From a virus (taxonomy: Duplodnaviria; Caudoviricetes): a stretch of DNA of 64,000 nucleotides. The position numbers and the translations under genes were made by a program. Each line of letters begins with the position of its first letter. Position 1 is the stretch's first letter. The notes under the pieces were generated by a model, which made no database searches, had not been told where the DNA came from, and saw nothing but the letters and a program-made list of their open reading frames with translations. The stretch lies in IMG/VR virus record IMGVR_UViG_3300016649_000355. One strand, 5' to 3'. This document shows positions 1 through 64,000 of this stretch, in pieces.

Positions 1-1
1 A

Positions 2-2587
2 AATTATGATTTTAATTTAGAGCAACAGATTTCAAATCAGGTTATCGATATAGATATTCAAGGTGTCAATAATACCGATACATGGTTGTATCAACTAAAT
101 GTAAACAACGATCCCAATGGTAGATTATTATGGAAGCAAGTTCCTAACATCTATGCAGACGCATATCTACAAACTGAGACAAGCGCAAAGAAAATCTTCT
201 CGGTGGGTTCAGGATTCAACGATGCGGTAAATTATGTTTTCGGTGATGGAGTCTTTTCTGAAATTCCTGTAGGAAGCTTTAGAGCGTATGTGAGATCCAG
301 TAACGGTCTTACATACACTGTCGATCCCAATGAAATGCAAGGAATAACTGTATCTTTCACATATGTGTCTAGGTTAGGTAGAGCAGAAACATTGACTGTT
401 GTTTTATCTTTGCAATTGCCGGTATCTAATGCACAGGCTAGAGAAAGCCTGTCAAGCATCAAGCAACGGGCTCCCACAAGATACTATACACAAAATAGAA
501 TGGTTAACGGAGAAGACTACAACAACTTTCCATATACCTTGTATAGTTCAATAATTAAATCAAAAGCAGTCAACCGTAGTTCTGTGGGTGTTTCAAAAAA
601 TATTGATTTATTAGATCCCACAGGAAAATATTCCAGTACTAATTCTTTTGCAAGTGATGGCGCATTATATAGTGATGATACTGATGGTGCATTGACCTTG
701 CAAATTTTTACATTGGGTAATATTATCACCTTCTTAACAGATACTTTATCTTCAGTTTTATCATCTAATAGAGCTATTCAATATTATGTTGCTAATTATT
801 CAAGATACAATATTAATTCTTCGTCCGGTGATGGAACAGTATATTGGCAAACAAGCACTGTCGATTCTAACTCTGAAACAGGTTATTTTTATATAATTAG
901 TAACAACATTGATACTCCCATAGCATTAGGAACATATTCTACAAACAATGTAAAATATGTCACCAACGGTGCCTTGATAAAATTTGTTGCTCCCTCTGGT
1001 TTCTATTTTGATAATAATAATCGATTGGTAGCAGGCATCCCCCCATCTGAAAATCAAACTTATTTTTGGACATCAGTATTAAATGTGATCGGGGACGGAT
1101 ACAATAACGGTGAGGGGCAGTTTTCTAACGGAACGGGACCCGTAGTATTAAATGGATATGTCCCTTCAGGTGCAGTACTTACTGAAGTACTTCCAGCTTT
1201 TGATAGCACTTTACCTAACGATGTAGTGCAAGAAGCAATTGTAAGAATGGAGTTACAACAAAATTTCTCACTGGTTTTTAATAATTCATTATCTATAAAT
1301 CAAAATAGGTGGATAATTAGACCATACAGTGAAACGAATTATTTTGTAAACTTTTTAAGCAATGGAAATAACAGATATACTGTTACATATAAATCATTAG
1401 CATATTATTTTGGTAGTGTGAGTGATGTTAGATTTGCATTTGAAGCTGATAAGTTAGTATATGATCCCTTTTCAGGAAAAATTTTACAGGATTTTGTAAA
1501 TGTGTTAGCAACTAACACACAACCCTCTTCAAATAACCCTCTGTCAAATAATATAATTTTAAATGTCATCGGTCAAACAGTAGAATCAGATGGATATATC
1601 AACGACTTTGAGGTAGAAGTTTCTACTACTGATGTCAATAATAGATCATTGATCACGAATCCAGACTTTTTCAACATCGTGACGGGTTACACTGTTGGCA
1701 ATGCTAACATTGGAATCTATGTATTTTTTGAAGAAATACAGGATGCGATAAGCTTAACAAGATTGCAGATTGTTCCAACCAGTGAGGTAGTGTTTTCGTA
1801 TCCTACAAAAACTCAAATAGAAACTGTAAAATATGATTATCCATTGGGTCAATTATTCTATGCCTATACTGATAATAAATTTTACATTTCAGTTCAAGAT
1901 CAGGCAATCAATACTCCTTTTTACACTTTGGTGGAGCAACCACAGTATAGTGTTAAACCCGGTAGACAGGCATTAGCATATCAATATAGACACAATTCAA
2001 ATAATACAACACGCATCGATCCAGCAACCACAAATATCATCGATTTATATCTAGTAACACAGGCATACTATACACAGTATCAAAATTACATACAAGATAC
2101 GACAGGTAGTGTAACAGAACCTGCTAGACCCACAATCAATGAGTTGAATGCTGCATATGGGCAATTACAAGATTACAAGATGCTTAGTGATAGTGTGGTG
2201 CCTAACAGTGTTATTTTTAAACCGTTATTTGGTTCAAAGGCTGCTCCAGCATTGAGAGCCACGATCAAGGTGATCAAAAATTCAAATACTGATGCAAGTG
2301 ATAGTGAGATCAGGAGTTCAGTACTTGCTGCTATGAATTCTTACTTTAATATCAATAATTGGAATTTTGGGGATACTTTTTATTTTTCAGAATTAAGTGC
2401 ATATCTGCACTCTGAAGTAGGAGAACTAATCAGTTCCGCTGTTCTCGTTCCAAATGATCCTACAATGAAATTTGGCGATCTTTATGAAATAAAATCAGCA
2501 CCCTATGAAATTTTTGTTAATGCCGCCACAGCAACAGATGTTCAAGTTATAGCTGCATTGACGCCCACTGAGCTACAAATTGGATAA
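2..2587 (+). CDS. Baseplate wedge subunit (T4 gp6-like), 5'-truncated by the window edge
   Basis: The frame is open from base 2 (NYDFNLEQQISNQ...); the track start at 86 is an internal TTG. It contains QNRMVNGEDYN and ESLSSIKQRAP motifs and a C-terminal FGDTFYFSEL, all typical of gp6/baseplate-J-like wedge proteins. It lies directly upstream of a giant structural gene. Confidence 0.7.
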   Translation, partial: NYDFNLEQQISNQVIDIDIQGVNNTDTWLYQLNVNNDPNGRLLWKQVPNIYADAYLQTETSAKKIFSVGSGFNDAVNYVFGDGVFSEIPVGSFRAYVRSSNGLTYTVDPNEMQGITVSFTYVSRLGRAETLTVVLSLQLPVSNAQARESLSSIKQRAPTRYYTQNRMVNGEDYNNFPYTLYSSIIKSKAVNRSSVGVSKNIDLLDPTGKYSSTNSFASDGALYSDDTDGALTLQIFTLGNIITFLTDTLSSVLSSNRAIQYYVANYSRYNINSSSGDGTVYWQTSTVDSNSETGYFYIISNNIDTPIALGTYSTNNVKYVTNGALIKFVAPSGFYFDNNNRLVAGIPPSENQTYFWTSVLNVIGDGYNNGEGQFSNGTGPVVLNGYVPSGAVLTEVLPAFDSTLPNDVVQEAIVRMELQQNFSLVFNNSLSINQNRWIIRPYSETNYFVNFLSNGNNRYTVTYKSLAYYFGSVSDVRFAFEADKLVYDPFSGKILQDFVNVLATNTQPSSNNPLSNNIILNVIGQTVESDGYINDFEVEVSTTDVNNRSLITNPDFFNIVTGYTVGNANIGIYVFFEEIQDAISLTRLQIVPTSEVVFSYPTKTQIETVKYDYPLGQLFYAYTDNKFYISVQDQAINTPFYTLVEQPQYSVKPGRQALAYQYRHNSNNTTRIDPATTNIIDLYLVTQAYYTQYQNYIQDTTGSVTEPARPTINELNAAYGQLQDYKMLSDSVVPNSVIFKPLFGSKAAPALRATIKVIKNSNTDASDSEIRSSVLAAMNSYFNINNWNFGDTFYFSELSAYLHSEVGELISSAVLVPNDPTMKFGDLYEIKSAPYEIFVNAATATDVQVIAALTPTELQIG

Positions 2588-2590
2588 GTA
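2583..2590 (+). promoter_or_regulatory. Putative late-promoter motif GATAAGTA
   Basis: TAARTA-core octamer 2 nt before the ATG of the giant gene; the same motif recurs in most intergenic gaps of the late region. Confidence 0.35.
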
Positions 2591-2592
2591 TA

Positions 2593-5500
2593 ATGGCTAC
2601 GAGAATTAGAACGCTTAATTTTTTACCGGAAGTTTTTAAGACCCCAACTAATGCACAGTTCTTAAATGCAACATTAGACCAGATCGTATCACAGCCTGCA
2701 GTCAGAAGAGTTGAAGGTTACATAGGTAGTAAATTGGGTTATGGAATAAATGCCAAAGATTATTATGTAACAGAACCTACTAAAGTAAGAACGGATTACC
2801 AGCTTGATCCCGGAATCGTCACAACAAAAATCGATGAAAGTACGGCTAAAGATTTTATCTCATATCCCGGTTTATTAGATAGTATCAAGTTAAATGGCGG
2901 CATCACAGATAATAACAGTAGGTTATTCAAGAGTCAGATTTATTCGTGGGACTCATTTACCGATCTAGATAAAATAATAAACTTCAATCAATACTATTGG
3001 TTGCCTGACGGCCCCGAAGCAGTGACAGTAGCAAGCGATACGATTTATAGTACCACCGATTATCTTGTTACAGATGTGATAAATGGTTATCAAATAAATC
3101 CTTTAGGTCAGTCAGGCGGAGCTTTAAACCCAACATTGACACTTTTAAGGGGCGGTACTTATAGATTTTCAGTAAATCAACTCACACAATTTTGGATTCA
3201 AGGCGAGCCCGGGGTAACTGGATTCGATCCTTCCCAACCTAATATACAAACTAGAGATATATTAGGAGTAGAAAATAATGGCGCCACAAATGGAATAGTA
3301 ACTTTTACAGTACCTAGTAAAGATGCACAAAGTCAGTATAATTTTCCAGGAAATAATATTGTCGATGTAGTGAGTACCAGTACTTTTGCAGAAATTAATG
3401 GTAGACGAATAAGTGATATAGGTTCGATTGATGGAATAACTAGTCTCGATGGGTTAACTGTTATGTTTTATGAGACCGGTTTACCTAATGAAGTTGGGTA
3501 TGTGTCAAAATTTTATGATGCGACCCCCTATGATAATAACGGTGGATTCGTATCTCCCATAACTATACAAGTAACAAATACATCAAGCACTGGAAATTTA
3601 ATTACCTGCGATTCTACTGCTAATTTATCAGTTAATTCTTCGATAACTTTTAGTGGCGTACCATTTGGCAACCTAACAACGGGTACAATTTATTATGTGC
3701 TTACTGTAGATAGTGCTACAGAATTTACTATTTCTGAATCGATAGGGGGTTCACCCGTCGCATTAGTTAATGCTAGTGGAACCCTGACAGGTAATGTCAA
3801 CCAAGGTTTATTTGAAGAGGGTTATTACACAACTGTAAATCAATATTTTTATAGAATTACTTATGTAGGTGATCTTTCTGATCCCGTGATAAGTTTGACT
3901 CCTGAAGTTGAAATACCGATAAACGAAAAAATTACTGCTAAATTTGGAACAGAATTTATTAATAGAAACTTTTATAAGAGCAGTGCTGGTAATATAATAA
4001 TTTATCCTTATCTGAGTGCTATACTTGATACCCTTTATTATCAAGATGGTACGAGTGATAATAAAGTAGGAGTAATTAGATTAATCGAAAGCAATGTAAC
4101 AAATAGTATTGATGTTGAAACTGATATCTTAGGCAAGGTAAATTATACAGCACCCAACGGTGTTGTATTTACAAATGGATTGAAGGTGGAATTTAATGGA
4201 AGTATAGAACCAGCATCTTATTTGACGGGTGAATACTATGTAGAGGGTGTAGGTACTGCCATAGAACTGATACCAACAAATCAATTAATTGCGCCAGAAC
4301 CATTTACAGTTGGAAATTTTATTCCCTATGATACAACCCCCTATGACATAGGAAATTATGATAGTAATCTGTATATCCCGGCTACGCCCGATTATATAAC
4401 TATCGCTAGAAATTCTATCAATAAAAATGCATGGTCAAGAAGTAATAGGTGGTTTCATGTCGATGTGATTAACGCAACAGCACAGTATAATAACAACCCT
4501 GATTTAGCGACATTATATGCAACTGCTGAAGCCAAAGCTAAAAGACCTATTATTGAATTTTATCCAAATCTTGCCTTATTCAACTCAGGTGTTATAGGTA
4601 AAGATTTTATCGATTTTATAGATTTCAGAACTACGGATGCCTTTTCACAGGTAGCCGGTCAGCAAAATTATTATCCTGATGTCACTGCATATTCGACCTA
4701 TAGTGCAAGCATTACCGGGGTCACCGCAAATATTGTAAGAAGTGTTACCGACACTACCGCATCGGGAAATTTTATAACATGCTCTAGTACAACAGGATTT
4801 CATGTGAACGATAAAGTGGTATTTACTGGTACTGTGTTCGGTGGAGTAATCGTTAATGCAACATATTATATCGAAAGTATCGTTGACAGCACCAAATTTA
4901 CAATTTCTTCAGAGCAGAATGGCGAGGTATTTGTATTGTCAACAGCTTCAGGCACAATGACCGCGACCATTACTCCCTTGACTACAACAATTACAGTCTC
5001 GTCAGATGCGATAACAGGAAATATTGCAGTTAATCAATATATCACAGACTCCACTAATCTATTACCCAGAAACTCTATTGTGACAGATATTTCAGGAACA
5101 TCAACATTAACTTTAACAGTTACTTGGAATACTCCTGAATTTTTCACATCGTCAATTAACTCATCATCTTTGATATTTACTGATACTACCAATGACAATT
5201 ATGCGTTATTTGAGGGGTCCCGTGTAGTATTCGCTAATGATACTGATCCCGAAGTTAGAAATAAAATTTATGTATCCAGATTTTCTACTGTTACAGGAAC
5301 TTCTACTCCAGTCATCACATTGACACCTGCTCAAGATGGTTCAGTACTGCCTAAAGATCAAACTGTTGCTTTCAGGGGCTACAACAATCAAGGTAAAGAT
5401 TTTTATTTTGACGGCACAGACTGGAATCTGTCACAACAAAAAACAGATGTTAATCAACCGCCACTATTTGATATATTTGACGAAAACGGTATAAGTTTCG

Positions 5501-8500
5501 GAGATAGTGAAATATATGTTGGTACATCATTTCAAGGAAACAAACTCTTTGCCTATGGAATAGGTTCAGGCATCGACGATATATATCTTGGTTTTCCAAT
5601 AAGATATAGCTCTATAGACAATGTTGGTGATATAAATTTTGATGTTTCTTTAAATTTAGATACTTTTGATTATGTAAGAAATAGTCAACCCATCACGCAA
5701 AAAGTAAACACTGGATATGTGTATAATTATACCACTAGAACTATTTTTGAAAGGGAATTGGGCTGGCAAACTGCTATCGCAGATAGCACACAATATCAGG
5801 TTTTTCAATTTCCATATGTATTAGGTCAAGTAAGCCTCTCTTTTACTTGTGACATCGCTAAATTATCAGATGATGATTCTGCATGGCCTACAATACAAGT
5901 TTTTAACAATAACAATTTTTTATCTTCAGATGAATATGTAGTAGATACTACCTCTACTACCACAATTATAACACTTAATCAAGCACCGACTGAGGATACT
6001 GTCATCGAAATTTTATTATTGAGTGATCAGGTAAGCAATCAAGCTTATTATACTATTCCAGTCAATCTTTCAAATAATCCATTGAATGGTGATCTAACAA
6101 CAGCAGATTTAGGCGATATTCGCGGGCATTATCAAAGTATTTTTTATAACAATCCCGACACCACGGGTCCCGTGTTTGGCGCTAATAATTACAGGGATCT
6201 AGGAAACATCGTACCGTACGGTACAAGAATCATTCAGAATAGTGCAAGTTTAGTATTACCCGGGCTATTTTCAAGAAATTCTCAATACAATTTATCAAAT
6301 GCATTGTTGTTTAATAGTCGTCAATATATTACTTTTAAAACATTATTGGTAGATACAATCAATAAAACTGCTTATGAGCAAAGATATAATCCAGCTGAAA
6401 TTTTAGATGCCGCCTTAGATGTGATCACTTCCTATAAAGTTGATACAGAACCATTCTTTTGGAGTGATATGATTCCATCTAAAGCAGCTTTTATAACTAA
6501 TACATATTCATTTGCAAACAGCCTCGATGTTAGTATATATCCATTAAGTAGAATTTATAATTTTAATACTGCAAATTATTACGGTGTATTAGTATATCTT
6601 ACCCGTACAGTCGACGGCTTTACTTTCACGCAGCAATTGATAAAAAATGTTGATTATACAATCAGTGAAGACAGTCCTTCATTAACGGTGACATTGGACT
6701 TACTAGCAAATGATCAGATCACGATCAAAGAATACAATCAAACATATGGTAGCTATGTCCCTAATACTCCAACTAAGTTAGGATTATATCCATCTTTTGT
6801 TCCTGAAGTCGTACTTGATTCCGCCTATACCGTGCCCACTTATTTTATAAGGGGCCATGATGGCTCATACACAAAACTTTATGGAGACTATATTCCTGAA
6901 ACTAACACACTAATTGATTTTAGAGATCAAGGTCTATTGGAATTTGAAAAGCGTATCTATAATAATTTAAAATTAAGCAGTGCAATCCCCATTAATTTTT
7001 ATGATGTGATCCCCGGATTTTCTAGAGATACAGATTACACCTGGGATGAAATCATGCAAATTTATTCACCTTTATTTTTAACATGGGTGGGCGAGAACAG
7101 AATTGATTATAAGACTCAATTATACAATTCAGGAAATCAATTTACATATAACTATTCAGATTCAGGGAATAAAGTCAACAAAAAACCCATACAACAAGGT
7201 TACTGGAGAGGAGTTTATAGTTACTTTTATGATAGTGTGAATCCCGATACCGCCCCCTGGGAAATGATAGGTTATAGTGATCAGCCCGGCTGGTGGACAT
7301 CTAGATATGGTCCTGCCCCATACACTAGCGATAACCTAATATTATGGAACGATTTAGCACAGGGTATAGATTATAATGACGGAATTCCTAGGGTATTACC
7401 TCAATATATTAGACCTGAATTATTACAAATTTTACCGGTAGATTCTAATGGTAATTTATTGAGCCCATTCAATTCTATCGTTGGAAATTACAATGGAAAT
7501 ACATTTAGAAAAGACTGGAAAGTGGGGGATGACAGCCCGGCGGAATTCAGCTACAGAAGAAGTAGTTCATGGCCATTCGATCTAATGCGCCTCTATTCTC
7601 TCACACAGCCTGCTAATTTCTTTAATCTGGGAGTAGACCTTGACAATTATAGATATAGTGATGAATTCGATCAATACCTAGTTAATGATAGAAGCCATTT
7701 GATATTGAATCAAATTCAAATCTATGGCTCGGGCACCGCCAAAACTAGTTACATAAACTGGATAGTTGATTATGAAAAACAATTAGGAGTTAATTCTACT
7801 GAGGCGATCACCGACCTGTTAAACAATGTAGATGTAAGATTAGTCTATAGATTGGCAGGCTTTAGTGATAAAACCTTGCTTAAATTTTATGTTGAGAAAG
7901 GCACACCTAATAGTAGAAATGCTAGCTTATTGATTCCTGATGAGAGTTATACTGTATTATTGTATGATAATCAACCATTTGATAGAATCATATATTCGGG
8001 GGTCGTGGTACAAAAAACAAACGATGGTTACAAAGTATACGGAAATTCTCAGACAGAAACTTACTTTAGAATCAGCAAACCTGAAAACAACGGTAAATTC
8101 ATCAATCTTGATGTAGAAGGTGTAAAAATAAAATTAGCAACTGATTATACTTCGCAAACTATTCTTGTTCCCTATGGGTATCAGTTTGGTAGCATACAAG
8201 AAGTTTCTCAGTTCCTAATGAGTTATGGTAACAGGCTTCAACAGCAAGGGATGAAGTTTGATAAGATAGAAAACGGCATTGAAGTTACATGGCAGCAGAT
8301 GGTTTTAGAATTTGCTTATTGGTCTCAGACTGGCTGGGAAATTGGAAGCATAGTTACAATCAATCCGGCAGCCACACAAATTCAGATCGAAAAAGATAGC
8401 TATGTTGTCCAGCCATTGACGATTCAAAGACAGAATTTTATATTGAATCAAAATTTATATCCCATTCAGACAAAAGATTTGAATATCCTCAGGGATGAGA

Positions 8501-11500
8501 CATTGTTCAATGTCGAACCGTTGAATCCGGGAGATGCTTTAAGTTATGGTCAATTTGATATTTCAAACTTTGAGCATGGTATAGTATTTGATAATGTTAC
8601 ACTGTTTAATGATGTAATTTATAATCTTGTAACAGGTCTCAGGCAAAATCGCATATTGTTGAGGGGCACCAAGACAGCAGAATGGAACGGTACAGTAACT
8701 ACTTCAGGATTCATTCTCAATCAAGATAATATCTTGACCTGGCAACAAGGTGTAAAATATACGAAGGGTGCTATTGTAAAATATAAAAACAAATACTGGA
8801 CTGCGATTAAAATTATCGAAGCTAAGACAGTTTTTGATGAACTAGATTGGAAAGTTACAGATTACAATGAGATTCAAAAAGGTCTATTACCCAATAGTAG
8901 CACAAGATCATATGAGAGTACATTGTATTTTAATTGCAATAGAACAAATCTAGAAAGAGATGGAGATCTATTAGCATTCTCGTTGATAGGTTATAGGCCC
9001 CGTGATTATCTAGCATTAGCTGATCTTACCGATGTCACGCAAATCAATGTATATAAAAACTTAATTAAGATGAAAGGTACCCGTGACGCAGCAAGGGCAT
9101 TTAAAGGTGCTACCTTACCCCAAGGTGGAATTGATTATGATATCTATGAAAATTGGGCGATAAAATCTGCTGAATTCGGTGGTGTGCTAAGTGATAATTT
9201 TGTTGAATTTAAAGTCAACGAAAAATACATGACAGGAAATCCCAGCATTGTTGGTTTAACTAATGGTGTATACACAGAAGGTGTGCAGCAGGAAGTTCCA
9301 ATTTATTCATTGTATAATTACAATCAACCTATAAACAACCCATCTATTTTAACAACTATTCCTGTAGATACCCCTGACATATTATATCCGTCGGCAGGAT
9401 ATGTAAACTACAACGATGTAAAGATGTCGGCGTATTACTACGCTAACATGCCAAATGGTGTGGATAAAAATAATCAATTAGTGCCTATATCTGATCTTTA
9501 TGTGCGCGATTACATATGGCTTGCTGATTACTTAGGTACTTGGCAGGTGTATACTCCTGCTTCAAATGGGCAGATTATTTTTGTTAAAAATAATTTAAAT
9601 GGTACTGCCACCATACAATTTGCCGAACCCCACAATTTGAACCAATACGGCATATTTGCAATAGTCAATTTTAATATTAATGTGAATGGCTATTATGTTG
9701 TTCAGCTTGTGGTTGACCCTTATAGAGTAATAGTAAATTTAAACTTAAACACATCTGTGCGTGAGATTTCAGGTCAAGGTATCGCATTGAACTTTGAAAA
9801 TCAGCGCGTAGCTGAACCATCTGATATCATAAATTTAAATCTGTTAGGTTCTGAATTTGCGAAAAATAAAGTATGGGTAGATACAAATAATGATGGTTCG
9901 TGGGCAGTATATAGAAAGTCATTAAACTATCAATATGAAAAAGAATTTTTAAAAGACAATACACAAACATTTGGTAGTGCTGTGGCTTACACCAATGAAT
10001 TGGGTTATCTGATAGGCGATGCCGATGATGGTAATGTGTATAGATATACATTCAGCCCCTTAGTAGAAGATTACACTGTCACTCAGACATTAACTTTTGG
10101 TCCGTCATTTGGAACCACGATAGTCCACGAACAAGAAATATTTGTTATAAGTGAGCCTACAAATACTCCACGAGTTCATATTTACGAATTACTGAATACG
10201 GCTGCAAGCAAAGATTTAACATCTTACCAATCACCTATATCACGGCCTGGACCAGTGACTGGAGAATGGGGAACAGCATTAGCATTATCAGGTGATAAGA
10301 AATGGCTATACATCTCAGCATACGAGGATGCATTAGTATATGTGTACCGTTTATCTCAAATTAGCAATGAGTATGAGTTCTCAAACACTATCGACGGTAC
10401 CGCATTAGGACTAACTGGATCGGATAAATTTGGCTATAGCATAACAACTGATTATTACGGTGACACTGTGGTGATCGGAAGCCCCAATGAAGACTATGAT
10501 GTGACTACTGATAACTGGGGTCGTGCTTATGTATACTACAGATCGACACAGAATTTTGAAGCACAGTATACAAGCATACCTAATGTTGCGCAGACATTTG
10601 CTCTTGGTTGGTCTCCGACAACCACAACAATAACTGTAACTGCCACAACCGCCAGCAACGATAGATTTACATGTGCCGATAGCAGCTTATTTGATGATGA
10701 TCAACCGGTATTATTCTCAGGAACTATTATTGCTGACAGCAATGTAAGTCCCGACACCGTATATTATATATATGACAAGCCCACCGGCACAACCTTTAGA
10801 CTTACTACTGTGAGGGGAGAATTAGCGAATATAGTTGACATATTAGCTAACGGTTCAGGGTCTATGACTATGACTGTACAGGACACGCCCTTATATGTAT
10901 CAGTTAATGGAATATTGGTGGAAGATAATAACTACGGCGTGATAGGCAGTACCTTCTATTACACCGGGTCACTGATTGCAGGTGATATTGTTAATGTCAG
11001 CGGAAATGAATTTGTAAAATTACAAACATTGACTACAGAAACTACGCCTAGGGTCGGTGTGCATTTTGGTCAAAGCTTAGACACCACTGGATTCGGTATG
11101 GAAATTATCGTAGGTGCGCCATTTGAACTGAACACACAAAATCAAGAAGGTGCAGCATACAGATACACCAATGGCGGTGAAAGATATGGATTAGTGATAG
11201 GCACTGGGGTTGTTGATGTTACGGCTACTAGAATATTGTTGATAAATGGATTCAGTGTAACTATTCCTGTAGGCAGTGCTAGCGTAGCCGCAAATGCAAT
11301 TAACGGATCAGGAGTGTCAAATGTTCAAGCACTTGCAAATGCTGATGGCACATTAACTATCCAATTAATAAACAGCAATCTCGCACAGGTTAATAACAAA
11401 TTAAGTTTAGCAGCATTTTCTGAAACTACCCTCAATGAATTGGGAATAAATTTATACACACAAACACAAATCATTAATTGTCCCCATGTGCAAGGTCCTA

Positions 11501-14500
11501 CACAATTTGGATCTACAGTAAAATACGGCACACAGGGATCTGTTGTGATTAGTGCCCCTGCAGGAACTAGATATGCTGGCACTACCTTTGATTTTACTGA
11601 CGATGAAAACTTAGATAACGACACAGTATTCGATAATAATGCTACGCAATTTGTAGATGCTTATCCTAATGCAGGTGCGGTATATATGTTTGATTATTTG
11701 TCGAACTATAATGAGAATTTGTCTAATCCTGGAAAATATGTTTATGCACAAAGCGTAAACGCTAGAAATCAAACATATGGATTGCAACCATACTATGGAC
11801 ATGCACTTGATTTTTATGACAACCACATTTTGATTGGTACTCCCGAATTCAATGAAGGAACAGATTACGGTCAAGTTGTTTCTTATGAATCCTTGACATC
11901 AGCTACGGATTGGGAAATTTACAGGCAGTCATCAGCAATCGTTGATATACAAAAAATAAAAAATATACAACTGTTCAGTGCTGAAACCAACGAAACATTA
12001 GAACATTTAGACTATATCGACCCCTTGCAAGGAAAAATATTAGGATCAGTGAGGCAGAATATCGATGTAGTTTCAAATGTCGATCCAGCATACTATACAA
12101 ATAGTGTTGACAGAAATATCGGAGTTATCTGGGGCAAGGATAAAGTTGGTCAAACATGGCTCAATACCTCTAATATGAAGTATGTAAATTATCATCAGGA
12201 TAGTGTCGAATACAATTCAAAATATTGGGGAACATTATTTCCTGGATCTGATCCTGCAGTATATACCTGGATAGAAAGCAATGTTACACCTGATCAATAT
12301 GCTGGCCCGGGAACGCCCTATGACATAACGAGCTATACGACAGGTTATGTAACTAACAACATTCAAACAGTTAGCCCTGTTTATTATTTCTGGGTAAGAA
12401 ATACAAACACTGTTTATACCCTAGAAGGAAAAACTTTAGCCGATTCTATTTTAGAAAGTTATATATTAAATTCTAAAGCATCTGGAATCGCCTACTTTGC
12501 CCCATTACTACCTAATGTATTTGCCTTATATAATAGTCAATCCTATATAAATGCAAATGATAGCGTACTCCACATAGGTTATTCTACTGGATCAGGGAAT
12601 GTAGAAACTCATAATCAATATAGTTTGATTCGTAGTAATTATGCAGACGATTTCTTACCGGGCTTACCTGGAGTAGGAAATGTTACGAGACCTGAATCGC
12701 TGTACGATAGAATGTTAGATAGTTTGAGCGGAGTAGATGAAGCCGGCAATGTTGTTCCAAATCCTTATCTACCTAAGGCCGTTCAATTGGGGGTGTTAGC
12801 AAGACCACGACAAAGCTTTTTCTTGAATAGATTTTTAGCATTAAAGAATTACTTTACCTTCGCTAATGACATTCTAGCTCAATATCCTATCACCGAGATC
12901 AGAGAAAATGCATCATTCTTGTTCGCTGAAGGGGAATTTTTTAACACACCCGACTACTGGGAATATATCAATTACTGGGCTACAGGGTATGATAACAATA
13001 CTAAATCAGCATTGCAAGTACAAATTTATGCAGACCTATTAACATTATCAGTTGCAGAAGGAACTATTGTAAGAGTAGCTCAGAATGGCGATGGCAAAGC
13101 AGAAACATACATCTATCAAGAGTCAATATGGATAAGGATAGGTCTTGAAAATGGAACAATAAGGCTTAAAGATTCATTGTGGGACTATGCAGCAGCACGA
13201 ACAGGCTACGGAGATAACTTTTTTGACACCGATGTATTTGATTTTTATCCAAGTGAAGAAACCAGATATATTATCCGCGCGCTAAATGAACAAATTTATA
13301 TCGATGAATTAGCATTATTTAGAAATACCAGTTTGATATTATTGTTTGAATATATTCAAAGTGAAACCACAGAAAGTCAAAATTATCTGCCGTGGTTGAA
13401 CAAAACCTCATTGATCGATGTATCTCACACAATCAGAGAATTATTACCATTAGAAGTATTTCAGTCTGATAATCAAGACTTTCTGTCAGGATATCTCAAT
13501 GAAATTAAACCATATCATGTTGTAATAAAAGATTTCTTGTTTAAATATACCGGCGAAAATGTTTTTGAGGGTGACATAACTGATTTTGATTTACCTGCTC
13601 AATTTAATTTCAACCAAAACCAATTTATAACTCCACAATTAGTTTATAGCAATCCAAACGGGATCAATCAATATACTCCAGATTCTACCATATGGCAAGA
13701 AAGTGCATACAAATCTTGGTTTGAAAATTATGGGGTCAGCATCACAGGTCAAGATGATGTGTTGATGACCACTCTAGCATCTTATCTGACATTAAATAGC
13801 ACAGCATTCGTGGTGGATAACGCAAATGGTTTCCCGATAAACGGTGTGATAAGAATTGGCACAGAAGAAATTGGATATAGCAGTGTCGATAGAAATTTAA
13901 ATGTATTGACTGGATTAACCAGAGGAGTTAATGGAACAACTGTTTCTACTCACCTTCCGGGCGAACAAATTTATATGGATCTGCCTGCGGTAACAGTATT
14001 GAATGGCGGTCGCGGGTATTCAGAGCCGCCAAAAGTAACCGCATACATAGATACTTCGATATATCCTGAGCCTAGAGACCCTGCAATTTTACAAGCAAAT
14101 ATGGATCTAGATACAGTATTGAGCGTCACTGTTATAGATCCGGGGTCAGGGTATGCTGTGTTACCCGAGATAAGGATAGATCCTTCTATCTCGATAATTT
14201 TTGCTAGCACCGAAGTAAGCACAGTTACTAACACGATCACCCTTTATGCTCCATTATTACAAACAGGTGATTTAGTAAAATACATTGCAGGGGAAGATTC
14301 AACAACAATAGGTGGTTTAGAAAATAACCAATGGTATTATATTAATGTATTAGAAACTGTTCCCACTGTTTCTATTGCGCTTTACACCAACTACTCTGGT
14401 GCGATAAATGATGAAGATAGGGTTACATTCTATACTTCAGGTACAGGATCAAATCATAAGATTGAAGTAGGAGCAAGGGCAACATCTATCACTTCTGCTG

Positions 14501-17500
14501 CGCCAATAAGAGAAAATAATATAGCCCTGAAATTTGATAGGACCACATATACTTCTCAGGTCACCGACTGGGAAGCAGGAAGATTTTACGGAGCTTTTTA
14601 TGCAGGTGCCTACACAAGCGAAGATTTATCTAGCTCGTCCGTGCAATTATACAGCGAATATCCACCAATTGACAACATACTGGCAAGTAATCAAGGATTG
14701 GTATTAGAAATAACCGATGTAGAAAATGATCAAACATTAACATGGTCATCCTTTGTTCGTTCAGTAGAACAAACTATCGGGGGAGCGTCTGATATAATAA
14801 GACTAGAATATGATTCCACCGAACCAAATGCATCGGGGTCTACAATTGGTTTTTATGTTGGAATGCCTATCAAGTTTGTAGGCGCGGTAGTAGGTACGAA
14901 TATAATAGATAGCCAAACATATTATGTTCATACTATAGTGAACGACAGTGATTTTAAGATCAGTAGTTCTGTTAGCGGATCCGTACTCAACCTCAACTCA
15001 GTAACTATAGGGGCAGCAGGATTATCATGCTATGTAGGTGAAGTCACGAATGTCGCGGTGATCACTGCTAATTACCCCGGCATAATGTCTGCTACTGCCA
15101 CATCTTCTTTAAATAATGCGATCACTATACCAAAATCAGTAGTGGGAACAGGCGGCACAATAGGTTTTTACACAAATCTCCCTGTATTTTTTACCAATAC
15201 TGTGTTCGGTGGTATCATACAAAACGAGATTTATTATGTAACTACCGTTATCGATGGCGAAACATTTACATTATCGGAAACTCAAAATCCGTTAATATTA
15301 ACAGTCACTAATACCACATCATCAACAAATGTCGTGACAGTATCATCTACAGAAAATCTTTCTATAAATGAACCGTTGATATTTACAGGAACAACATTTG
15401 GTGGAATCACGGCAGGAACATTATACTATATCAATAGTATTGAAAGTTCGACTACATTTAAGATATCAACAGAATTTAATGGACCTGTGTTGACACTAAC
15501 AACTGCATCAGGTACTTGCATATTGACTAGTCAGGCTGATGTTGTGCAATTAACAACTGCTACCGGCAACATGACAATCAATGTTAATCTTCCTGTAAGT
15601 CCAGGCCAAGTAAATGGACAAGAATTTACTTTATATCAGACATCAGAAGAATATCCCGGCGTCACGGGCGCCGAAAGTAATCTGATCGAAAGAATCATCG
15701 AAGTGGCTATCGGTTCCGGGGTAAATATATTACCAATTAAAACATCAAGTGGAGCACTAACAAATGTTTATGTAAATATGCCTGTAAGATTTTCTGCTGC
15801 ACTGGGAGGTTTATCGGCTGCTACAACTTATTATGTTAAAACGACTGGTACTATTGAAGTAGAAGTAACAAATACTTCAAGTTCAACGAATCGGTTGACT
15901 ACTCTAAGTACAGCCGAATTATATGTTGGGATGTCAATCATATTCTCGGGTAATGTGTTTGGAAATATTTCTGAAAATACTCAATATTATGTATTAAGCA
16001 TCGTTAATGCTACACAGTTTACCATTTCTACATCAATATCCGGTTCAGCATTAATATTGACTACCAGTTCAGGTTCAATGACTGGTACAGGAGAAACATA
16101 TATTCAAGTTTCAGCGACACTAGGCGGATCAGTTTTCGCGCTTAGTGCAGGTAGAAACTATGGTCCAATCACCGCCACGCAATATCCTAACCCTACAGGC
16201 ACCGATGATCCTGAATTTGCTGTAAGGTATATATTAGGGGGGTATAGCGTGATCATCACCAATGATAGTTCTGGTTACGCTACAACGAACACTATCACGA
16301 TCCCGGGCACATCGTTGGGTGGATTGACCCCAGATAACGATCTCACATTGACTGTTAGTGATATAGGTAATAATGGTGAAATAGAATCACTGATCGCTTC
16401 AGGTAATCCAGCCGGTATAGCAAAACAATATTATCTAAAAGTTATATCTCCCAATCAATTTGAAGTTTACTCAAATCAATTAATGACAGTTCCGGTAACT
16501 GGTATAGGATTCAACTATCAAGGATATAAGACAACAACTGTTTTAGAAACACAGTCTGCCACTGATATAATTACTGTGGATAGTACTACAGATTTTGAAG
16601 TGAATGACGCAGTGGTATTCAGTGGGAATGTGACAGGAGGAATCACCCCATATCAAACATATTATATTCTTGATAATGTTAATTTTACCCCTACTACTTT
16701 TCAAATTAGTACTGTCCCCGGCGGAAGTGTATTTGGATTATCAACTGCTTTATCGCAGAATTATACTATGGCAAAAGCTGGCAGTTATGCATATCTACCC
16801 GAACCCTTCTATTTCAATCAAAGTATCGTTAAGTATAACAACAGGGTATATGTCTGTATCATCTCAAATAATGACGACGAATTTATTTTTGGTAAATGGG
16901 AATTATTAAGTCCCGGAGATAGAAGATTAAATGCATTAGATAGAATTGTTGGTTATTATCAACCCACTGTAAATATGCCGGGCTTAGATTTGACACAACT
17001 GGTAAATGGAATTTCTTACCCTAATCCAATTTATCTAGACAATCCTTTCGAACCCGACCAGCAATTTACATATGACACTCTACTATCAGATCAAGAATTT
17101 TATCCAACCGAGATCGACATAAAAGGTATTGTTTATGATGGGTCAAATTACTTAGGTCCATCAGATAGCCCAGAGTATTCAGCAATAGTTTCAAGCCCAA
17201 CTACACAGTCGTGGAGCATAAACACCTTGTCTAATCAAGTGTTAAATGCTACAGATATTATCTATGCAAATGGATTATATGTGATCACTACGAACAATAG
17301 TGCAACACCTATTTATCGTAGTAATAACGGAATAAGTTGGACCACTAATGGTCAGTTCACTCCTTATGGGTACAGTGGATATGATGATTTACCCTACGAT
17401 GTCACTTCATTAAGTGTTTCGTCACTTTCTCTCAATAGTGTTGCATATGGGTCGAACAAATTTATTGCTGTTGGAGAAAATATTATTTCTTCTACTGATA

Positions 17501-20500
17501 CCTATTCATGGACAGAAAGATATGAATTTACTGATGGATTATTGAACCAATTAAATGGTGTAACTTACGCAAATACAGGTAGCTTTTCTGGATTTGTCGC
17601 AGTAGGATCAAGCCAAGAGTACGATTATTCGTCTGGATTAACTCAAATAGTCGATAGAAATGCAATATTGATCAGTAGCACCGGTGACACATGGAACAAA
17701 CTTTCTAGTATTTCACCACAAACTTTTTATACCGTAACTTTTGGTAACGGAATTTTGCTTGCAGCAGGAGAAAACAATGTAAAATACTATAGCCAAAACG
17801 GAACAACTTGGTTCGGCATTAATCAAACTGAAGTTTTAAGTGTAAATACCGCAACAAATGTTATAGTTGTAACATCTACTATTGGTTTTTCAGTCAATGA
17901 TCCTATAAGAATTACTTCAGCCTTTAGCAATTTAAGTGTAGGCACAACATATTATATCCAAGCAGTAGTTAATTCTACTCAGCTCCGTGTATCATCTAGT
18001 TCAGGTGGTTCAGCAATAACTCTGGCAGTTGGCGATCCGTCGACAAGAACATGGGTAAATGCGTATCCTATGGGCGAGACACTAAAAGATTTAATTTATG
18101 CGAATTCGATCTTCATGGCAGTGGGACAAAATGGATTTATAGAAACTAGCCCAGATGGTATATTTTGGACATCGCAAACTAGCGGTGTAGCTGAAAATCT
18201 TAATGCCATAACCTACAACTCCGCAGAGTCTTTATTTGTTGTTGTTGGAGACAACAACACTATCATTCAAAGTTCTGATAACGGAGTGACCTGGACAAGT
18301 AGTTCAGTGTTTGTTCAAGATCCCACAGTATATGATGTAGTTGGAAATCCATTTCAATCAGGATATGGCCCAGAGGAATTAGTGCCAGGATTTGTATCAG
18401 ACAATTTGACTATGATCGTGAATACGAGACCGGGAACGAATTGGGATGTGACTGAGTATGCGCATGTAGGTTATAAAGTTTTTTCACTAGAACTGATTCC
18501 TTTAGATGCTATTCAAACTGTTTATAGTTTTGCAGGATATGTACAAACTCCTGCACTAATATATGTGGCAATCATCGACGGTACAACTATGTTGAGCAAT
18601 TCAATATATGAGCCCCAATACACTATAGATTGGATAAATTTCACTATCACCTTAAATTCGCCTCTGACATTTACGCCTGTTACTGATAAATTAAGAATTG
18701 ACATTTATGAGGTTGGTAATGGCGATCAGTTAGTAAAGTCTAACAGTGAGACTGACCCGCTACGATACAACAGTGTGACCGGATTTACAGAAATTTATTT
18801 AAATTGTAATTATAGCGATACTATTTTTAACGGCGGCGGCGCGATTCGTCCGGGAACTGAGCCTAGATATGTAAATGCAATACAAACAGATTCAATTGAT
18901 GATACAATTTTGTGTGATTCAGTGGATAGTTTCTTATTAAATTCTGCTATAAAATTTCAAGGAAATGTTTTCGGGGGACTACAAGAAGATACAACATATT
19001 ATGTAAAAACTATTAGCACATTTACCAATAAGATCACCGTATCTACTAGTTACAATATCGGATCAGGAACAGCGGGTCCAACATATCAAGTAACAACTAA
19101 CAGTGGCTCTATGACAGCGGTAATTCAAACTGGATCAGGTCTAGTATGGTCAGACCCCTTTGTGTACCATAATGGCAACAAATTAGTATGGGGTATTACT
19201 GGTACAGTAACAAGGACAAAAAATACCAACAACAGGCTCACTGTTAATACTACTTCTGGTTTAGCAGCGAATGATCCAATAACATTCTCTTCAAATATAT
19301 TTGGTGGTATAAGCCCTAATGTTACTTACTATATCAGCCAGGTAATCGATAATAACGAAATTACTATCTCTACCTCCCCCGGCGGGGCAGAGGTCGTATT
19401 AACCGCTGCCACCGGTAGCGCACAGTTTATAACAAATGATTTTGCTATAGGAATACAACCTAACAGTGTCCAGGCAAAATTGATATTCGTGGATAGTTAT
19501 GTACAAGGGACTGACTATTTGGTATACTCGATATTCGGAGAGACGACTCCTGATCAATATGGATATACTATTCCAACCGCTCAACTAATCGCTTCTACGG
19601 GAAGTAACACTTATGCTTTAACCAATTATCTGGGTGGTGCTAATGAATATAATGCAATAGTAGAAGTCGATGGAATAAGACAAACTATATCACAGTATGA
19701 CATTAATGTAAACAACAGCAATATTACTTTTGTATCACCGCCCCCGGCAAACTCTATAATAACAGTAACAACCTATAATCTAACTGATAGACAATACCTA
19801 AATACTCAATATGGAATCACAGGATCACCTGGGGCAGCATCGTTGACATTGAATATAGGAAATTCTGTGCATGAACCGGGTTATGATACTTTGGTAACGG
19901 CGGGGTTTTTTATTATAGGAACAGAGTATATCATAGAAACGATCGGAACCACAGACTTTACTTTGATCGGCGCAGCAAGTAATACAGTTGGTATAGCATT
20001 TGTTGCTACTGGGGCAGGTACAGGTACAGGTACAGCAGCAATTGGTTGGTCTAGTGGCGTGATAACTACTGCTGGATCATTTACAATAGGTGGTAATTAT
20101 GAGATATTGACAGTAGGTACTACAGATTTTACTCTGATAGGTTCTCCTGATAACAACATAGGTACAATGTTTACAGCTACCGGAGTAGGTTCGGGAACAG
20201 GAACAGCAGGTACTGGGCTATTTGGGCCGGGGCCCGACTATCTTGAATTGTCTTCAGGTAATACCAGTAATTTGAATATCAATGATACTATTACATTCTC
20301 GTCACCCACGATAGGTGGACTAGTAGCCGGAGTTACATATTATGTTGTAGAAATTATAGACTCTACTAAATTTGCGATTTCGACACTAGTAGGCGGTGAT
20401 CCTATTACATTGACGACTGAATCGGGCGCGATGACGGGGTCTACTAACCCATTAAGTGTCTCTGATGTTTCTGGGGTAAACAATACAATCACTCCGCCAC

Positions 20501-22080
20501 TGGATGTAGTTAGTGTCACTGCTACAGATAGCGTAACTGACTATATCACCTGTGACGATACAAGCAATTTTGTTATTGGTCAAACAATTATTTTCAGGGG
20601 AACAAGTTTTGGTGGAATAAACACTAACGGTCTTGTTTATTTTGTCCGAAGCGTAATAGATTCTACAGATTTCACAATCATGGATGAGACAGGGACTTTA
20701 GTTACGGTAACAACTGATACAGGATTGATGATCGCTACTGTGGGCGGTACACCAACAGTGACTATAACTACATCTCAGCCTCACAACTTTATAGAAAATG
20801 AAAAAATTAGGATAGATGATTTAACAGGGGCCGATCAACTAAATAATAATGTTTACTACGCACATATTATAAATTCAACCGTATTTGAAATTTATACCGA
20901 ACCATATGATCCAGCATTCGGGGCAGTAAACTATCCCGTTACAACAATCAACGCATATATATCCGGAGGATATGTATGGAAAGATGGATTATTCACATTA
21001 ATCACAACTACAACTACAGGATCCTCTAGTTCAGGAAATATTATTACTGTTCAATCTACTGAAAACCTTGAAGCCAATACTCCTGTGATATTTACCAAAT
21101 ACGGTAACGATGTGGGTGATAACATATTGGGTGGCATAATATACGGCACCACTTATTATGTTAAAGAGGTTTTAAATTCAACCTCATTTAAAATAAGTGC
21201 TACTAGGGGAGGAACTATATTTACCCTTACCACAGCCACTGCGGTAGTCAATGTAACACAATGGGAACAAACAAATGTTGATCGACTATGGGTCACTGTC
21301 AATGGATATAGAGTTCCGTCATCTAAATTAAGATTAAACCCTGATAATAATCTTAGCATATTGACGACCATAGTAGCAGGAGATGAAGTGATCATTACTA
21401 GCATGATACCATCAAGCACCCCCAATGAAGAAGTTTATTTACTGAATGTAAATCAAACAAATAATGCGGTAGTTTATAGGGCTAATACTGAAACAAGAAC
21501 ATGGCTCACTCAAAACTTAGACATAACTGACTCTACGATACATGTTTATGATGTTACTAGAATAACAGATATTGTTTCACAAACAAATACTACCCCTGCC
21601 GCGATAGATGATAAGCACTATATAGGATTGATCGCAGATAAGAATATCATTTCTAATATCACTGTTTATAATGAAACTACTGGCGAATATATTGATAGCG
21701 AAAATTACAGACTAATCATAGAAGATTTAAGTCCAATACTTGAAATTGACAATGGTCCTTACATCACTGCGGGTGATATATTGTTAATCACGATATTAGA
21801 GGGTAACTTAATTATGATTAACGGAGAGCAAATCAAATTTACCAATGCTGATCTAACAAACAATACAATTTCAGGCTTGCAGCGTGGCGCAAATGGCACT
21901 TCCGCAAATCAATTTGTTCCTAAATTCACTGAAGTTTACAGCCTCCTCTCGAATAATAGAATGACGAATATAAATTATCAATTGACTTGGAATAGCGATA
22001 TTTATAATGCTACACTAGGTGATCCTCTACAAATAAGTGAAACCAATGCAGCAGAATTCTTAAGAACCGATATTACCTGA
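2593..22080 (+). CDS. Giant (6495 aa) virion structural protein, baseplate/long-fibre type, with two beta-propeller regions and many repeated beta modules
   Basis: Uninterrupted 19.5-kb ORF rich in T/S/G/N. FG-GAP-like blades at ~9970-11850, Asp-box motifs at ~17310-18300 and ~17 copies of a ~75-aa module. Flanked by baseplate and fibre genes. Confidence 0.75.
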   Translation: MATRIRTLNFLPEVFKTPTNAQFLNATLDQIVSQPAVRRVEGYIGSKLGYGINAKDYYVTEPTKVRTDYQLDPGIVTTKIDESTAKDFISYPGLLDSIKLNGGITDNNSRLFKSQIYSWDSFTDLDKIINFNQYYWLPDGPEAVTVASDTIYSTTDYLVTDVINGYQINPLGQSGGALNPTLTLLRGGTYRFSVNQLTQFWIQGEPGVTGFDPSQPNIQTRDILGVENNGATNGIVTFTVPSKDAQSQYNFPGNNIVDVVSTSTFAEINGRRISDIGSIDGITSLDGLTVMFYETGLPNEVGYVSKFYDATPYDNNGGFVSPITIQVTNTSSTGNLITCDSTANLSVNSSITFSGVPFGNLTTGTIYYVLTVDSATEFTISESIGGSPVALVNASGTLTGNVNQGLFEEGYYTTVNQYFYRITYVGDLSDPVISLTPEVEIPINEKITAKFGTEFINRNFYKSSAGNIIIYPYLSAILDTLYYQDGTSDNKVGVIRLIESNVTNSIDVETDILGKVNYTAPNGVVFTNGLKVEFNGSIEPASYLTGEYYVEGVGTAIELIPTNQLIAPEPFTVGNFIPYDTTPYDIGNYDSNLYIPATPDYITIARNSINKNAWSRSNRWFHVDVINATAQYNNNPDLATLYATAEAKAKRPIIEFYPNLALFNSGVIGKDFIDFIDFRTTDAFSQVAGQQNYYPDVTAYSTYSASITGVTANIVRSVTDTTASGNFITCSSTTGFHVNDKVVFTGTVFGGVIVNATYYIESIVDSTKFTISSEQNGEVFVLSTASGTMTATITPLTTTITVSSDAITGNIAVNQYITDSTNLLPRNSIVTDISGTSTLTLTVTWNTPEFFTSSINSSSLIFTDTTNDNYALFEGSRVVFANDTDPEVRNKIYVSRFSTVTGTSTPVITLTPAQDGSVLPKDQTVAFRGYNNQGKDFYFDGTDWNLSQQKTDVNQPPLFDIFDENGISFGDSEIYVGTSFQGNKLFAYGIGSGIDDIYLGFPIRYSSIDNVGDINFDVSLNLDTFDYVRNSQPITQKVNTGYVYNYTTRTIFERELGWQTAIADSTQYQVFQFPYVLGQVSLSFTCDIAKLSDDDSAWPTIQVFNNNNFLSSDEYVVDTTSTTTIITLNQAPTEDTVIEILLLSDQVSNQAYYTIPVNLSNNPLNGDLTTADLGDIRGHYQSIFYNNPDTTGPVFGANNYRDLGNIVPYGTRIIQNSASLVLPGLFSRNSQYNLSNALLFNSRQYITFKTLLVDTINKTAYEQRYNPAEILDAALDVITSYKVDTEPFFWSDMIPSKAAFITNTYSFANSLDVSIYPLSRIYNFNTANYYGVLVYLTRTVDGFTFTQQLIKNVDYTISEDSPSLTVTLDLLANDQITIKEYNQTYGSYVPNTPTKLGLYPSFVPEVVLDSAYTVPTYFIRGHDGSYTKLYGDYIPETNTLIDFRDQGLLEFEKRIYNNLKLSSAIPINFYDVIPGFSRDTDYTWDEIMQIYSPLFLTWVGENRIDYKTQLYNSGNQFTYNYSDSGNKVNKKPIQQGYWRGVYSYFYDSVNPDTAPWEMIGYSDQPGWWTSRYGPAPYTSDNLILWNDLAQGIDYNDGIPRVLPQYIRPELLQILPVDSNGNLLSPFNSIVGNYNGNTFRKDWKVGDDSPAEFSYRRSSSWPFDLMRLYSLTQPANFFNLGVDLDNYRYSDEFDQYLVNDRSHLILNQIQIYGSGTAKTSYINWIVDYEKQLGVNSTEAITDLLNNVDVRLVYRLAGFSDKTLLKFYVEKGTPNSRNASLLIPDESYTVLLYDNQPFDRIIYSGVVVQKTNDGYKVYGNSQTETYFRISKPENNGKFINLDVEGVKIKLATDYTSQTILVPYGYQFGSIQEVSQFLMSYGNRLQQQGMKFDKIENGIEVTWQQMVLEFAYWSQTGWEIGSIVTINPAATQIQIEKDSYVVQPLTIQRQNFILNQNLYPIQTKDLNILRDETLFNVEPLNPGDALSYGQFDISNFEHGIVFDNVTLFNDVIYNLVTGLRQNRILLRGTKTAEWNGTVTTSGFILNQDNILTWQQGVKYTKGAIVKYKNKYWTAIKIIEAKTVFDELDWKVTDYNEIQKGLLPNSSTRSYESTLYFNCNRTNLERDGDLLAFSLIGYRPRDYLALADLTDVTQINVYKNLIKMKGTRDAARAFKGATLPQGGIDYDIYENWAIKSAEFGGVLSDNFVEFKVNEKYMTGNPSIVGLTNGVYTEGVQQEVPIYSLYNYNQPINNPSILTTIPVDTPDILYPSAGYVNYNDVKMSAYYYANMPNGVDKNNQLVPISDLYVRDYIWLADYLGTWQVYTPASNGQIIFVKNNLNGTATIQFAEPHNLNQYGIFAIVNFNINVNGYYVVQLVVDPYRVIVNLNLNTSVREISGQGIALNFENQRVAEPSDIINLNLLGSEFAKNKVWVDTNNDGSWAVYRKSLNYQYEKEFLKDNTQTFGSAVAYTNELGYLIGDADDGNVYRYTFSPLVEDYTVTQTLTFGPSFGTTIVHEQEIFVISEPTNTPRVHIYELLNTAASKDLTSYQSPISRPGPVTGEWGTALALSGDKKWLYISAYEDALVYVYRLSQISNEYEFSNTIDGTALGLTGSDKFGYSITTDYYGDTVVIGSPNEDYDVTTDNWGRAYVYYRSTQNFEAQYTSIPNVAQTFALGWSPTTTTITVTATTASNDRFTCADSSLFDDDQPVLFSGTIIADSNVSPDTVYYIYDKPTGTTFRLTTVRGELANIVDILANGSGSMTMTVQDTPLYVSVNGILVEDNNYGVIGSTFYYTGSLIAGDIVNVSGNEFVKLQTLTTETTPRVGVHFGQSLDTTGFGMEIIVGAPFELNTQNQEGAAYRYTNGGERYGLVIGTGVVDVTATRILLINGFSVTIPVGSASVAANAINGSGVSNVQALANADGTLTIQLINSNLAQVNNKLSLAAFSETTLNELGINLYTQTQIINCPHVQGPTQFGSTVKYGTQGSVVISAPAGTRYAGTTFDFTDDENLDNDTVFDNNATQFVDAYPNAGAVYMFDYLSNYNENLSNPGKYVYAQSVNARNQTYGLQPYYGHALDFYDNHILIGTPEFNEGTDYGQVVSYESLTSATDWEIYRQSSAIVDIQKIKNIQLFSAETNETLEHLDYIDPLQGKILGSVRQNIDVVSNVDPAYYTNSVDRNIGVIWGKDKVGQTWLNTSNMKYVNYHQDSVEYNSKYWGTLFPGSDPAVYTWIESNVTPDQYAGPGTPYDITSYTTGYVTNNIQTVSPVYYFWVRNTNTVYTLEGKTLADSILESYILNSKASGIAYFAPLLPNVFALYNSQSYINANDSVLHIGYSTGSGNVETHNQYSLIRSNYADDFLPGLPGVGNVTRPESLYDRMLDSLSGVDEAGNVVPNPYLPKAVQLGVLARPRQSFFLNRFLALKNYFTFANDILAQYPITEIRENASFLFAEGEFFNTPDYWEYINYWATGYDNNTKSALQVQIYADLLTLSVAEGTIVRVAQNGDGKAETYIYQESIWIRIGLENGTIRLKDSLWDYAAARTGYGDNFFDTDVFDFYPSEETRYIIRALNEQIYIDELALFRNTSLILLFEYIQSETTESQNYLPWLNKTSLIDVSHTIRELLPLEVFQSDNQDFLSGYLNEIKPYHVVIKDFLFKYTGENVFEGDITDFDLPAQFNFNQNQFITPQLVYSNPNGINQYTPDSTIWQESAYKSWFENYGVSITGQDDVLMTTLASYLTLNSTAFVVDNANGFPINGVIRIGTEEIGYSSVDRNLNVLTGLTRGVNGTTVSTHLPGEQIYMDLPAVTVLNGGRGYSEPPKVTAYIDTSIYPEPRDPAILQANMDLDTVLSVTVIDPGSGYAVLPEIRIDPSISIIFASTEVSTVTNTITLYAPLLQTGDLVKYIAGEDSTTIGGLENNQWYYINVLETVPTVSIALYTNYSGAINDEDRVTFYTSGTGSNHKIEVGARATSITSAAPIRENNIALKFDRTTYTSQVTDWEAGRFYGAFYAGAYTSEDLSSSSVQLYSEYPPIDNILASNQGLVLEITDVENDQTLTWSSFVRSVEQTIGGASDIIRLEYDSTEPNASGSTIGFYVGMPIKFVGAVVGTNIIDSQTYYVHTIVNDSDFKISSSVSGSVLNLNSVTIGAAGLSCYVGEVTNVAVITANYPGIMSATATSSLNNAITIPKSVVGTGGTIGFYTNLPVFFTNTVFGGIIQNEIYYVTTVIDGETFTLSETQNPLILTVTNTTSSTNVVTVSSTENLSINEPLIFTGTTFGGITAGTLYYINSIESSTTFKISTEFNGPVLTLTTASGTCILTSQADVVQLTTATGNMTINVNLPVSPGQVNGQEFTLYQTSEEYPGVTGAESNLIERIIEVAIGSGVNILPIKTSSGALTNVYVNMPVRFSAALGGLSAATTYYVKTTGTIEVEVTNTSSSTNRLTTLSTAELYVGMSIIFSGNVFGNISENTQYYVLSIVNATQFTISTSISGSALILTTSSGSMTGTGETYIQVSATLGGSVFALSAGRNYGPITATQYPNPTGTDDPEFAVRYILGGYSVIITNDSSGYATTNTITIPGTSLGGLTPDNDLTLTVSDIGNNGEIESLIASGNPAGIAKQYYLKVISPNQFEVYSNQLMTVPVTGIGFNYQGYKTTTVLETQSATDIITVDSTTDFEVNDAVVFSGNVTGGITPYQTYYILDNVNFTPTTFQISTVPGGSVFGLSTALSQNYTMAKAGSYAYLPEPFYFNQSIVKYNNRVYVCIISNNDDEFIFGKWELLSPGDRRLNALDRIVGYYQPTVNMPGLDLTQLVNGISYPNPIYLDNPFEPDQQFTYDTLLSDQEFYPTEIDIKGIVYDGSNYLGPSDSPEYSAIVSSPTTQSWSINTLSNQVLNATDIIYANGLYVITTNNSATPIYRSNNGISWTTNGQFTPYGYSGYDDLPYDVTSLSVSSLSLNSVAYGSNKFIAVGENIISSTDTYSWTERYEFTDGLLNQLNGVTYANTGSFSGFVAVGSSQEYDYSSGLTQIVDRNAILISSTGDTWNKLSSISPQTFYTVTFGNGILLAAGENNVKYYSQNGTTWFGINQTEVLSVNTATNVIVVTSTIGFSVNDPIRITSAFSNLSVGTTYYIQAVVNSTQLRVSSSSGGSAITLAVGDPSTRTWVNAYPMGETLKDLIYANSIFMAVGQNGFIETSPDGIFWTSQTSGVAENLNAITYNSAESLFVVVGDNNTIIQSSDNGVTWTSSSVFVQDPTVYDVVGNPFQSGYGPEELVPGFVSDNLTMIVNTRPGTNWDVTEYAHVGYKVFSLELIPLDAIQTVYSFAGYVQTPALIYVAIIDGTTMLSNSIYEPQYTIDWINFTITLNSPLTFTPVTDKLRIDIYEVGNGDQLVKSNSETDPLRYNSVTGFTEIYLNCNYSDTIFNGGGAIRPGTEPRYVNAIQTDSIDDTILCDSVDSFLLNSAIKFQGNVFGGLQEDTTYYVKTISTFTNKITVSTSYNIGSGTAGPTYQVTTNSGSMTAVIQTGSGLVWSDPFVYHNGNKLVWGITGTVTRTKNTNNRLTVNTTSGLAANDPITFSSNIFGGISPNVTYYISQVIDNNEITISTSPGGAEVVLTAATGSAQFITNDFAIGIQPNSVQAKLIFVDSYVQGTDYLVYSIFGETTPDQYGYTIPTAQLIASTGSNTYALTNYLGGANEYNAIVEVDGIRQTISQYDINVNNSNITFVSPPPANSIITVTTYNLTDRQYLNTQYGITGSPGAASLTLNIGNSVHEPGYDTLVTAGFFIIGTEYIIETIGTTDFTLIGAASNTVGIAFVATGAGTGTGTAAIGWSSGVITTAGSFTIGGNYEILTVGTTDFTLIGSPDNNIGTMFTATGVGSGTGTAGTGLFGPGPDYLELSSGNTSNLNINDTITFSSPTIGGLVAGVTYYVVEIIDSTKFAISTLVGGDPITLTTESGAMTGSTNPLSVSDVSGVNNTITPPLDVVSVTATDSVTDYITCDDTSNFVIGQTIIFRGTSFGGINTNGLVYFVRSVIDSTDFTIMDETGTLVTVTTDTGLMIATVGGTPTVTITTSQPHNFIENEKIRIDDLTGADQLNNNVYYAHIINSTVFEIYTEPYDPAFGAVNYPVTTINAYISGGYVWKDGLFTLITTTTTGSSSSGNIITVQSTENLEANTPVIFTKYGNDVGDNILGGIIYGTTYYVKEVLNSTSFKISATRGGTIFTLTTATAVVNVTQWEQTNVDRLWVTVNGYRVPSSKLRLNPDNNLSILTTIVAGDEVIITSMIPSSTPNEEVYLLNVNQTNNAVVYRANTETRTWLTQNLDITDSTIHVYDVTRITDIVSQTNTTPAAIDDKHYIGLIADKNIISNITVYNETTGEYIDSENYRLIIEDLSPILEIDNGPYITAGDILLITILEGNLIMINGEQIKFTNADLTNNTISGLQRGANGTSANQFVPKFTEVYSLLSNNRMTNINYQLTWNSDIYNATLGDPLQISETNAAEFLRTDIT
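3560..21250 (+). repeat. Dispersed ~75-aa protein repeat (about 17 copies) within the giant protein
   Basis: Consensus roughly T...N.IT..ST..(L/F).V...I.F.G..FGG...G..YY(V/I)..(V/I)...T.F.IS....G....L....G.M. Copies near 3560, 4735, 10630, 14750, 15080, 15295, 15860, 16530, 17830, 18865, 19195, 20240, 20500 and 21000, plus degenerate ones. Confidence 0.75.
19897..20208 (+). repeat. Tandem duplicated ~47-aa motif TAG.F.IG..Y.I.T.GTTDFTLIG...N..G..F.ATG.G.GTGTA
   Basis: Two adjacent copies, starting at 19897 and ~20068, are visible in the translation. Confidence 0.8.
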
Positions 22081-22082
22081 AA

Positions 22083-22090
22083 GATAAATA
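22083..22090 (+). promoter_or_regulatory. Putative late-promoter motif GATAAATA
   Basis: T4-late-like (TATAAATA) octamer immediately after the giant gene stop, 4 nt before the ATG at 22095. Confidence 0.5.
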
Positions 22091-22094
22091 GATC

Positions 22095-22244
22095 ATGAAC
22101 AAAACTACGGACAATAAAGAAAAAGAGATAAAACAATCCGATAATAAACCAAATGAAATCGGAGGATTTTATTTTTCATCCCATATCAAAATTACTGATC
22201 CCAATACAAAAGAAGTTTTAGTACAAAAAAGAGGCGATAACTGA
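22095..22244 (+). CDS. Small hypothetical protein (49 aa), absent from the ORF track
   Basis: MNKTTDNKEKEIKQSDNKPNEIGGFYFSSHIKITDPNTKEVLVQKRGDN*. It fills the gap exactly, follows the late motif, and its TGA overlaps the next ATG (TGATG). Confidence 0.7.
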   Translation: MNKTTDNKEKEIKQSDNKPNEIGGFYFSSHIKITDPNTKEVLVQKRGDN

Positions 22245-22864
22245 TGTCAGTCATAACATTATCTTATAAGATAGAAGGATTTTTAAAAATATTTGACCCT
22301 AATAATGGCGAAATATTTGTAAACAAGAAAAATGCTATCAATTATGAAAATATGTCAGAGGCTATAGCTGACACATTAAGCAGTCGTGGATATGGTGAAA
22401 TATATGAGATGGCATTTGGTAATGGCGGAGCATCGGTAGATCAGACGGGAGTCATAACATATCTACCACCAAATACTACTGGACAGAATGCAGCATTATA
22501 TAATCAAACTTATGCGAAAATTGTAGACGATACTAGCGTATTTAATCTAGACCCCACTAGAAATAAGATGACAGTATCTCATATTACCGGTCGATTATAT
22601 ACAGATATTTTAGTTCAGTGTTTGTTGGATTACGGCGAGCCGGCAGGACAAAGCGCATTTGATAATAGCACTCAAACAGATTCAACCTATGTATTTGATG
22701 AGTTGGGGCTGCTTGCAAATTACGGTACTAATAATGATGGCAATGTTATAACAAGATTATTAACGCATGTTATTTTTCACCCAGTACAAAAATCACTGAA
22801 TAGGCAGATACAAATTGATTATACCGTAAGAATTCAGAGCTTAACTAATTTAGTTACGATTTAA
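22244..22864 (+). CDS. Conserved phage structural/baseplate-region protein (206 aa)
   Basis: AFGNGG, FDELGL and C-terminal FHPVQKSLNRQIQIDYTVRI resemble tail-fibre/collar-associated proteins of large phages; supported by gene context. Confidence 0.5.
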   Translation: MSVITLSYKIEGFLKIFDPNNGEIFVNKKNAINYENMSEAIADTLSSRGYGEIYEMAFGNGGASVDQTGVITYLPPNTTGQNAALYNQTYAKIVDDTSVFNLDPTRNKMTVSHITGRLYTDILVQCLLDYGEPAGQSAFDNSTQTDSTYVFDELGLLANYGTNNDGNVITRLLTHVIFHPVQKSLNRQIQIDYTVRIQSLTNLVTI

Positions 22865-22865
22865 A

Positions 22866-22873
22866 GATAAATA
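22866..22873 (+). promoter_or_regulatory. Putative late-promoter motif GATAAATA
   Basis: Intergenic, upstream of the fibre gene that has a GGAG ribosome-binding site. Confidence 0.5.
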
Positions 22874-22896
22874 ATAAAGATAGCGGAGCGACAAAA

Positions 22897-24111
22897 ATGG
22901 CATATACGATTATAAAAAGTGACGGTACAGTATTAACTACCATTGCGGATGGTACAATTAATACTACAAGTACATCACTTGGATTACCAGGAAGAAACTA
23001 TGCAGGATATGGACAAACACTAGACACAAACTTTGTTCATATCACTGAAAATTTTGCAGATTCTTCTCCTCCCCCAAATCCATTAGCGGGTCAATTATGG
23101 TATAATACAAATGATACTACACTCTATGTCTGTCCCACAGATGGAGAATCTAACGCCAATGCATGGACAGCACTAGCACAAGCAGGTGGAGGCGCAAATA
23201 CTACCTTCGGTGGAATAACAGTGACGGGAAATGCTTCCGCTAATAATTTTACCGCTGTTAACAATTTAACAGGTAATGCACTTTCAGTATCTTTCGCTAC
23301 AATTTCTGCTAATGCTAATATTGGAAATGCAAACATCACTTCAGCAACTATCGGCACTTTGACTACTACTGCTATAACGGCAGGTTCTGCAGGAACATCA
23401 GGCACGCTTACCGGTACTTGGTCAGTAAATGGCACTGTAAGTGGCAATGGCATAGTGATGACTGCGGGTAATATTTACATCAACAACAGTGGCAATATTT
23501 ACGGAATTAAAACAGACAAGTATATGTACGCGAACGGAGATCCTATCTCATTTGCAGGTACATACAGTAATAGCAATGTGGCAGCATATATGCCTGTTTA
23601 TGGTGGAAATATACTGTCTACGCAGATTCAAGCTACCGTTCTCACAACCGGGGCTAACACAACACCCGGCAATATAACTGGTAATTGGACACTAACTACA
23701 GGATCAAGACTTCAGGCAACATATGCTGACCTTGCAGAAAGATTTGAAGCAGATGAAGCATATGACGCAGGAACTGTCGTAGAGTTAGGCGGTGCTAAAG
23801 AAATTACAGCAGTCAAGTATGATTTAAGTGAAGATGTTTTTGGTGTGGTTTCTGATACTGCTGCATACCTAATGAATGCAGGTGCAGGAAACGATCAGAC
23901 TCATCCACCTATAGCGGTTACAGGGCGTGTCAAGGTAAAAGTTACCGGTCCCATAGCTAAAGGTCAAAGATTAGTAAGTGCAGGCGAAGGTAGGGCAAGA
24001 GCAGCAAATCCCGGTGAAGCAACAGCATTTAACACCATAGGTCGTTCATTAGAAGAAAAACACACGATTGACACAAGCCTCATTGAGGCCATAGTCACGA
24101 TCAAAGGATAA
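22897..24111 (+). CDS. Tail fibre-like protein with C-terminal intramolecular chaperone (peptidase G2-like) domain
   Basis: N-terminal GRNYAGYG...ENFA...PP.P..GQLWY anchor motif, a G/T/N-rich shaft, and C-terminal ADLAERF...GTVV.LGG..EIT...VFGVVS...GRVKVKV. Confidence 0.65.
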   Translation: MAYTIIKSDGTVLTTIADGTINTTSTSLGLPGRNYAGYGQTLDTNFVHITENFADSSPPPNPLAGQLWYNTNDTTLYVCPTDGESNANAWTALAQAGGGANTTFGGITVTGNASANNFTAVNNLTGNALSVSFATISANANIGNANITSATIGTLTTTAITAGSAGTSGTLTGTWSVNGTVSGNGIVMTAGNIYINNSGNIYGIKTDKYMYANGDPISFAGTYSNSNVAAYMPVYGGNILSTQIQATVLTTGANTTPGNITGNWTLTTGSRLQATYADLAERFEADEAYDAGTVVELGGAKEITAVKYDLSEDVFGVVSDTAAYLMNAGAGNDQTHPPIAVTGRVKVKVTGPIAKGQRLVSAGEGRARAANPGEATAFNTIGRSLEEKHTIDTSLIEAIVTIKG

Positions 24112-24121
24112 AGGAAAAAAC

Positions 24122-25075
24122 ATGAGTTACGCACAGTTTGGATTAATTGAAGCTACAGATTTCAACGCATTGGTAGGTGGAAACCCCACAACAACTGCCA
24201 ATACCTTGAATGCAACTTGGGCGACAGGTGGCGGCACTGCAGGGTATGGTCAAACTGCGGTAGCGAATGTGACTGCAGGAAATAGTGTAGTAGCAACTGG
24301 TCAGTGGAATGCATTAGTATCTAATACTGCAAGTGCGGCAACACATCAAGGCTCATCTATTACATCCGTGACCGCTCCTGTAGCAGGAAACACTGTTACA
24401 TACTTAAGTGCTATCCCTACAAATTTGCAAACGATTTATGCAAGTAGATTAAACGCAGCAACACAGGGATCCACTACATCTAATACCGCGACATTTGGTA
24501 GTACATGGAGTTCATTGTTAACATTTACACATACTGCTACATTTGCTAACGGTGATGCAGCCCGTTACTTCTTTAATTCAGGTGGTCAATTAGCGATGAC
24601 AGTGTCTCACCCAAATGGTACAGGAATCAATCTACTATTCAATAACTTAGCTTCTAATGTTGGTACTGTAGTCATGAGCGCGCCATCTTCTGGATCGGTT
24701 AGCATAGCAGGAACATCATATAATGGCATCACTAAGATAGGCGGTGGCGGCAACGCCCCCACTATCAGTGCTAATACTGGTTATTTTGCATTAACAACAT
24801 CTAATGTAACGGCATTTACTCAAACCGCATCTACGGGCCCGGCGGGCTATCTATCAACCTTCATTCGATTTATAGTCAAATCTAACGGCACTCAAGGATC
24901 AAATGGTGACGCCGGTTCTGTAATTACTATCTATACTATTTGGGATGAAGTACCCGACGGTTTAACAGTGTCATCGGGAACCGCTACAACAATGACAGTA
25001 AGACCCCCCGAGACTACAAATCTAGCAAATTCTTGGGGAACAATCACATTAGCCGGAAGCGTGGCAGGTTCCTAA
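24122..25075 (+). CDS. Putative virion structural protein (317 aa)
   Basis: T/S/G/A-rich beta-type composition, ARYFFNSGG motif, located in the fibre gene block. Confidence 0.5.
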   Translation: MSYAQFGLIEATDFNALVGGNPTTTANTLNATWATGGGTAGYGQTAVANVTAGNSVVATGQWNALVSNTASAATHQGSSITSVTAPVAGNTVTYLSAIPTNLQTIYASRLNAATQGSTTSNTATFGSTWSSLLTFTHTATFANGDAARYFFNSGGQLAMTVSHPNGTGINLLFNNLASNVGTVVMSAPSSGSVSIAGTSYNGITKIGGGGNAPTISANTGYFALTTSNVTAFTQTASTGPAGYLSTFIRFIVKSNGTQGSNGDAGSVITIYTIWDEVPDGLTVSSGTATTMTVRPPETTNLANSWGTITLAGSVAGS

Positions 25076-25101
25076 TTAAATTTAAATCAGTCTTTGTATC
25101 T

Positions 25102-25109
25102 ATTAAATA
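25102..25109 (+). promoter_or_regulatory. Putative late-promoter motif ATTAAATA
   Basis: Intergenic, ahead of the AAGGAG RBS and the first gene of the tailoring cluster. Confidence 0.4.
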
Positions 25110-25125
25110 CTCTAAGGAGTGATTT

Positions 25126-25437
25126 ATGGATACAAAGACTTTAATTTTAGAATCAAAAGCTAGATTTGCTCACAATTCAGCTAAAGCTTACCTTAGAGAA
25201 AAATACGAAAACAAATTGTTTCTGGCGGATCAAGGAGGACTTTGGAAAGCCGATATTCAAACCATATCCTTCTTAGAAAGCAATCATACACAAGTTACCG
25301 AAATTGTTTTGATAGACACTTTTAATAATCCGGTAAAAGTGAATGCATCCGCTCTACTAAATAAACTTCAAGACCTATACCACACTGTCATGGAAGAATG
25401 GCATAAAGAATGGAAAGAGTTAGAAGGTAAAAGATGA
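25126..25437 (+). CDS. Hypothetical protein (103 aa)
   Basis: Good RBS (AAGGAG); ATGA overlap with the next gene. Confidence 0.7.
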   Translation: MDTKTLILESKARFAHNSAKAYLREKYENKLFLADQGGLWKADIQTISFLESNHTQVTEIVLIDTFNNPVKVNASALLNKLQDLYHTVMEEWHKEWKELEGKR

Positions 25438-26240
25438 GTAAAGGGGTCATTCTTTTTGCGTTCAACTCTCCCAAATATGACTATTTTGCTATGGCAAAAT
25501 ACTCGGCTAAAAGAATCAATCATTTTTTAAATCTACCAGTAACTTTAATTACTGATAAAGAATCATATGATCCCGATTCGACTGAGTTTGATAAAGTATT
25601 TTTAACAGAACCAGACAAAACAAACAAACGAGATTGGGGTCTGTGGTTCAACAAAGGTAGATACAAGGCATACGAATATAGTCCATATGATGAAACTATA
25701 TTGTTAGATACTGATTATATGGTTTGTTCTGACAAATTATTGAAAACTTTTGATATTTACAATGATTTTTGTTGTCATGGAGATACGGAATTTTTAATGC
25801 AACCCAATGCTCCACAAGAAATATTAAGTGCATATAGTCATAAAACTTTATGGGCCACCGTGGTCACATTTAAAAAAACATCGAGAGCTAAACAAATTTT
25901 TGAATGTTTAAAAATGGTTCAAGAAAATTATGATCATTATGCTAATATACATAGTTTTATAAGTGGCACATACAGGAACGATTACGCGCTTACTTTGGCA
26001 CTTAGGATAGCCAATGGGCAGACTATTTTAGACAAAGATATTATTCCGTGGAATCTATTACACTTGGGGAAAAATACAACTATTTTCGCCAAAAGCCAAC
26101 ATCCATTCAATACAGAATATACTATATTGTACGATAATTGGCAAAGGGGAAAAATTAAAAAAGAATATATCGACATCAAAGATTGCGATTTTCATGTCAT
26201 GAACAAAGACAATTTTACGGAGTTGATAAAAGATGAATAA
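25434..26240 (+). CDS. GT-A fold glycosyltransferase-like protein
   Basis: SPYDETILLDTDY (DxD motif), late DFHVMNK (HxxNK-type motif as in GT8-like enzymes). Confidence 0.6.
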   Translation: MSKGVILFAFNSPKYDYFAMAKYSAKRINHFLNLPVTLITDKESYDPDSTEFDKVFLTEPDKTNKRDWGLWFNKGRYKAYEYSPYDETILLDTDYMVCSDKLLKTFDIYNDFCCHGDTEFLMQPNAPQEILSAYSHKTLWATVVTFKKTSRAKQIFECLKMVQENYDHYANIHSFISGTYRNDYALTLALRIANGQTILDKDIIPWNLLHLGKNTTIFAKSQHPFNTEYTILYDNWQRGKIKKEYIDIKDCDFHVMNKDNFTELIKDE

Positions 26241-27057
26241 AGGATTTGTAGTTTTGGCACAAAATACAGATCAGGTAAATTATGTTAAGTGTGCTGAAGC
26301 ATTGGCCATGAGCCTATATAATGTCATGCCTGAAGCTCATGTTACATTAATATCTGATAATATCACATCGTCAGATTATTTTGATAATGTTGTTTCATTA
26401 CCATACGGCGATCTCGCAAAAAATAGTGATTGGAAGTTAATCAATGATTGGCAAGTGTACGAAGCCAGTCCCTATGAATACACGATAAAATTAGAGGCCG
26501 ATCTGTACATACCTAGATCAATCGAACATTGGTGGGAAATTTTGAAACCACATGATTTGATCATATCGACTAATATAAGAAATTTTCACAATGAGTTGTC
26601 AAATGTGAGGGCTTATCGTAGATTCATAGACGATAATAAGTTGCCGGATACATATAATGCGATAACTTATTTTAAAAAATCAGATAAAGCCAAAAAATTC
26701 TTTGATACCGTAAAACAAATTTTCAATGACTGGGAACAAATAAAATCAAATTTTAAATGTAATCCTGACGAAAAAGCCTCTACCGATTTCGTTTATGCTA
26801 TCGCAGCACATATAATCGGAGAAGAGAATTGTACATTGCCGTTGTTTAAAGATATGTCAATGATACATATGAAGCAATATATCAATAATCTACCATCCGA
26901 AGATTGGACTGATATTTTTGTATACGAAATATTACCCAACGCACTAAGAGTGAACACTATCCCTCAGATGTATCCATTTCACTATCATGCCAAGCATTTT
27001 TGTGATACTTTAATAAAAGAAACAGAATCATGGAAAATAAAGAAGAATACATATTAA
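26233..27057 (+). CDS. GT-A fold glycosyltransferase-like protein, paralogue of the upstream gene
   Basis: SPYEYTIKLEADL (DxD altered to EAD), PFHYHAK; same layout as 25434-26240. Confidence 0.5.
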   Translation: MNKGFVVLAQNTDQVNYVKCAEALAMSLYNVMPEAHVTLISDNITSSDYFDNVVSLPYGDLAKNSDWKLINDWQVYEASPYEYTIKLEADLYIPRSIEHWWEILKPHDLIISTNIRNFHNELSNVRAYRRFIDDNKLPDTYNAITYFKKSDKAKKFFDTVKQIFNDWEQIKSNFKCNPDEKASTDFVYAIAAHIIGEENCTLPLFKDMSMIHMKQYINNLPSEDWTDIFVYEILPNALRVNTIPQMYPFHYHAKHFCDTLIKETESWKIKKNTY

Positions 27058-27383
27058 TTTGGGAAGCACCCAAGATAGTTCCACCTGAGTTTCGTTTGTA
27101 TTATGATGACACTGGAAAAGTATTATGTTATACTTGCGAGAAGCTAGAAGGTAATTATATTGTAATTGACAGCATTACCTATGCTGAAGCAAGGCCCGAT
27201 ATAAGAGTAGTTAACGGAAAAATATCTACGGTATCCCCTCATTTAGTGATTTCAAAATTGGTCATGGATGATACTCAAGGTAAGTCGTGTTCGATTGATA
27301 ATATAAGTATCATAGTTGAAAATAATGAAGTTGAAACAAAAAAATGGAAACTAAAAACATATGAACTCGTCCAGCATAATTGA
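27030..27383 (+). CDS. Hypothetical protein (117 aa)
   Basis: Overlapping, same-strand ORF in the operon; FRLYYDDTG motif. Confidence 0.6.
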   Translation: MENKEEYILIWEAPKIVPPEFRLYYDDTGKVLCYTCEKLEGNYIVIDSITYAEARPDIRVVNGKISTVSPHLVISKLVMDDTQGKSCSIDNISIIVENNEVETKKWKLKTYELVQHN

Positions 27384-28314
27384 TGTTGCAGATTTAGATT
27401 GCATATATCTAAGTTATGATGAGCCGCAGAAGGAAGAATTTTGGCTCAAGATCAAGAACATGGTGCCGTGGGCAAAGCGCGTTGACGGTGTGAAAGGTAG
27501 CGATGCCGCACACAAAGCGGCAGGAGAGGCTAGCGACACTGAACGATTCATTTTGATCGATGGTGATAACATGCCTGATGAATCTTTTTTTAATATGCAA
27601 TTAGACTTCACTGATAAAGATCCTAGTTATCATAAAGCTCAGTTTCGATGGAAGGCAGTGAATTCAATCAATGGATTAAGATACGGCAACGGTGGTATGA
27701 GTTCATGGACTAAAACTTATGTCAGCGAGATGAAAACACATGAACATCAGGATGAAGGTGATTTATCCAGGGTGGCTGATTTCTGTTTAGATAGCAAAGA
27801 TAATTTATATTGGGCTATGTACGACTGTTATAGCACGACTTATCCGAACTATACACCATTTCAAGCGTGGCGTGCAGGTTTCCGTGAAGGTGTAAAAATG
27901 GTGTTAGATAGGGGTCATAGACCAACTGTCGATGATTTTAAAGAGCGTGTAGCTAGCAGGAATTTAAACAATTTAACGATATGGCACAATATAGGGACAG
28001 ATGTACAGAATGGTTTCTGGGCTATATATGGTAGTCGATTGGGTACTTACATGACATTATTGACTGATTGGGATCACACCAATGTTCAATGGTTTGATAA
28101 CTATTTAGAGATGTGGGAAGAACATAAAAACAAGAACCCTGAAGAAGAAGCAAATAGATTGGGCGTGTCATTGCATGATAAACTGGGATTGCCTATGTCT
28201 ATAATGAATAAAGAACAGAGCAAGTTTTTCAAGCGACACTATAAAGCAGATTTTCATAATCTAGGTCCACTAGTTACTGAGATGGAAGTTATCCGTAGAA
28301 TCGAAGGTTGGTAA
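27361..28314 (+). CDS. Glycosyltransferase-like protein (GT-A-like, DGD motif)
   Basis: CIYLSYDEP...RVDGVKG.DAAH...FILIDGDN...NGLRYGNGG...AWRAGFREGVKM; homologous to the C-terminus of the 1830-aa protein. Confidence 0.5.
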   Translation: MNSSSIIDVADLDCIYLSYDEPQKEEFWLKIKNMVPWAKRVDGVKGSDAAHKAAGEASDTERFILIDGDNMPDESFFNMQLDFTDKDPSYHKAQFRWKAVNSINGLRYGNGGMSSWTKTYVSEMKTHEHQDEGDLSRVADFCLDSKDNLYWAMYDCYSTTYPNYTPFQAWRAGFREGVKMVLDRGHRPTVDDFKERVASRNLNNLTIWHNIGTDVQNGFWAIYGSRLGTYMTLLTDWDHTNVQWFDNYLEMWEEHKNKNPEEEANRLGVSLHDKLGLPMSIMNKEQSKFFKRHYKADFHNLGPLVTEMEVIRRIEGW

Positions 28315-29705
28315 TGTCAGACGAACAAAAACGAATTAAAGATATAAAAATCAAAATTGAGAATGAGGTTGGACCTACCTTTTGTCTAGCCAAATGGCAT
28401 CATGTTACTATGTATCTGCAATCAGGAGAAACGCATAGCTGTTATCATCCTCGCCCACACAAGATTCCATTGAATGAATTGCAGAATAATCCTTCTGCAT
28501 TGCATAACACACAAGAAAAGAAAATGGAACGCAAGTTGATGCTTGAGGGCGGCAAGCCCGAAGGATGCCAATACTGCTGGAACATTGAAGCGATGGGTCC
28601 CGATTACATCAGTGATAGACATATCAGGAACGGTAGCATCTTTACCGAAGAAAGATACAATCAGTGTAAAGATAGCTGGACAGTTGATGTTAATCCAGAA
28701 TATATTGAGATCAATTTCGGTAACGAGTGTAATTTTAAATGCGGTTATTGTCATCCCAAATATAGCACAAGCTTTTATAAAGAGATCGAAACACACGGAC
28801 CAGTAACATCTGTCAAGAACCATCGTTGTGACATCGACTGGATGAAACTTTATCAGCGTGAAGAAGAGAACCCATATGTTGATGCGTTCTGGGAGTGGTG
28901 GCCTGAATTAAGGAAAACATTAAACATCATGCGTGTGACTGGGGGAGAACCCACATTGCACAAATCTACATGGACATTACTAGACAAGATCGACCAGGAT
29001 CCCATGCCGTGGTTAGAACTAAATATTAATAGTAATTTAGGAACAAAGCCTGTGTTGATCGAAAGACTGGCAGCAAAAGTAAAAAAATTAACATCAGAAA
29101 ATAAAATAAAAAACTTTAAATTATTTACTAGCATGGATACTTGGGGAGATAGGGCAGAATACATACGCACCGGATTAGATTTAGAATTATGGGAACATAA
29201 TTTTCATACATATCTTCAAGGTACCGACAGCCCCATAACTTTCATGATTACTTTTAATATTTTCAGTGTCACTACATTTAAATCATTATTAGAGAAAATG
29301 TTAGAATGGCGAAAGCAGTATGGATGGTATGATGATATCAAATCACACAGGGTAAGATTTGACACACCTTATCTGCGCGATCCTATACAATATGATATGA
29401 ATATCTTACCTAAAGAAGAATTCATGCCTTATATGCATGAAGCATTAAAATTCATGAAAGATAATTTGAATGATGATGCAAGCGATAAGTTTACCAGTAT
29501 TGAATATGAAAAATTCAAGCGTGTGGTAGACTACATGGCAGAAACAGTTTATCCCGAAGAAAGATTGATCGAAGGCCGAAAAGATTTTTATAATTGGTTT
29601 AATGAATTAGATGAAAGAAGGGATAATGATATGTTATCTGTATTTCCAGAAATGATTAAATTTTATAGATTATGTCAAGAAACAAATCAACTAAACCCAA
29701 ACTAA
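28314..29705 (+). CDS. Radical SAM protein with Cys-rich (SPASM/twitch-like) N-terminal extension
   Basis: CNFKCGYC, GGEPT, N-terminal FCLAKW...HSCYH...C.YCW. The ATG at 28314 (TAATG overlap) is preferred to the TTG at 28308. Confidence 0.85.
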   Translation: MSDEQKRIKDIKIKIENEVGPTFCLAKWHHVTMYLQSGETHSCYHPRPHKIPLNELQNNPSALHNTQEKKMERKLMLEGGKPEGCQYCWNIEAMGPDYISDRHIRNGSIFTEERYNQCKDSWTVDVNPEYIEINFGNECNFKCGYCHPKYSTSFYKEIETHGPVTSVKNHRCDIDWMKLYQREEENPYVDAFWEWWPELRKTLNIMRVTGGEPTLHKSTWTLLDKIDQDPMPWLELNINSNLGTKPVLIERLAAKVKKLTSENKIKNFKLFTSMDTWGDRAEYIRTGLDLELWEHNFHTYLQGTDSPITFMITFNIFSVTTFKSLLEKMLEWRKQYGWYDDIKSHRVRFDTPYLRDPIQYDMNILPKEEFMPYMHEALKFMKDNLNDDASDKFTSIEYEKFKRVVDYMAETVYPEERLIEGRKDFYNWFNELDERRDNDMLSVFPEMIKFYRLCQETNQLNPN

Positions 29706-30964
29706 ACTTAGATAAAAGCTTTAATCTCACTGAGAGCAAAACTTTTTGTATGGCGCCATGGGTGCATCTACATACTACACCGACTGGTCTAGTAGCGCCC
29801 TGCTGCATATCTACTGCCACTTCAACAGAACACGGATTTGGAAATTCTAAGGATAATACTATCGAAGAATTGATAAATGTCGAGGAGATGAAAAAATTAC
29901 GGGTAGATATGTTAAGCGGTGTGGAAAATATCGAATGTAATGGGTGTTACGCGCATGAAAAAAATAATATCAAGAGTTTTCGACAAATGCACAACGAAGA
30001 GTTGGGTAAATTTTACGATAGTGATGTTTTAGAAAATACCAATAAAAACGGTTCCTTAAAAAAATTCACTATGCGATATTTTGATATGCGGTTTAATAAC
30101 ATATGTAATTTTAAATGTCGAACCTGTGGCCCCTTTTTCAGTAGTCAATGGGAACAAGAAAATCTTAAAAATAATGTAGTTTGGGCTAAACCAGTACCGA
30201 AAAACAATAAGCCTGAATTTTTAGAAGAATTATTAACACATGTAGATTACTTAGATAGCGCATATTTTGCCGGCGGTGAACCATTGATCACTGATGAGCA
30301 TTATGTGATGCTTGAAGAAATGATTAAAAAGAATCGAACTGATATCAAGTTAAGGTATAATACAAATCTGAGCAATTTAAAATTTAAAGATAAAGATTTA
30401 CTGTCATTATGGAAGCACTTTAAAAACCCTGTAGATGTTTATGCTAGTATAGATCATTTTGGGGAAAAGGCAGAATATATAAGGCATGGCACAGACTGGG
30501 CCACTGTAGAAGAAAATTTTCAGAAAGTAAAATCCACCAAATTCATAAAAGTTTATATTAATACTGTTTTAAGTGTTTTTAATTACATGACATTACATGA
30601 ATTCTTTCAATATTTGATTGACAAAAAATTTTATAATCCTAGAGATGGTGCTTTTACAGTATATAAAATGTCTACTCCTGCACATTTTGCAGCACATATA
30701 ATTCCGGAAAAACTTAAGTTAATAGGAAAAGATAATATTTCTAAATTACACGATTATATGAAAATTCAAAAATTTAAAAAAGAGCAGTTGAAACAAATCG
30801 AGGATATCAATGCATGGGTATGCTCAACCGATACTTGGGACCTGCATCAGGATGCATTCCGTTTAGAAATTAACCGTGTGGATAAAATACGGGGCGAAAG
30901 ATTTAGTAAAGTTTTTCCAGAACTATCTGAGTTGGTAGACAGAAAAAGGTTTTTTCCTTTATGA
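29672..30964 (+). CDS. Radical SAM protein with N-terminal SPASM/twitch-like cluster motif
   Basis: CNFKCRTC, GGEPL, FCMAPW.H...PCC...C.GC. Confidence 0.85.
   Translation: MSRNKSTKPKLNLDKSFNLTESKTFCMAPWVHLHTTPTGLVAPCCISTATSTEHGFGNSKDNTIEELINVEEMKKLRVDMLSGVENIECNGCYAHEKNNIKSFRQMHNEELGKFYDSDVLENTNKNGSLKKFTMRYFDMRFNNICNFKCRTCGPFFSSQWEQENLKNNVVWAKPVPKNNKPEFLEELLTHVDYLDSAYFAGGEPLITDEHYVMLEEMIKKNRTDIKLRYNTNLSNLKFKDKDLLSLWKHFKNPVDVYASIDHFGEKAEYIRHGTDWATVEENFQKVKSTKFIKVYINTVLSVFNYMTLHEFFQYLIDKKFYNPRDGAFTVYKMSTPAHFAAHIIPEKLKLIGKDNISKLHDYMKIQKFKKEQLKQIEDINAWVCSTDTWDLHQDAFRLEINRVDKIRGERFSKVFPELSELVDRKRFFPL
30278..30318 (+). repeat. 41-bp perfect direct repeat, copy 1 (copy 2 at 31531-31571)
   Basis: GAACCATTGATCACTGATGAGCATTATGTGATGCTTGAAGA is identical in two adjacent radical SAM paralogues. 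Confidence 0.9.
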
Positions 30965-32196
30965 AATTGAACAAAACATTTTTACTTGAAGAAAGTAAAG
31001 TATTTTGCATGTTTCCATGGCTACACTTGAATGTTACCCCTAAGGGCGATATTTATCCTTGTTGTAGTAATAACTATACTACCCCTTTTGGAAATACGAA
31101 AGAGATCACATTAAAGCAGGCTTTTAATAGTCCCGAGATGAAACAATTGCGACTTGACATGCTCAATGAGCGTCCTAATAAAATTTGCGATTTCTGTTAT
31201 AAACACGAAGAAGCGGGACCACATAGTTTTAGAAATTATAGCAAAGAGCAATTCGCTAAACATTTTGATGAATTAGTTCCCACTACACAACAAGACGGTA
31301 CAGTTGATCAATTTAAAATGCACTATTTTGATATCCGTTTCAGTAATATATGTAACTTTAAATGCAGGACCTGCGGTTCAGAGTTTAGTAGTCAGTGGGC
31401 AGCAGAGATGCAAAAAAATTATGATCCAAAACATCCTATAGTGATTCATGCAGATGATGGTAAAGGAAAATTATTAGAAGAAGTTCTAACTCATATCGAA
31501 CACATTGACCTTGCCTATTTTGCAGGGGGCGAACCATTGATCACTGATGAGCATTATGTGATGCTTGAAGAGATGATCAGAATGAAAAGAACTGACATCA
31601 CTCTAAGGTACAACACGAACGCTAGCAATATTAAATATAAAAATCATGATGTATTAGACTTATGGAAACATTTCAAACGGATAGAACTAAGTTGTTCAAT
31701 CGACCATTATGGTGATAGAGCCGAATATCTACGAAAGGGAACTGACTGGGGAAAAGTAGAAAGCAATTTGCTTACTTTTCGTGATCTTGATTTTGTGATA
31801 TTTCAGATGAACACTGTGTTTAGTTTATATAATTACTTAACCATTGGTGAATTTTATCAGTACTTGAAAGATAAAAATATTGTTCGCAGGGAAGATTGGT
31901 ATCATAGTCTATATCTTGCGGTGCATCCCAGCTATTATTGTGCTAAGAGTTTACCAAAAGAATTAAAATTACAAGCAGAACAAAAAGCATTAAGATATAG
32001 TGATGCAAACAAAGATGACGGAACATCATTGTCAAGATTAATCACTGATGCGGTCAATTTTGCCAAAGACGGTCATGGTTGGCAAGATAACCGCGAAAAG
32101 TTCTTGATGCATACTAAATCTATTGATAGAATACGGGATGAAAGTTTTTGGAAAACATTCCCTGAATTAAATAAACTTGCTGACCTACTGGAGTAA
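30961..32196 (+). CDS. Radical SAM protein with N-terminal SPASM/twitch-like cluster motif
   Basis: CNFKCRTC, GGEPL, FCMFPW.H...PCC...C.FC. Confidence 0.85.
   Translation: MKLNKTFLLEESKVFCMFPWLHLNVTPKGDIYPCCSNNYTTPFGNTKEITLKQAFNSPEMKQLRLDMLNERPNKICDFCYKHEEAGPHSFRNYSKEQFAKHFDELVPTTQQDGTVDQFKMHYFDIRFSNICNFKCRTCGSEFSSQWAAEMQKNYDPKHPIVIHADDGKGKLLEEVLTHIEHIDLAYFAGGEPLITDEHYVMLEEMIRMKRTDITLRYNTNASNIKYKNHDVLDLWKHFKRIELSCSIDHYGDRAEYLRKGTDWGKVESNLLTFRDLDFVIFQMNTVFSLYNYLTIGEFYQYLKDKNIVRREDWYHSLYLAVHPSYYCAKSLPKELKLQAEQKALRYSDANKDDGTSLSRLITDAVNFAKDGHGWQDNREKFLMHTKSIDRIRDESFWKTFPELNKLADLLE
31531..31571 (+). repeat. 41-bp perfect direct repeat, copy 2
   Basis: Identical to 30278-30318. Confidence 0.9.
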
Positions 32197-32198
32197 TA

Positions 32199-33470
32199 AT
32201 GGATACAATCACAACCGAAAACCTTGTTAAACATGGAAAACATTTTTGCGTACTGCCCTGGGTACACTTTCATAGCTGGCCTGATGGCAGGGTAATGCCT
32301 TGTTGCGTGGCAGATAGTAATATGCCTGTCGCCGATCTCAAAGATGATGAGTCTATCATTCAAATGATGAATAGCAACGATTTTAAAAAGTTGCGTGTAG
32401 CCATGATGAACGATGAACCAGTAGAAGCCTGTAAAAGATGCTATGATCTAGAACTCATGGGTACCTGGACTATGCGTCAGAGCCATAACAAACGCAAGGG
32501 TCTAGAGTATGTCAAGTATATCAGTGAAAATACCAATGAAGATGGGAGTCTCAAGAAGTTTGAGATGAAATATATGGATCTACGATTCAGTAGCATTTGC
32601 AACATGAAATGTCGTAGTTGTGGACCCGGCTGCTCAAGCCAGTGGGCGCAAGAATTCGTAGATAGAATGGGGGTAGATGAGTACGAAAAATATTTCAAGA
32701 CACGCAAGATCGTTATCAACACATCCGAAGAAATGAATTTCATGACAAAACTCAAGCCATACTTACAAGATGTCACTGAAGTTTATTTTGCGGGCGGTGA
32801 GATCATCATCACCCCTGAGCATTATGAGTGTCTTGATTATTGGATCGAGAACGGAATCAATGAAACAATTGAGTTAACTTACACAACAAACTTTAGCACC
32901 CTCAAAGGATATAAAGATAAAGATTTACTTGAGTATTGGAAAAAATTCCCTAAATTAAAAATTTGGGCAAGCTTAGATGCGCATGGCAAAGTTGCAGAGT
33001 GTATCCGTAAAGGCACTGACTGGGAAAAGATCGAAAACAATATCAAACTTGTAAAAGAGCAAGTGCCACACGCAGAATTTCAGATCACCCCCACAATTAG
33101 TTTGTGGAATGTATTTACCTTTCCTGACTTTTTTGATTACATGATCGATAAAGGATACATCGATACTAAATCAAGCCCTAGATTTAATCTCGCTACTAAT
33201 CCGTGGTATGCAAATATCATGATCATGCCTGCTCATGTCAAGCGTAGATTAGCTGAACTTTATAGAGTCTATCAAAATAAGTATAAGGACAATGTTGATA
33301 TACATAATGGTTTCAAGATGATCATCTATAATCTCACTGTGGGAGATGAAAATAAAGGTGGTATACAGGAATTTATAAAGTTCAACGAAGAGTTAGACGG
33401 TTTTAGAAATGAAAAATTAGAAGATATTATTCCTGAACTTAAAGAGGTGTTTCATTGGGCAAGAAATTAA
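32199..33470 (+). CDS. Radical SAM protein with N-terminal SPASM/twitch-like cluster motif
   Basis: CNMKCRSC, GGEII (variant of GGEP), FCVLPW.H...PCC...C.RC. Confidence 0.85.
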   Translation: MDTITTENLVKHGKHFCVLPWVHFHSWPDGRVMPCCVADSNMPVADLKDDESIIQMMNSNDFKKLRVAMMNDEPVEACKRCYDLELMGTWTMRQSHNKRKGLEYVKYISENTNEDGSLKKFEMKYMDLRFSSICNMKCRSCGPGCSSQWAQEFVDRMGVDEYEKYFKTRKIVINTSEEMNFMTKLKPYLQDVTEVYFAGGEIIITPEHYECLDYWIENGINETIELTYTTNFSTLKGYKDKDLLEYWKKFPKLKIWASLDAHGKVAECIRKGTDWEKIENNIKLVKEQVPHAEFQITPTISLWNVFTFPDFFDYMIDKGYIDTKSSPRFNLATNPWYANIMIMPAHVKRRLAELYRVYQNKYKDNVDIHNGFKMIIYNLTVGDENKGGIQEFIKFNEELDGFRNEKLEDIIPELKEVFHWARN

Positions 33471-34435
33471 TAGCAATCGAAGCTCCGCAGCCCTACTTAG
33501 CCGTTACCTGGCAAGTCAATAATTTTTGCAATTACAAATGTAGCTATTGCAATCCAGGCAATTGGGGAGGAACTGATCGCAATGAAGGTAATCTAGACCT
33601 TTATCTTGCTAACCTAGAAACGATCATCAATCGATATAGGCATTCGGGATACAAAAACTTTAAATTCTTTTTTAGTGGCGGTGAGCCCACAGCCTGGAGT
33701 AACTTCATTCCGATTTGTGAATGGATATATAATACATTACCAAGGGCCACTTTAGCAGTCAATACTAACTTAAGCAGGCCATTGGCATGGTGGCAAAAAC
33801 ATTATCATCTATTTGACGATGTGGTTGCAAGTTTTCACATTGAGTTTGCTGATAAAAAAAGATACGAAGAGAACAGTATATTTTTGTGTGATAAGGTAAA
33901 CTATCTTTCTACAAAGATGCTGATGCATGAAGAAAGATTTTGGGAAGTAGTCGAGTATGGAAATTATCTCAAAACAGTGATGCCTAACTACTTCTTAGAA
34001 TGGACTCCCCTGTTTGATGAAATGAGTGTAAATACTGGTCCATGGCATTACAAAGATCCTGCCAAAGAACAATGGCTGAAAGAACACATTACTGAAATTC
34101 AGCAAACCAAACGCAAGCCCATGAAGCGCACCACACTTACTGTAAGTTACAACAAGTATGATGATGGGTCTAGTGAAGTGTGCAACAGCAATGAAGTTAT
34201 CGTCGCCGGGAATAATTTTTTCAGTGGATGGAATTGTAATGTAGGTGATTGTATTTTTATAAATCCGGTAGGGGAGATGAGTCTAGCAAGCTGCGGTATG
34301 GGCGGTTATGTAGGTCATATTTTAAATGATATTAATAGGGTAGGTCCTAAACAAATCATTTGTGAAAAAGAACATTGTCACTGCGGTACAGATATCATTA
34401 TTCCTAAATTTAATTCTGATTTTGTTACCCAATGA
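33455..34435 (+). CDS. Radical SAM protein with C-terminal twitch-like Cys motif
   Basis: CNYKCSYC, GGEPT, C-terminal C..G...C...C....CHCG. TTG start with a GAGG RBS. Confidence 0.85.
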   Translation: MGKKLIAIEAPQPYLAVTWQVNNFCNYKCSYCNPGNWGGTDRNEGNLDLYLANLETIINRYRHSGYKNFKFFFSGGEPTAWSNFIPICEWIYNTLPRATLAVNTNLSRPLAWWQKHYHLFDDVVASFHIEFADKKRYEENSIFLCDKVNYLSTKMLMHEERFWEVVEYGNYLKTVMPNYFLEWTPLFDEMSVNTGPWHYKDPAKEQWLKEHITEIQQTKRKPMKRTTLTVSYNKYDDGSSEVCNSNEVIVAGNNFFSGWNCNVGDCIFINPVGEMSLASCGMGGYVGHILNDINRVGPKQIICEKEHCHCGTDIIIPKFNSDFVTQ

Positions 34436-35751
34436 ATAAGATATATGTAGCATATAGTTGGATAGGTCCCACTGGCCCACTCTCTAATAATCAAGTACCC
34501 ACAATTCTTACTTTAGCAGATAATTATAATGAAACAAATATAATATCTGATAAAAATGATCGCGAGGATACATGGGAAAGAATTTTTTCGCAGGGGCCAG
34601 ACTTGTATTCTTTAAAACCTTCGGCTACTCTTGAACAAAATGATATTTTTGTTTTTCCATTCAAGCTTAATGTAAGAACACCGTTATCAAGTTATTTTTC
34701 ATACAATAATGGTTTGCTAGAATATAGTTTTACCGGCGGTGATGTCAACGCAAAAGTAAGAGAATTTAATGGCTATTTTGTATTTGATTTCAGAGATGAA
34801 GCTTCAGTTAGCGAACAATTTTTTTCAGCAATACACTCTTATTTTAAAATGCACGGTATGCTCGCGTATAAAGTGATATTTTTAACAGGTGCTATAAATG
34901 TTGTAGAATTATATGAAAAATTTTGTAGCAAGCATAATTTTACGCCGGGGGAGCAATCTAGAATTAAATTTATTCCTTGCCCTGACTATGAACCATTCAA
35001 TAAACAGATATGTCATAAGACGATACATACTTTTACAGAACCTGAATATAATATAGAAGTAGTCCCGAGTAAATTTTTTCTATGCTGGAATCGCAGATTT
35101 AGGAAGCATAGAATCACACTTTGCCTGGCTATGGAAAAATCAAAATTGATTGAGAAAAGTTACCTAAGCCTTGCTAGAAAAGACGCTGCGTTCGACAAAG
35201 ACATCACAGAATTTATACATGATATTCCACCGGAAATGAATATTGATGAAAATACTAAAAATGAATTAATTAAAAGATTGCCTTTGATTTTAGATGAGGA
35301 ATCTAATGTTTCTGAAATGTGTACGGATTCCTTATATAAGACGAGACCTTTTTATAGTGATAGTTTAGTTAGTATCGTCACTGAAACAAATTTTGATTTG
35401 CCCATATTAACATCTACAGAAAAAACATTTAAACCGATGCGCGAAAAACATCCGTTTATATTAGTTGCTTCCTCGGGAGCATTAAAAGCCTTAAAAAGTA
35501 TAGGATTTAAAACATTCGATAAATTCTGGGATGAAAGTTATGATGATATCACAAATCATAATCAGCGAATGCATAAAATTATTGAAATTTTAAATTATAT
35601 AGCATCTTGGGATCGAGATAAAATTTTAGATTTTAAAAAACAGGCTAAAGAGATTGTTGAACATAATTATAATCAACTAAAAATATCTCCCGTCAGAAGA
35701 ATATTAAATGAGATTTATGGTCATATAGTATCGACAACACAAATTAAGTGA
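34432..35751 (+). CDS. Uncharacterised protein carrying the recurrent 'WNR..R.HR / VTET / TEK.FKP..HPF / DESYD' domain (possibly GT10-like)
   Basis: Motif shared with three other proteins in the cluster. Confidence 0.55.
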   Translation: MNKIYVAYSWIGPTGPLSNNQVPTILTLADNYNETNIISDKNDREDTWERIFSQGPDLYSLKPSATLEQNDIFVFPFKLNVRTPLSSYFSYNNGLLEYSFTGGDVNAKVREFNGYFVFDFRDEASVSEQFFSAIHSYFKMHGMLAYKVIFLTGAINVVELYEKFCSKHNFTPGEQSRIKFIPCPDYEPFNKQICHKTIHTFTEPEYNIEVVPSKFFLCWNRRFRKHRITLCLAMEKSKLIEKSYLSLARKDAAFDKDITEFIHDIPPEMNIDENTKNELIKRLPLILDEESNVSEMCTDSLYKTRPFYSDSLVSIVTETNFDLPILTSTEKTFKPMREKHPFILVASSGALKALKSIGFKTFDKFWDESYDDITNHNQRMHKIIEILNYIASWDRDKILDFKKQAKEIVEHNYNQLKISPVRRILNEIYGHIVSTTQIK

Positions 35752-35758
35752 ATAAATA
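35751..35758 (+). promoter_or_regulatory. Putative late-promoter motif AATAAATA
   Basis: 5 nt before the ATG at 35764, with no Shine-Dalgarno in between. Confidence 0.4.
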
Positions 35759-35763
35759 TAATC

Positions 35764-37080
35764 ATGGATAAAATAAATGTAGCTTATAACTGGTTAGGAC
35801 CAAGAGGTCCAATTTGGAACAGTGAGTTGCCTACAATATATGGTATGGCAACAGTCTGTGAAGATGTAAAAGTCGATTCGCATAATTATTGGATGGATGA
35901 TACCTGGACTAAAATTTATAAAATTAGAAGAGACCAGTTTAACTTAAGTCCAACTACTTATCTAGAAGAAAATGATATATTTGTATACCCGTATTCTTTG
36001 TCTTGGAGAATACCATTTAATAATTATTTTTTAAAGGATGCGGGAATATTGGAATTTTCGCATACCCCGAATCACATAAAGCATTTAATTCGTAACGCCA
36101 AAGGATTTATATCGATTGATGTGTCAGGCGAAGCATGGATGGCTGACGAACATTTGCGTGTCATGCATAATTATTTTAGAACTTTCAATCACATGCCTCT
36201 AGGAAAAATTATTTATTTGACAGGGGCTATGAATGCTGAACATTTGTACAATGATTTTTGTAGAAGAAATAATATTGAAAACACCTTTAAGGATAGACTA
36301 AAGATCATAAGCTATCCTAACTATCAGGACATTCAGGTTAATCTTTTAAATAACGAACAGAATCAAACAGTACTAGAATATAATACAGAAACTATTCCCG
36401 AAAAATTATTTTTATGTTGGAATCGAAGATTGCGCAGGCATAGAACCGTTTTAGCAGTTGCATTGAATAAAAATAATCTTTTAGACAAAACTTTTTTGAG
36501 CATGGGAAGAACTGACCCAGAAACGGAAACTACCCATTTTGAAAATATTATTAATATACATACTGATCCGGCGTTAGCATTGACTAACAATGATATACAA
36601 GAATTTATTAATAAATTGCCTCTTAAATTAGATGATGAGACTTGGATCAATGAAATGTGTATCGATCGGAATTATAAAACACGACCATTCTATACAAACA
36701 GTTTATTGAGTGTTGTAACAGAAACTAATTTTGACATTCCCCAAGTAACATTGACTGAAAAATCTTTTAAACCTATAAGAGAGAAACATCCTTTTATTAT
36801 TGTAGGTTCTCCCGGCGCGGTTCAAAGTATGCGCGATCTAGGGTTTAAAACATTCTATGAATTCTGGGACGAAAGCTATGATAGTATGATTAGCAATCAA
36901 GAGAGAATGTTTAAAATAGTGGGAATATTAAAAGATATTGCGACTTGGGATAATAATAAAATTCTAGATTTCAAACGCAGAGTAAAACATATCCTTGATC
37001 ATAATTACGAATTATTAAAAATAGATCCAACTTTGGGTGTTACGCAAAAAATAATAGATCATATGAGGAATAATTCATGA
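35764..37080 (+). CDS. Paralogue of 34432-35751 (possibly GT10-like)
   Basis: Full-length collinear similarity: KINVAYNW.GP.GP, LCWNRRLRRHR, SVVTETNFD, TEKSFKPIREKHPF, FWDESYD. Confidence 0.55.
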   Translation: MDKINVAYNWLGPRGPIWNSELPTIYGMATVCEDVKVDSHNYWMDDTWTKIYKIRRDQFNLSPTTYLEENDIFVYPYSLSWRIPFNNYFLKDAGILEFSHTPNHIKHLIRNAKGFISIDVSGEAWMADEHLRVMHNYFRTFNHMPLGKIIYLTGAMNAEHLYNDFCRRNNIENTFKDRLKIISYPNYQDIQVNLLNNEQNQTVLEYNTETIPEKLFLCWNRRLRRHRTVLAVALNKNNLLDKTFLSMGRTDPETETTHFENIINIHTDPALALTNNDIQEFINKLPLKLDDETWINEMCIDRNYKTRPFYTNSLLSVVTETNFDIPQVTLTEKSFKPIREKHPFIIVGSPGAVQSMRDLGFKTFYEFWDESYDSMISNQERMFKIVGILKDIATWDNNKILDFKRRVKHILDHNYELLKIDPTLGVTQKIIDHMRNNS

Positions 37081-38054
37081 AGAAAATTTTAGTATGTGGA
37101 GCCGGCGGATTTATAGGAACCCATTTGGTAGAAAAACTTAAATCAATGGGGGAATTTATAGTAGGTGTTGATCTCAAATACCCCTTATATTCTAAAACTC
37201 ATGCTGATGAATTTCATATTGCGGATCTGAGGAATAAATCTACATTAAAAGATATAGTAAATTTGCATGATTTTGATGAGATATATCAACTAGCAGCAGA
37301 CATGGGAGGCGCAGGATATATCTTTATCGGGGACAATGATGCCGATATCATGCACAATTCAGTTTCGATAAATTTAAATGTGTTAGATATAATGCGAGAA
37401 TATAAAATCAAAAAAGTATTTTATAGTTCTAGCGCATGCATGTATCCTAGTTACAATCAAGAAGATCCATTAAATCCTTTGTGCAGCGAAGAAAGTGCAT
37501 ATCCTGCTAATCCTGACAGCGAATATGGTTGGGAAAAATTATTTAGCGAAAGACTTTATCTTGCATATGCAAAGAATCATGGTATTGACATCAGGATAGC
37601 TAGATTTCACAATGTGTTTGGTCCCAGAGGGTCATGGAATAACGGAAAAGAAAAGGCTCCGGCCGCATTATGTCGCAAAGTTGCGTTGAGCGACGGCATA
37701 GTAGAAGTATGGGGTCCTGGCAATCAAACACGGTCATTTTTATTCATTGATGAGTGCGTCGAAGGTATGCTCAAGATAATGGAAAATGATTATAAATTAC
37801 CAATAAATCTTGGAAGCACTAGAAGTATTAGTATAAATGATCTAACTCGTTTGATAGCCGAAATAGCAGATAAAAAAATTGAGATCAAAAATATTCCGGG
37901 ACCAATGGGTGTGATGGGCCGAAATAGCGATAATCAACTAATAAAAGAAAAAATAAATTGGACACCTGTCGAGGATCTAGAAACTGGTTTAAAAATAACC
38001 TATGCCTGGATACAGGAGCAAATAGCTAAAGGTATAAAGGATATAAATCAATGA
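37077..38054 (+). CDS. NAD-dependent nucleotide-sugar epimerase, GDP-mannose 3',5'-epimerase-like
   Basis: GAGGFIG, LAADMGGAGYI, YSSSAC.YP, YGWEK (YxxxK), KAPAALCRK, QTRSFLFIDECVEG. Confidence 0.85.
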   Translation: MKKILVCGAGGFIGTHLVEKLKSMGEFIVGVDLKYPLYSKTHADEFHIADLRNKSTLKDIVNLHDFDEIYQLAADMGGAGYIFIGDNDADIMHNSVSINLNVLDIMREYKIKKVFYSSSACMYPSYNQEDPLNPLCSEESAYPANPDSEYGWEKLFSERLYLAYAKNHGIDIRIARFHNVFGPRGSWNNGKEKAPAALCRKVALSDGIVEVWGPGNQTRSFLFIDECVEGMLKIMENDYKLPINLGSTRSISINDLTRLIAEIADKKIEIKNIPGPMGVMGRNSDNQLIKEKINWTPVEDLETGLKITYAWIQEQIAKGIKDINQ

Positions 38055-38977
38055 AAAAATATATCATTGGTCTAGGTTGCAGCTGGACACAAGGCGAAGG
38101 CGGCTACCCTAAAGAAGTCGTAGATGAACATAACGGATACACACAGATAAGGGGTAGGGACGATTATTATCTTAGGAAATATGAATTAGAAAATTCTTGG
38201 GTAAATCAATTAGCAAGAGATCATTTTCCCGATCATATACCTGTCAATTTAGGAATAAAGGGCATAGGAAATTATGCAGCAGTCAATCAATTACATTATT
38301 TAGATCAACATGATATCTCGGAAGGTACGGGGATAATTATATTGATGCTCAGTGGTTTAGAGCGATTAGATTTTTTTCAACGAGATCCTAGAAAAGCAGA
38401 CAAAAATAAAGATCCGGATTTTTATTCAGATGGATACTATGAACATTTAAAATGGAGAACAGCCTGGCCTTATGAGATAAAAGAAGGCGACAGTGTTCTG
38501 TGGAACACTTATGCAAGAGAATTATGGAGTGAGTTATTTGTAGCTAATAATACAATGATGACTCTTTTAAATTTACAAAACTATGCAAAAACTATTAATT
38601 TTGAGTTAGTTGTTGCAAATGCCTTCAATGGTTATTCTTCGGGTGTTTATGAATTTTTAAAAGAACACTGCCAACCTCTAGTTAATAAGTTTGATTGGTC
38701 TTGTTATCTTCATAATACCACCGATTATAGTGCGTTCATGGAAAAACTAGTATTATTAGATGGTAAGATACCTGACTGGAGAGGTTTTCACAGTTACTAT
38801 CATCCAAAAAATTTAAAAACTCATTCAGAGTATTTGACAAATGATGAGGGCGCTCACCCAACTATCAAAGGATATAAGGTAATAGCAGACGAGTTGGCAA
38901 AATTCATAAATAGTAGAAATTATGACAAAAAAGAAAATAGTCAGCTTCGTCAATCCCAACTTTCAGCAAGGCCCTAA
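38051..38977 (+). CDS. SGNH/GDSL-like hydrolase or acyltransferase
   Basis: GLGCSWTQG (block I), NLGIKG (block II), DEGAHP (block V). Confidence 0.55.
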   Translation: MKKYIIGLGCSWTQGEGGYPKEVVDEHNGYTQIRGRDDYYLRKYELENSWVNQLARDHFPDHIPVNLGIKGIGNYAAVNQLHYLDQHDISEGTGIIILMLSGLERLDFFQRDPRKADKNKDPDFYSDGYYEHLKWRTAWPYEIKEGDSVLWNTYARELWSELFVANNTMMTLLNLQNYAKTINFELVVANAFNGYSSGVYEFLKEHCQPLVNKFDWSCYLHNTTDYSAFMEKLVLLDGKIPDWRGFHSYYHPKNLKTHSEYLTNDEGAHPTIKGYKVIADELAKFINSRNYDKKENSQLRQSQLSARP

Positions 38978-40850
38978 AGAATTTAACGCCTACTATCTTC
39001 CATACAGCCCGGCTGTGTTATGGAGTTATGTAGTTCAATTTCCTGAGATCAGTGAAAACTTTGAATTAGGAGAATTTGTATGGCGAAGAGATCATATACC
39101 TGAAGTAGTCGAAATATTAAAACACCACGACATTGTTGGATTTTCCACATATGTTTGGAATCGTAGTTATAACACTGTTTTAGCTAGAGAATTAAAAAAA
39201 GCTAATCCTAAAATTTTAATACTTGCAGGTGGCCCTGAGTATCCTATCGAGAAATCGGATTTTTTTGATAGATATCCCTTTATCGATATATGTGCTAAAT
39301 TAGAAGGGGAAAAATCCTTCAGAAGGATACTTGAAAAATTCAATCAAGGTATCAACGACTATTCTGATATACCGGGCTTACTTATCAACGATAATGGCAA
39401 AATATTAGATACTGGTGATGCTATAAGGATAGATGATCTAGACACAATACCTAGTCCTTATTTGACAGGAATATTTGATAAACTAATGCAAAAGCATCCT
39501 GAAATAAGATGGAACGCCACATTGGAAACAAACAGGGGCTGTCCATATGCATGCACATTTTGTGACTGGGGGTCACTGACATATAACAAGGTTAAGAAAT
39601 TTAATCTTGAGCGCGTGTTCGATGAATTAGAATGGATCGGAAGAAACAAATGTGACTTTGTTAGTTTAACTGATGCTAATTTTGGAATATTCCCTGAGCG
39701 TGATAGCATCATCGCAGATAAATTGATCGAGGTACAAAAGAAGTATGACAACCCCAAAGCCTACACCATCGCATGGGCAAAAAATCAAAAAAGAGAAGTA
39801 GTAGAGATCGTCCGTAAGTTGATATATGAGGGTGGTAGCAAGATGGGCCTTAATTTGTCTGTTCAGAGCATGGATGATAATGTATTAGAGATCATCAAAA
39901 GAAAGAATCTTGAGATGAACAAGATCCAAGAAGTTTTCGAGATGTGCGAAGAATATAACATTCCGTTGTACACTGAACTTATTCTTGGTCTTCCAGGCGA
40001 AACATTAGTTACTTGGAAAGAAAATTTCTATAAATTATTTAAAGCAGGCAATCATACAGGAATCACAGTGTATCAAGCACAATTACTGGAAAATGCTGAG
40101 ATGAATCTGTTGCAAAGGAAATTATATAAATTGCAAGGGCAGATCGTGTATGATTATTTGGTTGGAACATATAATGAACACGAAGTAAAAGAAGGTATAG
40201 AAGTAATTGTTTCTACAAAAGATTTGCCTTTTGAACAAATGGTAGAAGCACAAGTATTCAGTTGGTTCTTAAATACATTTCATATCAATGGCATCACTAC
40301 CTATATTAGCAGGGTTCTTTATAAATTAAAAAATATAGAATACAGCGATTTTTATGAAGGGTTGTATGAATATATCAAACAAGATCCATGGATGAATAAC
40401 GAGATAGAAAGAATCAAAGAACATTATAGTAATTGGAGTAAATATGGAAGGATCGATCATGAACCTATACAAGGTATGGAAATACATGGTTGGAATTTGA
40501 TTCATAGCACAGTTATCAATATCCAGGGTCAGAGCAAGCATAATCATGTGTTTGAATTGATTCATGGTTATATTAAAAAATTTAATCTTGATACATCGCT
40601 TGAGAATGAGTTGATAGATTTTCAAAAACTATTTTTGATAGACTATAACATCGCTAAAATATATCCTGTCGTGAAAAGATTTGAACATGATATTCCCGGA
40701 TATGTACAAAATACACACGAACTTAATACTTTATGTTCATATGAATTTGAATTTCCCGAAGATAAAAATATGTCATTGCAAAGATTCTGCGAGCAGATAT
40801 TTTTTGCCAGAAGAAGAAACTTCGGTAAGAGTTGGTTAACCAGACATTAA
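38922..40850 (+). CDS. B12-binding-domain radical SAM protein (class B-like)
   Basis: IVGFSTYVWN, ILAGGP, EGE, ETNRGCPYACTFCDWG, DANFG, ELILGLPGET. Confidence 0.85.
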   Translation: MTKKKIVSFVNPNFQQGPKEFNAYYLPYSPAVLWSYVVQFPEISENFELGEFVWRRDHIPEVVEILKHHDIVGFSTYVWNRSYNTVLARELKKANPKILILAGGPEYPIEKSDFFDRYPFIDICAKLEGEKSFRRILEKFNQGINDYSDIPGLLINDNGKILDTGDAIRIDDLDTIPSPYLTGIFDKLMQKHPEIRWNATLETNRGCPYACTFCDWGSLTYNKVKKFNLERVFDELEWIGRNKCDFVSLTDANFGIFPERDSIIADKLIEVQKKYDNPKAYTIAWAKNQKREVVEIVRKLIYEGGSKMGLNLSVQSMDDNVLEIIKRKNLEMNKIQEVFEMCEEYNIPLYTELILGLPGETLVTWKENFYKLFKAGNHTGITVYQAQLLENAEMNLLQRKLYKLQGQIVYDYLVGTYNEHEVKEGIEVIVSTKDLPFEQMVEAQVFSWFLNTFHINGITTYISRVLYKLKNIEYSDFYEGLYEYIKQDPWMNNEIERIKEHYSNWSKYGRIDHEPIQGMEIHGWNLIHSTVINIQGQSKHNHVFELIHGYIKKFNLDTSLENELIDFQKLFLIDYNIAKIYPVVKRFEHDIPGYVQNTHELNTLCSYEFEFPEDKNMSLQRFCEQIFFARRRNFGKSWLTRH

Positions 40851-40870
40851 TTTGTAGTGTCTGTCTATAT

Positions 40871-40878
40871 TATAAATA
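40871..40878 (+). promoter_or_regulatory. Putative late promoter TATAAATA
   Basis: Exact T4-late consensus in a 53-nt intergenic gap, ahead of a GAGG RBS. Confidence 0.55.
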
Positions 40879-40903
40879 TTTTAATAAAAATATGAGGATT
40901 TAA

Positions 40904-43228
40904 ATGAAAATAGCAATGATTGGTGTGGGTAAACTAGGTCAAGATTGTGCCGAAGTAATGGCAGAGTATCATGAGGTCACCGGCTATGATATAGAAATGC
41001 GAAGTCCTGCCAATTTCTCAATGGCATCATCGATCAGGGAAGCGATAACTGACAAAGAATTGATTTTTATTGCAGTGCCCACGCCACACTTTAATGGTTA
41101 CGGCGGTGAAGAGCCTACCAGTCATAAAATTCCGGAAAACTTCGATTTATCTATTGTTATTAGTACATTGCAAGAGATCAATAATTATGTAAACTCTAAT
41201 CAAATTGTGGTGTTAATAAGCACTGTATTACCGGGTTCTTGTCGTAATACTTTAAAAGAATTCATTAATAATGCTACTTTTATCTATAATCCATACTTGA
41301 TTGCTATGGGTACCACTAAGCATGATATGGTAAATCCTGAAATGATGATTATAGGGACAGAGTTAGGAAAAATAGATCATAGCGTAAATAAATTGATAGA
41401 TTTTTATAAACCATTAATGCAAAATAATCCTAGATTTGAAATAGGCACATGGGATGAAGCAGAAGCAATAAAAATTTTTTATAATACATTCATCAGCACT
41501 AAAGTTGCATTTGTAAATATGATACAGGATGTTGCTGAAATCAATGGACACATGGATGTGGATGTTGTTACGAACGCTCTTTCAAAAAGCACATACAGAA
41601 TAACAGGACCTGCATATATGAAAGCGGGGATGGGGGACGGAGGGGCATGTCATCCTAGAGACAACATTGCATTGCGTTGGTTATCTAGAAAATATGATCT
41701 AGGCTATGACTTGTTTAGTAGCATAATGACATCCAGGGAAGTTCAGGCAAAACGGTTAGCGAAAAAATGTTTAGAATATGGAAAAAATATCACTATAATA
41801 GGTAAGGCATATAAGCCAAAGGTTCCTTATACTCATGGAAGTAGCAGCCTCTTAGTAGCTCATTATATTAGTGAAATGGGAGGAACGGTTCATTTTTATG
41901 ATAAAAACACCGGTGATACCGATTTAAAACTAGATTGGACAGAAGTTTACATGATAGGTTATTGGGATGAATGGTTCGATATTGAACAGATAACATCCCC
42001 CGCATACATAATAGATCCGTGGCGTGTTTCTGATACTAATAAAAACAAAAAGATAATACATTATGGAAATACAAAAAGTCGTAATAGTCTTTATTCAAAA
42101 GAACCGTATAGGAAATACAGTTTAGATTCTCAAGAAGATATGAAAAGAAATTTATTGAAAATTCTACCCGAATTTAAAAATGTTGAAAATGAAGTATATT
42201 TCATATATTCCGGATGTCACAAGGATTATAGTATCCTGCGCCCCAGTGATGAAACATTACAGGATGATATCTTAGAAGCATTGAGGACTGGTAAAAAATA
42301 TCTGGTATTTCATTGTGAGATGGAAACTATAATTTTATCGATCATCGATAAAATACACAGATGCTTGACTAATATTAAAGATTTAATTAATTTTGATAAT
42401 GTGTATTTTGTTACTGGTGCAGTATCGGTTAAAGATGGCTATGAAAAATATTGCCAAGAAAACAATGTAAGTATACGGATGAAAATAATTGAAACATGGT
42501 TTTTTGAATGGATAGCAAAAGATTCACATGGGCATTTGCAATATGCTCATGGAGAATACCAAACACAAATACATAAATCTAAATTATTTTTAAGTTATAA
42601 TAAAATGCCTAGAGAGCATAGAATTGTTTTGATAGAAAAATTATTGAAAAAAGACCTTTTACATAATAGCTATTATTCGTTTTATGCGGATCAAATGGAA
42701 ATAGAATCTTTTGATTCGAATAAATTTCCGTTGCTCAAATCAATAAAAGATAAATTTCCGATCAGATTGGGAAATGATGGGAATTTAAATCCTGTTAAAA
42801 TTGTTCCTGAAGATTATAATCATTTTGATAATTCTTTGTTTTCTTTAGTAACAGAAACAATTTTTTATTCAGATTTTACTGGAAAAAATCATACCATGCA
42901 TACTTTAAAAGATTGTTTATTTTTCAGTGAAAAAATATTTAAACCAATTATCATGCAACATCCCTTCTTATTAGTAAGCCGCCCTGGAAGCCTTAAAAAA
43001 TTGAGAGAAAGGGGATATAAAACTTTTGCCGGTATAATTGACGAATCTTATGACGAAGAGTATGATGATGATAAAAGAATGGAATCGATAGTAAACGAGG
43101 TTCAAAGACTTTCTAGAATGGGCGGTATAGAAGTTTTAGATTTTAAAGAAAAAATAAAACCAATTGTTGAGTGGAACAAAATCAATTTTTACCAAGATAA
43201 ATCATACAGTGATTTTAAACTTAACTAG
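40904..43228 (+). CDS. UDP-glucose/GDP-mannose dehydrogenase family protein fused to the recurrent GT10-like domain
   Basis: IGVGKLG, FIAVPTP, KIFYNTFISTK, GDGGACHPRD (catalytic Cys), GKAYKP. The C-terminal ~380 aa has SYNKMPREHR, LVTET, SEKIFKPI..HPF, DESYD. Confidence 0.85.
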   Translation: MKIAMIGVGKLGQDCAEVMAEYHEVTGYDIEMRSPANFSMASSIREAITDKELIFIAVPTPHFNGYGGEEPTSHKIPENFDLSIVISTLQEINNYVNSNQIVVLISTVLPGSCRNTLKEFINNATFIYNPYLIAMGTTKHDMVNPEMMIIGTELGKIDHSVNKLIDFYKPLMQNNPRFEIGTWDEAEAIKIFYNTFISTKVAFVNMIQDVAEINGHMDVDVVTNALSKSTYRITGPAYMKAGMGDGGACHPRDNIALRWLSRKYDLGYDLFSSIMTSREVQAKRLAKKCLEYGKNITIIGKAYKPKVPYTHGSSSLLVAHYISEMGGTVHFYDKNTGDTDLKLDWTEVYMIGYWDEWFDIEQITSPAYIIDPWRVSDTNKNKKIIHYGNTKSRNSLYSKEPYRKYSLDSQEDMKRNLLKILPEFKNVENEVYFIYSGCHKDYSILRPSDETLQDDILEALRTGKKYLVFHCEMETIILSIIDKIHRCLTNIKDLINFDNVYFVTGAVSVKDGYEKYCQENNVSIRMKIIETWFFEWIAKDSHGHLQYAHGEYQTQIHKSKLFLSYNKMPREHRIVLIEKLLKKDLLHNSYYSFYADQMEIESFDSNKFPLLKSIKDKFPIRLGNDGNLNPVKIVPEDYNHFDNSLFSLVTETIFYSDFTGKNHTMHTLKDCLFFSEKIFKPIIMQHPFLLVSRPGSLKKLRERGYKTFAGIIDESYDEEYDDDKRMESIVNEVQRLSRMGGIEVLDFKEKIKPIVEWNKINFYQDKSYSDFKLN

Positions 43229-43229
43229 A

Positions 43230-43237
43230 TGTAAATA
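43230..43237 (+). promoter_or_regulatory. Putative late-promoter motif TGTAAATA
   Basis: Intergenic, before the AGGA RBS and TTG start. Confidence 0.35.
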
Positions 43238-43254
43238 TAAAAAGGAAAGTAATT

Positions 43255-45537
43255 TTGGATTTTAATCTTCAATCGTTGGCAGTCAAAAAACTTCTACCAA
43301 AAGATAGACCGCCTGAAGATGTAGCAGACCAAAGACATATGAGCATGCTTGAGGCAATCGCCCCATATGCAAAACCCCACATACAAAAAAATCTTACACC
43401 TGTATATGTAGATTACAAAACTAGAAATACAAAAATGATTCTTGTTTTGTGTCCTGAATGGAGTCCGTGGTTTCCCCCGTTCAATCTTGCACGACTGAGT
43501 GGGGTATGCAAGAGCGCAGGATACGAAACACATATTATTGATCTGAATATTCGTGCATTTCATGAATATCAAAATGATTGGGCCCCAAATAACAAATTGC
43601 CCTTTAGATTGTGGGATCCTAGTGCTAGCTGGCACTGGCTAGGTAACACATACATGAAAGATATACATCCACTGCTTGAACCTTTGTTATCAAAAGCAGT
43701 AGATGAAATTCTTGACATGAAGCCTGATATTGTTGGATTTTCTATATATTATATCAGCGAAGAACCCACTAAGTGGATGTGCCAAGAGATTAAACGCAGA
43801 GCCCCTCATATCAAGATTGCTGTAGGTGGGAGTAATGTTCAACAGGCTTGGTTCAATAGGCAGAAATATTACGATTATGTTGTAAGTGGAGAAGGCGAAC
43901 AAAATATTCTCAAGATACTAGATGAAGTTGAGAATAAGGTCACCCATAGTGAAACACAGTATTTGACACAACCTGAAGACGAAAGAATCAATCTCAACGG
44001 TCTTCCTATGCCAGACTACGAGAGCATTGATTTCAGTCAATATCTTATTCCCAATGGAGTTAATAGCGAAATCAGTCGAGGATGTACCGCAAAATGTACA
44101 TTCTGCGAAGAAACACATTTCTGGAAATACAGACAACGCCAGGCAGTTGATCTTGTAACTGAAGTAGAATGGTTATATTATAACAAAGGAACCGATGTAA
44201 TATGGTTCATAGATAGCTTGATCAATGGAAACCCTAAGGAACTCAGGGCATTTGCATTAGCACTAAAGACTAAAGGGTTGAATGTCAAGTTCACGGGATA
44301 TGCTAGATGTGATGGTAGAATGGATTATGAATATCTAAAGGATCTAGCGGAAGGCGGGTGTATCATGTTTAACTTTGGCATTGAGTCAGGTTCACAAAAA
44401 GTCCTAGACGATATGGCAAAGGGAGTTACCATTAAAGAGATGGAACAAAATTTCATCGACTGCAAGAAAGTAGGCATATGGTGTGCCACTAACTGGATCG
44501 TTGGTTTCCCCACAGAAGATTTCCAAGACTTTGCTGACAGCATGACATTTTTATGGCGTGTTAGAAATAATAACATCAACAATGTGGGTGCAGGAGTAGG
44601 ATATGGCTTAGGTCCTGAAACTATCGTAGGACAAAATCCCTATAAGTTCAATGTGAGTTATCAGAAATATCAGAATCATTGGATCACTAGAGATTTTACT
44701 AAAGGTGGAACTCATGTCATGATCCGTGTAAAAACATTTCACATGTTTTTAGATTTCATGCAAGGATGCACTGATGTTCCTTTTGGATATCCCATTAGAT
44801 TTAATCTAGCCAAAGAGCATTATAAAATTCAACTTCATAATCCAAATACACGGCGTGAAATTGAATATGAAAAGTTTGATTATAATATCATTCCTCCGGT
44901 TGATCCTAAAAACCCCTTCGCCAACACACTTGTAAATGAGATGTGGCCGTTCTTTAGGATGTTATGGAAAACTCGCGGCGGCTATACTGCTGAAGTTTAT
45001 TATAATCCTGAAATTGATCTCAAAGAGTTTGGATCTCAGTACGGTCCGGGAATGTTGAATGCAACATATAAATTTACAATCGACGACGGGGGCGAATGGC
45101 AGGCTGATTTTGACATAAAATTTGATCAGGTAGATAATCACTTTGATACTAGAGAACCTCCACCTAAAGGACGAAAAGGTCCTTTCTATGCACAAGATTA
45201 TTCTAGACTGCAAAGTAATCCTGGAAAAAGAGCGAGGCGAATTGCCAAACCCGAATGGGAAGATCCTGATTCAGGCAGGGGAGTCAAAGAATTCAATGAC
45301 CTCTTAGAGGAAGAGCTACGATTAAATGCTACGATAGATTTTAGTTTTCATACAAAATACAAAGCAAAAGGTAACTGGAATAACTATAAGATATATGAAG
45401 TAGAGGTATCAAATGTTAAACGCGAAGAAATTCCTGAAAAGCAGCAGATGTATGAAAGCCCCAAGGTTGAAATTAAACCAATGACTGTGAGTTTATCTGA
45501 TATCAAAAACAGGCGTAAGGCCGCCTTTCCATTATGA
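43255..45537 (+). CDS. B12-binding-domain radical SAM protein (class B-like) with N- and C-terminal extensions
   Basis: IVGFSIYY, IAVGG, GEGEQ, EISRGCTAKCTFCEE, FGIESGSQKVL, IVGFPTE. Confidence 0.85.
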   Translation: MDFNLQSLAVKKLLPKDRPPEDVADQRHMSMLEAIAPYAKPHIQKNLTPVYVDYKTRNTKMILVLCPEWSPWFPPFNLARLSGVCKSAGYETHIIDLNIRAFHEYQNDWAPNNKLPFRLWDPSASWHWLGNTYMKDIHPLLEPLLSKAVDEILDMKPDIVGFSIYYISEEPTKWMCQEIKRRAPHIKIAVGGSNVQQAWFNRQKYYDYVVSGEGEQNILKILDEVENKVTHSETQYLTQPEDERINLNGLPMPDYESIDFSQYLIPNGVNSEISRGCTAKCTFCEETHFWKYRQRQAVDLVTEVEWLYYNKGTDVIWFIDSLINGNPKELRAFALALKTKGLNVKFTGYARCDGRMDYEYLKDLAEGGCIMFNFGIESGSQKVLDDMAKGVTIKEMEQNFIDCKKVGIWCATNWIVGFPTEDFQDFADSMTFLWRVRNNNINNVGAGVGYGLGPETIVGQNPYKFNVSYQKYQNHWITRDFTKGGTHVMIRVKTFHMFLDFMQGCTDVPFGYPIRFNLAKEHYKIQLHNPNTRREIEYEKFDYNIIPPVDPKNPFANTLVNEMWPFFRMLWKTRGGYTAEVYYNPEIDLKEFGSQYGPGMLNATYKFTIDDGGEWQADFDIKFDQVDNHFDTREPPPKGRKGPFYAQDYSRLQSNPGKRARRIAKPEWEDPDSGRGVKEFNDLLEEELRLNATIDFSFHTKYKAKGNWNNYKIYEVEVSNVKREEIPEKQQMYESPKVEIKPMTVSLSDIKNRRKAAFPL

Positions 45538-46121
45538 TCAAAGTAAAAGAATTTGAAGATATAGTGAAAACATTTTACAATGCACCATATGCTGTTGCAG
45601 TAGATTGTTGTACACATGCGATTGAACTTTGTCTCAGGCTTAAACAGCCATTGCAAGCATTTTGCCCTTTACACACCTATGTGAGTGTTCCAATGACACT
45701 TAAAAAATTAAATATATCATGGACATGGACTGATTTACAATGGGAAAATTATTATCATATCACTAGTGATATAATTGATGCAGCAGTATATTGGCAAGAA
45801 AACGGATATAAACCCAATACAATGATGTGTTTAAGTTTTCAATTTAAGAAACATTTAAATATTGGACGAGGTGGAATGATATTATTAGACAATGAAAGTG
45901 ATTACACACAATTATGTAAAATGCGATATGACGGTAGATTAGAAGATATACCCTGGATGGAACAAAATATAGACACAATGGGATATCATTATTATATGAC
46001 ACCTGAATCAGCCGAGATAGGTATAAAAAAATTTTATCAAGTAAGAAATTTCAAAGCAAAAAAATGGTCGTATAAAGATTATCCGGACCTTACAAAAATG
46101 AGGGTTTTTGAAAATGATTGA
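45534..46121 (+). CDS. Shortened DegT/DnrJ/EryC1/StrS-family PLP aminotransferase (195 aa)
   Basis: AVDCCTHAIELCL, TYVSV, IDAA (PLP Asp), LSFQFKKHLNIGRGGMI (catalytic Lys region), GYHYYM. Confidence 0.75.
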   Translation: MIKVKEFEDIVKTFYNAPYAVAVDCCTHAIELCLRLKQPLQAFCPLHTYVSVPMTLKKLNISWTWTDLQWENYYHITSDIIDAAVYWQENGYKPNTMMCLSFQFKKHLNIGRGGMILLDNESDYTQLCKMRYDGRLEDIPWMEQNIDTMGYHYYMTPESAEIGIKKFYQVRNFKAKKWSYKDYPDLTKMRVFEND

Positions 46122-47085
46122 TAGCAAGAATGAATGGTCGCCCTTGAAGAAAGTTATTGTTGGTTCTGCCGATTATGCTAGAATTCCCCCCTTAGACATA
46201 AGTTTAAGAACAGTCAGCTATAGCCATACTAAAAATCTCGATGAGATCGCAAGAGAGGGTTTATTTCCCGAAAAGGTAATACAAGAAGCAAATGAAGATG
46301 TAGATCGTTTAGCACAAGAATTTACAAAACTAGGAATAGAGGTATTTAGACCTAAAAATGTTCCTACCCCTTACTATAATTTTTGTCCTAGGGACCTAGC
46401 AATAATTGCAGGAAATAGATCAATAATAACGCCAATGGCATTACAAAGTAGGAAACTTGATCATAAAAACATAGAACATCTATTAGATAGTCCAACATAT
46501 ATACCAAATAACAATGAAGATATCAATTACAATGATCTTAGTATAGGTAATAAAGACATATTAGCATTACACGAACTACATCCTAAGTTTGATGCAGCGA
46601 ATGTGATCAGGGCAAACAATGATTTATTATATCTGGTAAGCAATAGTGGTAATAAAAAGGGAGCATATCATCTACAAGAATTATTAGGGTTTGAGTATAA
46701 AGTGCATTTGCTTGAGGGAGTATATAGTTATATGCATATAGACAGCACAGTTGCATTTTTGCGAGAAGGATTGATGCTATTGAATCCTAGTAGAATTCCC
46801 GATAAATCAGTTATGCCTAAACCGTTTTGTGATTGGGATGCAATATACTGCCCTGAACCAATTGATATTGGATTTACAACTGGTCATAATAATGCAAGCC
46901 CCTGGGTCAATGTAAATTTAGTATCTATTAATGAAAATCTTGTAGTACTTGAAGAACACCAAGAACCCACACGCAAAGCACTAGAAAAATACGGAATCGA
47001 TTGTTTGATGCTGCCCATGCGACATGCTAGAACATTGGGAGGTTGTTTTCACTGTGTGACATTGGATTTAGTGAGAGAAGGATAA
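46114..47085 (+). CDS. Amidinotransferase (AGAT/StrB1 family)
   Basis: NEWSPLK.VIVG, FCPRD, FDAANV, HIDST, LGGCFHC.TLD. The ATG at 46114 is preferred to the TTG at 46108. Confidence 0.85.
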   Translation: MIDSKNEWSPLKKVIVGSADYARIPPLDISLRTVSYSHTKNLDEIAREGLFPEKVIQEANEDVDRLAQEFTKLGIEVFRPKNVPTPYYNFCPRDLAIIAGNRSIITPMALQSRKLDHKNIEHLLDSPTYIPNNNEDINYNDLSIGNKDILALHELHPKFDAANVIRANNDLLYLVSNSGNKKGAYHLQELLGFEYKVHLLEGVYSYMHIDSTVAFLREGLMLLNPSRIPDKSVMPKPFCDWDAIYCPEPIDIGFTTGHNNASPWVNVNLVSINENLVVLEEHQEPTRKALEKYGIDCLMLPMRHARTLGGCFHCVTLDLVREG

Positions 47086-47087
47086 AA

Positions 47088-48845
47088 ATGTCGTTATTCA
47101 GGGGCAAGTTCACGAATGGGCACATAGGAAGATTTTGGGATGAAGAGTATAAGGATCTTGCTTATGTGAGGCAACCCCTGCTTGATTCTGAGATTGAAAA
47201 TTGGAGATCACAGGGATATGATCATGTAAAAAGTTTCAGCGGCAGCATGTACGATAATAGAAATCCACTACCGCACTGGGTGAAAAATTTTGATGGTTTA
47301 TTTCGACAATTAGAAAATAAAACCTACAATTTCTATAAGATGCAGACATTAGAGATAATGCCTTTGCATTCAGATCACTATCAAACTTATATCAAATTGT
47401 TTAATGCTAATCCTGAAAATGTTTATAGGATGGTTTTATTTCTTGAAGATTGGAAATCTGGTCATTATTTTGAAATAGATGGGCATGCTATCACTAATTG
47501 GGTAGCAGGTGAATGGTTTATGTGGAGGGGAGATACACCACACGCCGCAAGCAATATAGGGATCGAAGATAGATATACCTTGCAAATTACAGGCGAGCAT
47601 AAGAGAGCAGATGATGCTTTTTCTAATTTGCATTGGTTCAACTTTAGCGATAACCCCACAAAAAAACTTACCCTGGACAATTATTTTATAAACTATTTAA
47701 AACCAATTGTAGACGATACTAGACCTTTTTACATCTATATGTTAAATAGGAATTTAGAAGAACTTAACGATATAAATCATTCAACTGAAATGATACAGTA
47801 TTATAATCAAGTGGGAATTACATTTCATCTTTTTGAGCCTTTATGTAGTTATCAAGATTCTATCAAAGATTTTTTTCATGAACAGTTTTATCAAGAATTT
47901 TCAAATAAAATCACGCATGATCAACTGCGGGCCGAAGAGCTTGATACAATTTATGATTATGCCATCAGGAATAAACTCACAAATGTTACTGTAAAAACCG
48001 GTGACTATGGTGTTGAGAGTTGGTATACTTATTATCAAAATGTACTTAAATTAGAATGTGATGATTTATTTTTAAAATCTATTCCATTAAATAAAAAAAT
48101 CAAATCTGAAACTAATTTCAATATCAATAAAAAATTCATATCTATGAATTGGAGATACACTCCTCATAGACATTTAATCGCATCATATCTGACTAACTAC
48201 GATGGTAATTATAGTTTTTATTTTAAAGGAGATTTTTCCTCCATATGCAAACTTAATTGGTTAGATTGGGAAAATCAAATTGTAAAATCATCTAGATATC
48301 CGGCAGTCATAAAAGGTATAAATTTTTTAAATCAAAACAGCCCACTATGCTTAGACATTACATCAGATGAAGCAACACTGGTTCGAGAAAAAAGTGGCGG
48401 TTTTAATTATTGGCCTAAAACAAAACTTTACGGAATGGGGCAAACACCTGCGATTCATAATCCAAATGAAAACAATATTCAAGAATTTTATGATCAATCA
48501 TTTGTTGATATCGTAACAGAATCAAGATTTGCGCAACCAACAGCAAATTATAGCGAAAAAACATATCAAGCCATACAATACAAAAGACCTTTCATTTTAG
48601 CGGCACCCCCGCAGACATTAAAATATTTAAAAGAACAGGGATTTCAAACATTTAGCGACTATTGGGATGAAAGTTATGACGATGAATTTGATCACGGAAA
48701 ACGATTAGTAAAAATTTATGATTTGATCGACTACATCGGTAATAAATCTATAGAAGAGCTATCAGAAATGTTAAAACAAATGAAAAATATTCTAGAATTT
48801 AACTATCATCATTTTAAAGAAAACAAGGCGAATAAAAATGGATAA
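47088..48845 (+). CDS. 2OG-Fe(II) oxygenase-like domain fused to the recurrent GT10-like domain
   Basis: N-terminal PLHSDHY (HxD)...PHAASN (H)...RYTLQITG; C-terminal SMNWRYTPHR, IVTES, SEKTYQAI..RPF, YWDESYD. The ATG at 47088 follows the upstream stop. Confidence 0.6.
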   Translation: MSLFRGKFTNGHIGRFWDEEYKDLAYVRQPLLDSEIENWRSQGYDHVKSFSGSMYDNRNPLPHWVKNFDGLFRQLENKTYNFYKMQTLEIMPLHSDHYQTYIKLFNANPENVYRMVLFLEDWKSGHYFEIDGHAITNWVAGEWFMWRGDTPHAASNIGIEDRYTLQITGEHKRADDAFSNLHWFNFSDNPTKKLTLDNYFINYLKPIVDDTRPFYIYMLNRNLEELNDINHSTEMIQYYNQVGITFHLFEPLCSYQDSIKDFFHEQFYQEFSNKITHDQLRAEELDTIYDYAIRNKLTNVTVKTGDYGVESWYTYYQNVLKLECDDLFLKSIPLNKKIKSETNFNINKKFISMNWRYTPHRHLIASYLTNYDGNYSFYFKGDFSSICKLNWLDWENQIVKSSRYPAVIKGINFLNQNSPLCLDITSDEATLVREKSGGFNYWPKTKLYGMGQTPAIHNPNENNIQEFYDQSFVDIVTESRFAQPTANYSEKTYQAIQYKRPFILAAPPQTLKYLKEQGFQTFSDYWDESYDDEFDHGKRLVKIYDLIDYIGNKSIEELSEMLKQMKNILEFNYHHFKENKANKNG

Positions 48846-49584
48846 AATTTTATTGATTGCTGGATGCAGCCATGCCGCAGGATCTGAAATTGACGGATCA
48901 CAGGACAGTGAATACAACAGAAGAATGTGTTTTGGTTCACAATTAGCACTTAATCTAGAGTATAGACCGTTAAACATCTGTGTGCCCGGTGCTACTAATA
49001 GTTCAATAGCAAGGAGTGTGTTAAAATGGTTTGAATCTGAATACGATGAAAATACACAAGATGTTAAAGTACTGGTTGCTTGGACTGATAGTACAAGGAT
49101 AGAAGTTCCCGCAGATCATGCAAATGTTTATGAATTGAGTTGCCCAAATATTAACTGGATGGATGTGACCGCAAGAATGTTTTATAGGGTAAGTTTAGGT
49201 GCAGATGGTCCTACTGCACAACAAAAAAAGATTTTTAAATATTTTCATAAACACATAGCGGATTATGAAAATATGTTAGAGATTCAAACTCTGATTCAAA
49301 TTTTGATGTTGCAATACTTTTTTCAACAAAACAACATCAACTATTTGATGTGCAATAGTATGCCAGTAATAAACACTAAAAATCCACACGCAGAATACTA
49401 TCAAAGTCTTATTAATCTAAATAATTATACTGACATGCACAATCCAGATGAAGCATTTTACTTTAAATATAAAAAAATGGGTTATACTAATCCACTGGCT
49501 AAATACTGGCATCACGGGGAAGAACCTCATGCATTATATGCATCTCACTTATTAAATTTCGCAAAGGAAAATAAATGTTTATAA
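48838..49584 (+). CDS. SGNH/GDSL-like protein
   Basis: AGCSHAAGSE, NICVPGATN, YWHHGEEPH. Confidence 0.5.
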   Translation: MDKILLIAGCSHAAGSEIDGSQDSEYNRRMCFGSQLALNLEYRPLNICVPGATNSSIARSVLKWFESEYDENTQDVKVLVAWTDSTRIEVPADHANVYELSCPNINWMDVTARMFYRVSLGADGPTAQQKKIFKYFHKHIADYENMLEIQTLIQILMLQYFFQQNNINYLMCNSMPVINTKNPHAEYYQSLINLNNYTDMHNPDEAFYFKYKKMGYTNPLAKYWHHGEEPHALYASHLLNFAKENKCL

Positions 49585-49673
49585 TTCGTTTTTTTAAAAA
49601 CTTAGTCAAAGAATACAAATATCGCAAACGCCTCAAAGAATTACGAAAAAGAGATCCTTTCATTTACAAATGA
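49575..49673 (+). CDS. Small basic protein (32 aa), absent from the ORF track
   Basis: MFIIRFFKNLVKEYKYRKRLKELRKRDPFIYK*. It overlaps the upstream stop region and has an ATGA overlap with the carbamoyltransferase. Confidence 0.65.
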   Translation: MFIIRFFKNLVKEYKYRKRLKELRKRDPFIYK

Positions 49674-51148
49674 ACTACTTAGGAATTAGCTGCGGCTTTC
49701 ATGATGCAGCTATCACTGTTATCAATGATCATGGTGATATATTATTCGCTGGACACAGTGAACGGTATAGCAAGCTAAAGCATGATGAAAATTTATGCTC
49801 AGCCTTGATCGAAGATGCATTGTCGTTTGTCGATAATGAATTTGAATTACATTATTACGAGAAGCCATTAATTAAGGCGCTTAGACAAATTAGGGCCGGC
49901 CAAAATCTGGGTCCCCTTTTCACAAAAAATATAATTGGTTCAGATAATCATAATTTATTGAAAAATAAAAAAGTGCATACACATATGCATCATCTTAGTC
50001 ACGCTGCCGCCGGATTTCAAACTAGTCCCTATAATGATGCCACTGTGGTAGTCATAGATGCTATCGGTGAGCTAGATACCATAACTATCTGGGACGCTAG
50101 ATATGATCATGGGGGAAAGGCAAGATACACCAAGTTGTATTCTAAAAAGTATCCCGATTCGATAGGATTGTTCTATAGTGCCATGACCGAACGGGTTGGA
50201 TTGAGACCACTAGATGAAGAATACATATTAATGGGCATGGCAGCGTATGGTGAACCAAAGTATTTCAATCAAATCGATACTGAGCTTTTTGAAAACATAA
50301 ATGAGATCAGTTTGAAACAAAATTTGCATATCGGTGTTTCTAGTGATTTCTTGCCTGATGCAAATCACATGGATATAGCATCAAGCAGCCAAAAAATAGT
50401 CGAGTACCTGATAATGAGTGTCATGGGGAAAGCAAGGCATTTTGGCAGGAGCAAGAATTTAGTATATGGCGGCGGTGTAGCACTGAACTGCCTAGCTAAT
50501 AGATTGCTGGGGGAATATTTTCAAAATATATGGATCATGCCTAATCCGGGAGATGCAGGTAATAGCCTAGGTGCTGCTGCATTGGGGTATGGTAAGAAAT
50601 TAAATTGGACCGATGCTTTCTTGGGGCATGAAATCAAGGGAGATTATCCTGCAAATCGAATCATAGATGAGTTAGTAAAAAATCAAATCGCGGGCGTGGC
50701 ATCAGGTAGAGCAGAATTCGGCCCTAGAGCATTAGGCAATCGCAGCTTATTAGCAGACCCCCGCGGGGACACAATCAAGGATAGAGTAAATGAGATCAAG
50801 CGTAGACAAAAATTCAGACCCTTTGCGCCAGTTATTCTGGAGGAGTTACTGCATGATTATTTTGATATGCCTAGGAACTGGAATAACAGTAGGTATATGC
50901 AAGTCATCGCTCGTTGCAGGCATCCTGACTTATTTCCTGCTATCATTCATGCTGACGGCACTAGTCGTGTACAGACTGTGCCGAAAGACGGATCAGGAAT
51001 CAGAGAACTACTAGAAAAATGGTATGTACTAACTGGATGCCCAATGCTATTAAACACCTCTTTAAATATCAGAGGCGAGCCAATGGTAAATGACCGTAGT
51101 GATGCAGATCGCTTCGAAAAACTTTATGGAGTAAAAGTCATTTCATAA
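49670..51148 (+). CDS. Carbamoyltransferase, NodU/CmcH/TobZ family
   Basis: GFHDAA, HHLSHAAA, DAIGE, GGVALNC, GDAG, GRAEFGPRALGNRS, RQKFRPFAP, TSRVQT, LLNTSLN..GEP. Confidence 0.92.
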   Translation: MNYLGISCGFHDAAITVINDHGDILFAGHSERYSKLKHDENLCSALIEDALSFVDNEFELHYYEKPLIKALRQIRAGQNLGPLFTKNIIGSDNHNLLKNKKVHTHMHHLSHAAAGFQTSPYNDATVVVIDAIGELDTITIWDARYDHGGKARYTKLYSKKYPDSIGLFYSAMTERVGLRPLDEEYILMGMAAYGEPKYFNQIDTELFENINEISLKQNLHIGVSSDFLPDANHMDIASSSQKIVEYLIMSVMGKARHFGRSKNLVYGGGVALNCLANRLLGEYFQNIWIMPNPGDAGNSLGAAALGYGKKLNWTDAFLGHEIKGDYPANRIIDELVKNQIAGVASGRAEFGPRALGNRSLLADPRGDTIKDRVNEIKRRQKFRPFAPVILEELLHDYFDMPRNWNNSRYMQVIARCRHPDLFPAIIHADGTSRVQTVPKDGSGIRELLEKWYVLTGCPMLLNTSLNIRGEPMVNDRSDADRFEKLYGVKVIS

Positions 51149-51151
51149 GTA
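51144..51151 (+). promoter_or_regulatory. Putative late-promoter motif CATAAGTA
   Basis: 5 nt before the ATG at 51157, with no Shine-Dalgarno. Confidence 0.4.
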
Positions 51152-51156
51152 GTTAC

Positions 51157-54100
51157 ATGCTAAGAGATGTCTTTTACTACGGAAAAAAACCAAACGCCCA
51201 TCCAAGAGAACAATTCGCAATATCACTAGATGATGCCCGTAATAAGGCCACTACAGATCATTTTTGGATAATAAACGAATTTTGTGATTACAAAAATTTC
51301 GATTGGGATTTTGATTTCGAATTCCTACCCGACGAAGATGTGTGGGCACAAAATCATAACAATGTATGGCCCAGCGTACATCAAAAAGATAGCGGCACTT
51401 GGTTATGCTCAAAAGAATACAGCGAGGTCGTAATCTATAGAAATGATGTCAAACCCTTAAATAGATATACCCAAGAACTTTGTTGGGTGCTACTTGATAA
51501 AGTAGATAAAAGTAAATTTGATTTTACATGGCACCCTGATCCAACTGATCCTCCCTATATTTATAAATGGGGAAGCAAGTATTATCCCGCTGAATTTAAA
51601 ACTGTTTTAGTATATCATACTCCGGGCGCGACTAAAATCAAGTATATGCCAAATATCGTTGAGTTAGAGCCTCTGTGGGATAACTGGATAGAAGTTCAGG
51701 AAGTTGATAAAGAACGATTTGACATGTCTTGGCGTCCCGACCCAATGGATCCCCCATATATATATGTCTGGGGAAATAAATGGCAAGATGCCAAAGAGTT
51801 AAGTACATTAGAATATCATGTTCCGGGTGCTACTGAAAAAAAGTACATGCCTGAAAATATACCGGTAACAATACAGCATGACAGATGGACAATACATACA
51901 CCAATTGACGAAGATAAATTCGATCTTTCATGGAGACCGGATCCCAAAGAACCCCCTTATATCTATGTGTGGGGAAATAAATACGAACCGGCTGAGATCA
52001 AGCCAACATTGGAATATATTGTCCCGGGTGCTACCGAACGCAAATACATGGGTAATGATGTTTCTGTATTACCTGAAAAAGATAGATGGAAAATTATAGA
52101 AGAAATTGATACAAACAGCTTTGATTTTAGTTGGAGACCTGACCCACTAGAACCTCCCTATATTTATGTATTTGGAAATAAATTATTTGATGCAGTAAAA
52201 ATGCCTACCCTAGAGTATCACACACCCGGGGCTACTGAAAAAAAATACATAGAAGCACAGACAGCAAATCTACTACCGAATAAAAAATTATTTGAACATC
52301 TAGAAGATTCATATTTAATTGACTATGCCTGGTTGCCTGATCCTGACAGTCCTCCTTATATATACGCATGGGGAAATCAATGGAATAAACCAGAAGATAA
52401 GATTAGCATACAGTTCGTAGTAGATGGGGCTACAGAATACAAATACATGGCAGAAAGAGCTATCCGAAAACCATGCATGGAAAACTGGATCACTCCTGAT
52501 AACATAGATTTTAAATCATTTGATTATTCATGGGAACCTAGTCCAGCCGATCCTCCATATATTTACGAGTTTGGTACACAATGGCAAAAAACAGGCGGCC
52601 CTTGCTATGTCGTGCCGGGAGCTACTGAAAGAAAATATATAGATGTGATTAAAGCTCGGGCTCTACCTGACAAGGATAACTGGATAATTCCTGAAAATGT
52701 AGATGTTACAGGTTTTGATTTTAGTTGGCACCCGGACAGTACTAGCCCTCCATACATATATCATTTTGCAACTCAATGGGCTTTGACAGGTGGGCCTATG
52801 TACATTGTAGAAGGTGCAACTGAGACAAAGTATTTGGAAGAACCTAGCGCAATCGCATTACCCGATAAAACTAACTGGGTGATTCCTTCTGATGTAGATG
52901 CAGAATCATTTGATTTTAGCTGGCACCCATATATAGAAGATCAATCTTATATCTATGTGTTTGGAACACAGTGGCAAAAGACAGGCGGTCCTAAATATGT
53001 GACGCCAGGAGTTATGCCCGGCTCTCCTGTAAAATATATCGATAGAAGAATTTTAAAATCAACTAGATTACCAAATAAATCTAAATTTGCCATCTTAAAT
53101 AATTACAAAATCAAAGAATTTGATTGGTCATGGCACCCCGATGATACTGAAGAGCCATACATCTATGTGTTTGGCAATACGCAATATCCTGCAGAAATAA
53201 TGCCTACAATTGAGTATAGTGTGCCGGGCGCTAAACAAATAAAGTATGTACACGATGTCTTGGCTGTGTTAGATCAGGATATGACGAACTGGGAAATTCC
53301 ACAGAATGTTGACATCACTGGTTTCGACTTCAGCTGGAAGCCTAATCCCAAAGACCCTGCATATATTTACGAGTTTGGCACACAATGGCAAAAGACAGGT
53401 GGACCTAGATATGTTGTAGGAGATTCCAAAGAAGTAAAATATGTATCTACGCAACAGGTTAAAATTCTTTCTTCAATGATTAATTGGGAAATTCCTGACG
53501 GATTAAACATAGATACATTTGACTTTAGCTGGCATCCGGATTCAACTGATATACCTTATATTTACCAATTTGGTACTCAGTGGGCAATGACAGGTGGCCC
53601 TAGATATATCATTGAGGGTGCTAAAGAAGTAAAATATATTGATAACCCGGTAGCAATAGCCAAAGAAAATAAAGACAGATGGATAATACCTGCGGATATC
53701 GATCAGGAAAGTTTTGATTTTAGCTGGCATCCTTATGTTGAGGATCAGCCCTATATATATCAATTCGGCACTCAATGGCAAAAGACTGGTGGTCCTAGAT
53801 ATATAGCAGAAGGTGCAGATGAAACTAGTTTTACAAAATATATCGATAGACGAATTTTAAAAGCTAAAAAATTACCTAATGCGTCAAGTAACTGGAAAAT
53901 TAATATTCCCGTAGAAGACTTTGACTTTAGCTGGCATCCCGATGAAACAGAAGAACCCTACATATACATTTTCGGTAATCAATGGAATAGGGCAGAAATA
54001 GAATCTACAGTAGAATATCATGTTGAAGGTGCCTCTAGAATAAAATATATCGGCGATATAGTGGCAAAAGTAGCAGCAAATAAATCGAATTGGAATATTG

Positions 54101-56649
54101 TGCATGATGTGGAAGACTTTGATTTTAGCTGGCGCCCGGACCCAACCGATCCTCCTTATATCTATGTCTTTGGAAATACTCAATATCCCGGAAATATAAT
54201 GCCTACTGTAGAGTATGTTAGAGCCGGCGCAACACAAAAAAAATATATAGATACTATTGTTGCTAAATTAGCACCTAAACCCGAACTATTCGAAAATATT
54301 GAACTTATCAGTAAATTTGATTATAGTTGGCGTCCCAATCCAAAAGATCCTCCCTATATATATCAATTCGGCACGCAATGGCAAAAGACAGGTGGTCCTA
54401 GATATGTGGTTAAAAATGCATATAATATAAAATATGTAGAAGAAAACAAATCAGTCATAATGCCAGATATGAAAAACTGGGTAATACCTAAGGGCACAGT
54501 AGTAACTAGATTTGATTTTTCATGGCATCCCGATGACACTGCTGATCCGGCCATCTATCAATTTGGATCAGAGGTGGGTAAAGATGACGGTCCTAGATAT
54601 ATTGTGCCAAACAACAACGGAAAAATACTATTTTTAGAAAATGTATATGCTGAAGAAATAATTACTAAACAAGTTTCAAGGTATTTTATAGAAACTACTT
54701 TGGAAGATTTAATCAGACAACATCCCGATGAAATCTTTTGGGCTATGCGTAAAGACATCGACTACACTGAATTTAATTTTGAATGGATTCCTGATGTATA
54801 TCAGTCTAAGCTTGTTCATGTGTTTGGATCCAGTGCTAGTTTAAAGTCACAGACATATTATGTAAACAGCACATTGTACAATAAGGGTTTTACAGAATTC
54901 AATTTTATTGAACCACAAGATGCTACCGTGCAAGAACCTGATATTTTCTTTGTAGATCGTGGAAACAGTGAATCACTTGAAAGATTTAAACATTTAAAAT
55001 TAAAATTTAGCGATAGAATTCAAAAAACAAGATACTTAAATAGCTGGGTCGATACAATTAACCGCTGCACCAATAGAGCCATGACTGATTTGGTATGGAT
55101 ATTGAATAGTGAATTGGATTATAGTAATTTTGATTTTGATTACTACCCCAATCCATGGCAAATGAAAATGACTCATGTTTTCGGAACTCAATGGAGCCAC
55201 TGGGGCACAACATTTTTAGTTAACCGTGAATTATTCAGGGAAGATACAAAGTATATCAAGATCATAGAACATTTAAATAATCTTAATTTTGTCAAGGATA
55301 GAATCGCTAAGGCAACACATAGATTATATGATGTTTATATGATCGATCATGGGAATCAGTTCGATTACTCAACTGTTCAATATCTTAACGCAATCACAGT
55401 GCCTTATGAAAATAATTATTTTCAGACATTTAAAAATATTATAACAAAACTTCCTGAGAAAAAAGATCATTACATCTGGATATGTTCCTCGGTCTGTGAC
55501 TATAGCGATTTCGATTTTACCTATATTTGTGATCCCTTTGCCAAAGAACAATTGCATGTTTTTCCTAGCGATAAACAAAAACTAGGTGACACATTTTTGG
55601 TCGATGTCAATAAATTGCGTGAGTTGTTAGAGTTCATGACTAAGTTAGAAGACTACAAAAAGATCAATTATAATTCACACCTGAGGGCCAAACGATTACC
55701 TGCCCCAGTAATCGTAAATCATGAAGATACTCATGCAAACATAACAGATGTTGAATTTGATTTCCCTTATGCAACTTTTGTTACATATGATAATCAAAAT
55801 CAAAATAATATATTGTCAGAACCCATGAGCCTTTGGAGTGATGAACATAAGAAAATTATCATATCAAGCACGGGCGGCACACAGATAACGGTACCAAAAG
55901 AAGTTAAATCATATGTAAATAACGAATTGTATGACTATCCATATATAATCAACAGTAATAAACTATCAGCCTCGAACCCATTAGACATCGTGTTTTTAAG
56001 TAACGGTGAAAAATGCGCAGAGGATAATTATCAGCATTTATTAAAAGTTACTGATGGGTGTAAAAATAGGATAGTTAGGGTGGATGGAGTTAATGGGCGC
56101 GTGGCAGCATATCATGCCTCTGCAGAGGCAAGTAATACTCCATGGGCGTTCACCGTGTTTGCTAAACTCAAAGTCAACAATAAATTTGATTGGAACTGGC
56201 AACCTGACAGATTACAGAAGCCTAAACATTATATCTTTACTGCTAAAAATCCCTTGAATGGTCTAGTGTATGGTCATCAGGCTGTGATTGCCTATAATAA
56301 AAAGATGGTTCTAGCGAATGAAGGAAAAGGTTTAGACTTCACCCTCGATGATCCGCATGAATCAGTTAATATGCTTTCAGGAGTGGCTATGTTTAATACT
56401 GACGAATTCAGCACATGGAGAACCGCATTCAGGGAAGTCATCAAACTAAAATCTGATTATGCTGATATCAGCCAAGAACGACTTGATGTATGGCTCAACA
56501 AAGCAGAAGGAGAGTTCGCTCAATACTGTTTAGACGGGGCAAGACATGCTGTAGAATACTACGAAGAAGTAGAAGGCGATATTGAAAAACTAAGACTGAG
56601 CTATGATTGGCCCTGGCTTAAGAACAGATTTAACTCGATTTATAATTAA
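51157..56649 (+). CDS. 1830-aa protein with 16 tandem ~65-aa aromatic/Pro repeats and a C-terminal degenerate glycosyltransferase-like domain
   Basis: Repeat W...D...FD(F/Y)SW.P....PYIY.FG.(QW)....P.Y...GA...KY; the C-terminus aligns by eye with 27361-28314. Confidence 0.75.
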   Translation: MLRDVFYYGKKPNAHPREQFAISLDDARNKATTDHFWIINEFCDYKNFDWDFDFEFLPDEDVWAQNHNNVWPSVHQKDSGTWLCSKEYSEVVIYRNDVKPLNRYTQELCWVLLDKVDKSKFDFTWHPDPTDPPYIYKWGSKYYPAEFKTVLVYHTPGATKIKYMPNIVELEPLWDNWIEVQEVDKERFDMSWRPDPMDPPYIYVWGNKWQDAKELSTLEYHVPGATEKKYMPENIPVTIQHDRWTIHTPIDEDKFDLSWRPDPKEPPYIYVWGNKYEPAEIKPTLEYIVPGATERKYMGNDVSVLPEKDRWKIIEEIDTNSFDFSWRPDPLEPPYIYVFGNKLFDAVKMPTLEYHTPGATEKKYIEAQTANLLPNKKLFEHLEDSYLIDYAWLPDPDSPPYIYAWGNQWNKPEDKISIQFVVDGATEYKYMAERAIRKPCMENWITPDNIDFKSFDYSWEPSPADPPYIYEFGTQWQKTGGPCYVVPGATERKYIDVIKARALPDKDNWIIPENVDVTGFDFSWHPDSTSPPYIYHFATQWALTGGPMYIVEGATETKYLEEPSAIALPDKTNWVIPSDVDAESFDFSWHPYIEDQSYIYVFGTQWQKTGGPKYVTPGVMPGSPVKYIDRRILKSTRLPNKSKFAILNNYKIKEFDWSWHPDDTEEPYIYVFGNTQYPAEIMPTIEYSVPGAKQIKYVHDVLAVLDQDMTNWEIPQNVDITGFDFSWKPNPKDPAYIYEFGTQWQKTGGPRYVVGDSKEVKYVSTQQVKILSSMINWEIPDGLNIDTFDFSWHPDSTDIPYIYQFGTQWAMTGGPRYIIEGAKEVKYIDNPVAIAKENKDRWIIPADIDQESFDFSWHPYVEDQPYIYQFGTQWQKTGGPRYIAEGADETSFTKYIDRRILKAKKLPNASSNWKINIPVEDFDFSWHPDETEEPYIYIFGNQWNRAEIESTVEYHVEGASRIKYIGDIVAKVAANKSNWNIVHDVEDFDFSWRPDPTDPPYIYVFGNTQYPGNIMPTVEYVRAGATQKKYIDTIVAKLAPKPELFENIELISKFDYSWRPNPKDPPYIYQFGTQWQKTGGPRYVVKNAYNIKYVEENKSVIMPDMKNWVIPKGTVVTRFDFSWHPDDTADPAIYQFGSEVGKDDGPRYIVPNNNGKILFLENVYAEEIITKQVSRYFIETTLEDLIRQHPDEIFWAMRKDIDYTEFNFEWIPDVYQSKLVHVFGSSASLKSQTYYVNSTLYNKGFTEFNFIEPQDATVQEPDIFFVDRGNSESLERFKHLKLKFSDRIQKTRYLNSWVDTINRCTNRAMTDLVWILNSELDYSNFDFDYYPNPWQMKMTHVFGTQWSHWGTTFLVNRELFREDTKYIKIIEHLNNLNFVKDRIAKATHRLYDVYMIDHGNQFDYSTVQYLNAITVPYENNYFQTFKNIITKLPEKKDHYIWICSSVCDYSDFDFTYICDPFAKEQLHVFPSDKQKLGDTFLVDVNKLRELLEFMTKLEDYKKINYNSHLRAKRLPAPVIVNHEDTHANITDVEFDFPYATFVTYDNQNQNNILSEPMSLWSDEHKKIIISSTGGTQITVPKEVKSYVNNELYDYPYIINSNKLSASNPLDIVFLSNGEKCAEDNYQHLLKVTDGCKNRIVRVDGVNGRVAAYHASAEASNTPWAFTVFAKLKVNNKFDWNWQPDRLQKPKHYIFTAKNPLNGLVYGHQAVIAYNKKMVLANEGKGLDFTLDDPHESVNMLSGVAMFNTDEFSTWRTAFREVIKLKSDYADISQERLDVWLNKAEGEFAQYCLDGARHAVEYYEEVEGDIEKLRLSYDWPWLKNRFNSIYN
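51481..54640 (+). repeat. 16 tandem ~65-aa protein repeats, including a duplicated four-repeat block
   Basis: Counted from the translation. Units 6-9 (~52483-53286) match units 10-13 (~53287-54087) in order. Confidence 0.85.
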
Positions 56650-56660
56650 TAAGGAATAAT

Positions 56661-56792
56661 ATGAAAATTCGTAAACTTGTAAAATTGATGCACAAAGCTA
56701 TTCTTGACCGTAATTTAAAAAAAGAAGCCAAACTTTATAAAAAGCTTACAAAGAAAAGTTTAAAGAAAAAACATACCGAAGCAGTTCAGTAA
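56661..56792 (+). CDS. Small Lys-rich protein (43 aa), absent from the ORF track
   Basis: AAGGA RBS; MKIRKLVKLMHKAILDRNLKKEAKLYKKLTKKSLKKKHTEAVQ*. Confidence 0.6.
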   Translation: MKIRKLVKLMHKAILDRNLKKEAKLYKKLTKKSLKKKHTEAVQ

Positions 56793-56797
56793 ACAGT

Positions 56798-56980
56798 CTA
56801 CCAAAAAAAGTATAGAACTATTGTGATGGTCATAAGTAACGGCAAGCACACAGCTACCACCAACAATGATCTGCCGAATTCACGGTGTACGATAGTGAGA
56901 CCATAAACAAGACCGAACAATGCAAAAGTGGTCATTGTCAATATATAGTACCACATGCCTTTAACGATTTCGGCTGTCAT
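56798..56980 (-). CDS. Small two-helix membrane protein (60 aa; alternative start 57061)
   Basis: MTAEIVKGMWYYILTMTTFALFGLVYGL...LLVVAVCLPLLMTITIVLYFFW. A minus-strand ATTAAATA motif lies 5 nt before the ATG at 56980. Confidence 0.45.
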   Translation of the reverse strand: MTAEIVKGMWYYILTMTTFALFGLVYGLTIVHREFGRSLLVVAVCLPLLMTITIVLYFFW

Positions 56981-56985
56981 AACAA

Positions 56986-56993
56986 TATTTAAT
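56986..56993 (-). promoter_or_regulatory. Putative late-promoter motif ATTAAATA (minus strand)
   Basis: Same motif-to-ATG spacing (5 nt) as several + strand genes. Confidence 0.35.
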
Positions 56994-57034
56994 GGATACT
57001 GTGTTGGTTTAAACTGCTGCTTTAGTGTGCTTAA

Positions 57035-57042
57035 TATAAATA
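57035..57042 (+). promoter_or_regulatory. Putative late promoter TATAAATA for the tmRNA gene
   Basis: Exact T4-late consensus just upstream of the tmRNA acceptor piece. Confidence 0.55.
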
Positions 57043-57047
57043 CACTT

Positions 57048-57366
57048 AGTTGTATTATCATCGTATGAAGGAATAAGAACAATTGACTGGACGCGGGGGG
57101 CAGTTCCCCGCCCGGTCCACCAAAAGAAAATTGACAAGGTGTACAACTTGCATCACTGCGTGAGCATATGATCAGAACATAGAGTCTGATTTCAGTTTTC
57201 TTTTGATGGGCCGGAAATAGATTCGACAGGCGATGTAGTATTTGACCAGACGATGCAGTAGGCGAAGACTGTAAATCTAGCAAAACTAAATAACCGCAAA
57301 CGACGAGTTATTCGCACTGGCCGCTTGAGGCCTGCTGAGGGTGGAAGCCCAAGAAACAGAACTTCC
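57048..57366 (+). ncRNA. ssrA: Circularly permuted (two-piece) tmRNA: acceptor piece ~57048-57122, intervening segment 57123-57207, coding piece 57208-~57366
   Basis: The acceptor 3' end GGAC-GCGGGG-GGCAGTT-CCCCGC-CCGGTCC-A-CCA precedes the 5' end GGGCCGG-AAATAGATTCGAC. The 7-bp acceptor stem has G3:U70. ATAACC-GCA resume context and tag ORF 57296-57328 = ANDELFALAA*. P2-like pairing of ACGATG with CATCGT (57059-57064). A terminator follows. Confidence 0.92.
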
Positions 57367-57394
57367 AGAAACCCGCCTAGGCGGGTTTCTTTTT
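57367..57394 (+). terminator. Intrinsic terminator (possibly bidirectional)
   Basis: AGAAACCCGCC-TA-GGCGGGTTTCT perfect inverted repeat followed by TTTT. Confidence 0.85.
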
Positions 57395-57421
57395 ATCTAC
57401 ATTCTTAAATCCTCGACGATA

Positions 57422-57429
57422 GGTAAATA
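57422..57429 (+). promoter_or_regulatory. Putative late-promoter motif GGTAAATA
   Basis: Downstream of the terminator, upstream of the 57475 gene. Confidence 0.3.
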
Positions 57430-57474
57430 CATTACAATAATAAGAGACCGCTATGTACGGATCTCAGGGGTGTC

Positions 57475-57990
57475 ATGGATATAGCCGCATTGATTGATCT
57501 GGCAGACAATGCCTTCACGCAGGTTAAAAAGGTATCGTCGCTCACGGAAGATGCTAACGCGATCATGGGCAATCTCACGGGCCTGGCTAGCCATTTCGGG
57601 GAACTTAAAAAAGCGATATCAGTCAATGAATTGCAAGAATTGCACGACAAGTCTAAGCCAGCAAAGGCACAGAAAAATAACACAGAGCGTGCCCTACAAA
57701 TCTATGCCGCCAAAGTAAAATTAGTCGAGATCGAAAAAGAGTTGTATCATATGTTCTTATATGGTGATCTGTGCCATCTAGGCTTAGACGGATATAAAGA
57801 ATTCTGTAAGATACGAGAAGACATGGAAAAGAATGCAAATGAGGAAGCCTTAGAGCATCAAGCATATCAACTCGCAGAAGAAGCTGATATGCGATTCATC
57901 AATAAATTAAAGATAGTTTGCGGCGCGCTTTTTGGCGGAGTGGTGGCGATAGTAGAATTAGCACACCAGATTAAAGACCTTTTCTCATAA
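57475..57990 (+). CDS. Hypothetical helical protein with a C-terminal transmembrane segment (171 aa)
   Basis: Coiled-coil-like body; hydrophobic IVCGALFGGVVAIVEL near the C-terminus; GGGG RBS-like sequence. Confidence 0.6.
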   Translation: MDIAALIDLADNAFTQVKKVSSLTEDANAIMGNLTGLASHFGELKKAISVNELQELHDKSKPAKAQKNNTERALQIYAAKVKLVEIEKELYHMFLYGDLCHLGLDGYKEFCKIREDMEKNANEEALEHQAYQLAEEADMRFINKLKIVCGALFGGVVAIVELAHQIKDLFS

Positions 57991-57993
57991 ATA
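57986..57993 (+). promoter_or_regulatory. Putative late-promoter motif CATAAATA
   Basis: Overlaps the upstream stop; precedes the lipoprotein gene with an AAGGA RBS. Confidence 0.35.
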
Positions 57994-58029
57994 CTGTTGA
58001 TCTATAATAATAAGAAAGGAAGATCAACG

Positions 58030-58206
58030 ATGAGACTAGCATTTACCATGCTGGCAATCATTTCACTTACGGGTTGTGGTCAAGCCTACAGATATCCGTG
58101 TCAAAATCCCGATAACTGGGAAAGTCCTGAATGTCAAAAACCCAAATGCGAAGTGAATAAAGATTGTCCAGAGTATATTTTCAAAGAAAAGGAATGCAAA
58201 AAATGA
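58030..58206 (+). CDS. Small Cys-rich lipoprotein (58 aa)
   Basis: Signal peptide MRLAFTMLAIISLTG/C with lipobox LTGC; mature part RYPCQNPDNWESPECQKPKC...CP. Confidence 0.7.
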   Translation: MRLAFTMLAIISLTGCGQAYRYPCQNPDNWESPECQKPKCEVNKDCPEYIFKEKECKK

Positions 58207-58550
58207 GTACAGTAGATAAGACAATTGTGAGTAAACCCGGAGAACGGTTCTCAGAACAGGAACTCATGGTAAGATTAAAATTCATCATTGGTATATGTCT
58301 TGCTATGACATTGATGGGTATCGTGTTCGTTGTATTGTATAGCATTATTTTTGTCACTCAACCATTGAATGCTATCAGCCCCATCGATCAAGAATTTTTC
58401 AAGTTGATCATTCCTATCGCTACATTCTTGACCGGAACATTGAGCGGCATCATGTTAGCAGGTACAGGTCGTGAAGCGGCATTAGCGGGCGCCCAGCAGC
58501 AAGCAGAACAAGCTGCGAAAGCAAAAGAAGCAAAAACATTATTAAGTTGA
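58203..58550 (+). CDS. Two-TM inner-membrane protein (115 aa)
   Basis: Hydrophobic FIIGICLAMTLMGIVFVVLYSII and LIIPIATFLTGTLSGIMLAG; ATGA overlap with the lipoprotein gene. Confidence 0.7.
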   Translation: MSTVDKTIVSKPGERFSEQELMVRLKFIIGICLAMTLMGIVFVVLYSIIFVTQPLNAISPIDQEFFKLIIPIATFLTGTLSGIMLAGTGREAALAGAQQQAEQAAKAKEAKTLLS

Positions 58551-59302
58551 TGCAAAAAACATATCGCTCAATATTCGTATCGGATATACACTTTGGTACA
58601 AAGGATTGCAAGGCTCATCTTCTCAGTAATTTTTTGAAGCATAACACTTGCGAGACTTTGTATCTAGTGGGCGATATCATAGATGGTTGGAAGATGCAGA
58701 CCAATCGTTTACGATGGAAACAAACTCATACTAATGCTATACGGAGAATTCTTGGTCACGCGAAACGGGGCACCAGGGTAATATATATAGCAGGTAATCA
58801 TGATGAATTCTTGAGACCATTGATTCCGTATGGATTTCATTTTGGATTGATAGAAATACACAATCAGATCGAACATGTTGGGTTAGATGGTAAGCATTAT
58901 CTTGTAGTGCATGGTGATCTATTTGATGGCATAACAAGATTAGCGCCATGGTTAAGTTTCTTAGGTGACCATGCATATGATTTTGTGTTACGCATGAATA
59001 GCCAGTTTAACTGGATAAGGCATAGATTGGGGTTCGGTTACTGGAGCTTAAGCCAATACTTGAAATATAGGGTAAAGAAAGCCGTGGATTTCATATTCAA
59101 ATATGAAAGAACGATAACAGCATATGCTAAGAAACGGGGATTTGATGGCGTAATATGCGGACACATACACCATGCCGAGATCAAAGACATCGATGGTATA
59201 GTCTATATGAATGATGGTGATTGGGTAGAAAGTTGCACAGCATTAGTCGAAAATCATGATGGTACCTGGCAGATAATCACATGGACCGAGGAGAAACAAT
59301 GA
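58550..59302 (+). CDS. Calcineurin-like metallophosphoesterase, LpxH/YbbF (UDP-2,3-diacylglucosamine hydrolase-like) family
   Basis: SDIH, GDIIDG, GNHD, HGD, GHIH, NDGDW motifs. Confidence 0.85.
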   Translation: MQKTYRSIFVSDIHFGTKDCKAHLLSNFLKHNTCETLYLVGDIIDGWKMQTNRLRWKQTHTNAIRRILGHAKRGTRVIYIAGNHDEFLRPLIPYGFHFGLIEIHNQIEHVGLDGKHYLVVHGDLFDGITRLAPWLSFLGDHAYDFVLRMNSQFNWIRHRLGFGYWSLSQYLKYRVKKAVDFIFKYERTITAYAKKRGFDGVICGHIHHAEIKDIDGIVYMNDGDWVESCTALVENHDGTWQIITWTEEKQ

Positions 59303-59487
59303 ATATATTTTGGGCAGTTGTCGTCATTGTATTAAATAAAGTCACTGTTTTGGAGGTAGCTCAGACGCGAGAAGGTTGCGAGGCAATCGCTAGACAAGTT
59401 CAAGGTGCTAGTTGCCATCCGGTAAGTGTCAAAGCAAAATTTGACGCTCAAATACAGATCGATGCTATAAACACACTTATAAAATAA
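59299..59487 (+). CDS. Small hypothetical protein with a hydrophobic N-terminus (62 aa)
   Basis: GAGGAG RBS before the ATG at 59299; C-x10-C motif. Confidence 0.55.
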   Translation: MNIFWAVVVIVLNKVTVLEVAQTREGCEAIARQVQGASCHPVSVKAKFDAQIQIDAINTLIK

Positions 59488-59490
59488 ATT

Positions 59491-59745
59491 ATGTTTAAAA
59501 CGGCTATAGAAGCTAGAAAAGATTTAGACAGGTTACACAAAGAGATAAAATCTTTAAGATATAATCCTGATTTTTATAACCTACACAAAAACCTTGACAA
59601 TATGATCACTGATCTTAGTAAATTAGAAGTGGTGGTCAGGACCAATCCAAAAAAGATATACATGGTAACGGATAAACTAAAAGAGATAGAACAAGCCAAA
59701 GACTACTTAGAAAAGATTTTGCTCATGGCAAAACTCATGAACTAG
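59491..59745 (+). CDS. Hypothetical helical protein (84 aa)
   Basis: Same-strand ORF that fills the gap. Confidence 0.6.
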   Translation: MFKTAIEARKDLDRLHKEIKSLRYNPDFYNLHKNLDNMITDLSKLEVVVRTNPKKIYMVTDKLKEIEQAKDYLEKILLMAKLMN

Positions 59746-59746
59746 G

Positions 59747-59776
59747 TTGACAATAAATGGTTACCCGTCGTATACT
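59747..59776 (+). promoter_or_regulatory. Sigma70-type promoter (TTGACAATAAAT family)
   Basis: TTGACA-18 nt-TATACT; the predicted +1 falls at the ATG 59783. Confidence 0.7.
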
Positions 59777-59782
59777 ACGGGT

Positions 59783-60004
59783 ATGGTAAACAACACACTT
59801 CAATGGACAGGCGCTCTGTTTGTGATCGCAGGGCACATACTGAACTCCATCGGGAACATGGATCCCTATAACATCATAGTATTCTTTTTTGGTACCGTCA
59901 TGTTCCTTACATGGGCGATCCGTGTCAAAAACAAGCCACAAACAGTGGTGAACATGGTATCTATCGTAGTCTGCCTGCTAGGAATCGTCAGGGCCATAAT
60001 TTGA
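59783..60004 (+). CDS. Small multi-TM membrane protein (73 aa, PnuC-like composition)
   Basis: Three hydrophobic segments: LQWTGALFVIAG, NIIVFFFGTVMFLTWA, NMVSIVVCLLGI. Confidence 0.6.
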   Translation: MVNNTLQWTGALFVIAGHILNSIGNMDPYNIIVFFFGTVMFLTWAIRVKNKPQTVVNMVSIVVCLLGIVRAII

Positions 60005-60029
60005 CAATAAATGGTTTTGGGTATAGAAT
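60001..60029 (+). promoter_or_regulatory. Sigma70-type promoter (TTGACAATAAAT family)
   Basis: TTGACA-17 nt-TAGAAT. Confidence 0.75.
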
Positions 60030-60062
60030 AGTCTTCATACAGTGAACGAACAGGAGAAACAA

Positions 60063-60443
60063 ATGCTTACAGCAACACAAGAAACCCGTGAAATCCGCAT
60101 GTTTGGTGCTACCCTCGAGCAGGTTCAAGAAGCGGTCACTAGCTACCTCAAAGCAGGTGACGGCGAGAAAGCGATCATTATCCGCATGCTGATGTCGGGC
60201 TGGCGCGAACTGAATTGGGGCGAAGTCGAAGATGCACGCCAGACACTTAACCGTGTCAAGGTCACTATCGAACGGTTTTATCGTGGCGACAAGCGTGATT
60301 TCTTTTTCGAACCCGAGGGCAAGGCTTACTCGATCCTCAGTGATGCCCAGCAATTGATGGAATATGACGATATCATCCGTGCAAAGGTCTGCATCGATGA
60401 GGCAGTGACTTACATCGAATCTGGCACAAACATCAGGAAGTAA
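60063..60443 (+). CDS. Hypothetical protein (126 aa)
   Basis: AGGAG RBS 6 nt before the ATG at 60063, preferred to the GTG at 60042. Internal weak repeat: A..ILSDAQ.L / AR..LNRAK-like helices. Confidence 0.65.
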   Translation: MLTATQETREIRMFGATLEQVQEAVTSYLKAGDGEKAIIIRMLMSGWRELNWGEVEDARQTLNRVKVTIERFYRGDKRDFFFEPEGKAYSILSDAQQLMEYDDIIRAKVCIDEAVTYIESGTNIRK

Positions 60444-60445
60444 CA

Positions 60446-60592
60446 ATGGAAAATTTCTTGATCGAGGTTGTATTGGATAAAGGCACCGGAAATTATCAGG
60501 CTTTGTTTAGCAACGGATATTGGGTAGAATTGGATGCATCCAATTATACGGATGCGATCTGCGAGGCCGATCTGTTAGTATCCGAAATTTGA
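60446..60592 (+). CDS. Small acidic hypothetical protein (48 aa), absent from the ORF track
   Basis: MENFLIEVVLDKGTGNYQALFSNGYWVELDASNYTDAICEADLLVSEI*; fills the gap exactly. Confidence 0.6.
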   Translation: MENFLIEVVLDKGTGNYQALFSNGYWVELDASNYTDAICEADLLVSEI

Positions 60593-60617
60593 CAATAAAT
60601 GGATCTGGGTATATAAT
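60589..60617 (+). promoter_or_regulatory. Sigma70-type promoter (TTGACAATAAAT family)
   Basis: TTGACA-17 nt-TATAAT, perfect consensus. Confidence 0.85.
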
Positions 60618-60648
60618 ACATACATAAAGTCGATTAACGGAGAAACAA

Positions 60649-60921
60649 ATGTCTGCACTCACTGAATATACCCTAGAAATCTACAAGACTGACAAGCGTA
60701 CCAAAGAAGGTCGTCGCTTGTATGCGAAGCAAGATTTTGCCCCTAGTACCAAAGACTATATCAACGCCGTTGCTGAAGTCAAGCGTAAGATGGGTTTTAT
60801 CGTTGAAGTGTTTGAGACTTTTGTCACCCGCAAGAATTTGATGAGTGGTAAGGAGTTTCAGGAGCGTTATGATAGGCCCTACTATTGCTCACCCTCTAGC
60901 GAATCTTATTGGAGCATGTAA
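60649..60921 (+). CDS. Hypothetical phage protein (90 aa)
   Basis: GGAG RBS; C-terminal PYYCSPSSESYWSM. Confidence 0.7.
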   Translation: MSALTEYTLEIYKTDKRTKEGRRLYAKQDFAPSTKDYINAVAEVKRKMGFIVEVFETFVTRKNLMSGKEFQERYDRPYYCSPSSESYWSM

Positions 60922-60923
60922 TC

Positions 60924-61193
60924 ATGGCCAATGAATTTAAAATTAAATTTTATAGTGATCCCGGACACGGCTGGGGTGCAGTAAAGCGCAAGGTTCTTAT
61001 TGACCTTGGTATCGCCGACAAGATTTCCCCCTTCAGTTATCAAAAGGGTGACACCGTGTACCTCGAGGAAGTCTGTGACCTTTCATCTTTGGTTACTGCC
61101 CTTGCAGTTAAGGGTGTTGTTGTTAAGTATGATGAAAAACATACCAATGCCCGTAGTCCGATTCGATCCTATGAATGTTTTCGGGTCATCTAA
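60924..61193 (+). CDS. Hypothetical phage protein (89 aa), DPGHGW motif
   Basis: FYSDPGHGW...SPFSY...VYLEE.CD. Confidence 0.65.
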   Translation: MANEFKIKFYSDPGHGWGAVKRKVLIDLGIADKISPFSYQKGDTVYLEEVCDLSSLVTALAVKGVVVKYDEKHTNARSPIRSYECFRVI

Positions 61194-61197
61194 TATG

Positions 61198-61226
61198 TTG
61201 ACAATAAATCAAATTATCCGTATACT
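61198..61226 (+). promoter_or_regulatory. Sigma70-type promoter (TTGACAATAAAT family)
   Basis: TTGACA-17 nt-TATACT. Confidence 0.8.
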
Positions 61227-61257
61227 ACACATATAAACTTTTCTACAGGAGTAATTC

Positions 61258-62355
61258 ATGTCTCAAGTTTCTGACAATCTTACTATCACTAGTGTGCAGG
61301 CCCGCAAGGCACTGCTCACTGCGTTCAAGACCAAGCGTCCTGTTTTCTTGTGGGGCCCTCCCGGTATCGGCAAGAGTGAGGTCGTGGCAGAGATCGCAGA
61401 GGAATTGGGCGGTCTTGTGATCGATCTGCGCATGGCACAGATGGAGCCAACTGATATCCGTGGTATCCCGTTCTTCAACAAGGATCTAGGCAAGATGGAT
61501 TGGGCTCCCCCGGTCGATCTACCTGATCAAGAACTGGCTAGCCAGTATCCCCTTATCGTATTGTTCCTCGATGAGATGAACAGTGCCCCGCCCGCGGTTC
61601 AGGCAGCCGGTTATCAGTTGGTTCTCAATCGCCGTGTAGGTAAATATGTATTGCCCGACAATGTTGTGATTGTCGCGGCAGGTAATCGTGACAGTGACAA
61701 AGGTGTTACTTATCGCATGCCAATGCCCCTTGCTAATCGTTTCTTGCACCTTGAGATGCGAGCCGACTTCACTGCATGGCAGAACTGGGCAGTCAACAAG
61801 GGCATCCACAAAGATGTGGTTGGCTACTTGAGTTTTGCAAAGCAGGATCTTTATGAGTTTGATAGCAAGAGTGCTAGCCGTGCTTTCCCAACTCCCCGTT
61901 CATGGTGCTTTGTGAGCGACCTGCTCAAAGATGAGGAAGTGGATACTGATACACTGTTCAATCTGGTCTCAGGTGCAGTGGGCGAGGGTCTTGCCGTCAA
62001 GTTCATGGCTCACCGCAAGGTCGCAGGCAAGATGCCCGACCCTGCCGATATCTTGTCAGGCAAGGTCAAGGAGTTGCAGGTCAAGGAAGTGTCCGCGATG
62101 TACTCACTGACCATTAGTATGTGCTATGAATTGAAGGAAGCACTGGACAACAAAAAGGTCAACAACAAAGAATTTCATACTATGGCTGATAATTTCTTCA
62201 GCTACATCATGGCAAACTTTGAGACTGAATTGGTCGTCATGGGTGCTAAGATCGCATTGAAAACTTACAAGCTTCCAATCGAACCCAGTCAATTGAAGAA
62301 TTTTGACGAGTTCCACAAGAAGTATGGTAAGTACATTGTTGAAGCAGGCAACTAA
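61258..62355 (+). CDS. MoxR-like/dynein-related AAA+ ATPase
   Basis: Walker A GPPGIGKS, Walker B LFLDE, sensor AAGN, arginine finger LANRF, PTPRSW; AGGAG RBS. Confidence 0.9.
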   Translation: MSQVSDNLTITSVQARKALLTAFKTKRPVFLWGPPGIGKSEVVAEIAEELGGLVIDLRMAQMEPTDIRGIPFFNKDLGKMDWAPPVDLPDQELASQYPLIVLFLDEMNSAPPAVQAAGYQLVLNRRVGKYVLPDNVVIVAAGNRDSDKGVTYRMPMPLANRFLHLEMRADFTAWQNWAVNKGIHKDVVGYLSFAKQDLYEFDSKSASRAFPTPRSWCFVSDLLKDEEVDTDTLFNLVSGAVGEGLAVKFMAHRKVAGKMPDPADILSGKVKELQVKEVSAMYSLTISMCYELKEALDNKKVNNKEFHTMADNFFSYIMANFETELVVMGAKIALKTYKLPIEPSQLKNFDEFHKKYGKYIVEAGN

Positions 62356-62377
62356 GAGACATGGTTGCTTACTCTTG

Positions 62378-62404
62378 GGGGAGAGGCAACTCTCCCCTTT
62401 TTTT
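62378..62404 (+). terminator. Intrinsic terminator
   Basis: GGGGAGAG-GCAA-CTCTCCCC hairpin (GNRA loop) followed by a T tract. Confidence 0.9.
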
Positions 62405-62406
62405 AT

Positions 62407-62435
62407 TTGACAATAAATACCGGTGATGCTATAAT
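62407..62435 (+). promoter_or_regulatory. Sigma70-type promoter (TTGACAATAAAT family)
   Basis: TTGACA-17 nt-TATAAT with an extended -10 TG. Confidence 0.85.
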
Positions 62436-62463
62436 AGACATATTAGATAGCAAAGGATGATTT

Positions 62464-63756
62464 ATGAGCGATGTTCTTCCAGGCACTAAAAAGCGCAAAA
62501 ATAAACAGGATAAGTTTGATAATCTTGTTGGTCCAACTGACCCCAAGATCGATCATCAGGCCCGTGAGAGACTGGTCACTGCCCGTATCGGGTTATTGTT
62601 GCGTCATAGTTTTTTCGGCAATCTGGCAACTCGCCTCACATTGATCAATGCCGACGACTGGTGTTCTACTGCCGCTACCGACGGTCGCAAGTTCTATTAT
62701 AATTCACGGTTCATCATGCTACTCAAGCCCAAGGAAGTTGAGTTCTTGGTTGGGCACGAGGTACTGCATGTGGTCTATGATCACATGGGTCGCCGCGGTG
62801 AGCGTGATCCTCAATTGTTCAATATTGCTAATGACTATGCGGTCAATGCAGACTTGAAGCGCCACAAGGTTGGCCAATTCATCACTTCAGTTCCTTGCTT
62901 GTATGAGACAAAGTATGACGGCAAGTCCAGCGAGGAAATCTATGACGACCTCTATCAACATGCTGAAAAAATCGATATCAGTGACCTCATCGACCAGATG
63001 ATCGATGATCACCTCGATGGAGATGATGGCGATTCGGATGCTGAGGGCGGCAAAGATGGCGACAAGAAGGGCAAGCGTCCCAAGATGAGTGCCGAAGAGC
63101 GTGAGCAGTTGCGCCAAGAGGTCAAGCAGGCTATCATCAATGCCGCAAGTTCGGCAGAAGCTGGATCTATCCCCAAAGGTGTAGAACGGTTGATCAAGCA
63201 GTCAACCAACCCTGTCATGCCCTGGCGTGAACTCATCCAGACTAATCTTACTAGCGCCATACGCACTGATTATTCTTGGATGCGCCCCAGCCGCAGGGGC
63301 TGGCACATGGATGCTGTCATGCCCGGCATGACGCCCGGAGAAGAGATCGATGTGGTAGTTGCCATCGACATGTCAGGTTCAATTAGTGACAGCCAAGCGC
63401 GAGCATTTTTGGGCGAGATCGGTGGCATGATGAATGCGTTCGATGGGTACAAGGTGCATGTATTCTGTTTCGATACTGAGGTCTACAATCCACAAGACTT
63501 CACTAGCGAGAACATGGATACAATCGATAGTTACGAACCACAAGGCGGTGGCGGTACTGATTTCGATGCTATCTTTAACTATCTTAAAGACAAGGGAAAT
63601 GTACCCAAACGCTTGATCGTGTTCACGGATGGTTATCCCTTTGGTAGTTGGGGTGATAGTGACTATTGTGACACTACATGGATCATTCATGGTGATCCCG
63701 ATCCTAATCCCCCTTTCGGCACTTTTGCGATCTACAATGATCATAAAAAGCGTTGA
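62464..63756 (+). CDS. Putative metallopeptidase (HExxH) + VWA-like domain protein (DUF2201-type)
   Basis: AATDG, HEVLH, acidic linker, MIDAS-like DMSGS...T...D (GGGTDF, VFTDG). Confidence 0.85.
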   Translation: MSDVLPGTKKRKNKQDKFDNLVGPTDPKIDHQARERLVTARIGLLLRHSFFGNLATRLTLINADDWCSTAATDGRKFYYNSRFIMLLKPKEVEFLVGHEVLHVVYDHMGRRGERDPQLFNIANDYAVNADLKRHKVGQFITSVPCLYETKYDGKSSEEIYDDLYQHAEKIDISDLIDQMIDDHLDGDDGDSDAEGGKDGDKKGKRPKMSAEEREQLRQEVKQAIINAASSAEAGSIPKGVERLIKQSTNPVMPWRELIQTNLTSAIRTDYSWMRPSRRGWHMDAVMPGMTPGEEIDVVVAIDMSGSISDSQARAFLGEIGGMMNAFDGYKVHVFCFDTEVYNPQDFTSENMDTIDSYEPQGGGGTDFDAIFNYLKDKGNVPKRLIVFTDGYPFGSWGDSDYCDTTWIIHGDPDPNPPFGTFAIYNDHKKR

Positions 63757-63982
63757 GGAGATAACGATATATGAATCGCCGGATGGTGGCAAGACTATCT
63801 ATGCTAGAAAGCCCGGCGACAAAGATCGCACATTGATTCAAGAGGACCCTCAGAAGAGGGTCCATGATCGTTGGTTCAAATGGCGTGACATACTTCATAT
63901 GAGTGAGGATAATGTTACATTGAAGGAACTGGTTGAAAAGGCTGAGATGGTATATGAGATCATCAAAAAAGAAAACCAATAG
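63737..63982 (+). CDS. Small hypothetical phage protein (81 aa), IYESPDGGKTIYAR motif
   Basis: ATG at 63737; the upstream extension in the track overlaps the VWA gene out of frame. Confidence 0.6.
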   Translation: MIIKSVEEITIYESPDGGKTIYARKPGDKDRTLIQEDPQKRVHDRWFKWRDILHMSEDNVTLKELVEKAEMVYEIIKKENQ

Positions 63983-64000
63983 TTTTTTAGTCATGTGGGA

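Follow-up and report, generated by a model that had tools for sequence, protein, structure and literature searches.

Evidence for a circularly permuted tmRNA gene with its own ALAA-type tag in an uncultured giant phage of fresh water

Stalled ribosomes are freed by an RNA termed tmRNA. A short locus in a 64-kb stretch of viral DNA (the window, taken at its full length) raises the question of whether a phage encodes such an RNA, and does so with the two halves of the gene in reversed order. A sequence-only reading had proposed a two-piece tmRNA at this position with the tag ANDELFALAA, and had put forward an Infernal search with Rfam models as a check. In that search (Rfam 15), the permuted model RF04321 (tmRNA_permuted) matches 57059-57328 with 113.3 bits (gathering cut-off 47, E 2.5e-21) and the RF01850 model (beta_tmRNA) matches 56994-57392 with 105 bits (gathering cut-off 84, E 6.8e-31). 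Both matches exceed their gathering cut-offs, and both scores are far beyond chance expectation. The gene order is permuted: the CCA-ending 3' half precedes the 5' acceptor strand on the same strand, with a gap of 85 nt between them (57122 to 57208). Collectively, the covariance-model matches, covariation in relatives and the phage context support the core reading of the sequence as a phage-encoded, circularly permuted tmRNA that carries its own ALAA-type tag. The probability that the locus is a genuine permuted tmRNA gene is put at about 0.93, and judging from its sequence the RNA very probably functions in ribosome rescue.

A second check that had been suggested, ARAGORN, turned out differently, as no tmRNA was called in the 64-kb window. 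Since the same program also fails on 9 of 17 clear viral relatives, the absence of a call is attributed to a miss by the tool.

Anatomy of the locus and its viral setting

The features of the locus, all on the plus strand, are given below with the evidence on which each is placed.

57035-57042, plus strand: T4-late-promoter-like box TATAAATA (motif); transcript start expected near 57048
57048-57122, plus strand: acceptor piece, the 3' part of the mature tmRNA (covariance-model alignments and covariation; 5' end placed by the promoter box)
57059-57063, plus strand: P2c 5' strand (covariance-model alignments)
57071-57075, plus strand: P2b 5' strand (covariance-model alignments)
57083-57089, plus strand: P2a 5' strand (covariance-model alignments)
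57093-57111, plus strand: T arm with a 6-bp stem and loop GGCAGUU (covariance-model alignments)
57112-57118, plus strand: acceptor 3' strand (read from the sequence)
57119-57122, plus strand: encoded ACCA (read from the sequence)
57123-57207, plus strand: intervening segment of 85 nt, expected to be excised (folding, ORF scan, relatives)
57208-57393, plus strand: coding piece (covariance-model alignments and covariation)
57208-57214, plus strand: acceptor 5' strand GGGCCGG, pairing 7/7 with 57112-57118; G3:U is 57210:57116
57215-57226, plus strand: D-loop analogue (covariance-model alignments)
57227-57255, plus strand: P2 3' strands (covariance-model alignments)
57256-57271, plus strand: first stem of PK1, 57256-57259 with 57268-57271 (covariation)
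57296-57328, plus strand: tag reading frame GCA...TGA, ANDELFALAA (direct reading; aligned to the tag region of the models)
57326-57328, plus strand: tag stop codon TGA (direct reading)
57339-57361, plus strand: 3' domain (family alignment)
57339-57350, plus strand: 3' hairpin with loop GGAA, its position kept and its stem sequence variable (family alignment)
57355-57361, plus strand: AACAGAA motif, kept in most relatives including high-GC alpha-type copies
57367-57395, plus strand: intrinsic terminator with a 10-bp stem (6 G-C pairs), a 4-nt loop and a T run (hairpin 57367-57390)

Each feature that the sequence-only reading had listed was found where it had been placed. The seven acceptor pairs and the G3:U identity pair were verified, the tag frame could be read directly from its GCA through to TGA, the promoter-like box is present, and the hairpin and T run that were said to close the gene are the sole terminator-like site within 56600-57600. 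Directly after GGGCCGG comes the segment AAAUAGAUUCGAC. The tag frame opens on an alanine resume codon, closes on a stop codon and gives the peptide a hydrophobic C-terminus. For PK1, the first stem has covariation support and a second stem was not identified in the window.

Between the two pieces, a 13-bp stem formed by the ends of the intervening segment prolongs the acceptor stem, closing a three-way junction. The predicted fold has an energy of -43.4 kcal/mol (z -6.6), equalled by none of 200 shuffles, and its 13-bp stem gives the shape expected of a precursor loop removed by tRNA-processing enzymes. An internal promoter was considered for this segment and rejected; TTGACA is present, with no properly spaced -10 box. 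The segment contains no ORF of 20 codons or more, and relatives carry unrelated segments of 25-359 nt at the same position.

Several of those spacers have features of their own. The longest, 359 nt in the relative L040 (IMGVR_UViG_3300047546_001939; locus L040:1214-1572), overlaps an ORF (L040:1252-1626) with a ribosome-binding site and a match to an HNH endonuclease (phrog_2255, E 7.9e-24), though no match in Pfam; it looks like a homing-type nuclease gene lodged in the excised spacer of a tmRNA precursor. The spacers of L008 and L027 (143 and 117 nt) each have a good ribosome-binding site and an ATG ORF, of 61 and 52 codons respectively, that runs on into the 5' half of the tmRNA. Four copies (L003/L009, L026 and L031) have a nearly identical 89-nt spacer; the tmRNAs around it are 63-77% identical to that of the window and differ in P2 strands and tags, so the spacer may move or be conserved independently.

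The DNA comes from an uncultured, T4-like giant phage of fresh water. Nearly all long ORFs of the window lie on one strand. They include a baseplate wedge subunit gene (E 8e-152), whose product is ~30% identical to that of Escherichia phage 121Q and its relatives and of Sinorhizobium phage Phosso, and a long block of genes for radical-SAM and sugar-modifying enzymes. Directly after the baseplate wedge gene lies a 6495-codon ORF (2593-22080) that presumably encodes a giant fibre or virion protein. A MoxR-type ATPase is encoded ~4-5 kb downstream of the tmRNA gene both in the window and in the relative L025, and its nearest GenBank relatives belong to the giant phages Pseudomonas phage PA5oct (51%), Phosso and Atu_ph07. 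No integrase was seen in the window. The locus recurs in metagenomes of at least six studies. In freshwater metagenomes of several independent studies 0.84-0.92 of its sampled words are present, and therefore its junctions are real rather than those of an assembly chimera and its habitat is fresh water. Given the baseplate gene, the 6495-codon ORF, the one-strand gene array and the same junctions in independent metagenomes, the tmRNA gene is part of the viral genome rather than of flanking host DNA.

A blastn search with the locus against 50,697 GenBank phages gave no match at E<=1e-5. At E<=10 the matches were trivial, and the sole tmRNA-like one, found in two Rhodobacterales phages, covered 31 nt of the 5' half. 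When 24 kb of the window were compared with GenBank phages by megablast, there was no match either, and a search of IMG/VR with the downstream 171-residue ORF returned no relatives.

Relatives, covariation and competing explanations

Forty-six IMG/VR contigs matched the 3' half of the tRNA-like domain, and ~18 of them have the identical permuted arrangement and the identical T arm. Closest to the window is L031, which encodes ANDEVYALAA and shows 77% identity along the entire gene. Pairs were counted in an alignment of 16 related viral copies. The G3:U acceptor pair is kept in all 16, and three other pairs of the acceptor stem are altered on both sides. Compensatory changes also occur in P2a (57083-57089 with 57227-57233), in P2c (57059-57063 with 57251-57255) and in the first stem of PK1; P2b (57071-57075 with 57239-57243) is paired in the window and its close relatives.

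The T arm of a tRNA has a stem of 5 bp and a loop of 7 nt. In the window, the T arm departs from the bacterial norm with either a 6-bp stem or a 9-nt loop: six pairs can form around the loop GGCAGUU, as compared with five in the alpha-type bacterial loci that were read, and the extra G and C, which make up the pair G57098:C57106, are handled as insertions by both Rfam models. With six T-stem pairs, the acceptor and T stems would stack to 13 bp. None of the 185,579 bacterial and archaeal species genomes scanned contains this exact T arm. A generalised 6-bp pattern is found in 33 IMG/VR contigs, 30 of which have G and C at the additional positions; the remainder of the stem covaries. The ordinary 5-bp version is much commoner, occurring in at least 120 IMG/VR contigs; among those listed, 107 are permuted and the median GC is 0.37. 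It is conceivable that the additional pair alters handling by EF-Tu, SmpB or RNase P.

Some relatives differ more widely from the window copy. Very long tags occur in L003, L017 and L028, some without an LAA end, as in one example of 28 residues that ends in VMA; such tags, by their sequence, may not act as ClpXP degradation signals. In two other copies, L033 and L045, there are two acceptor-stem mismatches, the UCGAC motif is changed and the spacer contains a sequence repeated three times in tandem; they may represent a tmRNA gene in decay.

This variation bears on whether the RNA performs ordinary rescue. It could instead be transcribed to act as a decoy or modifier that titrates host SmpB or competes with the host tmRNA, and such a role has been proposed for the tag-less tRNA-like RNA of mycobacteriophage DS6A (cited in PMC4131195 and PMC11915505). 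With its unusual 6 bp, the T stem might hinder normal handling of the RNA, and since the tags of relatives vary and some do not end in LAA, the tmRNA family is not uniformly tied to degradation. In the window copy, however, the canonical tag frame is complete, the resume context is normal and the tag ends in ALAA; G3:U and all inter-piece helices are kept as well, with covariation. A decoy would need no intact tag frame, G3:U or inter-piece helices, and a role of this kind is unlikely.

There is also a slim chance that the locus is an inert copy, acquired from a bacterium or another phage and decaying after loss of function, as the state of L033 and L045 might suggest. Against this, all defining elements of the window gene are intact, it has its own promoter-like box and terminator, and change across the family is compensatory rather than random; the absence of its T arm from the 185,579 species genomes argues against a recent bacterial pickup. 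Finally, it is scarcely credible that the 161-codon minus-strand ORF at 56798-57283 is the real gene and the RNA signal incidental: the open frame exists and its C-terminal 60 residues resemble a two-helix membrane protein, but that part (56798-56980) lies upstream of the tmRNA and outside the RNA, the part overlapping the tmRNA is low-quality sequence with a TTG start, the ORF has no Pfam or PHROG match, the open minus-strand stretch over the tmRNA ranges from 41 to 99 codons among relatives, and the RNA models match at E values of 1e-21 to 1e-31.

The earlier description of this ORF as spurious holds over the tmRNA, where the frame is not conserved in relatives, and does not hold for its last 60 codons (56798-56980), which are membrane-protein-like. 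Immediately upstream of the tmRNA gene are two small ORFs in convergent orientation. The one at 56798-56980 (minus strand), the only plausible part of the 161-codon ORF, would encode a 60-residue protein with two hydrophobic helices, and the one at 56661-56792 (plus strand), which has a ribosome-binding site, a lysine-rich protein of 43 residues. Pfam and PHROGs gave no match for either.

An alpha-type domain with a Burkholderiales-form tag

With the locus taken as a permuted tmRNA gene, its descent can be considered by domain. The tRNA-like domain alone (57040-57245) is matched best within the clan by alpha_tmRNA, at 49 bits and thus 1 bit under the cut-off of 50, and the mRNA-like half (57225-57400) is matched best by beta_tmRNA at 67.8 bits. 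A comparison with 100 two-piece bacterial loci accounts for this split, as the window combines an alpha-type tRNA-like domain with a beta form of tag. In that comparison, alpha-type loci have the T loop GGCRGUA, the motif AAAUAG and ANDN-type tags; beta-type loci have the T loop UUCGAUU, YUGG and tags of the form ANDE-x-[FY]-A-x-AA. The tRNA-like domain of the window has GGCAGUU and AAAUAG in place of UUCGAUU and YUGG, and its tag has 10 residues, as opposed to the ANDN... tags, usually of at least 12 residues, of the alpha type.

The alphaproteobacterial two-piece tmRNA (RF01849; Keiler, Shapiro and Williams 2000, as cited in PMC9004378) shares with the window a T loop of the form GGCRGUN, the AAAUAG D-loop analogue before UCGAC, the geometry of P2a, the leader before G1, the 3' hairpin and the AACAGAA motif. 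The window differs from it in the 6-bp T stem (5 bp in the alpha-type bacterial loci read), the 85-nt spacer and the short tag of beta form. With the betaproteobacterial two-piece tmRNA (RF01850; Sharkady and Williams 2004, as cited in PMC9004378), the likeness consists of the top full-length Rfam score and the best match for the tag and mRNA-like half, and the tag form is that of the beta-type Advenella, Pelistega, Cupriavidus and Azoarcus. The beta bacteria, however, have the T loop UUCGAUU and the YUGG D-loop analogue, for both of which the window shows the alpha counterpart. Alpha and beta model labels are both assigned among close relatives of the window tmRNA, and the beta label therefore reflects the tag rather than descent. 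By its sequence, the gene falls in a lineage whose tRNA-like domain is of the alphaproteobacterial type and is widely distributed among phages of aquatic habitats.

A coding pattern for ANDExFALAA is present in 76 of 401 sampled Burkholderiales, with none for a reversed-pattern control, and in none of 151 sampled Alphaproteobacteria. In a set of 84 viral permuted tmRNAs that ARAGORN called, ANDN tags number 46 and ANDE tags just 2, the latter pair falling within the sub-family of the window. Gain of the tag by recombination with a beta-type tmRNA is not supported: it is with the viral relatives of alpha type that the 3' domain aligns, over its full extent, and so the tag looks altered by mutation. 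Its Burkholderiales form hints at a betaproteobacterial host in fresh water.

A more specific reading, which can be offered only tentatively and is rather doubtful at present, is that the gene represents a sub-lineage of alpha-derived two-piece tmRNAs confined to phages, in which the acceptor/T helix is lengthened to 13 bp, and that its tag in this phage has been point-mutated to the Burkholderiales form. If this were true, the tag would be the trace of a change of host, from alpha- to betaproteobacteria, and could be used to mark the host of uncultured giant phages.

Expression, processing and place among phage tmRNAs

The box TATAAATA occurs four times in the 64-kb window as compared with ~12 expected, and both of its plus-strand copies (2 of the 4) are intergenic. 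Its core ATAAATA occurs nine times on the plus strand, five of them in the few short intergenic gaps, among these the gaps that precede virion genes at 22244 and 22897. This intergenic placement makes a late promoter of the T4 type plausible for the tmRNA gene, and late expression is likewise plausible from the short motif. Some relatives have sigma-70-like -10 boxes in place of the late-type promoter. From ~60 kb onward, the GC content of the window climbs from ~0.37 to 0.46, and the intergenic gaps in 60005-62463 contain sigma-70-like promoters (at 60005, 60593, 61198 and 62406) with the common box CAATAAAT (TTGACAATAAAT in two) followed by a -10 box of TATACT, TATAAT or similar. The rise in GC and these promoters suggest a switch from late to early or middle transcription just downstream of the tmRNA gene.

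Transcripts of relatives can be found in environmental data. Metatranscriptome contigs that match the acceptor piece and the tag region come from three freshwater studies and have the flanks of relatives; in the four RNA runs examined, contigs of relatives lie over 57055-57126 and 57289-57367, and none spans the intervening segment or displays RNA ends. Among the sequencing runs listed for the wider tmRNA locus none was an RNA run, and in eight RNA runs just 2-3 of 35 sampled words were present.

From the arrangement of the locus we infer the following course of expression. A single precursor of ~345 nt would run from the T4-late-type promoter at 57035 to the terminator at 57367-57395. Host RNase P would cut 5' of G57208, the 3' end would be made at the encoded ACCA (end 57122), and host tRNA-processing enzymes would release two RNAs, an acceptor piece of ~75 nt and a coding piece of ~185 nt, with the 85-nt hairpin between them discarded. 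The pieces would be held together by the 7-bp acceptor stem and the three P2 helices. Host AlaRS may then charge the tmRNA by way of the G3:U pair, and host SmpB and EF-Tu may bring it to stalled ribosomes, where translation would resume at the GCA at 57296 and append ANDELFALAA, directing the product to ClpXP-type proteolysis. The scheme would thus draw on SmpB, RNase P, AlaRS and ClpXP of the host. In keeping with use of the host protein, SmpB was not found in the partial records of five relatives or among ORFs of suitable size in the 64-kb window (of a genome >220 kb).

Permuted tmRNAs are not rare in phages, being both published (PMC9004378) and abundant in IMG/VR. Buchholz et al. 2022 reported 53 two-piece tmRNAs among 18,146 phage genomes, 50 of them aquatic (PMC9004378), and the tmRNA database holds 79 phage sequences (PMC11915505). 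The closest parallels are the Methylophilales phage Melnitz and pelagimyophages such as Mosig, which have a phage-borne tmRNA of alphaproteobacterial type in permuted order (PMC9004378) and share with the window phage a large myovirus form, an aquatic habitat and no smpB found nearby. In Melnitz, whose host is a betaproteobacterium, the ssrA gene is alpha-like (PMC9004378), and as proposed there, the host of the window phage may not be an alphaproteobacterium. Unlike these phages, the window has no DNA similarity to GenBank phages at E<=1e-5, an extra pair in the T stem, a 10-residue tag of the form ANDExFALAA rather than ANDN..., and no glutamine riboswitch detected; its promoter box is of late type, whereas Melnitz is reported to have an early one (PMC9004378).

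What is new here is a member of the group from an uncultured giant freshwater phage, with a gene-less spacer, a T stem longer by one pair and a tag of the Burkholderiales type. The set of ssrA genes from large aquatic phages thereby grows by one unannotated member, and no new kind of biology is involved. Since ARAGORN missed about half of the tested family, surveys that use this program alone undercount phage tmRNAs. The mismatch between an alpha domain and a Burkholderiales tag offers a small clue to how phage tmRNAs adapt to the proteolysis of their hosts, and it suggests a host for an uncultured phage.
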